DNA of 43,472 bases, taken from NCBI GenBank assembly GCA_938001945.1, contig CALLBH010000154.1, positions 1-43,472 on the forward strand. The letters run 5' to 3'. This document shows, in pieces, positions 1 to 43,472 of the stretch (positions are counted from its first letter, which is position 1; the number at the start of each line of letters is the position of its first letter). The notes under the pieces were generated by a model that made no database searches, was not told the origin of the DNA, and saw only the letters and a list, made by a program, of their open reading frames with translations. The position numbers and the translations under genes are program-made. This stretch comes from an uncultured Robiginitomaculum sp. Lineage in GTDB: Bacteria; Pseudomonadota; Alphaproteobacteria; Caulobacterales; Maricaulaceae.

Positions 1-182
1 ACGAGGATTTTAGCAAGCGTGCCTTCCTCGACAGCTTCAATTTCCATCGTCGCTTTATCCGTTTCAATCTCGGCCAAAAGGTCGCCCGAACTTACGGTGT
101 CACCCTCTTTCTTGAGCCATTTCGACAGGGTACCTTCTTCCATTGTCGGAGATAAGGCGGGCATTAGGATTTCAATGGGCAT
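1..182 (-). CDS. pdhC: Pyruvate dehydrogenase E2 (dihydrolipoamide acetyltransferase), N-terminal lipoyl domain; truncated by window edge
   Basis: Manual translation of the minus strand from the ATG at 182 gives [54 protein letters not shown], containing the ETDKA lipoylation motif. It lies downstream of pdhA-pdhB. Not in the ORF track. Confidence 0.9.
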
Positions 183-219
183 ATTATATCTTTATGGTGA
201 TGATCGCTAAAAATAGTAA

Positions 220-696
220 CTAAAGTCTAACAGACCAGTTCATTGGTTTGTAAAAAATTATATCAAGAACATTCTTGCATTTATTAAGTTTGTCACTCTC
301 TCCAAATTCTATTTTTTCGACTACTGAACGCCACAAAGTCTTTAGAAACATACCAGCATGCATACCCCCTAGAGTTCGTAGGTCTTCTTCTTCTCTTTGC
401 AAATGACTGCCTAATAAATTACGAAACACATTGATCTCATGCGCCTCAATAAGTTCATCAATTACTTTTGATGGAAGAGTGTTTGTTAAATCGGACTCAA
501 CCAAGTCTTCCGCAATGCTTATACTTGTAATACCCCTAATTGCGCTCTCAATTAGAAAAACCGTTTTATCGCAAGAGAGCCTATCAGGATGATCCGAGAT
601 ATACTCAGCAAAACTATGAATGCTCCAACTTTCTTTTGCCAATTCAGCCTGGGTTTTTCTAGAATTTTTCAGTTTATTTATGACGTCTCTGAACAT
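220..696 (-). CDS. Hypothetical protein (AT-rich, 158 aa)
   Basis: Open frame filling the pdhB-pdhC gap. A GGAG ribosome-binding site at the pdhB 3' end lies about 8 nt before the ATG. No recognisable motif. Confidence 0.65.
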   Translation of the reverse strand: MFRDVINKLKNSRKTQAELAKESWSIHSFAEYISDHPDRLSCDKTVFLIESAIRGITSISIAEDLVESDLTNTLPSKVIDELIEAHEINVFRNLLGSHLQREEEDLRTLGGMHAGMFLKTLWRSVVEKIEFGESDKLNKCKNVLDIIFYKPMNWSVRL

Positions 697-699
697 CCA

Positions 700-2076
700 T
701 TACTCCTCCACATAACAAACCTTCTTCGCCGCCTCGACCACATCATTGGCATTCGGCAAACTTAGCGCTTCCAAATTCGCGGCATATGGCAACGGCACGT
801 CTTTTTGGAACACGCGGGCGGGCGGGGCGTCGAGATAGTCGAAGGCTTCTGCCACAACGCGGGCAGCGATTTCTGCGCCTATACCGGATTGGCCCCAGCC
901 TTCTTCGGCGCAAACGAGGCGATTGGTTTTCTTCACGCTCTCAATCACCGTATCGGTATCAAGCGGGCGAAGCGTGCGTAGGTCGATGACTTCGGCGTCA
1001 ATGCCCTGCTCTGCCAGGGTCTCGGCCGCATCAAGGCAGCGCCCAACCATACGGCTATGCGTAACGAGTGTAACATCTGCGCCTTCGCGGCGCACTTTGG
1101 CTTTGCCGATGGGAATAAGGAAATCATCCATATCCGGCACGTCAAAGCTCTCCCCGTAAAGCAATTCATGCTCGAGGAAGACAACTGGATTTGGATCGCG
1201 GATAGCGGCCTTTAACAGACCTTTGGCATCGGCAGCGTCATACGGCGCAACGACTTTCAGGCCTGGAACATTGGAGTACCAGCTAGAATAATCATGGCTA
1301 TGCTGCGCGCCCACGCGAGAGGCCGCGCCGTTTGGGCCGCGGAAAACAATCGGACAGCGCATTTGACCGCCGGACATATACAGTGTTTTGGCGGCAGAAT
1401 TGATAATATGATCAATGGCTTGCATCGCAAAGTTCCACGTCATGAATTCAACAATCGGGCGAAGTCCGCCCATAGCTGCGCCGACGCCAATACCGGCAAA
1501 ACCATGCTCGGTGATCGGCGTATCAACAACGCGCTGGCTTCCAAATTCCTGCAAAAGCTCGCGCGTCACCTTGTAAGCGCCCTGATATTCGGCGACTTCT
1601 TCGCCCATGATGAACACGGCCGGGTCACGGCGCATTTCTTCGGCCATGGCATCGCGCAGCGCGTCGCGTACTGTTGTCTCTTTCATCGCAATATTCGTTG
1701 GAATATCGGGGTCGCTAAGAACTGTCTTCACTTTTGGCGCAGGCTCAGCCTTAGCTTCGGGCGCTGGCGCTGCCTCTTCGGCCTTAGCTGCAGGAGCGTC
1801 ATCTGAGCCGCCCTCAAGCGCGCTCTCATCTTCGCCGTCCTCTAAGAGGCGCAGGATCACTGCGCCGACTTTGACATTTTGCGCGCCTTCTTCAACCACA
1901 ATCTCGCCAACAATGCCTTCGTCGATCGACTCGACTTCCATTGTGGCTTTATCCGTTTCAATCTCGGCCAGAATATCGCCGGATGTCACGCTGTCGCCCT
2001 TTTTAACGAGCCATTTTGAAAGTGTGCCTTCCTCCATTGTCGGAGAAAGTGCGGGCATTTGAATATTAATTGCCAT
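700..2076 (-). CDS. pdhB: Pyruvate dehydrogenase E1 beta subunit with N-terminal lipoyl domain
   Basis: Lipoyl motif ETDKATM, Ala/Pro/Glu-rich linker, then [24 protein letters not shown] and FRGPNGAA. Confidence 0.97.
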
Positions 2077-2085
2077 GGGGTCGTC

Positions 2086-2472
2086 CTAAATAAGGGGCAA
2101 AAGATTTAAAAACATCATAATCAGGCCAATGATAGACACAGCCCAAGCTAATGTGCGCGCCCACGGCACGCCAAACCAATACAGCGGCGCGTAAGCCACG
2201 CGCCCCCAGAAAAAAACAGCCGCACCGAGTGTGGCGCCAACAACATTAGCTTGCAGCGCGACTGCGGCCAGCGGCACGAATATCACCATGGCTTCGACCA
2301 TGTTTTGATTAGCGCGTTTGGCACGCGCACTCATCACATTCGGCTCAGCCATTACATCGCGAGCGCCGGCAAGCGGCACGAGACCATATTGCTTCATACC
2401 GAATAGGGCTTGCACAGTAATCATCACGACGAATAAAGCCGCGCTCAAAATCAGATAAGATAAAATCGTCAT
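2086..2472 (-). CDS. MAPEG-family membrane protein
   Basis: 128 aa with about four hydrophobic segments; RAKRANQNMVE matches the RAxRAxxNxxE pattern; GRVAYAPLY...RTLAW. Confidence 0.8.
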   Translation of the reverse strand: MTILSYLILSAALFVVMITVQALFGMKQYGLVPLAGARDVMAEPNVMSARAKRANQNMVEAMVIFVPLAAVALQANVVGATLGAAVFFWGRVAYAPLYWFGVPWARTLAWAVSIIGLIMMFLNLLPLI

Positions 2473-2474
2473 AT

Positions 2475-3494
2475 CTACGCCTCTAGCAATACATCAGTGT
2501 AAAGTTCGCTTGGGTCCGGCTCAGGTGAAGTTTGCGCAAATTCTGCACTATCATTCACAACGGCTTTAATCTCTTTATCAATCGCTTTGAGCGCGTCTGT
2601 ATTCGCCCAACCTTCGGCCTCTAACCGCGCTTTGACCGCATCAATTGGATCACGCGCGCTGCGGATGTCGTTAACTTCATCGCGAGTACGATATTTTGCA
2701 GGGTCAGACATGGAATGACCGCGATAGCGGTAAGTTTTCATTTCCAAAATCATCGGACCTTTGCCCGCTCGAGCATGATCGATGGCTTTCTTGGCAGCGT
2801 CGCGTACGGCCAGCACATTCATGCCGTCCACTTGGAGACCTTCAATTTCAAAACTAATGCCGCGTTTGAACAATTCCGTTTCAGCGGAAGCCCGTTTCAC
2901 AGATGTTCCCATCGCATATTCATTGTTTTCAATCACAAAGACGACTGGCAGATTCCAGAGCTTAGCCATGTTGAATGTTTCATAGACCTGACCTTGGTTG
3001 GCCGCTCCGTCACCGAAGAAGGCCAAGCTAACCGCGCCATTTTCTAAATATTTATTAGCAAAGCCGAGGCCTGCGCCGAGCGGAACCTGCGCGCCGACAA
3101 TACCGTGACCGCCATAGAATTTCTTCTCAGTCGAGAACATGTGCATGGAGCCGCCTTTGCCGCGGCTATATCCACCTTCGCGGCCTGTAAGCTCAGCCAT
3201 AACACCGCGCGCTTCCATCCCGCAGGCAAGCATGTGGCCGTGATCACGATATCCCGTGATCATTTGGTCGCCCTCTTTCATAACGCCGCGAATACCCGTC
3301 ACAACAGCTTCTTGGCCAATGTAAAGATGGCAGAAACCCGCGATCAAACCCATTCCGTAAAGCTGTCCGGCCTTTTCTTCGAAACGGCGGATAAGGAGCA
3401 TATCCTTATAATATCCAAGCAGCTCATCTTTGGTTGTTTTGAGCGCTTTGGGTGCAGACTTCTTTTTCGCTGGGGCTTTTTTCTTCGCGGCCAT
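2475..3494 (-). CDS. pdhA: Pyruvate dehydrogenase E1 alpha subunit
   Basis: GFCHLYIGQEA, GKGGSMHM, ThDP-binding GDGAANQG...NN, TYRYRGHSMSDP. Confidence 0.97.
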   Translation of the reverse strand: MAAKKKAPAKKKSAPKALKTTKDELLGYYKDMLLIRRFEEKAGQLYGMGLIAGFCHLYIGQEAVVTGIRGVMKEGDQMITGYRDHGHMLACGMEARGVMAELTGREGGYSRGKGGSMHMFSTEKKFYGGHGIVGAQVPLGAGLGFANKYLENGAVSLAFFGDGAANQGQVYETFNMAKLWNLPVVFVIENNEYAMGTSVKRASAETELFKRGISFEIEGLQVDGMNVLAVRDAAKKAIDHARAGKGPMILEMKTYRYRGHSMSDPAKYRTRDEVNDIRSARDPIDAVKARLEAEGWANTDALKAIDKEIKAVVNDSAEFAQTSPEPDPSELYTDVLLEA

Positions 3495-3572
3495 ATGTCC
3501 TCGTCAAACAGAGTTAGTTCACATGTAAAATAAATGTGAGATTTGTTTGATAGGGTTAGACGAAGTTATTGC

Positions 3573-3878
3573 CTATTCGTCAAGAATAATCACGAGGTCG
3601 TTCACATGTGAAAAACCTAAATGACGGCGACTTTCTTCGTCAAGGCGGTCTTTGCCTAGATGCCTGGCACGAAGTTGGTTGGCATGTTGCTCTAATTTGA
3701 CGCGCTGGGCTTGAGTTTCCAGAATATCATTTTGAAGATCAGAAATCTGCGCGTGGTTCTCTGCAATCTGAAACATCCCTTGCCGTCCACTAATCATGTG
3801 AATCGCCAAATAGGCATAGAGCAGCGCAATGCAGATCAGCATAAAATGCCGGCGTAGAAATGAAAGTGACTTAACCAT
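3573..3878 (-). CDS. ftsB: Septum formation initiator (FtsB/DivIC family)
   Basis: Single TM helix, then a coiled coil and a DRLDEESRRHLG motif; conserved position directly downstream of eno. Confidence 0.8.
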   Translation of the reverse strand: MVKSLSFLRRHFMLICIALLYAYLAIHMISGRQGMFQIAENHAQISDLQNDILETQAQRVKLEQHANQLRARHLGKDRLDEESRRHLGFSHVNDLVIILDE

Positions 3879-3901
3879 GGCGCGACATTTGCCGCGTCAT
3901 G

Positions 3902-3917
3902 GTTAGTAAATCGTTAA
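3902..3917 (-). promoter_or_regulatory. CtrA-like binding site upstream of ftsB
   Basis: Minus strand reads TTAA-CGATTTA-CTAAC, 8/9 to TTAA-N7-TTAAC. A perfect TTAACCAT half-site at 3871-3878 overlaps the start codon. Confidence 0.55.
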
Positions 3918-3926
3918 ATTAAGTCG

Positions 3927-5277
<1,351 letters not shown>

Positions 5278-5297
5278 CATTATTCGTGTTGCAAGCC

Positions 5298-5477
5298 TTA
5301 GTCTTTTGGCTGAAGGATTTGACGTCCGCGATACATGCCAGACTTAAGATCAATGTGGTGCTGACGGCGAAGCTCGCCGCTATCTTTGTCTTCAACATAG
5401 TTTGTTGCGGTTAGCGAATCGTGTGCGCGGCGCATGCCACGACGTGAATTTGAAATCTTACTCTTTGGGACCGCCAT
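5298..5477 (-). CDS. rpmF: 50S ribosomal protein L32 (cysteine-free, non-zinc-ribbon form)
   Basis: Manual translation gives [59 protein letters not shown] (59 aa, below the ORF-track cutoff), with an AGGAG RBS upstream. Confidence 0.95.
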
Positions 5478-5579
5478 AACGGATCTCCTAAATTTAGTTG
5501 CGCCTCGGGCGCCGGAAAGTTGACGCGTCCTATGCTATCCGCGCGCGCAGTGCAAGTGGCCTGTGGACAAATTTCTCAG

Positions 5580-6497
5580 TCAAATCCATTTCTTAATACG
5601 CATCACAACGATGATGCCAACCGCGCAGACAATGCAAAGACCAACAACTATCGCAAATCCAAGCGGTGCCAGTGCGCCGCCGCCATCTGTTACCATCGGC
5701 ATGCCGCCAACATTTATCCCAAATAGTCCCGTCAGAAAGCCCAGCGGAAGAAAAACGAGTGAGATGATCGACAGAACATACATGTTCTGATTCATACGGT
5801 CCGAAATTACCGCCGTAATCTCTTCTTGGATGAGGCTCAGGCGCTCTCGAAGGGCATCAAGTGAGTCGCAAATACGCGCCGCGCGATAATATTGATCTAA
5901 AAACCCCTGCTGCTGTTCATCTGTGAACATATCTGTTCGCAATCGACTTAGCGTCATTAACGTCTCACGTTGCGGGAGCAAATAGCGGCGCAGCGCGATG
6001 ACACTGCGACGAAACTCCAAAATATCCAACCGACGCTTTTTGTTTGGATCAGACAAGGCAAGATCCTCAGCATTATCGACCTGCTCATCAAGTTCTCCGA
6101 TATGAGTCTCGATTCGTTGCTGCATTTCCTCAATCACGGTCCATAAAAAATCGGGCGTTGAGGTAATCTTGCCAAGGCGCGATTGCGCCGTATCTATTGA
6201 CGCGACGGAGCGGCGCTGACTTGCAATTATTGTGTCCTTATCAAGCCAAAGACGCACGGATATCATATCATCAGGTTCATCGCCCGGGATGAAATTGATA
6301 CCGCGTAGAACGATAAGAATATCATCCTCGCCGCCAACACATTTTGGGCGCGGAGAGCTCATGACGAGTGTTTTGACATCCGCTTCGCCCGCAATGCCTT
6401 CAAGTTCAGTGACGTCCTCTGCGGTTAGATTCTCGTAATTTTCAACCTCTACAAAGGTCTTATTTATGCCAAATGAAGTGCGTTGTATTTCAGGCAT
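5580..6497 (-). CDS. zntB: CorA/ZntB-family divalent metal transporter (ZntB-like)
   Basis: LRGINF..G..PDDMISVRLW; two C-terminal TM helices with FLPLGFLTGLFGINVGGMP (GIN variant typical of ZntB). Confidence 0.8.
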   Translation of the reverse strand: MPEIQRTSFGINKTFVEVENYENLTAEDVTELEGIAGEADVKTLVMSSPRPKCVGGEDDILIVLRGINFIPGDEPDDMISVRLWLDKDTIIASQRRSVASIDTAQSRLGKITSTPDFLWTVIEEMQQRIETHIGELDEQVDNAEDLALSDPNKKRRLDILEFRRSVIALRRYLLPQRETLMTLSRLRTDMFTDEQQQGFLDQYYRAARICDSLDALRERLSLIQEEITAVISDRMNQNMYVLSIISLVFLPLGFLTGLFGINVGGMPMVTDGGGALAPLGFAIVVGLCIVCAVGIIVVMRIKKWI

Positions 6498-6515
6498 TTA
6501 AGACTTTCTGCTCGT

Positions 6516-8162
<1,647 letters not shown>

Positions 8163-8184
8163 TTATTCGAAGATGGCGGGACGT

Positions 8185-8631
8185 TTATTCGTCGTCGCCG
8201 GACTCCGGAGGTGTATCTGTTGCGTCAGTCGCCTCTTCAGGCTCTGTTGTCGCCGCAGTGTCGGTCTCTATTTCAGGAGTTTCCGATTGCGCCGCATCAG
8301 GATCAATTACGTCAGCGTTCGGGATTTGGTTATTATCTGAATCTTGCGTTTGCACAACCCCTACTTCACCTTCTGCGCCCTCAGTAAATGAAGTATTTGG
8401 GTTCTCGATCGCAAAAAACACAGATAGCGCGATACAATTCAGGATGAACAGCGTGCCCAAGATCGTTGTGGCCTTTGTCACGGCATTCGCTGAGCTACGA
8501 CCGCTCATCAGACCGCCGCCTCCGCCGCCACCGCCAATACCCAAAGCCCCGCCTTCAGAGCGTTGAATAAGGATAAGACCGATAAGTACGATACAAATCA
8601 AAACCTGAATAATCAGAAGAACGGTTGTCAT
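8185..8631 (-). CDS. secG: Preprotein translocase subunit SecG
   Basis: Two TM helices, LIQRSEGGALG motif with a Gly-rich loop, acidic tail; conserved position upstream of pyrG. Confidence 0.92.
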   Translation of the reverse strand: MTTVLLIIQVLICIVLIGLILIQRSEGGALGIGGGGGGGGLMSGRSSANAVTKATTILGTLFILNCIALSVFFAIENPNTSFTEGAEGEVGVVQTQDSDNNQIPNADVIDPDAAQSETPEIETDTAATTEPEEATDATDTPPESGDDE

Positions 8632-8755
8632 AGTAGAGTCCCAGCGGCCATGTGGCCGTCAATGTCAATTAAGCGCGCTCGTTAACGTAAATGACGCGCT
8701 TTCGCTAGAGCCTATGTGTGGATTTGTTACGCCAAGTGCAAGACAGAAGGCGCAA

Positions 8756-9238
8756 TTACCCTTGCTCGCGCATTAAGCGTGACTTCTGGCGGTTCCATTC
8801 ACGCTTTTTGACATTGTCGCGCTTATCCGAATGGGTTTTACCAACGCCCACGCCAATGAGTAATTTGGCGATGCCTTTATCGTTGAAATACATTTTAAGC
8901 GGCACAATGGTGCGCCCTTTGCGCTGCCGCTCTATGATAAGTTTGGCGATTTCACGTTTCTTGAGCAGGAGTTTGCGCGGCCGCGTCGGAAGATGATTGA
9001 ACTGGCTGGCGGGCGCGTAGATCGGAATATTGGCATTCACCAAGATGATTTCGCCATTTTCAACACCGACATAACCTTCGGCGATATTGGCTTTGCCTTC
9101 GCGCAGGGCTTTCACTTCGGTTCCGACTAAACTGATACCGGCCTCAAATGTGTCTTCGATCTCATATTCAAATCGCGCGCGCCTATTTTGCGCAATCAAT
9201 TTGTTATTATCATCCGATTTTTTCTTTTTTGCGGCCAT
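8756..9238 (-). CDS. smpB: SsrA-binding protein
   Basis: [31 protein letters not shown] motif. Likely start is the ATG at 9238, just after the dapA stop. Confidence 0.96.
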
Positions 9239-9239
9239 T

Positions 9240-10130
9240 TTAAACTGAAACATCGGCGCGATTCATGGCGGCCTTCACGGCCGTTTTCGTTTCATCGCGG
9301 CAGGGCGTCATCGGAAGACGCACATCGGTACCCATCTTACCTAAAAGAGACAGAGCATATTTGGCCGGCGCTGGGCTCGGATCAAGAAACAGATCTTTAT
9401 GAAGACGATCCAAAGTATCGTGGATTTTGCGCGCTGCTGCGTAATCACCCGACAGCAACGCATTATGGAATGCTGCATATTTTTCTGGCGCGACATTAGA
9501 GCCGACAGAGATGCAACCATGCCCGCCATGAACGCTATGCCCCATAGATGTCGGATCATCACCGGAGAGTTGAATGAAATCCTCACCGCAGCGATCTAGC
9601 AAACCAGTGACGCGGGTGATATCGCCCGTCGCGTCTTTACATCCAATGATGGTCGGCAATTTAGCAAGTCGTCCCATCGTATCATTTGTAATATCGACAA
9701 CGCTACGCCCCGGAATATTGTAGACAATCACAGGAATATCAACAGCATGGCTGATCGCTTTAAAGTGTTGGTAAATACCCTCTTGGCTTGGTTTGTTGTA
9801 ATATGGGGTCACGATCAAAGCCGCGTCTGCTCCAAGTTCTTTGGCATGACTGGCGTAACGTATAGACACAGTTGTTTCATTCGAGCCCGCTCCTGCAATC
9901 ACGGGAACCCGCCCATCCGCAGCCTCGACGCAAAGTCTTATAACCCGCTTGTGCTCAGCATCGGATAATGTCGCCGACTCGCCCGTTGTTCCGCAGGGCA
10001 CAAGACCATGCGTCCCGGACTCAATCTGCCAATTGACGAAATCGCCAAAGGCTTGTTCGTCGACTTTACCGTCTTTGAACGGGGTAACCAAAGCGGTGAG
10101 CGACCCTTGGATTTTGTGCGATGTTGTCAT
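9240..10130 (-). CDS. dapA: 4-hydroxy-tetrahydrodipicolinate synthase
   Basis: TALVTPF, GTTGES, PYYNKP, YNIPGR, catalytic Lys in GCKDATG; dapA-smpB adjacency. Confidence 0.96.
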
Positions 10131-10232
10131 GTTAACCTCTTGGCAGCAGCCTCAATATTTTTAGGCCGCTATTTTTGCAGCGTCATAGCTTTCTTTTATT
10201 GCTCTACGCAAGCCATGCGGTAGAGTTAAAGA

Positions 10233-12314
10233 ATGCAAATTGGGCGATTCACATTCAAAATAACACATGCCCTTCGGTTATGCCTTTTGACTATGGCCGC
10301 ATTAGGACTGTTTCACGCTCAAACTGTGCCCCAGAGCTTTGCAGAAACGCCAGTCCCGCGCGTCAAGCCCGTCGCCCCCAATAGCTCGCAGCTTCTATCT
10401 CAGGACGACGCGAAAAATTTTCGTCTCGGCATGCGCGCGGCTCAGAATAATGGCTGGAGCGAGGTTGGTCGCTACAAAAGCCGTATCAATGACCCGGTCG
10501 CAAAAGACATTCTCGCATGGCGCATGGCGGTGCGAACCGACCGCTTGTCGCTTAACCAAATGCGTGACCTGATCAGCAGGCGTCCTGATTGGCCCTATAT
10601 GATCACGATTCGGGCAAAGGCCGAGAAAATGATGTTTGATCGTCCATTATCTTCGTCTGACACGCTGGATTGGTTTAACACCTTGCCCTTACCCTATAAT
10701 GAGCCTGCATCTGGCGAAGGTCGCGCTGTTTTGGCCCGAGCATATTTTCAGCGTGGTGACGATATCAATGGCAAAGCGTGGCTACAAAAGGCTTGGCGCG
10801 ATGCCCGCTTAACACGCGACAGACAAAAAAGAATATTCTCCCAATATAAAAACAAACTTACGCCCGAAGATCACGCCATTCGTGCTGATCATCTGATATG
10901 GCTGGGATCGCGATATTATAGCAGCGCGCAAGCCCTTCTGCCCCACATGAGCGCCGCAGATCGCAAATTGATGGATGCGCGCATGCGCGTCGGCGCAAAT
11001 CGTTCGGGCATGGACAATGCGCTTAAAGCGCTTACGCCAGCGCAATCTAAAGATACGGGTTTATTATTTGAGCGCGCTCGCTGGCGCCGTAAGCGCAAAT
11101 CCAAGGACTATGCCCTGCCCGTTTATTTGGACATAGTGCAGCCTGCGTCTACGGAAAAAGGCCGCGACCGTCTTTGGACCGAACAAAAAATAATGGCCTA
11201 TTGGCTGATCTCTGAAAAAGAATATCGCAAAGCCTATGATGTTATTCGGCCCCACGGCATGACACGCGGCAGCGATTTTGCTGAGGCAGAATTTTTAGCG
11301 GGTTGGCTCTCTCTTCAAAAACTTAACAATGCCCAGCAAGCCAAAATTCATTTTGACACGCTACGCGGCGGCGTCAGCACGCCTGTATCCGTATCCCGCG
11401 CCGCATATTGGCAAGGCCGCGCAGAGAGCGCTTTAGGCCTTCCAACGGCACGAGCGCGCTATGCAGAAGCCGCGCGCCATCCAAATACGTATTACGGCCA
11501 GCTCGCAATCGAAGAAACCTCTGGCGGACTGGCATATATAACTCTGCCACCCGAAGATAGCGGCGCCGCAATGCGCGGTGAATTCGAAGCAAAGCCTATT
11601 GTTCGCGCCCTGCGCATGATCGGCGAAACGGGCGATGAGCGTATTTTCCGTCAGTTCTCCTTTCACTATGATGATCAGATTACGACGTCGGCTGAGCTTA
11701 CTTTGCTCTCTAATTTAGCTAAAGATTATGTGTTCTACGCGCCAGCCGTTCGCGCCGCCAAGCTCGGCGGCAATGTTGGGCCAGTGCTGACAGAAAGCTC
11801 CTACCCTATACCTGCAGTGATTACGGACCTTGGCCCTGGCTTTGACATTCCATACGTCTTTGCGATTGCCCGCCAAGAAAGCGAATTTGCAGTCGGCGCG
11901 ATTAGCCACGCAAATGCTTACGGTATGATGCAAATGATCAACGCCACGGCCAAAGAAACCGCTCGCCGGCATCGCATCCGCTATTCCAAGAGCCGCCTGA
12001 CATCAGATCAAGAATATGCGGCTAAGCTTGGCGCGTTGCACATTAATGACCTGCTTGACCGCTTTGACGGGAACTACATCATGGTTGCCGCAGCCTATAA
12101 TGCCGGGCCACACCGCGTTAAACGCTGGGTCGAAGATTATGGTGACCCGCGCGACCCCAATGTTGATCCGATTGATTGGGTAGAAAGCCTACCTTTTTCC
12201 GAAACACGAAATTATATCATGCGCGTCATGGAGAACCATCAGGTTTATAAAGCGCGTCTGAATAATGATCAGGCTGAACTTACGCTGCGCAGCGACCTCG
12301 TCCGCCGCTATTAA
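10233..12314 (+). CDS. Soluble lytic murein transglycosylase (Slt70-like)
   Basis: Signal peptide, long helical region, C-terminal SLT domain with IARQES (catalytic Glu), GMMQM, AAYNAG and ETRNY. Confidence 0.92.
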   Translation: MQIGRFTFKITHALRLCLLTMAALGLFHAQTVPQSFAETPVPRVKPVAPNSSQLLSQDDAKNFRLGMRAAQNNGWSEVGRYKSRINDPVAKDILAWRMAVRTDRLSLNQMRDLISRRPDWPYMITIRAKAEKMMFDRPLSSSDTLDWFNTLPLPYNEPASGEGRAVLARAYFQRGDDINGKAWLQKAWRDARLTRDRQKRIFSQYKNKLTPEDHAIRADHLIWLGSRYYSSAQALLPHMSAADRKLMDARMRVGANRSGMDNALKALTPAQSKDTGLLFERARWRRKRKSKDYALPVYLDIVQPASTEKGRDRLWTEQKIMAYWLISEKEYRKAYDVIRPHGMTRGSDFAEAEFLAGWLSLQKLNNAQQAKIHFDTLRGGVSTPVSVSRAAYWQGRAESALGLPTARARYAEAARHPNTYYGQLAIEETSGGLAYITLPPEDSGAAMRGEFEAKPIVRALRMIGETGDERIFRQFSFHYDDQITTSAELTLLSNLAKDYVFYAPAVRAAKLGGNVGPVLTESSYPIPAVITDLGPGFDIPYVFAIARQESEFAVGAISHANAYGMMQMINATAKETARRHRIRYSKSRLTSDQEYAAKLGALHINDLLDRFDGNYIMVAAAYNAGPHRVKRWVEDYGDPRDPNVDPIDWVESLPFSETRNYIMRVMENHQVYKARLNNDQAELTLRSDLVRRY

Positions 12315-13279
12315 AGCGCCATGGCGCGGGCCATCACGTCGGGGTCGACATTTCCGCCCGACAGAATAACGCCGACAGTTTCAAACGCCTTGAGCTTACC
12401 CCCTAGCGCGGCGGTTAAAGCCACGCTTCCGCCCGGCTCCAGCGTCACATCCATATGCCGTTTCGCCAGTTGAAGCGTCATGAGGCATTCTTCATCGGAC
12501 ACATCAAAAACGCCTGATAGGTTTTTAGAATTTATTGGCCATGTCAGCGCGCCCGGCCGCGGCGTCATAAGCGCGTCGCACAATGTAGGAGGCGGCGTAT
12601 CAAGGCCAACACGGCGGCCACGCGCAAAGCTCATTTGATGATCATTATAGCCGCTCGGCTCTGCGCCATAGATTTTCGTGCTGGGCAATAGTGTCTTAAA
12701 CGCCGTACTAATGCCCGCGCACAATCCGCCGCCGCCCATACAAATAACTAGTGCGTCCAGCTTGACTCCCATATCCTGACATTGAGCAGCCAGCTCTATT
12801 CCCGCTGTGCCTTGCCCCGCAATGATATATGGGTCATCAAAAGACGGCACGACCGTGCGGCCATCACGTTTAGAAATTTCGGCGGCAATGCCTTCGCGCG
12901 ACTCTGTCAGGCGATCATAGCTGTGAATGCGCGCGCCATCCGCCAGAACACCATCGACTTTCACCTTTGGTGCGTCAGTCGGCATGACGATAATTGCGTC
13001 AACGCCCAGCTCCTTCGCAGCACGCGATACGCCTTGGGCATGATTGCCCGAAGAAAACGCCACGACGCCTCTCGCGCGCTCTTCTGCGCTCATCGCGGAC
13101 AGACGGTTATAGGCCCCGCGATATTTAAATGAGCCCGTATGTTGAAGGCATTCTGCTTTAGCCAAAACACGGCAGCCCGCAATAGCGTTAATCTCTGCGC
13201 TCTCTATAATAGGGGTTTGACGGGCATGACCATCAAGCCGGCTAGAGGCTGACATAATATCATTGAAAGTTATGGACAT
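12311..13279 (-). CDS. PLP-dependent Ser/Thr dehydratase family protein (fold type II, no ACT domain)
   Basis: KAECLQHTGSFKYRGA (PLP Lys), SSGNHAQG, GGGGL, SGGN. ATG start at 13279 preferred. Confidence 0.88.
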   Translation of the reverse strand: MSITFNDIMSASSRLDGHARQTPIIESAEINAIAGCRVLAKAECLQHTGSFKYRGAYNRLSAMSAEERARGVVAFSSGNHAQGVSRAAKELGVDAIIVMPTDAPKVKVDGVLADGARIHSYDRLTESREGIAAEISKRDGRTVVPSFDDPYIIAGQGTAGIELAAQCQDMGVKLDALVICMGGGGLCAGISTAFKTLLPSTKIYGAEPSGYNDHQMSFARGRRVGLDTPPPTLCDALMTPRPGALTWPINSKNLSGVFDVSDEECLMTLQLAKRHMDVTLEPGGSVALTAALGGKLKAFETVGVILSGGNVDPDVMARAMAL

Positions 13280-13365
13280 TCTGCATTCCATTACGGCGTT
13301 TTGATTGACCTTGAATGCGGAAATTGACACAAGGATGCAACGATAAATAAAACAGGGAGAATGCC

Positions 13366-14994
13366 ATGCAAGGCTTAATGATGAAGCACGAGCTTATGAT
13401 CAGCGATCTGATTGAGCACGCGGCAAATGTGCATCGCAACCAAGAAATCTACACGCTTGAAACGGATATGAGCGAGCATCGCTACACATGGGCCGATTGC
13501 GCCGTGCGCGTTCGCAAATTGGCCAATGCTTTGCTTGCGTCGGGTGTCCAAAAGGGTGATCGCGTCGCAACGATCGCATGGAATAATTATCGCCACGTCG
13601 AAATTTACTACGCGGTTAGCTCTATTGGCGCGATTGTTCACACCATCAACCCCCGCCTCAAGCCTGAACAAATTGCATGGATGATTGGCCATGCAGAAGA
13701 CAGATATCTCATGTTTGATACGACCTTCGCTCCAATCATCAATGGCGTTCACGGTCTATGTAAATCGGTTAAAAAATTCATTTGCCTAACTGATGATGCC
13801 GGAATGCCAGAATTTAAATGCGACGCGGTTAGTTATGAGAGTTTTATCGCCGATGCGTCCGAGGAAATTGAGTGGGAACGTTTTGATGAAAACACAGCCT
13901 GCACATTGTGCTATACATCCGGAACAACCGGTGACCCCAAGGGCGTGCTTTACTCGCACCGCTCTACAATCCTTCACGCCATGGCCGGCTCTTTCCAAGA
14001 CGTCATTGGCGGCGGATCAAATGACACAATCCTAGCGGTTGTGCCGATGTTCCACGTTAGCGCCTGGGGCCTTGTCTATTCTGCCGCTATGGTCGGCGCA
14101 AAAATTGTGATGCCCGGACCGGGCCTTGACGGCGCAAATCTAACCAAGATGATCAACCAAGAGGGAGTGACATTAATGGCGGGCGTGCCTACCGTTTGGC
14201 TGGGCATTTACAACCACGTCAAAGCCAATAATGAGAGCCTCCCAACGGTGAAGAAAGCCCTCGTCGGCGGCTCTGCCCTACCCGAGTCCCTGCTTCGTAA
14301 ATATGAGCAAGATCTCGGCATTCCCATGCAGCAAGGCTGGGGCATGACAGAGACATCTCCGCTCGGCACGACCTACTCTAAATACCCCAGCGCAGATCAT
14401 AAAAACTATGACGATACTGTCGCGGATAAGCTTTATGCGGGCCGCCGCATTTTTGGCGTCGATATGCGTATCGTTGATGATGAAGGCAATATCCTGCCCG
14501 AAGACGGCGAGGCCGAGGGGCATCTTCAAGTGCGCGGGCCTTGGATTGCTAGCGGCTATTTCAAAGGTGCAGGCGCAGATAGTTTCACTGATGATGGCTG
14601 GTTTGCCACTGGCGACGTGTCAAAGCTGCATCCGCGCGGCTACATGGAAATAACAGACCGCTCCAAAGACGTCATTAAATCTGGCGGCGAGTGGGTCAGC
14701 TCCATCGAAGTTGAGAACGCAGCCTCCGATCACCCAGACGTCGCGATGGCGGCTTGTATCGGCGTGCGCCACGAAAAATGGCAAGAACGCCCCATGCTGA
14801 TCGTGCAGCCTGTCCCAGGCAAAACGCCGGATAAAGACGAGATCAAGAAATGCATCGCCGCGAAATGCGCGAAATGGTGGATGCCGGATGCGATTGAATT
14901 TGTCGAAGCCCTTCCGCTTGGCGCAACGGGCAAAGTCCTAAAGCGCGAGCTTAAAATTCAGTATAAAGACTACGATCTGGAAAAAGCTGGCTAA
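13366..14994 (+). CDS. Medium/long-chain acyl-CoA ligase (AlkK/DmdB-like)
   Basis: YTSGTTGDPKG, GWGMTETSP, TGD, DRSKDVIKSGGEW, catalytic Lys in TGKVLK. Substrate cannot be assigned. Confidence 0.88.
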   Translation: MQGLMMKHELMISDLIEHAANVHRNQEIYTLETDMSEHRYTWADCAVRVRKLANALLASGVQKGDRVATIAWNNYRHVEIYYAVSSIGAIVHTINPRLKPEQIAWMIGHAEDRYLMFDTTFAPIINGVHGLCKSVKKFICLTDDAGMPEFKCDAVSYESFIADASEEIEWERFDENTACTLCYTSGTTGDPKGVLYSHRSTILHAMAGSFQDVIGGGSNDTILAVVPMFHVSAWGLVYSAAMVGAKIVMPGPGLDGANLTKMINQEGVTLMAGVPTVWLGIYNHVKANNESLPTVKKALVGGSALPESLLRKYEQDLGIPMQQGWGMTETSPLGTTYSKYPSADHKNYDDTVADKLYAGRRIFGVDMRIVDDEGNILPEDGEAEGHLQVRGPWIASGYFKGAGADSFTDDGWFATGDVSKLHPRGYMEITDRSKDVIKSGGEWVSSIEVENAASDHPDVAMAACIGVRHEKWQERPMLIVQPVPGKTPDKDEIKKCIAAKCAKWWMPDAIEFVEALPLGATGKVLKRELKIQYKDYDLEKAG

Positions 14995-16271
14995 ACTTCG
15001 CCTTCTTTACCTTCGCCTATACCGAAGAGCTTACCCTTTTCGGTATAGGTAATAATCACCAATGATCCCAATCCAAGACAGACAAAGCCGATCATGATTG
15101 GAACAACGCTGCCGTCAAAACGGCTGGCGACAATATATCCAAAGATGGTCGCGACAAAACTCGTCGAGAAACCATAAACCGCACTCGCCGTGCCTGCGAT
15201 ATTACCTTGTGCTTCCATAGCAATGGCGGAGAAATTCGCCCCCATCATACCAAAGCATCCAAAGACAACACAAAAGAGCGGTAAGAAAACATATAGATTT
15301 GGCCCAACAATGCTCATGGTAATGGCTGTCACGGCAGACATGATTATGAATATAATCAAGACTGTATGGCTAATCCGGCGCATTCCCGTTCGCTCAACAA
15401 GACGTGAGTTGGAAAAGTTCGAAAGCGCCAATGATCCGGCAATAATCGCAAACCACAATGCAAATTGTTCACCGCGTTCGAACACATCGTCAAAAATTTG
15501 TTCACTCGCGGCGATGAATGCAAAGAGTGACCCAAAAATTACGCCGCTAGCCGCCATATATCCACATGTCATACGCGTCGTTAAAACAGTCCAGAAACTC
15601 TTTCCAACTTTTGCTACATTTAGTTTTTGGCGATCCGCTTCGGCTAATGTTTCGGGCAATCTAAAATGCGTCCACGCCATGAGCGCAATCGCGCCGATCG
15701 CCGTAACGCCGAATGTCCATCGCCAGTCTGCAAACACCATAATGCTTTGCCCAATGGCTGGCGCGATGATCGGCACAATCATGAAAACCGTCATGACGAG
15801 AGACATGACCTTGGCCATGGCGCGTCCCGCCATAAGATCGCGCACTACGGAAACGCCGATTACCCGAACGCCAGAGGCAAATACGCCTTGGGTAAAACGC
15901 GCAAGTAACAGTAGACCAAAAGTTGGCGCGGCCATGCAGGCAAACCCAGCTAACGCATAGCCAATCAGACTCAAATTAAGCAGCGCCTTACGCCCAAATC
16001 GATCACTGACCGGACCAAAGATTAGCTGCGGCGCACCGAACCCTAAGATATAAGCAAAGAGCACAAGCTGCTGATCATTTTCCTCCGCGAGCGCGAAATG
16101 TTCGCCGATTTCACCGAGTGCCGGCAGCATGATATCAATGGCCAAAGCATTAAGCGCTATCATGCACGCAACCATCGTTACAAATTCCCATACCGGCATA
16201 GGAAGTTTTGCATCTGACAAGCGCTGAATTCCGACGGGATCTCTCATGAATGCGCTATGCGCCTGTTCCAA
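14991..16271 (-). CDS. Bcr/CflA-family MFS efflux transporter
   Basis: About 12 TM helices; AIDIMLPAL, motif A GPVSDRFGRK, LPETL. Start uncertain (16271 or 16247). Confidence 0.88.
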   Translation of the reverse strand: MEQAHSAFMRDPVGIQRLSDAKLPMPVWEFVTMVACMIALNALAIDIMLPALGEIGEHFALAEENDQQLVLFAYILGFGAPQLIFGPVSDRFGRKALLNLSLIGYALAGFACMAAPTFGLLLLARFTQGVFASGVRVIGVSVVRDLMAGRAMAKVMSLVMTVFMIVPIIAPAIGQSIMVFADWRWTFGVTAIGAIALMAWTHFRLPETLAEADRQKLNVAKVGKSFWTVLTTRMTCGYMAASGVIFGSLFAFIAASEQIFDDVFERGEQFALWFAIIAGSLALSNFSNSRLVERTGMRRISHTVLIIFIIMSAVTAITMSIVGPNLYVFLPLFCVVFGCFGMMGANFSAIAMEAQGNIAGTASAVYGFSTSFVATIFGYIVASRFDGSVVPIMIGFVCLGLGSLVIITYTEKGKLFGIGEGKEGEV

Positions 16272-16409
16272 TTGCCGCGCAAGGCATAGCTGCCCTGCCG
16301 AAATGCGGCACTTTAATCTATTGATCTCATTCCATCATAATAAAGCCTTGCAAAACTGCGGTGAAGCTTTTCATATGAATAACCTTAACACCTCCAATAC
16401 TGGTTGCTC

Positions 16410-17447
16410 ATGTCTACACTCGATATATTCCAAACAGAGATTACGCCAATTAAGGTCGTTGAAAATATAACGCGTGACATCTTTGACAATAGCATTCGCC
16501 CATCAGCGCAGCCTGTCATTATGCGAGGCCTCGTTGGAGACTGGCCATCCGTACGAGCCGGTAAAACATCGCATCACGCTCTTGGTGACTACATTAAAGC
16601 GCAAGCGAGTGCCGCTCCAACGCCAACATATATTGGCGCGCCAGATGTTGCCGGACGTTATTTTTACAACGCAGATATGAGCGGTTTTAATTTTACAAAA
16701 CGCAATATTCCGCTGCCGCCGACAATTGATAAACTCTTGTCACAACTGACCGAAGACGCGCCGATGGGTATTTATGCAGGCGCGACATCGACGGCGAACT
16801 CTGTTCCTGATTTTGGTAAGAATAATTCTATGCCGCTTGTCGATGACGCCGTCGAGCCGCTTATGTGGGTCGGTAACTCCGCGCGTATCGCGCCGCATTT
16901 TGATACAGACGAAAATATTGCATGTTGCGTTGCCGGAGCGCGACGGTTTCTGTTATTTCCTCCAGAGCAATTAAAGAACCTCTATGTCGGGCCACTTGAC
17001 CGCACAATGGCTGGTCCCCCAGCAAGCCTTGTTGATCCTCGTAACATTGATTTAGACACATATCCTGCCTTCGAAGCCGCCATGTTATCGGCGAGGCTTG
17101 CCGAACTTAAGCCTGGAGATGCCATCTATATTCCGTGTCTTTGGTGGCATTATGTCGAGTCGGACGGACCGCTTAATGTGCTTGTTAATTATTGGTGGAA
17201 TGATACGCGTTCTGATGAAATTATGAGCAGCCTTGCTTTGGCATTATTGCTTATACGCGAACGCCCGCTTGCTGAGCGCAACGCTTGGAAGAATTTGTTT
17301 GACCATTATGTCTTTGGTGAAGACGCTCAAAATGTTGTCGACCATGTCCCCAAAGCAGCTCGCGGATTTCTTGGCCCCAAATCACCCCAAAGAGATGAGT
17401 ATATGAAAAACTATCTGCGCGCAAAACTCAGCGAAACCTTACGTTAG
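16410..17447 (+). CDS. JmjC/cupin-like (Cupin_8-type) Fe(II)/2-oxoglutarate dioxygenase
   Basis: PVIMRG...WP; HxD...H triad (APHFD...WWHYVES); LKPGDAIYIP; VNYWW. Confidence 0.82.
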   Translation: MSTLDIFQTEITPIKVVENITRDIFDNSIRPSAQPVIMRGLVGDWPSVRAGKTSHHALGDYIKAQASAAPTPTYIGAPDVAGRYFYNADMSGFNFTKRNIPLPPTIDKLLSQLTEDAPMGIYAGATSTANSVPDFGKNNSMPLVDDAVEPLMWVGNSARIAPHFDTDENIACCVAGARRFLLFPPEQLKNLYVGPLDRTMAGPPASLVDPRNIDLDTYPAFEAAMLSARLAELKPGDAIYIPCLWWHYVESDGPLNVLVNYWWNDTRSDEIMSSLALALLLIRERPLAERNAWKNLFDHYVFGEDAQNVVDHVPKAARGFLGPKSPQRDEYMKNYLRAKLSETLR

Positions 17448-17449
17448 AT

Positions 17450-18589
17450 ATGAGCAATGCCACCAAATTTGAGATATTCCTTAGCACCGCACCCGGACTT
17501 GAAAAAATCCTGCGCGCCGAGGCGATTGAACTCGGATATAAGAACGCAAAGAGCATAAGCGGCGGCGTGACATTTTGGGGTGATTGGAGCGATGTCTGGC
17601 GCGCAAATTTATGCTTTCGCGGCGCTTCAAAAGTGCTTGTTCGTATCGGTCAATTTCGCGCACTTCACCTGGCACAGCTTGACAAGCGTGCGCGCAAATT
17701 CGCATGGGGCAATATTTTGACGCCAAGCCACTCAATTAAAGTGGAAGTTGTCACAGGTAAGCAAAACAAAATCTATCATGCTGGCGCCGCCCAAGAGCGA
17801 ATTGAAAAAGCCATATCCAAAGAGTTTAGGTCTCCAATCGCAGCGTCTTTGGACGACGCTGATATTGTGATTAAAGCTAGGATTAAAAAAGACAATGTTA
17901 TTCTGTCCGTCGATACATCTGGTGAAGGTCTTCATAAACGCGGCTATAAACAGGCCATGGGCAAAGCCCCTTTGCGCGAAACGATGGCGGCAAATTTATT
18001 ACGCAATTGCGGATATAACGGGGACGAAACAGTGCTAGACCCGATGTGCGGATCTGGAACCTTTATTATTGAAGCAGCGCAAATTGCAGCGGGGCTAATG
18101 CCGGGCCGAAACAGACGTTTTGCCTTTGAGAAGCTAGCCACATTTGACACCGCTGCTGTGGCTCAAATTAAACGGGATTGGGACGAAGCGCGCCCTACCC
18201 GTTCAAATCTACCAAAATTTTACGGCTCTGATCGCAATGATAAAGTCACTGAATTTTCCAGAAGCAATGCCAAGCGCGCAGGTGTTGGGCATATCTGTTC
18301 ATTTACGCCTATGGCGATTTCGAATGTTACGCCCCCTGAAGGCTCGCCTGGATTAGTCATCGTCAACCCGCCATACGGGTCACGCATTGGAAATAAGAAA
18401 GAGCTCTTCTCGCTCTACAGCGCTTTTGGAAGTGTCATGCGCGAGCGCTTTAGCGGCTGGCGTGTTGGGATGGTGACATCAGATACGTTGCTCGCCGAAG
18501 CTACAAAATTGCCTTGGGAGCCCCGAAATGTACCCATCGCCCATGGCGGATTGAAGATAAAATTGTTTCAAACGAAAGCTTTAGTGTAA
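17450..18589 (+). CDS. THUMP-domain class I SAM-dependent RNA methyltransferase (RlmL-like)
   Basis: SVDTSGEGLHKRGY, APLRETMAA, DPMCGSGT, NPPYG. Confidence 0.88.
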   Translation: MSNATKFEIFLSTAPGLEKILRAEAIELGYKNAKSISGGVTFWGDWSDVWRANLCFRGASKVLVRIGQFRALHLAQLDKRARKFAWGNILTPSHSIKVEVVTGKQNKIYHAGAAQERIEKAISKEFRSPIAASLDDADIVIKARIKKDNVILSVDTSGEGLHKRGYKQAMGKAPLRETMAANLLRNCGYNGDETVLDPMCGSGTFIIEAAQIAAGLMPGRNRRFAFEKLATFDTAAVAQIKRDWDEARPTRSNLPKFYGSDRNDKVTEFSRSNAKRAGVGHICSFTPMAISNVTPPEGSPGLVIVNPPYGSRIGNKKELFSLYSAFGSVMRERFSGWRVGMVTSDTLLAEATKLPWEPRNVPIAHGGLKIKLFQTKALV

Positions 18590-18636
18590 ATTGACATTCG
18601 TCTAGCCGAATTAAAATTTGATGCAGCCCATTCTGA

Positions 18637-19314
18637 CTACTCTTTGAATGTGCTAAATTCGCTAAGGTCTTTCTTAATGAGCGCATGAGCCGGAACGGTG
18701 CATCCATCTGCGGGGTGACCGACAACCATAAGCACGAAAGGCTTTTCTGTTTTTGGCCGCTCACAGATTTCAGTAAGGAAACCCATGGGCGCAGGCGTAT
18801 GGGTGAGCGTCCCGAGGCCAGCACTATGCAGCGCCGTAATGAGCATGCCTGTGGCGAGCCCTACAGACTCGGTCACGTAATAGTTCTTTTTGTCCTGCCC
18901 GCTGGCTTCTCCGCCGCGGCGCTGCGCGAAGACGGCGATCAGCCACGGCGCGGTTTCAAGGAACGGTTTGCTTGCGTCTGTGCCAAGCGGGGCGAGCGCG
19001 TCGAGCCATTCCTCGCTGGCGCGGCCGCCGTAAAATTCTGCCTCTTCGGCTTCGGCGGCAATGCGGATTTTGCCTTTAATGTCGGGATTGGAAATCGCCA
19101 CAAAATGCCAAGGTTGGTGATTGGCCCCGCTTGGCGCCGTGCCCGCCGCGCGAATACAGGTCTCAATCAATTCACGCGATACGGGTTTGTCGCTGAAATC
19201 ACGAATGGAACGGCGTTTTAATAATGTGTCGAGAACGCCCTGCGCGCTGGCTCGCATCGCGTCGTCTGACCGCAGTTTGTATCCCTCTAGTGGGACATGA
19301 ATCTCGTCGCTCAC
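18637..19314 (-). CDS. Nitroreductase-fold flavoprotein, iodotyrosine-deiodinase (IYD)-like
   Basis: [18 protein letters not shown], lid segment EEAEFY...W...LAPLGT...[20 protein letters not shown]. Confidence 0.82.
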
Positions 19315-20357
19315 AGCTGCGTCCAGTCGAGAATGACTTTACCGGTCTTGCCCGTTTCCATCAGATCGAAAGCCTGCTGGAAATCTTTGGCGGCAAAGCG
19401 GTGCGTAATGAGCGGGCTCACATCCAGGCCGCTATCAATCATCGCCAGCATTTTATACCATGTTTCATACATTTGGCGGCCATATATTCCGCGCAAAGTC
19501 AACGCTTTGCCAACCACTTTACCAAGGTCAACAGGATAGGGTTTTGACGGAATACCGAGCATGGCGATATTGCCGCCCATCAGCATACAGTCGAGCATTT
19601 GGTTAAAGGCCGGCTCAGCGCCGCTCATCTCGAGGCCAACATCAAAGCCTTCTTTCAGGCCAATGTCGGTCATGACATCGCGCAGCTCTTCGTTCATAGT
19701 ATTCACCATGCGCGTACGTGTTGTTAGCGTTTTGGCAAAATCGAGCCGCCAGTCATTAATGTCCGTCAAAACGACGCGGCGCGCGCCCGCGCGTTCTGCG
19801 ATCGCAGCGGCCATTATCCCAATCGGGCCAGCCCCCGTAATCAGAACATCTTCGCCGACAAGATCAAAAGAGAGCGCCGTATGAACAGCATTGCCCAGCG
19901 GGTCGAGAATGGAGGCAATCTCCAGCGGGAAGTCATTGCCCAGCGGAATGACGTTAAATTCCGGCAGCGCCAGATATTGCGCAAATGCGCCCGGCAAGTT
20001 CACACCAATCCCTTTGGTATCAGGATCAAGATGGAACCGCCCTGCTCTGGCGTTGCGTGATTTGCGGCCAACAACATGGCCTTCACCGGAGACGCGGTCG
20101 CCAACTTTTACGCGGGTCACAGTCGACCCAACAGCCGCAACATGCCCGCCATATTCATGGCCAACAACGAGCGGAACAGGCACATTTTTCTGCGCCCATT
20201 CATCCCATTTATAGATGTGCATATCGGTGCCGCATATCGCCGTGCGCTCAATTTTAATCAGCACTTCATTGGGCGCAATTTCGGGCCAGGGGACGTCCTG
20301 CATCCACAAGCCTTTTTCCGATTTGGCTTTAACCAACGCCTTCATTGTTTTGGTCAT
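19311..20357 (-). CDS. tdh: L-threonine 3-dehydrogenase
   Basis: [40 protein letters not shown]; adjacent to kbl. Confidence 0.95.
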
Positions 20358-21562
20358 GAAATCACTCCGAGATCTTTGCCGACTTTGGTGAAGGCGGCGA
20401 TGGCGCGGTCGATATGAGCGGGCGTATGGGCCGCGCTCATTTGGGTGCGGATGCGCGCATTGCCTTTGGCCACAACAGGGAAGAAGAAGCCAATGACATA
20501 TATGCCTTCGTCGAGTAATTTCGCCGCAAATTTCTGCGCAAGGTCAGCCTCATACAACATGACTGGAATGATCGGGTGGTCGCCGGGTTGAAGGTCAAAT
20601 CCTGCCGCACTCATACCTTTGCGGAACCGCGCGGCATTGCGTTTTATTTGCGCGCGCAATGCATCGCCCTGCTCTGCCATTTCAATGGCTTTCAGGCTCG
20701 CACCAACCAGCGACGGCGCGAGGCTATTTGAGAACAGATAAGGTCGCGATTTTTGACGCAGCATATCAACCACTTCTTGCTTGGCGCATGTAAAGCCGCC
20801 CATGCCGCCGCCCAGTGCTTTACCGAGTGTTCCAGTCAGAATATCAACACGGCCTAGCGCGCCCGTATGCTCCGCGCTGCCGCGCCCGCCCTCGCCCATA
20901 AAGCCTGTCGCGTGGCAATCATCGACCATGACGAGCGCTTCATATTTATCAGCAAGGTCACAGATTTCCGGCAACTTTGCGACAAAGCCGTCCATCGAAA
21001 ACACGCCGTCCGTCGCAATCATCACGCGCCGCGCTCCGGCGTCGCGCGCCGCTTTAAGCTGCGTCTCAAGATCAGCCATATCAGAATTGGCGTAACGATA
21101 ACGCGCGGCTTTGCACAGGCGGATGCCGTCAATAATAGAGGCATGATTCAGGCTATCGGACACAATCACGTCTTCTTTGCCCAGTAGGGGTTCGAACACG
21201 CCGCCATTCGCATCGAAACATGCCGCATAGAGAATGGTGTCATCATAACCCAGCCAGCTGGCTAGCTTTTGCTCAAGCTCTCTGTGCTGCCCTTGCGTCC
21301 CGCAGATAAAGCGCACACTCGCCATCCCGTAGCCATGTTCATCCAGCGCATCTTTGCCCGCCTTAATCAGCTCTGGCGCGTCGGCAAGCCCGAGATAATT
21401 GTTGGCGCAGAAGTTAAGCACTTCGCGCGTCTGTCCGTCTTCGGTCACGGTAATTTCAACGGCCTGTTTGCTGGTGATCAAACGCTCAGTCTTATACATC
21501 CCCGCATCGGCGATATCGGTAAGTTCTTGCGACAGATCTTGGTAGAATTGATTACGGTTCAT
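20354..21562 (-). CDS. kbl: Glycine C-acetyltransferase (2-amino-3-ketobutyrate CoA ligase)
   Basis: [49 protein letters not shown] at 21562 with an AAGGA RBS. Confidence 0.95.
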
Positions 21563-21661
21563 GACATGCTTCCTTTTTGCTGTGCTAACAGGATTGGCGC
21601 GCAATTAAAATGCTCTGTGGATATATGTTCGGGGTGAAATTTTCGAATAGACTTTTTGCAT

Positions 21662-21676
21662 GTTCGTGATATGTTC
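21662..21676 (+). promoter_or_regulatory. LexA (SOS) box, alphaproteobacterial type
   Basis: GTTC-GTGATAT-GTTC is an exact GTTC-N7-GTTC, ending 5 nt before the polymerase ATG. Confidence 0.85.
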
Positions 21677-21681
21677 TTTTA

Positions 21682-22986
21682 ATGAGACAGCGCGAAGCCC
21701 CGACAGAATTACAAACGCTTTACATCGATTTCGATGCCTTCTTCGCCAATGTCGAAAAGCAAGACAATCCCGCGCTTCATGGTCGCCCTGTTGGGGTGCA
21801 GCCTTTTGACTCTGAGCATTCAGGCGTCATCGCCTGTTGCTACCAAGCCAAGGCCGCGGGGATAAAACGCGGAACGCGGACGAAAGAATGCCGCGAGCTT
21901 TGTCCTGAGATTACCCTGCTCCCCGCGCGTCATGATGTATATGTCGATTATCACGCGCGGATTATTAAAAGCATTGAGAAACATCTTGTCGTCGAAAAGG
22001 TTTGGTCGATTGACGAGATGGAATGTGATCTGCGCGGATTTACCCGCCAGCAAGCCATCAATATTGCGCGGCGCATTCAAGAAGATATCGCCAAAGACAT
22101 TGGTAAGTATGTTACGCCGTCAATCGGACTAGCGAGCAATCAATTGCTAGCAAAAATCGCCTCTGAGATGGAAAAACCCAACGGCTTTGTTGTGCTCCAT
22201 CCGCGCGATATGCCCGGAAAATTATTGGATGTTCCGCTCGAAGACATTCCGGGAATCGCCAAAGGTAATTTACGGCGCTTAGACGATGCCGGGATTTGGA
22301 CCGTGGAACAGTTGCTCGCTATATCCAATAAACAGGCCCGGGCACTTTGGGGTAATATTGAAGGCGAACGGCTTCTCACACAGCTTAAGGGATTTTCTAT
22401 TATTCGCGAGCCCACGACGCGGCGCATGTTCGGACATGGGCGCATTTTGACGCGCGAATGGTCATATCCTGACCGCGCCAAAGAATGCCTTCGCCTGCTC
22501 ACCTGCAAGGCCGCGCGGCGGTTACGCGCGAATGGGTTTTACGCGCGCAAACTTTCTGTCTCCCTCTCTTTCACGGATGGGCAGCGCCTTGGCATTGAAC
22601 GACAATTCTCGCCGTCGCGAGATGATTTTAGGTTTGTCGGCGAGATGAGTGAGGCCTTCACGGCAATGGTCAAAGCCTCGCGCAGCAAACGGATTAAGCG
22701 CATTGCCGTCACTCTACATGGCCTGTCCAAACCTCAAGAAACATCAGGTGATTTATTTACGTGGCGTGAGGACGACGCGAAATCAAAAGCCCGCGAGAAA
22801 CTCAGCGATATAATGGACGGTATAAATGCCAAATCCGGACAGGCGCTTATCCATCTTGGTCCCCGCGAGGAACCGCCCGGCGGGTATGCCGGCGCCAAAA
22901 TTGCCTTTGGACGCGTCCCCACCAAAGAGGACTTTGTTAAACCGACTATGAAGCGGAAAAAGAAACGCCTACAATCGCGCGCATGA
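21682..22986 (+). CDS. Y-family (DinB/UmuC-like) translesion DNA polymerase
   Basis: Catalytic motifs YIDFDAFFA and SIDE intact; AKIASEMEKPNG; possible clamp motif (SGDLF). Confidence 0.9.
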   Translation: MRQREAPTELQTLYIDFDAFFANVEKQDNPALHGRPVGVQPFDSEHSGVIACCYQAKAAGIKRGTRTKECRELCPEITLLPARHDVYVDYHARIIKSIEKHLVVEKVWSIDEMECDLRGFTRQQAINIARRIQEDIAKDIGKYVTPSIGLASNQLLAKIASEMEKPNGFVVLHPRDMPGKLLDVPLEDIPGIAKGNLRRLDDAGIWTVEQLLAISNKQARALWGNIEGERLLTQLKGFSIIREPTTRRMFGHGRILTREWSYPDRAKECLRLLTCKAARRLRANGFYARKLSVSLSFTDGQRLGIERQFSPSRDDFRFVGEMSEAFTAMVKASRSKRIKRIAVTLHGLSKPQETSGDLFTWREDDAKSKAREKLSDIMDGINAKSGQALIHLGPREEPPGGYAGAKIAFGRVPTKEDFVKPTMKRKKKRLQSRA

Positions 22987-23576
22987 GCCAAGCCAAATTA
23001 GATATTTTACTCCGCGATATTCGCGCCTGCACATTTTGCGAAACGGCGAGCCCGCCTCTGCCGCATAAAGCGCGGCCCATATGCATTGGTACGTCGAAAT
23101 CTAAAATCCGTATCATCGGCCAAGCCCCAGGCAATCTGGTCAACATATCAGGCAAGCCCTTTGATGACCCAAGCGGTGTTCGTCTGCGTGAATGGCTGGG
23201 CGTGGATGAAGCGCAATTTTACAATGCAGATCTTTTTGCGATCACGCCAACGGGGTTTTGTTTCCCAGGTTATGACAAAAACAAAGGCGATTTGCCCCCG
23301 CGCAAAGAATGCGCGCCGCTGTGGCAAGATAAATTAGACGCGGCGATGGCGGGCATCCCGCTGACATTACTCGTCGGCGGATACGCGCAGAAATGGGTAC
23401 TGGGCAAAGACGCCAAACGCACGCTGACGGACACTGTTAAACATTGGCGCGATTATGGCCCGAATACAATTCCGCTGCCCCATCCGTCATGGCGAAATAA
23501 TGGCTGGATTAAAAAGCATGACTGGTTTGCTGACGTTATTGAGCATCTACAAGAAAGAGTCGCCAGTTTAATTTAG
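22983..23576 (+). CDS. Uracil-DNA glycosylase superfamily protein (family-4-like)
   Basis: GQAPG, PFDDPSG, LPHPSWRN; Cys pattern CxxC...C-x16-C; ATGA overlap with the polymerase stop. Confidence 0.85.
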   Translation: MSQAKLDILLRDIRACTFCETASPPLPHKARPICIGTSKSKIRIIGQAPGNLVNISGKPFDDPSGVRLREWLGVDEAQFYNADLFAITPTGFCFPGYDKNKGDLPPRKECAPLWQDKLDAAMAGIPLTLLVGGYAQKWVLGKDAKRTLTDTVKHWRDYGPNTIPLPHPSWRNNGWIKKHDWFADVIEHLQERVASLI

Positions 23577-25610
23577 TGACGTAATTTCAATACGCGCAGT
23601 GCGGCTTTTGCCGTCTGTGTTGACGACGCGCAATGTATAGAATCCGGGCTTGCTCGGTCGCCAAAATGTCTCTGTAGAGTCTAGTGCGCTCTTCCCTAAT
23701 TTCATGCCGTCAACATACCAAGATAACGCGCTGCCATCAGGCGAAAGCGCGGAAAGCGGAAGCGCTTTTTGCCCCCCTGTCGCAGAGAGCGCAATTTGGG
23801 AGCCATCTTCTGGGAATAAGATTTGCGGCGCGCGCTGATCTGGCCCTTGAATGCGGCCCAAGCCAATGGGCGCTTTTTCTGAGCGTTTGTAATTTGCAAT
23901 GCGTCCTTGCGCATGCGGTAACATGGCAAATACATCAAAAAGCAATGGCGCTGCGGCCGTTCGCCCTGTCATACCATAGCGCGGGGCGCCATCCGCGCGG
24001 CCCGTCCAAATAATGACAGTCCATTCATCAGTGTAGCCCGCGGCCCACGCATCGCGATGCCCGTATGACGTGCCCGTTTTATAAGCAATCGGCGGTGCAT
24101 CACTTGAGAGCCATGATGGAACGCGTCCGCCCGGGCTTGGCGCTTGCCGCAGAATTTGCGTGATCTGCGACGCGCTTTGCGCGCTGATAAATTGCTTAGG
24201 CTCTTGAACGCTTTGACCTTCATGCCAAAGCAACGGCGCGGCCATGCCGTCATTAGCAAGCGCGACATAGAGTGTGGCAAGGCCTTCAGGTGTCACCCCC
24301 AGACCGCCCAACGCAACAGCAAGCCCGCCGCCTTCACCGCCGCGCTCGGGTATGGAAATATCAATCCCCGTACTTTTCAGGGCAGCTTCAAAGCGCCGGC
24401 TCCCAATTTGATCAAGCGCTACAACGCTTGGTACATTTAGGGAGTATTGCAGCGCTTGCTCGACAGTGACATCACCGTGATAACGGCGCGTGAAATTTTG
24501 CGGCTGATAAGAACCAAAGCGGGTTGGCGCATCGAGGAGCTTACTGCCCGGTGACGCGATGCCGTCCTCGAAAGCAAGCGCAAAAATAAAGGGCTTAAGC
24601 GCAGAACCCGGCGAGCGCTTACGCTGCGTCATGTCAATCCAGCCGCCTTGAATGTCGCGCGAAACAGATCCAACCGACGCGCGCACTTCACGGGTTTCAT
24701 TATGAACAATCAGAACCGCGACATTACCCAGCTCAGGCTTTTTGACGGCATAGCTTGCCGCTAAATCCTGCGTGCGATTTTGAAGTGAGGCCTCAAGTGT
24801 TGTGAGCGTATAGTCGCCTGCACCGGACAGGCGCTGCGCCGTTAGCCACGCAGTTTGCGGCAGAGCGAGACGCTTTGGGGGTAGTGCCGCTTCGCGGGCT
24901 TCGCTGGCTTGCATAGCATTCAAATCCCCGGACGCCTCTAATCTGCGAATGACATCATCACGGCCTTTACGGGCTATAACCGGCTTACGGTCAGGACGAC
25001 GAGCTTCGGGCGCTTGGGGTAATGCAATAAGCAGCGCAATTTGCGCATCCGTTAAGCCATGAGGTTCATGACCAAACCACGACAGACTTGCGGCGCGCAC
25101 GCCCTCAAGGTTTCCGCCATATGGCACATGGGTCAGGTAAGCCTCTAGGATTTCGGGCTTTGACATGCGCAGTTCAATTTGAACGGCGCGTATCATTTCG
25201 ATTGCCTTGGAACGCAGTGTGCGCGGGCGGGGTTCTATCTGGCGGGCGAGCTGCATTGTAATTGTCGACGCGCCAGAGACAAATTTCTTATTCTGCGCAG
25301 CGCTTTTAACGGCGCGAATAATCGCAATACCGTCAACGCCGGAATGATCGTAAAAGCGTTTATCCTCAATCGCGATAAGCCGCTCAACCAGTCGCGGGTC
25401 GACGTCACCTAGCCGCGCTTGTAATCGCCAGCGCCCATCTTCGACGGTAAAGGCCGAAAGCCATTGCCCGTCATTGGCCGCAACTTCGGGCGAGACAACC
25501 GACAGTCGGTCCAGCGGCGGCGGAAATACCCAATTGGCGAGCACTAGGAAGCTGAAAACAAGCATCAGCCCCCATTTCAGCTTGGCTGGATATGTAACGC
25601 GGCGGCGCAA
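23568..25610 (-). CDS. pbpC: Penicillin-binding protein 1C
   Basis: Transglycosylase motifs EDKRFYDHSG and GASTITMQ; transpeptidase SxxK (SALK), SLN and KTGT; C-terminal beta domain; directly downstream of the alpha-2-macroglobulin gene. Confidence 0.92.
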   Translation of the reverse strand: MRRRVTYPAKLKWGLMLVFSFLVLANWVFPPPLDRLSVVSPEVAANDGQWLSAFTVEDGRWRLQARLGDVDPRLVERLIAIEDKRFYDHSGVDGIAIIRAVKSAAQNKKFVSGASTITMQLARQIEPRPRTLRSKAIEMIRAVQIELRMSKPEILEAYLTHVPYGGNLEGVRAASLSWFGHEPHGLTDAQIALLIALPQAPEARRPDRKPVIARKGRDDVIRRLEASGDLNAMQASEAREAALPPKRLALPQTAWLTAQRLSGAGDYTLTTLEASLQNRTQDLAASYAVKKPELGNVAVLIVHNETREVRASVGSVSRDIQGGWIDMTQRKRSPGSALKPFIFALAFEDGIASPGSKLLDAPTRFGSYQPQNFTRRYHGDVTVEQALQYSLNVPSVVALDQIGSRRFEAALKSTGIDISIPERGGEGGGLAVALGGLGVTPEGLATLYVALANDGMAAPLLWHEGQSVQEPKQFISAQSASQITQILRQAPSPGGRVPSWLSSDAPPIAYKTGTSYGHRDAWAAGYTDEWTVIIWTGRADGAPRYGMTGRTAAAPLLFDVFAMLPHAQGRIANYKRSEKAPIGLGRIQGPDQRAPQILFPEDGSQIALSATGGQKALPLSALSPDGSALSWYVDGMKLGKSALDSTETFWRPSKPGFYTLRVVNTDGKSRTARIEITSLN

Positions 25611-25611
25611 T

Positions 25612-28600
25612 TTAGCCCGGCTGCGTTGAGAGGATAGTCACGCGGCCTGCTGGCGTTATCGCAACCTCGCCAGGGCGATACATATCTTCGATCACAACGC
25701 CGGGGATAGTGAAGTCGCCTGCCGTAACGGCGCGCACCACATAAGCAATGCGATGACGACTTTGATTTTGCGTCTTAAGCGAGGCGACAAAACGGTCATC
25801 TCGCGCTTCGGCGATTTCAAGCTCTGCAATCTCGCCAACCCATGCATAAGGACCGGCATTATTATCTTCCCTCTTACCATCTTCGGGGCGAAGGATCGTT
25901 TCGATCTCAAACCCAGCCGGAAGAAGGTCCGCAATAACAGTCTGCCGAGAGCGGCTAATGGTCGAACGCATCGAAATAAGAATAACAGCCTGATCACCTT
26001 TCTGCATCGCGGCAAGGCTAATAGATTCACCGGTTATGGATAAGACTTTTTTCTCAGCATCATAACCTTCTGCGAAAGCTGCGGGGGCGCGCGTCGGTGT
26101 TCCGTAAATACTGATGACGCGGTAAACATCGCGCTCCCCTGTATTTGAGAAGCTGACATTCTGCGCTAGATAATCGCTATCTAATCCAACTGTGTTTTGA
26201 GGATCAAACCCATCAACCCCTTTGGCCGAAACCTTAAGCTCTGCTCCGCCCAGTTTAATCGCGCGCATCGCCATAATTGTGCGGGCTTTTTCCTGAGTAG
26301 ACAGGCGCTTAGGGTCTTTGAGGCTGGATGCAAATATTGTCTGCGCCTCAGAAATGCGGCTTGGCATCTCTGCTTCGGCCGCAAGCGCGACTAAGGCTGC
26401 GCTGTCGCGAAGTGGAGATTGGTAATAATTATTCTCTTCCTCATAGCCGATTGCTTCGAAAGCAGCATCGAATGCAGAATTCGCGCGGACTTTATCGCCC
26501 ATCATTGCAAAGGCTGTTCCGATTTGCGCAAAGCTCATAGGCGAGCGTAAATTCTTGCGGTGCGTATCGTAGAAGTAACGCATCTTGGACAAATCGCCTT
26601 GGCCGCCGCGCGCGAGAACATAATGCGCATAGGCCGCTGTCTCCGCTTGAGTGCCTTTGTATCTGCTTTGATTGCGATTACGACGATAACGATAGTCCAA
26701 GTAAGCTAGAGACGAATAATTCTCCATCCGCGTCATTTCTTGTAGCGCGCCATAAGAGCGCTTCATCACATCCTCAGACACGTCATAGCCTTCTGCTTCA
26801 GCGCGTTGCAGGAACTCTGTTGCGTAGGCGCCCAGCCATGAATGACCTGCATAATCGCCTGCTCGCCACAGTCCAAAACTTCCTTGGTCATCCATGCGAT
26901 TACTGATTTTATAAACCGCATTTTGCATGCGGCGATTTAATTCCGCTGCGTCCTGTCGCGGCATACCGCCCAGATCATCGGCGTAGAGTAACGGCAGCCC
27001 TGAACTGATTGTTTGCTCGGTGCAGCCATAGGGGTATTTCGACAGGGACGCCGCATAGGATGCGGGGTCAAGGTCCGGCGACGGGGCAAATGATACATTT
27101 ATCTCGACGCTGTCCGGGTTAAGGCCCAGAGCTAAATCTTCAGGCAAGGCTAATGTTTGGCCCGCCGTCATGCGCGTTTCAATACGGCGCTCGACAGGCA
27201 TAAAGGGAGACCGGCTTTGAATTTGATAACTCGACTGAACTGTGTAGTTCTGTGGACCTGTTATATTCATCTCCAAATCACGAATTCCAGAGTCGTTAGA
27301 TGTCAGCGTTATCAATCCGCGCTCACGTTGCTGCTTGGCGAGTTGCACTTGACCTTTAGAGTCTGCATCTGCGGTCAAATCACCGCCGCTCAGCGCGTAA
27401 CCATAACTCCCCGCTTCGCCTTCGACATTATCAAGCGACACCGTCGCAATGGCTGTATCGCCCGGCGCGAGAAAGCGCGGCAAGCTTAGCGTTGCGGGTA
27501 CAGGGTCGCGCACCTTCATGGCTCGGCTAGCGCTTCCAACTGCTGTGTCATTCCACGCCGTTGCCATAAGACGAATTTCGCCGTTAAACTCAGGCAGCTG
27601 TAGCGGAATGACCGCCTTGCCGTTTCTGACATTTATTACGCCAGAAAATAGTGAGACAATTTTCGTTGGGGCGACAGTCAAACCTTCACCGCCAAGACTA
27701 TCCCCGCCGGAGCGCGCTAAGGTCGCCTCACCAAGATTTGGATTAAGCAGACGTGCATAGTCATCACGTAGTTCTAATCCAAAGGCCTTCTTACCGAAGT
27801 AATGCGCTGCTGCATCCGGGCTATCAAATTTCGTAATGCGCAATATGCCTTCATCAACGGCGGCCAGGGTCAGATAGTTTTGCCCATCTTTCATTCCGTC
27901 TATATTCACGGTTACATTTTGAATTTGACGCGGGCGCGTCACTTCGGGTGCATCAATCGAAACATTCAATGTCTGCTCTACAGCTCGAATTGGAATATGT
28001 ACAAGGCCAACAGCGCGGCGCGGGACCGGCCGTTCAGTTTTATCACGCGGCGTGTAGAGCGTAATCAAACCATAGACACTTGCGCCCCAATCCTTGTCGA
28101 CTCGTACACGAATTGTGCTGCCGCCTTCAGGAATCGTGATCGGGCGAATTTCATGAATCTTGTCGCTAGCAATAACAAGCTCTCCTTGACCCGCATATGG
28201 CGCTTTGAGCGTAAGTTCCGCATACCTGCCGGGCTGCGTTGGCTCTGTTGGTCCGGCCATAACAAGTTGATCTGGACGATCACTACGGCTCGCGCCGCCC
28301 CAGCCAACGCTAAATTTGTAAGAGGCGCTAACATTAGTCTCGGCATCTGTGACGATAAGGCGGTAACGTCCCCAATTTAAATTTTGTGTGACTTTGCTTA
28401 GGCCATCGGAGCCTGTTGTTATCTCTCCACTATCGCGCAGACTATCATTGATCGTGAAGCGATACCGCCAGCGGCTACGATTCCGATACCAAACATAATC
28501 CCAATCTTCATAGACCAGTTTCCATTCCAACGTTTTGGATTGCGGCGCGCCCATAGCATCGAGCGCAACAATATCTAAATCGAAGGGCTTGCTGCGCTGC

Positions 28601-30537
28601 GCGCGATTACCGGTGAACCCGGGGCGAATGCCGAGATACACGTCATTTGTGCGCACAGGAACGCGGGCTGAATTTTTGATATAGCGTCCGCCCGGCTCGG
28701 CAATCCCAGCAGTAATTTCGCCGCGCAAGGGATAGCTAGACTTGATATTGTAGCCAGATAAGGACGCCTCAGTTTCCAGCTCGCCTTTTGCATTTGTGAG
28801 GCCTTGGACAAGAACAATATTTTGCTCGCGGAATGTTTCACTTGCGAGGCCAAATGTGAAATCATCATATTTTGGGAATGGCTTGGGATCGACGCGCACG
28901 CGCATCTCGGCTTCCGCTTCTAGATCTTTACCCGGTCCGCCATATAGAAATTCACTGGCCAGAGTGATTGTGACGTCATTATCATTTGTGATGACGCCTT
29001 CATCTGTTTTGATATCTACCTTAATTTTTTGCGGTACGAAATCTTCAACTGAAATTGAGTGTGAGCCGATTAGGTCTAAACCGTCAGCATGCAGTTCTAA
29101 TGTCCACAAACCCCGCGGCGCAGATTCAGGCAGACCAAAACTATGGGCAAGCGCGCTCCCCAATAGCTCGCTTTCGGTAAAGCGCTTTTCTAACGCAACA
29201 ACACCATTCGGACGAATAAGCTTAAAAGTGCCTTCACGCGGTTGCGCTTTAGCGCGGTTATCCCGGAGCATCGCAATTATATTGACGCGCTCGCCGGGAC
29301 GATAAACGCCGCGATCCGTATAAATATAAGGATCGATAACTTCACCGGCGCTGCGTCCATTGACGTCTCGGTCTGATAAATCCAGCGGGCTGCGGCGCAT
29401 ATCCAGTATCGCATAATCACCATTTGGGCCATAGGCCATGACCATGCGCGGCGCAGCCGCGCCCGCGCCTTTAAGTAGCGCCCCGTCGAAACTGGCGTGA
29501 CCATTCACATCTGTTTTTGCTTCGCCTAAAATCCGGTTATTGCTCGCAACCAGTGTGACCCGTGCATCTGAAACGGTTTTAGCGGTATCTAAAGAGCGCA
29601 AAGTTACATCAAGAGCATCGTCCGTTTGATAGCTGGTTATTGCAATGTCTGTGACGATAACCCAGCGCCAAGCTTTGGCGGGTCGCCTCTCATTCTCACC
29701 GCGTTTCTTTTCTGCTGTGATGACATAGGCTCCAGGAGATAAATCGCCAATAATATCAGCGAGCGGAACAACAGTCGTCACGACTTTATTGCTTACGGTT
29801 TTAACATCAAAGCTACCTGTCCAAACCGTCTCGCGTACATTCGTTGCTGCATTTGCATAGGTATAATTATACTCCCCGTCAGCACTGGCCTGACCCGATT
29901 GCGGGTCTCGGCGCGCGATAATACGATCACCAACGGATGATATATCAAGTGTAATTTCATCAATATTAATTGTTTCAACCGCCAAACCCTGCGCGCCGAT
30001 ACGCGGGAGAATGACCCCGTCTCCTGCAAAACGTAGAACGGCTGGCTTGTCGCCAAAGCTAATGGCAACTTTGCGGTCCTCTAATAATTCACTACCACTC
30101 GTCGCGGGAAGGCCCGCCTTTATTGTGAGATCATATTCGGTGTCAAAATCAAAACCCGAAAGACAAGCTCTGGTTCCGCCCACTGAGGCCGCGAGTTTAA
30201 CATCCGGTTTCGTGACGATATAATCCGTGAAGCGCGTATTATCTAAATTGATAGAGGTTGAAAACCTTAAGCAGACTTTAGCGAGACTGCCACTCATGTC
30301 AGGCTCCCAGCCTTGGAATAATATGGGGCGCGGTACAGGCGCTCTGGCCGCCTCTTGAACAGCGACTGGGTCTTGCTCAGGCGCAATGTCATCGCGATCT
30401 CTTATATCTGCGGCGACGGGAACAGGCGTAGCTATACGTGGTTTGGGATTATCTTTTCCAATCAGAGCGTAACCCGCCCACCATGCTGTAAAAATGAGTG
30501 CAATGATCGCGGCGATCAAGCCAGCCTGCTTGTTCAT
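25612..30537 (-). CDS. Bacterial alpha-2-macroglobulin (YfhM/ECAM-like)
   Basis: 1641 aa; TDRGVYRPGE, VEDFVP, LAAVDEG, LPRFLAPGD; thioester motif YPYGCTEQ; paired with pbpC. Confidence 0.93.
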   Translation of the reverse strand: MNKQAGLIAAIIALIFTAWWAGYALIGKDNPKPRIATPVPVAADIRDRDDIAPEQDPVAVQEAARAPVPRPILFQGWEPDMSGSLAKVCLRFSTSINLDNTRFTDYIVTKPDVKLAASVGGTRACLSGFDFDTEYDLTIKAGLPATSGSELLEDRKVAISFGDKPAVLRFAGDGVILPRIGAQGLAVETINIDEITLDISSVGDRIIARRDPQSGQASADGEYNYTYANAATNVRETVWTGSFDVKTVSNKVVTTVVPLADIIGDLSPGAYVITAEKKRGENERRPAKAWRWVIVTDIAITSYQTDDALDVTLRSLDTAKTVSDARVTLVASNNRILGEAKTDVNGHASFDGALLKGAGAAAPRMVMAYGPNGDYAILDMRRSPLDLSDRDVNGRSAGEVIDPYIYTDRGVYRPGERVNIIAMLRDNRAKAQPREGTFKLIRPNGVVALEKRFTESELLGSALAHSFGLPESAPRGLWTLELHADGLDLIGSHSISVEDFVPQKIKVDIKTDEGVITNDNDVTITLASEFLYGGPGKDLEAEAEMRVRVDPKPFPKYDDFTFGLASETFREQNIVLVQGLTNAKGELETEASLSGYNIKSSYPLRGEITAGIAEPGGRYIKNSARVPVRTNDVYLGIRPGFTGNRAQRSKPFDLDIVALDAMGAPQSKTLEWKLVYEDWDYVWYRNRSRWRYRFTINDSLRDSGEITTGSDGLSKVTQNLNWGRYRLIVTDAETNVSASYKFSVGWGGASRSDRPDQLVMAGPTEPTQPGRYAELTLKAPYAGQGELVIASDKIHEIRPITIPEGGSTIRVRVDKDWGASVYGLITLYTPRDKTERPVPRRAVGLVHIPIRAVEQTLNVSIDAPEVTRPRQIQNVTVNIDGMKDGQNYLTLAAVDEGILRITKFDSPDAAAHYFGKKAFGLELRDDYARLLNPNLGEATLARSGGDSLGGEGLTVAPTKIVSLFSGVINVRNGKAVIPLQLPEFNGEIRLMATAWNDTAVGSASRAMKVRDPVPATLSLPRFLAPGDTAIATVSLDNVEGEAGSYGYALSGGDLTADADSKGQVQLAKQQRERGLITLTSNDSGIRDLEMNITGPQNYTVQSSYQIQSRSPFMPVERRIETRMTAGQTLALPEDLALGLNPDSVEINVSFAPSPDLDPASYAASLSKYPYGCTEQTISSGLPLLYADDLGGMPRQDAAELNRRMQNAVYKISNRMDDQGSFGLWRAGDYAGHSWLGAYATEFLQRAEAEGYDVSEDVMKRSYGALQEMTRMENYSSLAYLDYRYRRNRNQSRYKGTQAETAAYAHYVLARGGQGDLSKMRYFYDTHRKNLRSPMSFAQIGTAFAMMGDKVRANSAFDAAFEAIGYEEENNYYQSPLRDSAALVALAAEAEMPSRISEAQTIFASSLKDPKRLSTQEKARTIMAMRAIKLGGAELKVSAKGVDGFDPQNTVGLDSDYLAQNVSFSNTGERDVYRVISIYGTPTRAPAAFAEGYDAEKKVLSITGESISLAAMQKGDQAVILISMRSTISRSRQTVIADLLPAGFEIETILRPEDGKREDNNAGPYAWVGEIAELEIAEARDDRFVASLKTQNQSRHRIAYVVRAVTAGDFTIPGVVIEDMYRPGEVAITPAGRVTILSTQPG

Positions 30538-30637
30538 GATATTCCCCTGATGTGAGTCGTTATCTTTACTATAGGGATAATTAAGGCGCAGTCGCGACCA
30601 AAGGGCGATTTAAATCGGGCAATTTGGCGGCAAAATT

Positions 30638-30664
30638 TTTACCTGGTCTTAACTTTAACCTTAA
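30638..30664 (+). promoter_or_regulatory. CtrA-like site and TTAA cluster upstream of the putative major subunit gene
   Basis: TTTA-CCTGGTC-TTAAC (30638-30653, 8/9 to TTAA-N7-TTAAC); TTAA recurs at 30649, 30655 and 30661. Confidence 0.45.
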
Positions 30665-30743
30665 ACTGGCTCCTAATTTGTTTCCCGTAAATATCTTTAC
30701 ATGACGCCGGGTGGGAGTTCGGCGCAAGAAATGGGAAAATATT

Positions 30744-31619
30744 ATGTCTATTAAAAAACTTGCTTTGGCGGCTGGCGCTGCCACACTTATGACTGCATCA
30801 TCTGCTTATGCTTCAGTCATTGACCGTCCGTTCTTCAAAGTTCTCGGCGTCGTCGTTGTTTGGGGTGCTGATGATTTTGACAGCAATAGCGGTAACGCAC
30901 CTGTAGTATCTGACTTTGTTCTTTTGACAACAGGCAGCGGTAACGCTGGTGCAGACCTTATCGGCGGCGCAGCTGCAGATACATTTGCTGTTGTCACTGG
31001 CGACCTCGTCCCTGTTGACGGCGCAGACGCGTCAGGCGGCGGAACAGTTGACCCAATTACCGGTCAAACATCTGGCGGCGCGTTTACAGACGCTAACTCC
31101 GATGGTCTTCTTGATGCAGGCGATTCATTGTCAGCATTTGGTATCGACGCAACGACTGACATCGACGGTTCATTGTCAAATGTCCATAAAGGGTCATTCT
31201 ACGTTGCATCTAATGCAGCATTCGACATCTATGCGTCTTCATCAAACACAGTCGCAACAGGTGACTTCTTGGTGGACAGCCTAGACGAGAGCAACATCTC
31301 TTTCGAGCTTGCTGTTTCAACAACAGCTCCAGCCTCTATGGCCTCTGTCGGTACTGCCGCGCAGGATCCATCAACAGGTGGTTCAGGTGTTGTCACAACA
31401 GTTGACAGTCTTGATGACATGACAACAGCAACAAAAGTCTTTGATGGCGGACAGCGCACAGCTGCAACGCGCGGCTCTATTGCTGAACAGTCTGTTCGCT
31501 TTGACGCAACATATGCTTTGCTTGATCCAACTGGCGCAGCCGGAGACCAAGGTTACGACCTGTCTATGGGTTCTGGTACATTACAGGCTGACGTAACTTA
31601 CACAGTTTACGTCCCTTAA
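30744..31619 (+). CDS. Secreted acidic beta-rich protein; putative major filament/pilin-like subunit
   Basis: Sec signal ending AYA; rich in Gly/Ala/Ser/Thr/Asp with no Cys; Dx[DN]xDG loop; C-terminal alternating strand GTLQADVTYTVY; followed by a terminator and a chaperone-like gene. The CDS is solid; the function is inferred. Confidence 0.6.
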   Translation: MSIKKLALAAGAATLMTASSAYASVIDRPFFKVLGVVVVWGADDFDSNSGNAPVVSDFVLLTTGSGNAGADLIGGAAADTFAVVTGDLVPVDGADASGGGTVDPITGQTSGGAFTDANSDGLLDAGDSLSAFGIDATTDIDGSLSNVHKGSFYVASNAAFDIYASSSNTVATGDFLVDSLDESNISFELAVSTTAPASMASVGTAAQDPSTGGSGVVTTVDSLDDMTTATKVFDGGQRTAATRGSIAEQSVRFDATYALLDPTGAAGDQGYDLSMGSGTLQADVTYTVYVP

Positions 31620-31644
31620 TCAGACCAAAAAGTTCACGCTTTTG

Positions 31645-31676
31645 ACGGCCTCCTGCTCACGCAGGGGGCCGTTTTT
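31645..31676 (+). terminator. Intrinsic terminator after the putative major subunit gene
   Basis: ACGGCCTCCTGC-tcac-GCAGGGGGCCGT (12-bp stem with one G-U pair) followed by TTTT. Confidence 0.85.
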
Positions 31677-31742
31677 ATGACGTAATGGTGATGTAAACAC
31701 GCCTGCTGCCTTTAACGAATGCCAAACGCTTTTTTCGTATCC

Positions 31743-31758
31743 TTAGTCAACACTTAAC
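31743..31758 (+). promoter_or_regulatory. CtrA-like site upstream of the chaperone-like gene
   Basis: TTAG-TCAACAC-TTAAC, 8/9 to TTAA-N7-TTAAC. Confidence 0.45.
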
Positions 31759-31770
31759 GCTGATGGGAAA

Positions 31771-32628
31771 ATGATTATGGGATTTCACCGCTTTAAAAAG
31801 CTTGCCGCCACAACGGCTATGACGGGCGCAGCTCTTATTGGGCTTACATTTGGCACAGCGCATGTTGCCGGCGCATTTGGGGTCGGCGTGCAGCCCAGCA
31901 CGGTGGAAATGACAGTTAAACCGGGCGACCGGCAGCGCCAAGTCGTGACAATCGGAAATGTTCACAAAACAAAGACCATTAGCTTGACCATGGGCCTTGC
32001 CGACTGGAGCCTTGATAAAAACGGAAAGCTTGTCCTGGACGCGCCCGGTGAAACGCCGCGCAGCGCCTCTGATTGGGTGCGCTTCTCCCCTGCGTCTGTC
32101 ACGCTAAAACCTGAAACGTCACAGGATGTTGTTGTAGAGATCAATGTTCCGGTAAAAGTTGCTGAAAAAGGCGACCACCGTTTTGCGCTTCTTGCAACAA
32201 CATTGCTGCCTGAACTTGATCAACGCGGCGATATTTCCGGCGTGTGGAACCGGTATCAGCTTGCCTCGCTCTTTTATCTTACGCTCACGCCTTCATCCAG
32301 CACCCCTGTCGTGCAAAGCGTTGCCTATAAAAGCGGTGACGCCCCGATGCTAACGCTGGAAATAAAAAATGAAGGTGACGCCCATGCCCGCCTCCAAGGC
32401 CTTGCAACAATTAAAAACGCAGCGGGCGACACCGTCTCCGAAACACCGCTATCTACTGTTGTGCTTGATCGCCACAGCCGCACTTATGACGTCAAAATCG
32501 TTGACGGCGAGAACATTACAGCCGGCGAGTATAGCGTTGAATTTGATATGAATAATATCTTCGCACCGCAAAATAAGTTCCGCAGTACGGATGTCGATGT
32601 CGACACGATAACATTTGTGAATGAGTAG
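31771..32628 (+). CDS. Periplasmic pilus-assembly chaperone-like protein (PapD/CsuC-like, two Ig domains)
   Basis: Signal peptide; VGVQPSTVEMTVKPG...VTIGN; WVRFSPASVTLKPETSQDVVV; second-domain motif LEIKNEGDAHARL. Start 31771 or 31777. Confidence 0.68.
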   Translation: MIMGFHRFKKLAATTAMTGAALIGLTFGTAHVAGAFGVGVQPSTVEMTVKPGDRQRQVVTIGNVHKTKTISLTMGLADWSLDKNGKLVLDAPGETPRSASDWVRFSPASVTLKPETSQDVVVEINVPVKVAEKGDHRFALLATTLLPELDQRGDISGVWNRYQLASLFYLTLTPSSSTPVVQSVAYKSGDAPMLTLEIKNEGDAHARLQGLATIKNAAGDTVSETPLSTVVLDRHSRTYDVKIVDGENITAGEYSVEFDMNNIFAPQNKFRSTDVDVDTITFVNE

Positions 32629-32652
32629 CCTCGCGCCTCTATAAAAGGATAT

Positions 32653-33492
32653 ATGAATAAGGCACTCCTAAGACTTACCCTAACTAGCTTGGCTGCGCTC
32701 GCGGGCGCGGTACCGGCTTCGGCTAGTTTTTTGGATAGTGATTTCTGGTGTCGCACCTATGGCTGCGCGGTTGTCTATGACAGCCAGTCCTATGAGATTT
32801 ACGATAATTATCAATTCGCGACAGGTCGGTGCTGCATCGCTTACGGCTCGCCTATGCCGACATATTATAACCCTATTCAATCTTTGCGGACAACGGGCAC
32901 TACAGACATACCCGACGCAGCCCCGCAAGACGGTGAAGGCTTTGGGTTTGACATTATTGATGGGTCGCAAGTCCTGACCCGTAATGATGATGGCGACGGC
33001 TATCTTGATGCATCGGACAGTTTCTCTGCGTTCACGCTCTCTAGTGAAACAGATCTTCGACTGGACGCCAAAGGCCAAGCCTACAGCCACAGTTTTTGGA
33101 TCACATCGCGCAATACGCGTTTTTCTCTGCGCGCGCGCGCAAGCATCAGTGACGTCTCAGGTGATTTTGCGAACACACTGACACTCGGCGACATCAAACT
33201 TGATACAAATGTCTCGACCTCCGGTAACGACAATGGGTTTCAATATGGATCTGACGCCACAGGACAGAACGTAACCATATTAAATGGCATTGACGATCTC
33301 GGCGATCTGGCAAGCAATCCAACGCGCCTCATTAATTTTGGTCGTTTCTCTGGCGTACGCACGCGTAATGGAGATTTAGCGGATCAAACAATCCGCATCG
33401 ATTTCAACTACCGCATGCCCGATTACGACATGTCCATGGGGATTGGCGAAATGAATGTCGACGTGGTTTTTGATTTTTACCGCGAGCGGTAG
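32653..33492 (+). CDS. Secreted paralog of the 30744 protein; putative minor/tip subunit
   Basis: Signal peptide ending ASA; colinear conserved blocks shared with the 30744 protein; four Cys near the mature N-terminus. Confidence 0.6.
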   Translation: MNKALLRLTLTSLAALAGAVPASASFLDSDFWCRTYGCAVVYDSQSYEIYDNYQFATGRCCIAYGSPMPTYYNPIQSLRTTGTTDIPDAAPQDGEGFGFDIIDGSQVLTRNDDGDGYLDASDSFSAFTLSSETDLRLDAKGQAYSHSFWITSRNTRFSLRARASISDVSGDFANTLTLGDIKLDTNVSTSGNDNGFQYGSDATGQNVTILNGIDDLGDLASNPTRLINFGRFSGVRTRNGDLADQTIRIDFNYRMPDYDMSMGIGEMNVDVVFDFYRER

Positions 33493-33497
33493 ATCAC

Positions 33498-34088
33498 CTA
33501 CTCCGGTGTCTTCACAGCTATGCTGTAGACATGATTTTCAGGATATTGATCTCGCTCTAAGTGAACAGGCTCTAGCCCGTAGCCCATCAAGATATTCAGA
33601 TTTTCTGAAATTCCAATCGAGCTATACTCAAATTCGTGCCCGCGCCAATGATCCACATGACAACCAATGGCATCGCCAAAACTATGCATCAACACGCCGC
33701 CTGAATTAAGCAAGCTACAGAGCTTAGCCAATACAGGTTTTTGATCGCGCAACGGTAAATGAAACAAACTATCCCACGCCAAAATGAAGTCGAATGTATC
33801 AACAGCCTTCCACTGTTGAATTTCACTATGATGGAATACTGCATCAGGATGATGAGTTCTCGCGCGCTTTATCATCTTTATTGAGGCATCAATGCCCGTC
33901 ACCTCAAACCCGCGCGTCTCTAATCTCTTTATGAACCGCCCGCCACTGCCGCAGCCCACATCAAGCGCTTTACCTGACGACGTTGCGTAACTTAGAGCTC
34001 GCTCAAATTGCGGCACACCATAATCGGAATCGAAATGTTGCTCCGTCCAGAACGGCGCGATGTCGTCATATTTTAGACCAATATCCAT
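33498..34088 (-). CDS. Class I SAM-dependent methyltransferase
   Basis: ALDVGCGSG, VTGIDAS, FDFILAWDSLFHL, LNSGG. ATG at 34088 preferred over the TTG at 34115. Confidence 0.85.
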   Translation of the reverse strand: MDIGLKYDDIAPFWTEQHFDSDYGVPQFERALSYATSSGKALDVGCGSGGRFIKRLETRGFEVTGIDASIKMIKRARTHHPDAVFHHSEIQQWKAVDTFDFILAWDSLFHLPLRDQKPVLAKLCSLLNSGGVLMHSFGDAIGCHVDHWRGHEFEYSSIGISENLNILMGYGLEPVHLERDQYPENHVYSIAVKTPE

Positions 34089-34169
34089 GACGTCTTTTGC
34101 ACTAAAAAACGGCAAGCAGAAAGCCTAATCAAACTAGACAGGCCCGCCTGCGTTTCCTAACTCTTGTCT

Positions 34170-34823
34170 ATGAAAACAACTTACAGACTTACCTGCGCTG
34201 CCCTAACCTGGGTCACAATACTCGTTCAATATTGGATCATGGTCCAAAGCGGTGAATTTGGCAGTTTTGGCGCGGCGACCCTGACCTATCTGGGTTACTT
34301 TACGGTGCTGACCAATATACTAGCCGGTATAGCCTTTGCGACGCCGCTGCTTAACTCGGGAAATAAACTGCGCGAGTTCTTTGATCGCCAAGCCGTACGC
34401 GCGGCAATTGCGCTCTATATCCTTATTGTCATGGTCGTCTATTGGGCTTTGCTGGCCAGCATTCATAATCCAACAGGCATCTCAGCGATCGCAAATATCG
34501 GCCTGCATCTCGTGATTCCAATCCTGTTTATTTGCGACTGGCTGTTCTTCTCAGCCAAAGGAAATATGTCTTACAAACATCTGCCTTATTGGACGATCTA
34601 CCCCGTGCTTTACGGCGTTTTCAATATCGTCAGAGGCTTGATGACGGGCTTCTATCCCTACCCGTTTTTGAACGTTGATGAGCTGGGCTATGGCGGCGTA
34701 TTTATTAATATGCTCGGCTTTATGTCGATTTATATTTTTGGCGGTGCGGCCTTCATCACTATTGGATGGTTCTTGTCGGCTCGGAAGGAAAAGACAAAGC
34801 TAACCGTCAGCGAGTTTGACTAA
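34170..34823 (+). CDS. Pr6Pr/FAR-17a/AIG1-like membrane protein
   Basis: About six TM helices; YFTVLTN, a conserved His in GLHLVIP..DW, and GFYPYPFL. Confidence 0.78.
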   Translation: MKTTYRLTCAALTWVTILVQYWIMVQSGEFGSFGAATLTYLGYFTVLTNILAGIAFATPLLNSGNKLREFFDRQAVRAAIALYILIVMVVYWALLASIHNPTGISAIANIGLHLVIPILFICDWLFFSAKGNMSYKHLPYWTIYPVLYGVFNIVRGLMTGFYPYPFLNVDELGYGGVFINMLGFMSIYIFGGAAFITIGWFLSARKEKTKLTVSEFD

Positions 34824-35615
34824 ATAGGCCTGTTTGCGTTTCTCACCCTTCTTTTCCAGATGTGCTGAGATTGGCGCAAGCAAGCTGGGGAATGTCATGA
34901 CGAGCCCGCCTGTGCGGCCATCACCGCGCGGCAGCCATGTTTCCATCTTGCCTTTGTCCATAGCTTTTAATGCCGCTTGAGCAATCACCTTTGGGGGCGT
35001 TGGATCGGCGCTCCCGACAAAATTCATTGGCGATCCGTCGGAGCTTGCCATTTCATCGGCGAGCATCGCCGTATCTACTGCGCCCGGAAATAGGCTGCCC
35101 ACATATACGCCGTGTGATTTAAGCTCCATCGACAAAGCCGCCATGAACCCGCGAAGACCAAATTTTGATGCGGAGTACGCCGCGCTATTTTTAAGCGGCA
35201 CAATACCAGCTAGAGAAATGATAGAGAATATCCGCCCCGCCCCGCGCGATTTCATGGCGCGCGCAGCAGCGGCGCACAATATCATCGGCGCCGTGAGATT
35301 GATATCTATATGCGCGCGCAAAACATCATCAGAAATATCGCTCACAGCTTTGGGCACGATAATGCCCGCATTATTGATCACCAAATCAATAGGATTATCT
35401 GTGCTTTCTATGCGCGCGCAAAGCACAGCAAGATCATCACGGCTTGTCAGATCCCCTACAATGCACTCCGCGCCGCCGCCAATGCGCTTTGCAATCTGGC
35501 CTAATGCAGCGCTGTCACGATCCGTAAGCACAAGACTATAACCCGCATCCAAAAGCTCTTGCGCCAGCGCCTGCCCTACGCCGCCTGCGGCGCCCGTTAC
35601 TAATGCCGTTTTCAT
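34800..35615 (-). CDS. Short-chain dehydrogenase/reductase
   Basis: TGAAGGVG, NNAG, YSASK (YxxxK); ATGA overlap with the upstream FMO gene. Confidence 0.9.
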   Translation of the reverse strand: MKTALVTGAAGGVGQALAQELLDAGYSLVLTDRDSAALGQIAKRIGGGAECIVGDLTSRDDLAVLCARIESTDNPIDLVINNAGIIVPKAVSDISDDVLRAHIDINLTAPMILCAAAARAMKSRGAGRIFSIISLAGIVPLKNSAAYSASKFGLRGFMAALSMELKSHGVYVGSLFPGAVDTAMLADEMASSDGSPMNFVGSADPTPPKVIAQAALKAMDKGKMETWLPRGDGRTGGLVMTFPSLLAPISAHLEKKGEKRKQAYLVKLADG

Positions 35616-36964
35616 TCTGCGGCCTCCAATAGCGGCGCTTTGCGAATAGCATCAAAATGTCCGTCACCAATCGCGTCCCATTTCATGTGTTTACGCAGCG
35701 CGCCCAGTTCCCGGCGCATAGCGTCAAGATTTACATATGTTGCATGACGATCACTGGCCACGTATTTTACGCCGCCAGTTAGTTTCGGCTGGTGGCTCGC
35801 TATGCGGTTTTGCAGGCGCTCCCAGCTGGCCACATCATCGCGCTGCGCGATGATTGTGCGGCCAATCATATCGGCCATTTCATCGAATAATTTGTAAATC
35901 CCGCCATTGGTTTCCGTAAAGCCAAGGGAGAACAATTGCGGGTTCGCCGCAGAATACATGTGAAGGTAATTATCGGGACGGCTGCCTTTCCAAGAGAAAT
36001 GTTTTGGATCAACATAGGGAACTTTCCAGTCATATCCTGTAGCGCACAGCACAATATCAATCTGCTCGCGGCTACCATCCTTAAAGACAACATCCGAACC
36101 TTCGAGGCGCTCAACATCGCCTTTTGCGCGAATATCGCCATGCCCCAAATAATGCAGAAGCTGCGTGTTCATGATGGGGTGGCTTTCGAAAATCTTGTGA
36201 TCAGGCTTCGGCAATCCCAAGCGGCTAATATCCCCATTGATTAAGCGCAGTAATCCGCCAAATATCTTTTGTGACATCCATAGCGGTAGATGCGGACCTT
36301 CATCGGCAAAGACATCGGCAGGTTTGCCCATAATGTGCTTTGGGATAAAGTGATAACCGCGACGAACGCTTATGAAGGCTTTGTCGGCTGTTGTCGCCGC
36401 GTCGCACGCAATATCGCACCCTGAATTGCCTGCGCCCACGACAAGCACGCGTTGGCCTTTGAACTCATCCATATGGTGGAAGGTTTGGGCGTGACGCACT
36501 TCGCCGTCAAATTCATCACTGGCCCAACTCGGGAGTTTGGGATGCCATGTCGTCCCTGTGACGCATATCAACCAACGGTATTCACGGGTTTCACCTGTGG
36601 ATAGCTCGACCGACCATGTGTCGTCATTAAACTCTGTTTTAGCGACTTCGGTATTAAATGTGATGTGATCGTAAAGACCAAACTCCGACGCAAAGCTGCG
36701 CATATAAGCTAAGATTTGTTTATTCGATGGATAGTCGGGGTAGTCCTCGGGCATGGGATAACCTGAAAAATATGAATGTGTTTTGGACGAAATAAAATGC
36801 GCCGATGCATACATCGGAGAGCCAGGATTTTTTGGATCCCAAATTCCGCCAACATCGCTATGGCGTTCGAATATATCAAAATCGATGCCGCGAAGCTTAA
36901 AGGCTCTCGCAAGGGATAGGCCACCCGGGCCTGCACCAACGATACATACTTTGTTATTGCTCAT
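35612..36964 (-). CDS. Flavin-containing monooxygenase (class B)
   Basis: GAGPGG, GGIW, FMO fingerprint FDGEVRHAQTF (FxGxxxHxxxF), GAGNSG, ATGY. ATG at 36964 follows a GAGGA RBS. Confidence 0.9.
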   Translation of the reverse strand: MSNNKVCIVGAGPGGLSLARAFKLRGIDFDIFERHSDVGGIWDPKNPGSPMYASAHFISSKTHSYFSGYPMPEDYPDYPSNKQILAYMRSFASEFGLYDHITFNTEVAKTEFNDDTWSVELSTGETREYRWLICVTGTTWHPKLPSWASDEFDGEVRHAQTFHHMDEFKGQRVLVVGAGNSGCDIACDAATTADKAFISVRRGYHFIPKHIMGKPADVFADEGPHLPLWMSQKIFGGLLRLINGDISRLGLPKPDHKIFESHPIMNTQLLHYLGHGDIRAKGDVERLEGSDVVFKDGSREQIDIVLCATGYDWKVPYVDPKHFSWKGSRPDNYLHMYSAANPQLFSLGFTETNGGIYKLFDEMADMIGRTIIAQRDDVASWERLQNRIASHQPKLTGGVKYVASDRHATYVNLDAMRRELGALRKHMKWDAIGDGHFDAIRKAPLLEAAE

Positions 36965-36984
36965 GTCATTTTCCTCGCCATATG

Positions 36985-37034
36985 TAATATGAGTGTTGCT
37001 CATGTTATTAAAACGTGATAGTTCCTCATTTTAA
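36985..37034. promoter_or_regulatory. Putative tandem TetR operators in the divergent FMO/tetR intergenic region
   Basis: TAATATGAG-tgttg-CTCATGTTA inverted repeat (8/9), plus a degenerate second copy TGA..GTT.CTCAT 26 bp downstream. Confidence 0.6.
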
Positions 37035-37057
37035 GAATTGCAAGTCAAAAATTATTC

Positions 37058-37687
37058 ATGGAATTTTCCGCTATGACACAAACAATCAATATTCGTAAAA
37101 AACCCGTACAAGCGCGAAGCCGTGCCCGCGTCGATGCGATCCTTAATGCAGCAACCAAAATCATTGCCGAAAATGGAAGCGGCGGCCTTAAAATGAGCGC
37201 CGTCGCTGCGCGAGCAGGCGTTCCAATTGGAACCGTCTATCAATTCTTTCCCAACAAAAATGCGATCATCCACACGCTAGCCCAAGATTCGATGGAGCAA
37301 GTCCGCATTGCGCTAATTGAGAAGTTCGCAGATTTTAAAACTTTGGATGACGCAATAGAAAAAATTGCCCAATCCGTTTTGGAGTATTTCCGGTATTTCC
37401 GGCAAGAGCCCGCTATCCGTGATATTTGGTGCTCCACGCAAGGCGATAAGCTTTTGCAAGAGCTCGACATTGAAGACAGTCGCGTGAACGGGGATATCTT
37501 ATTTGAAAACCTAAAACCGTTCTTTGATCCCACATCCTATGAAGCCCTACAATCAATGTGCTTTCTAAGCATGCAGCTTACGGGCGCCGCTATACGTTTA
37601 GCCATCACCCAAGATACGAAAACCGCGAACCTTATCCTTGAGCAATATATCGCAATGATCCGCGCCCAAATTCGGCATATCCACTAA
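37058..37687 (+). CDS. TetR/AcrR-family transcriptional regulator
   Basis: PVQARSRARVDAIL, HTH region VAARAGVPIGTVYQFFPNK; divergent from the FMO-SDR genes. The start may be 37073. Confidence 0.92.
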   Translation: MEFSAMTQTINIRKKPVQARSRARVDAILNAATKIIAENGSGGLKMSAVAARAGVPIGTVYQFFPNKNAIIHTLAQDSMEQVRIALIEKFADFKTLDDAIEKIAQSVLEYFRYFRQEPAIRDIWCSTQGDKLLQELDIEDSRVNGDILFENLKPFFDPTSYEALQSMCFLSMQLTGAAIRLAITQDTKTANLILEQYIAMIRAQIRHIH

Positions 37688-37690
37688 GTC

Positions 37691-37727
37691 AAAAAAAGAC
37701 GCGGTTGCTATGGTGAGCAACCGCGCC
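37691..37727 (-). terminator. Intrinsic terminator downstream of the usher-like gene
   Basis: Stem CGCGGTTGCT/AGCAACCGCG with a 6-nt loop and a T7 tract on the minus strand. Confidence 0.85.
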
Positions 37728-37743
37728 AAGTTGGTGTTCTATC

Positions 37744-40700
37744 CTAAGGTGAACCGATGAGGACGCCTTCACCCTCATCTGATCCAATATCTGGCGGTGG
37801 GTCGTCTGGCGGAACGTCATCCACACTCGCAAATTCCGTTTCTTTGCCTGCTGGCCGCGCCGCGATACGGGCGCGCGACATTAACTCGCTTGAAGGATCG
37901 AGCGTAAGCGTTACACCCTCACCCGGTATTGCGCCGCTATTATTGGTTTTCACCAAGGTGATCGCATATTCCCCCGCAGGCAGGTCATCAAAGGCATATT
38001 GCCCGAAACTCGTTGTGACAGTTTCGCGAATATCGTCTTCATCAGCAGAGCTAACAAGTTTAAGGCGCGCGCCCTCAAGGCGGGTTTCACCTTTTTCAAA
38101 TTCACCATTCCCATTATCATCGATATAGGCAAAGCCGCGAATTTGGCCGCGCTGCACGACAGGTAAATCAACAGTAGTTATATGTCCGTCGCGTATTGTT
38201 GCGCGCAGCAAAGTCTCATCAGACAATGCGTAACCGAGCGGCAAGCTACGATTATCCAGCGTAATCGTTTTAATCCCGCTTTTGATGTTCTGAATAGTGT
38301 AATAGCCATCACCATCCGTGCGCAGACCGAGTTTACGGCGGCCATCCGTCACGCGAAGCACAACAGCGCGCAAACCCGGCTCATCTTCTTGGCGAACGCC
38401 GTCACGGTTTTTATCGAGGAATGCTCGACCTTTCAAAACGCCGCGGCCGTCTTGAGTACTCGAGAATTTACGCGCTTCATTATAGCGATAACGCCCATCT
38501 AACCGGATACCAAAACGCTGCTCGCCTTGAAGATCGTTTCGGTAGGTCAAACCTAGAGAGAGGTTATCATTCAGGCGCAAACGACGACCTGCATTTAGCG
38601 TGAAATATGTATCAGCCTCGCCGCCCCCTTGCCCGCCAAAGCTTTGCAGTACGCCAAAACTAGCGGTTACGTTGTTTTGCTTACCAAACATTTCGCCAGA
38701 GTCTGCCGTAGCAACCACGCCGCCGCGCAGGAAGCTTGCCTCTGGTGTCCATACAGCATTGACCGATGGTCCAATCGAGACAGTCGCTTCTTTTGGCAGG
38801 GCAAAGTTCTTAGCCTTAAGCGACACCGCAACATCCGCGCGCTGGCGTTTGTCATTATCGCCGCGCTGTGTTTCGCTATATTGCGCGCGCACTGTACCAT
38901 ATTTGAAGTTCTGATAGCTTTGAACCGTCAGGCCATAGCCTTCTTCGTCTTTCTCTGGCTCCGCCACATAATCCTGCGAATACTCAGTGTAACTTGCGGT
39001 AATATAAGTGTTAGTTTTGGCAATCGACGTTGATGCCGTAATGCCCCAATTGTTGAGGTTCACTGCTTCGTCACTGCCCACAGAGACGCCGGATGTGGAG
39101 CGCTGCATCGTTAAGGCCGCGCCAGGGTTTTTGAAAATACCAATATCACGTCGCGCGCTATATTGCAGAGAGGCAGATAGCCCGGCCTGATCTTGGCCTT
39201 CGCGGCGAATATCAGGAATAGTTTCAGTATCACCGCTATCTAGCTGATTTTCTTCAAATCTTGCTAGGCGCTCTTCTAAGGCTTCACGCGAGAGCACAGA
39301 TTTAAGGAACTCAGAGCCATCATAGCTCGCGGTTATATCAAAATCCCAATTCTCGGCAAATTCAATACGCGCCGAACCATTTGCGCGCGCGTCAAATGAC
39401 TTAGCGCGGTCCGGCCCTTTAAAGTATCCAAAGTCCGTGCGGGCATCCCATGTAAAGCCGCCAATTTTCTGGCGCCCCAAACGGCCACTTATCAAAGACA
39501 ACACTACGCGCTGATCTTCGGTCATGTCATCACTAAGCAAGGACAAGCCCGCTTCCCAGCCCTCAGCGTCCGCCCAGCGCACACCTGCCGCTAGCCCGCC
39601 AAAGGTGAAGCGGTTTTGATCGTCGCTAACCTGTTCGCTGCCATTTACGGGCGCGCCAACAGCCAAAGCCCAGCGGCCATGCTCGCTGGACTGCGTCGCG
39701 CTTGCCCCGCGAATACGCCGAACGCCGACCCCGTCAAGTTCACGGTAGTCGGCGGAATAATCCCCAAATGAACCGGACAAGCCGTCCAGCGTTCGATATT
39801 GAAGCGAGCCCCAGCTTGGTTGGAGTTCTCCGCCGCTGGTCGGGAAATCCGGTATCTCATATCGAAGCCGTCCATTTATGCCTTTGGCCCTAAAGTCCAG
39901 TGTAGCTTCGTTGCGAATATCTATCCCGGTGGTAAATGACAGCGTTTCAACGGTGAAAGGCTCATCCTTGGCCAAATCATCAACCCGCTCGCCTGGCGCT
40001 ATCGCGCCAGTTAAGCGCTCATCCAGCGTAATATCGACGCGATCAGAGCCCGGATCCACAGCAATATGTGTTCCGGTCAAGGCTTCAAGCGCGCTAACCG
40101 GCAAGAGTAAATTGGTTTGGTCGATATATGTCGCGTCTTTGCTTATCCCAACGGGGCGGCCCGCATCACGGATAAGACCTGTGGTCAGATTAAGCTCAAA
40201 TTCCGCGCTATCTTGGGCGCGGCGGATGGTGACGGTGGTGCGATCGGGGCTAACCGTCACAAAACCGCCAAGTTCATTAGCGATGGGGATAAGGGGCAAT
40301 AAGAGAACAGGGCCAACCGACTTTGGCGCCGGTTCGGGATTATTGATCCGAATGCCATCAACATAGATTTGAAAGCCTGTCGCGACTTTCAGGCGAGGAT
40401 CGAGTTCAAAATGCAGAATTTTGGCTTCTGCGTCATATTTTGGGCGTGCCCCAGATAAAACGGCAATGGCGTTTGGCGTTAAAGTGATAGAGTTTTCAGT
40501 AACTTCGCCAAATATTCTCAACTTACCAATCGCCTTGCCATTGGCTTTGATGATGCCCGTATCGGTATAAAGCTCCATTTTCACGCCGTCTTGGCTGCGG
40601 TTCACGACCAATGCACCTGTCTCGCCGTTAAATTCATAAGTGTCGTTGAGATAATCCAGTATCGGCTCTGCGCGAACAAAAACGTGGCCATCTTCATTTT

Positions 40701-40959
40701 TGACAACTTGAATACCCGGTAAGTCTTCGCCTTCGATAGTGACGGATAAATCAGGCTCTGGCGTGGCGATTAATTTGTTCTTTATGGGCGCAGGCTTTAT
40801 GGCCTCTGGCGCGCTTTCTGTTTCAACCGCGGCCTTTGGCGAAGTATCGGCTATTTCCTCTGCGCTAATCGCAGCAGGCATAGCAAAGACGAGAACCGCA
40901 AATGCAGCGATCAGCCATGAGCGCAATGCGCTAAACAGTGGAGTGATGCGGGCGCGCAC
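37744..40959 (-). CDS. Large outer-membrane protein, putative atypical fimbrial usher with C-terminal SdrD-B/CnaB-like domains
   Basis: Signal peptide; two N-terminal repeats; a long run of amphipathic beta strands; two C-terminal domains with FLDKNRDG...EPGL and YIDDNGNG...E.RL, and TDGDGYY and TTSFGQYAFDDLPAGEY. The usher role is inferred. Confidence 0.6.
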   Translation of the reverse strand: MRARITPLFSALRSWLIAAFAVLVFAMPAAISAEEIADTSPKAAVETESAPEAIKPAPIKNKLIATPEPDLSVTIEGEDLPGIQVVKNEDGHVFVRAEPILDYLNDTYEFNGETGALVVNRSQDGVKMELYTDTGIIKANGKAIGKLRIFGEVTENSITLTPNAIAVLSGARPKYDAEAKILHFELDPRLKVATGFQIYVDGIRINNPEPAPKSVGPVLLLPLIPIANELGGFVTVSPDRTTVTIRRAQDSAEFELNLTTGLIRDAGRPVGISKDATYIDQTNLLLPVSALEALTGTHIAVDPGSDRVDITLDERLTGAIAPGERVDDLAKDEPFTVETLSFTTGIDIRNEATLDFRAKGINGRLRYEIPDFPTSGGELQPSWGSLQYRTLDGLSGSFGDYSADYRELDGVGVRRIRGASATQSSEHGRWALAVGAPVNGSEQVSDDQNRFTFGGLAAGVRWADAEGWEAGLSLLSDDMTEDQRVVLSLISGRLGRQKIGGFTWDARTDFGYFKGPDRAKSFDARANGSARIEFAENWDFDITASYDGSEFLKSVLSREALEERLARFEENQLDSGDTETIPDIRREGQDQAGLSASLQYSARRDIGIFKNPGAALTMQRSTSGVSVGSDEAVNLNNWGITASTSIAKTNTYITASYTEYSQDYVAEPEKDEEGYGLTVQSYQNFKYGTVRAQYSETQRGDNDKRQRADVAVSLKAKNFALPKEATVSIGPSVNAVWTPEASFLRGGVVATADSGEMFGKQNNVTASFGVLQSFGGQGGGEADTYFTLNAGRRLRLNDNLSLGLTYRNDLQGEQRFGIRLDGRYRYNEARKFSSTQDGRGVLKGRAFLDKNRDGVRQEDEPGLRAVVLRVTDGRRKLGLRTDGDGYYTIQNIKSGIKTITLDNRSLPLGYALSDETLLRATIRDGHITTVDLPVVQRGQIRGFAYIDDNGNGEFEKGETRLEGARLKLVSSADEDDIRETVTTSFGQYAFDDLPAGEYAITLVKTNNSGAIPGEGVTLTLDPSSELMSRARIAARPAGKETEFASVDDVPPDDPPPDIGSDEGEGVLIGSP

Positions 40960-40968
40960 GGCGCGGAC

Positions 40969-41448
40969 CTAACAGATCGGCAATTCCATACGCGCCAGAC
41001 ATGCAGCATTTGTGCTGCATTGACGGTTTACAGAGACAGGGACTTTCGACCAGCCGCCACGTACGGAATTATAAACCTCTACGCTGACGGGCGTGTCGGT
41101 CAAGTTGAACCGGAATTGCTGCTCAAGTACAACTTGCTGACGGCCAAGTGTCACCTTGTCCGACAGTTTCCGGGACAACATTGCTTCCGCAGTATTGCTT
41201 TTTGTTTGATCGCCCATAGGGATTTCGCGGCGACATTCGCCCACGACCCAATAGGCCTTATTCAAACCGGGATCGACGATAAATGCCGTATCCCCATCGA
41301 CGATTTCAAGCAGTAGCGGGGTATTCCCCGTCTCCTGCGCAGAGGACGGCAGGCCCACCATAAGCCCGATCATCCAAATCATCAAAAATTTAAGTAAAGA
41401 GTTCACTTCACCACCCATACACCAAGTTGCGATCTTTGCCGCATGCAT
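40969..41448 (-). CDS. Small secreted Cys-containing hypothetical protein
   Basis: Hydrophobic signal segment ending SSA|QE; four Cys in the mature part, one of them the last residue; stop 9 nt before the usher-like gene. True start probably downstream of 41448. Confidence 0.7.
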   Translation of the reverse strand: MHAAKIATWCMGGEVNSLLKFLMIWMIGLMVGLPSSAQETGNTPLLLEIVDGDTAFIVDPGLNKAYWVVGECRREIPMGDQTKSNTAEAMLSRKLSDKVTLGRQQVVLEQQFRFNLTDTPVSVEVYNSVRGGWSKVPVSVNRQCSTNAACLARMELPIC

Positions 41449-41600
41449 ATTGATAGCAAAATGAGGTTATCATCCTCTTATCAAGAGGTGAACGAATAGG
41501 TGAGCGCAGCCCCCCTAACCTACTGTTTTTTCGTTATTAAGTGTTAATCGAGTGCAGAATATTTGGTCGCGAACGGGACTATCAAATTTCATTGTGACTC

Positions 41601-41642
41601 ATAATCAAAAATTTGATCCACTGGATCAAATTGTTTGATTAT
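41601..41642. repeat. 20-bp-arm inverted repeat overlapping the guaA stop codon
   Basis: ATAATCAAAAATTTGATCCA-c-TGGATCAAATT(g)TTTGATTAT: perfect apart from one bulged G. Confidence 0.85.
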
Positions 41643-43219
41643 TCCCACTCAATCGTTCCCGGAGGCTTCGACGTCACGTCATAAACAACGCGATTAACGC
41701 CGCGCACTTCGTTGATGATGCGCGTTGCAGTTCGGCCGAGGAAATCATGTTTAAAGGGGTAGTAATCGGCGGTCATACCGTCCGTTGAGGTCACAGCGCG
41801 TAAGGCAAGAACGTGATCATATGTGCGGCCATCTCCCATGACGCCGACCGTTTTGACAGGCAAAATCACTGCAAAAGCTTGCCATATCTCATTGTAAAGT
41901 CCCGCTTTTCTGATTTCTTCGAGATATATTTCGTCTGCATCACGTAATGCGTCTAGTTTCTCGCCTGTGATTACGCCGGGACAGCGAATAGCGAGGCCAG
42001 GCCCCGGGAATGGGTGGCGTTCAACGAAATCCTTATGAAGTCCCAGTTCTTGCCCCAGGGCGCGCACTTCGTCTTTGAACAGTTCACGCAGCGGCTCGAC
42101 CAACTCCATATCCATACGCTCTGGCAAGCCGCCTACATTATGGTGAGACTTTATTGTCACGCTTGGACCGCCGTCAAAAGAGACAGATTCGATTACGTCG
42201 GGATACAGCGTCCCCTGCGCGAGGAATTTCGCGCCGCCAACTTTCTTGGCTTCGCGTTCAAATATATCAATAAATGTGCCGCCGATAATTTTGCGTTTAC
42301 GCTCCGGATCGTCCACGCCTTCGAGAAGGCCAAGAAACTCATCGCCCGCATCAACATGAATGAGGTTCATATTGTAATGTTTTGAAAACAAAGAAATAAC
42401 TTGATCGGACTCGCCCTTGCGCATCATTCCCGTATCAACATAGACGCAAGTCAGCTGATCGCCAATCGCCTCATGAAGGAGAACGGCCACGACAGAACTA
42501 TCTACGCCGCCGGACAGACCACATATAACTTTTCCGTCTCCGACTTGCTGCCGCACTTTGGCAATCGCTTCTTCGCGAAAGGCCTTCATGGTCCAGTCGC
42601 CTTTCATGCCCGCAATTTTGTGAGTAAAGTTACGCAGCATGTCCGCGCCCATTGGCGTGTGGACGACTTCGGGGTGGAACTGGACGCCGTAGAAGCGGCG
42701 GGCCTCATCAGCCGTCGCCGCCAAAGGCGCGCCCTCCGATTTCGCAATGATTTCAAACCCATCGGGCTGTTTCGTGACGCGGTCGCCGTGGCTCATCCAA
42801 ACGCGCTGCGTGGCATGTGTCCCGCCTATGCCCGCAAATAACGGACTGTCGCCAACGATTTCAATGTCTGCGCGGCCAAATTCGCCGTCATGCCCGGCCT
42901 CAACTTCGCCGCCAAGCTGCACGCACATCGTTTGCTGTCCGTAGCAGATCCCCAAAACCGGGACGCCAAAATCAAAAACATGGGCATCGGCGCGGGGGCT
43001 TTTTGCCGAGGCGACACTGCTTGGGCCGCCGGACAGGACAATCGCGCGTGGATCATATGTATCCAAGAACGCCGCATCGACTTTATTATAAGGATGCACT
43101 TCGCAATAAACGCCGCTTTCACGCAAACGCCGCGCAATGAGCTGTGTCACTTGGGAGCCAAAATCAATAATTAGCGCGCGTTCGTGATGTTCGCGTAGAT
43201 CGTCCTGCAGAGTGCTCAT
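41639..43219 (-). CDS. guaA: GMP synthase (glutamine-hydrolysing)
   Basis: [46 protein letters not shown]. Confidence 0.98.
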
Positions 43220-43233
43220 AATTCGTCCTGTGT

Positions 43234-43472
43234 CTAATTTGCCTCATCAGGCATATATTCCATGATTGAGAAGAAAAAACCGTCCGTGCCGGTTGAGGCC
43301 GGAGAAAGAGTTACAGAGCAGCCATCAGCCGACCATGGCTTTGCGCTATCCGTGCCAAAGACATCTTCCCACAATTCACCTGCGCTTATCAGTTTAAACG
43401 CTTCGTTCTCTTCAATAAATTTATAAACCTGGGCTTCGTTTTCATCGGCAATCACGGAGCATGTCATATAGA
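43234..43472 (-). CDS. RsmB/NOP-family RNA m5C methyltransferase, C-terminal part (truncated by window edge)
   Basis: YMTCS...ENE (catalytic Cys motif) and terminal P....TDGFF; commonly found upstream of guaA in alphaproteobacteria. Confidence 0.8.

Follow-up and report, generated by a model that had tools for sequence, protein, structure and literature searches.

In the PapC usher, a barrel of 24 strands, a conserved plug is inserted after strand 6 and before strand 7 (PMC4356140). Conserved among ushers, this domain is described as gating the pore and taking part in activation, and the mechanism by which it is expelled has been described as not understood (PMC4356140; bioRxiv 2020.12.23.424195). 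The systems nearest by sequence to the locus presented here are uncharacterised pilin-chaperone-usher clusters of Alphaproteobacteria that carry DUF4402 (PF14352), in which small pilins (153-197 aa) are encoded within a single co-directional operon and the chaperone gene is flanked by the DUF4402 gene and by a gene for an usher-like protein of roughly 900 aa. LptD-LptE and MtrB-MtrA, 26-strand barrels filled by a separate protein, are earlier cases of a plug encoded by a second gene, as an analogy only, with no sequence similarity and with different cargo.

Our analysis of a 43,472-nt stretch of DNA from an uncultured Robiginitomaculum sp. (the window) indicates that five of its genes probably specify a chaperone-usher pilus of non-classical type. 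The usher pore is predicted to lack an internal plug and would need another gate, possibly a small Cys protein. A sequence-only reading of the same DNA could not place the locus in a described fimbrial clade, and our Pfam, NCBIfam and literature searches likewise found no placement.

Gene layout and co-occurrence across genomes

The five open reading frames are real and form one system, and they lie where they had first been located (Table 1). Signal peptides on all five proteins, judged by eye from the sequence and from conserved Ala-x-Ala ends, agree with the earlier annotation; for the small Cys protein, a 149-aa cluster member suggests a later start than the 159-aa call. The terminator proposed behind the subunit A gene is borne out by a hairpin of -28.6 kcal/mol over a 66-nt stretch (z -4.5; equally stable shuffles 0/200), which is absent from the list of a consensus scanner that did report the hairpin after the large gene.

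Table 1. Positions of the genes, protein segments and signals of the locus within the window.
Feature	Position (nt)	Strand	Residues	Remark
Subunit A gene	30744-31619	+	291 aa	likely major pilin
A signal peptide			1-23	followed by conserved N-terminal extension (24-33) and looped Ig/pilin core
A, likely donor strand	30813-30842	+	24-33	proposed role
A, C-terminal strand	31575-31616	+	278-291	pairs with chaperone in complex model
Terminator-like hairpin and T run	31644-31673	+		between A and chaperone genes
Chaperone gene	31771-32628	+	285 aa	periplasmic, non-classical type
Chaperone donor strand	32242-32271	+	158-167	from complex model
Subunit B gene	32653-33492	+	279 aa	
Interrupting block	33498-37687			outside the system: methyltransferase, membrane protein, short-chain dehydrogenase, flavin monooxygenase, TetR regulator
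Terminator-like hairpin	37698-37727	-		3' of usher gene; consensus scanner
Usher-like large protein gene	37744-40959	-	1071 aa	
Usher N-terminal domains			72-312	two, mutually related
Usher barrel			336-825	predicted 26 strands
Usher strand 6-strand 7 junction	39655-39717	-	415-435	plug of other ushers absent here
Usher C-terminal domains			838-1038	two, SdrD-B-like
Small Cys protein gene	40969-41448	-	159 aa	first in usher operon

The locus had been described as split into two convergent halves, and this description holds in part. Convergent order is usual for the family, but the split is a local event: in Robiginitomaculum antarcticum the same flanking genes enclose all five as one contiguous, convergent cluster, and the separation seen here is accordingly a 4.2-kb insertion. 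That genome keeps the gene order and flanks of the window but lacks the insert, and we rejected the idea of a special split design. Origin as a horizontal island was also rejected, because the five genes resemble the window in G+C content (0.50-0.53) and have conserved chromosomal flanks; no plasmid match for A was found.

Co-occurrence was assessed in 250 Caulobacterales genomes, among which related genomes are non-independent observations. A-family genes occur in 24 of them, and all 24 carry a full-length usher, an orthologous chaperone and B, the last directly 3' of the chaperone gene in every case; 23 of the 24 carry the Cys protein. Among the 226 genomes without A, a full usher is present in one, a C-terminal usher remnant in another and the Cys protein in none. 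Ten genomes retain the chaperone without subunits. The proposal that the two halves belong together, each completing the other as a chaperone-usher system, thus stands on co-occurrence as well as on the usher-like barrel and the predicted donor-strand complementation described below. The contiguous five-gene cluster that had been sought in other genomes exists, R. antarcticum included: all five genes form a single cluster at 5/49 usher loci, and such clusters are present in both bacterial families that carry the system. B and chaperone are convergent on the usher at 11/49 loci. The Cys gene precedes the usher at 42 of 43 testable loci and, in the order sample, in 23/23 genomes. One genome (G160) has usher, chaperone, A and B with no Cys protein found, which indicates that this protein is not strictly essential.

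These distributions bear on a reading in which A, chaperone and B form an envelope module independent of any usher, with the large and Cys proteins as unrelated neighbours. The halves are indeed unlinked in most genomes, 38/49 usher loci having no B or chaperone within the sequence examined (up to 10 kb each side), and the fold matches of A include the chaperone-free TasA and archaeal bundling pili. Against this, the usher accompanies A in every A-positive genome and is present as a full copy in only one other, contiguous clusters recur in both families, and no Pfam-type usher was found in any of five carrier genomes tested (the FimD control scored 1e-228). We regard this reading as largely refuted and extremely improbable. 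The orphan chaperones do not appear to serve DUF4402 clusters in the genomes tested (0/5), the positive control for PF14352 coming from a separate search.

Architecture of the usher and the strand 6-7 junction

The model of the large protein (mean pLDDT 85), the fold search and Pfam SdrD_B together support the earlier view of an outer-membrane beta-barrel with two Ig-like C-terminal domains. FimD and PapC occupy Foldseek ranks 1-11 (best E 2e-20), and 26 strands were counted on the predicted model and cross-checked against structural alignments, whose ends fall at the positions expected from numbering the strands consecutively. Of the structural matches, MtrB aligns over the greatest length of the barrel (Z 14.6, rmsd 4.8, 408 residues aligned, 333-825). 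The protein shares with FimD and PapC, the ushers of the classical type 1 and P pili, the strand 5-6 motif, a helix placed in the model after strand 13, as in PapC, and the two C-terminal domains. It differs from them in its predicted strand number, in the missing plug, in an N-terminal domain that is unrelated and duplicated, and in having no match to PF00577 or PF13954. The layout first called atypical can be specified: the plug is missing, the barrel is predicted to have two strands more than that of PapC, and the N-terminal domain is duplicated.

At the sequence level, the usher gives a near full-length profile match to the DUF4402-linked ushers (probability 99.3%, E 1.9e-20, 779 columns, including the N-terminal and both C-terminal domains), although these retain a plug-like domain after strand 6 and match one of the two N-terminal domains found here. 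No sequence-level match was obtained to FimD or EcpC or to Pfam Usher, PapC_N or PapC_C; since EcpC and the DUF4402-type ushers likewise miss PF00577, its absence alone is not diagnostic. Profile comparisons of the proteins of this locus with single FimD, EcpC, EcpB and EcpA sequences were not significant, and a PDB search with the usher profile returned SdrD-type domains only. EcpC has a plug-type domain of the TcfC kind, which the usher described here lacks.

Between barrel strands 6 and 7 the predicted model has 10 residues, compared with the 94 that hold the plug in FimD, and the aligned span measures 17-19 residues in 77/77 usher homologue rows, so that model and alignments alike show no plug at this junction. 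An ordinary usher with a mis-modelled plug, in which part of residues 428-547 would be a diverged plug within a barrel of fewer strands, would account for a full-length profile alignment in which the relatives' plug falls loosely on barrel residues 449-545. Nor do two of our comparisons discriminate: barrel-only profiles scored alike whether or not the relatives' plug was included (values of 11.5% and 11.8%), removal of other segments giving values as high or higher, and a plug profile matched neither the usher family nor anything in the genome that contains the window, a silence that is weak evidence because the FimD and EcpC controls were also absent from its top 30 rows. Even so, we hold a mis-modelled plug to be improbable, because model confidence is mostly above 90 over residues 428-547, the strands alternate hydrophobic and polar residues as membrane strands do, and the motifs that FimD has in strands 5-6 and 7-9 follow one another without a break. 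Porins, moreover, align continuously over residues 333-685 for about 290-300 residues, so that an 80-residue insert could not be accommodated in addition to the helix loop.

The chaperone and its subunits

The chaperone conserves Pro107 (93/93 homologues), Arg137 (92/93) and Arg207 (93/93). Pro107 and Arg137 lie 30 residues apart and were matched by motif and spacing to CsuC Pro59 and Arg89 (strands D1 and F1), and they correspond to EcpB Pro60 and Arg89, with Arg207 as the likely counterpart of EcpB Arg148, a non-classical signature. In an alignment of low significance (probability 1.2%, E 0.045), Arg207, a candidate second-domain anchor, pairs with EcpB Arg148 and EcpB Tyr169 with Val231. 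The system has in common with alternative (ECP, CFA/I) and archaic (Csu) pili the Pro/Arg signature, probably the second-domain Arg and, in the models, the geometry of donor-strand complementation, and departs from them in the apparent replacement of the anchor Tyr by Val and in subunits of about 270 aa with a terminal Pro. Chaperones of the DUF4402 clusters match this one at E 1e-7 to 5e-4.

Co-folding of chaperone and A, which had been suggested as a check, returned a predicted donor-strand geometry with a score of 0.78, the best of three controls reaching 0.01; the mark for such scores is reached by 116/157 solved complexes and 2/215 mismatched pairs, and resemblance to chaperone-pilin complexes of solved structure may account for the result. 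At least 81% of contacts recur between runs, and the partner pLDDT is at least 86. Residues 283-289 of A pair in parallel with chaperone residues 159-165 in the model, and the interface also takes in chaperone 36-44 and A 35-41; Arg137 is not among the named interface residues. The chaperone is accordingly predicted by modelling to bind A through donor-strand complementation.

The sequence of A fits a subunit of the chaperone-usher pathway. A D-[RN]-P-x-F motif region marks the N-terminal extension in 77/77 homologues, and the C-terminus combines Gly at position -14 with alternating hydrophobic residues in the same 77/77, ending here in Pro. Gly at -14 is also found in the type 1 pilus subunits FimA, FimI, FimF, FimG and FimH. 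C-ending codons in two-codon families reach 0.60 in A, compared with 0.28-0.46 in nine other genes; this high-expression codon use and a terminator of its own would be expected of a many-copy shaft subunit. The model of A contains six to seven core strands and is poor over residues 19-100 (pLDDT <50), and Foldseek found no match for it at E 0.001. Its best structural matches are weak, half of the model being of low confidence: TasA fibres (Z 5.7, rmsd 3.9, 134 residues aligned), archaeal bundling pili (5.3) and TLP-1 fibrils (4.5) score below the background level of 7-8 and have no sequence match to A, and CfaB, CsuA/B and CupE are further weak fold matches. Like TasA fibres and bundling pili, the orphan TLP-1 fibrils are donor-strand exchange filaments not known to use this chaperone and usher. 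Their subunits are comparable in size to A, with long loops on six core strands and a donor strand at the N-terminus (PMC11494351).

A and B are paralogous, as first thought (31% over 178 aa, E 1e-14). In a quick version of the subunit tree B forms its own subfamily, with a Cys pair (33, 38) across the N-terminal extension, and it is likely the tip or initiator subunit; further subunit paralogues lie elsewhere in the window's genome. The calcium-binding loops noted earlier are present as Dx[DN]xDG in this A and B, but the motif occurs in 9/77 A homologues, so that a conserved EF-hand-type loop common to all subunits was rejected. A relaxed form is found in 21/77 (5.8% in shuffles) and G-x-[LI]-D-x-x-D in 74/77, patterns that lend weak support to possible calcium binding. 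Pfam and NCBIfam gave no name for A, B or the Cys protein, and PDB sequence searches returned nothing useful for A, chaperone or Cys protein. PF14352 was found in 0/44 subunits and in 0/4 carrier genomes (the control genome was positive), so that A and B, unlike the pilins of the DUF4402 clusters, show no DUF4402 match. The nearest named Atlas clusters include SCPU (0.89, 14% of members) and WxL (0.88), as leads only.

Proposed assembly and pore gating, and biological meaning

Our favoured reading, a chaperone-usher pilus, suggests the following assembly. All five proteins would be exported by Sec, after which chaperone strand 158-167 is predicted to be lent to the open cleft beside the subunit's last strand. 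Chaperone-subunit pairs would dock on the usher's two N-terminal domains and then on its two C-terminal domains, where the 10-residue extension of an incoming A may displace the chaperone strand of the previous subunit. B would pass first, as the tip, with its extension probably disulfide-tied; A would form the shaft, and two to four unlinked A paralogues could serve as minor or alternative subunits. The presumed filament would consist of large subunits (about 270 aa), acidic and very rich in loops, and would likely serve adhesion to marine surfaces. The same chaperone and usher might instead export subunits that form a short fibrillum or an amorphous coat, a reading that the large, acidic, loop-rich subunits and the SCPU and WxL leads would fit; usher-type systems can produce non-fimbrial structures (PMC4390875). 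We think this outcome unlikely in view of the terminator and codon use of A and the strong conservation of its N-terminal extension, features that do not fix the shape of the polymer.

Candidate gates for the resting pore are the Cys protein, conserved barrel loops and a lodged B subunit. The Cys protein has four invariant Cys; it is not detectable as a relative of pilins or usher domains, resembles the subunit family in its signal peptide only, and has neither a lipobox nor haem motifs, a difference from LptD-LptE and MtrB-MtrA. Its Atlas matches (0.81) are within chance. Closure of the pore by this protein is a tentative proposal, and the fuller scheme, in which a 26-strand plugless usher is gated by a separate disulfide-bonded protein as a two-gene pore in the manner of LptDE, with large looped pilins and chromosome-wide paralogues, is more doubtful as a whole. 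There is nearly an even chance that the same plugless system is gated instead by barrel loops (436-453 and that after strand 13) or by lodged B; the Cys protein would then be an aid to usher folding or stability, or a cap, a variant that alters the closure step only. G160, with its other four genes kept, the conservation of the 436-453 loop in both families, and the lack of profile similarity between the Cys protein and the relatives' plug all fit such a non-gating role. The near-invariant place of the Cys gene before the usher speaks for a gate, as does the failure to find a homologue in 16 genomes with plug-bearing DUF4402-type ushers or in 5 more. The helix that follows strand 13, long here, is reduced in length or absent in the second family, which weakens its loop as a common gate, and the missing subunit similarity and pilin C-terminal motif argue against a chaperone-delivered cap.

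A plugless usher lineage still working across two bacterial families would test which roles of the plug are essential, and what else gates a very large outer-membrane pore. The locus also points to a fibre that may serve adhesion in cultured stalked bacteria of marine origin (Robiginitomaculum, Litorimonas and relatives), where these genes carry no annotation beyond hypothetical, and to a pilin family without annotation (368 representatives at 50% identity) that could be matched to orphan fibres from environmental cryo-EM.

Co-occurrence and locus layout

The subunits A and B, the chaperone, the usher and the small Cys protein very probably form one export-and-assembly system. The sequence-only reading had placed their five open reading frames correctly in the window, sequence comparison confirmed the paralogy that it had claimed for A and B, and its terminator behind A is present as a stable hairpin with a T run 3' of the gene; a second hairpin lies 3' of the usher gene. 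A, the usher, the chaperone and the Cys protein each served as query against one set of 250 further genomes from the order, and A-family genes were found in 24 (8/50 in the window's own family, Maricaulaceae, 16/50 in a second Caulobacterales family and 0/150 in the remainder tallied by family). The co-occurrence of both halves proposed earlier holds, as a pattern rather than a statistic because related genomes are non-independent observations: in all 24 A-positive genomes the usher is present at full length and the chaperone as an orthologue, B lying directly 3' of the chaperone gene, and 23 contain the Cys protein, in each case directly before the usher. Among the 226 A-negative genomes the Cys protein occurs in none, a full usher in one (G137), the C-terminal domains alone in another (G087), and a more diverged chaperone in ten; the subunit profile gave 0 matches in the nine of these ten to which it was applied. 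Three more weak usher matches in the 250 genomes span SdrD-like domains only. G087 and G137 together look like stepwise decay of the system. In a phylum sample of 350 other genomes the subunit family turned up once, and this genome too belongs to the second family; among 1.84 billion representatives the subunit profile matched 368 at E 0.001, the best 150 of which were inspected. Metagenomes contain an abundant subfamily of 213-234 aa subunits that have no acidic loop region.

The named proteins that match best belong to Robiginitomaculum, Fretibacter, Hellea and Litorimonas, which makes the organism a marine alphaproteobacterium of Robiginitomaculum-like kind. The window's genome assembly is 76.7% complete and holds one copy each of the chaperone, usher and Cys protein, along with two extra A paralogues (46-47% identity to A) located on contigs other than the window's. 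In relatives, orthologues of both occupy conserved positions on the chromosome, such as one adjoining a radA-like gene in L044, L046 and L054, and the paralogue set is therefore old.

Locus layout was surveyed in 49 usher loci drawn from the genome collection, among the best 80 of 129 stretches. The Cys gene lies immediately upstream of the usher in 42; six loci end too near to judge and, these aside, a contig of G160 is the sole locus without it. B and the chaperone converge on the usher in 11/49 loci, and the contiguous five-gene cluster sought elsewhere is present in 5/49, with a usher-B gap of <200 bases in three of the five. The order in R. antarcticum DSM 21748 (guaA, Cys protein, usher and, on the opposite strand, B, chaperone, A, alpha-2-macroglobulin, pbpC) is exactly that of the window once its five metabolic genes are taken out; none of the 109 loci examined contained a match to these five. 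Of the proposed split into convergent halves, the convergence stands as the normal family layout, whereas the split is a local insertion missing in R. antarcticum. The usher-locus survey and this uninterrupted order identify the convergent junction as both a family layout and a frequent breakpoint.

Coordinates of the five genes and associated features (L numbers, fetched loci)
Location	Feature	Remark
Window 21682-22986	Y-family DNA polymerase (IMS domains), then uracil-DNA glycosylase family-like gene	Ordinary
Window 23568-30537	Alpha-2-macroglobulin and pbpC pair	Divergent from A; neighbourhood kept in ten fetched loci
Window 30744, 31771, 32653	A, chaperone, B	Plus strand
Window 34800-37687	Flavin monooxygenase and short-chain dehydrogenase pair with a divergent TetR regulator	Ordinary catabolic module, inserted at the convergent junction
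Window 37744..40959, 40969..41448	Usher, Cys protein	Minus strand
Window 41610-41632	Inverted repeat (10 bp, perfect) between guaA and Cys gene, upstream of usher operon	Putative terminator or regulator site
L041:4294-5160, L042:901-1824	Unlinked A paralogues of the window's genome	Contigs C121 and C31
L037:5188-5886, L038:6997-7575, L048:4024-4533, L050:6045-6530	Short subunit paralogue (160-230 aa)	Second family; directly before an A paralogue
L020-L026, L028-L030 (e.g. L020:6477-7334)	Diverged chaperones of ten second-family genomes	Intact, 30-43% identity; conserved place adjoining Maf-like and phosphatase-like genes
L027:5532-7067	ORF at the usher's syntenic place (G087)	Reduced to the two C-terminal domains
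L019:5525-8545	Full usher (G137)	Chaperone also present; no subunits or Cys protein
L032:6939-12163, L033, L034, L035, L036	DUF4402 pilin, chaperone, usher, two small pilin-like genes	Beside a response regulator

Subunits and chaperone

In the predicted structure of A, confidence is low for residues 19-100, and a confident beta-sandwich core begins near residue 145. Fold searches match donor-strand filament proteins (TasA, bundling pilin, CfaB, FimG/FimH, CupE, TLP-1b) at Z up to 5.7 only, below the usual background, and the named Atlas neighbours of one A homologue, P0008, in SCPU, WxL and TasA clusters are leads only. The sequence anatomy of A is stronger evidence than its fold matches: all 77 A homologues have Gly at -14, alternating hydrophobic residues and a terminal Pro, five E. 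coli Fim subunits likewise have Gly at -14, and the A homologues share a conserved extension directly after the signal cleavage site. The terminator and codon use of A fit a major subunit. B forms a separate, well-supported branch spanning both families in a quick tree and has a Cys pair across its N-terminal extension; we infer that it accepts a strand but donates none, as a tip subunit would. Two of the shortest subunit paralogues are missing the C-terminal strand in alignment.

The chaperone gave no match above cut-off in family databases, and 5/27 of its distant relatives match PapD_N weakly. Its Pro107 and Arg137 are near invariant and spaced 30 apart, the same spacing as CsuC Pro59 and Arg89, a pair described as the feature that best characterises non-classical chaperones (PMC4654587). 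In a low-probability alignment EcpB Arg148 pairs with chaperone Arg207, and EcpB Tyr169 with Val. The expectation that the chaperone binds A through a donor strand was borne out in prediction, with a complex score of 0.78 versus 0.01 for the best control, run agreement of at least 81% and partner pLDDT of at least 86; the score mark applied is reached by 116/157 solved complexes and 2/215 mismatched pairs. In the predicted complex chaperone 158-167 pairs along A 282-289, the geometry of donor-strand complementation; this prediction may be learned from solved pairs and is no measurement.

The usher, its plug site and the Cys protein

The large protein, earlier read as a beta-barrel with C-terminal domains, is modelled accordingly (mean pLDDT 85), with the barrel spanning residues 336-825 between a pair of N-terminal and a pair of C-terminal domains, and its first 11 Foldseek matches are FimD and PapC. 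Porins rank level with ushers in the VIA structural ranking. The PapC barrel consists of 24 strands: a hairpin lies between strands 5 and 6, strand 6 is followed by the pore-gating plug and then by strand 7, and strand 13 is followed by a helix (PMC4356140). The FimD strand 5-6 motif is recognisable in our usher, where it leads straight into strand 7; strands 6 and 7 are separated by 10 residues versus 94 in FimD, and 0/77 aligned rows, from both families, carry a plug-site insertion. Against a plugless reading count a profile test with the plug deleted, which lacked discriminating power, and a plug-profile search whose control failed. Counted consecutively, the strands of the model number 26 in all, and the helix falls behind the thirteenth. 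Structural alignments end near usher 646 (strand 16) for 16-stranded porins, near 684 (strand 18) for 18-stranded ones and near 752 (strand 22) for 22-stranded transporters, and the FimD barrel alignment ends at 786 (strand 24) and that of MtrB at 825. These ends agree with the consecutive strand numbers; the cross-check is imperfect, the PapC alignment running to 827. On the predicted model, the usher stands outside the solved usher family by two features, plug and strand number.

DUF4402-type ushers, from the DUF4402 pilin-chaperone-usher clusters of Alphaproteobacteria, align with the usher family over most of its length (20 sequences, 5 + 15) and are, judged by alignment, its nearest relatives; they differ in carrying a plug-like segment at the strand 6-7 site, with the core motif in 17/20. 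They occur in 16/250 genomes of a class sample in which, these 16 included, the Cys protein was not found. The Cys protein, about 120 residues when mature and beta-rich by sequence pattern, has four Cys in 41/41 sequences and no family, structure or pilin match in our searches. Because its distribution tracks the plugless usher it is an obvious candidate for a separate plug; the ushers of G160 and G137, present without it, count against this role.

Relation to described systems

Titles and abstracts in the open-access literature searched yielded no description of plugless or 26-stranded ushers, Robiginitomaculum pili or Hyphomonadaceae fimbriae, and no novel chaperone-usher clade or usher phylogeny for Alphaproteobacteria; DUF4402 was not found either, and within that literature the DUF4402 cluster family seems to be undescribed too. 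An unlinked usher gene has a precedent in Synechocystis (PMC4390875). As a full mechanism, a non-classical chaperone-usher pilus system is the likely reading. The system matches none of the named clades that could be tested and is new as a variant, the chaperone-usher kind itself being known.
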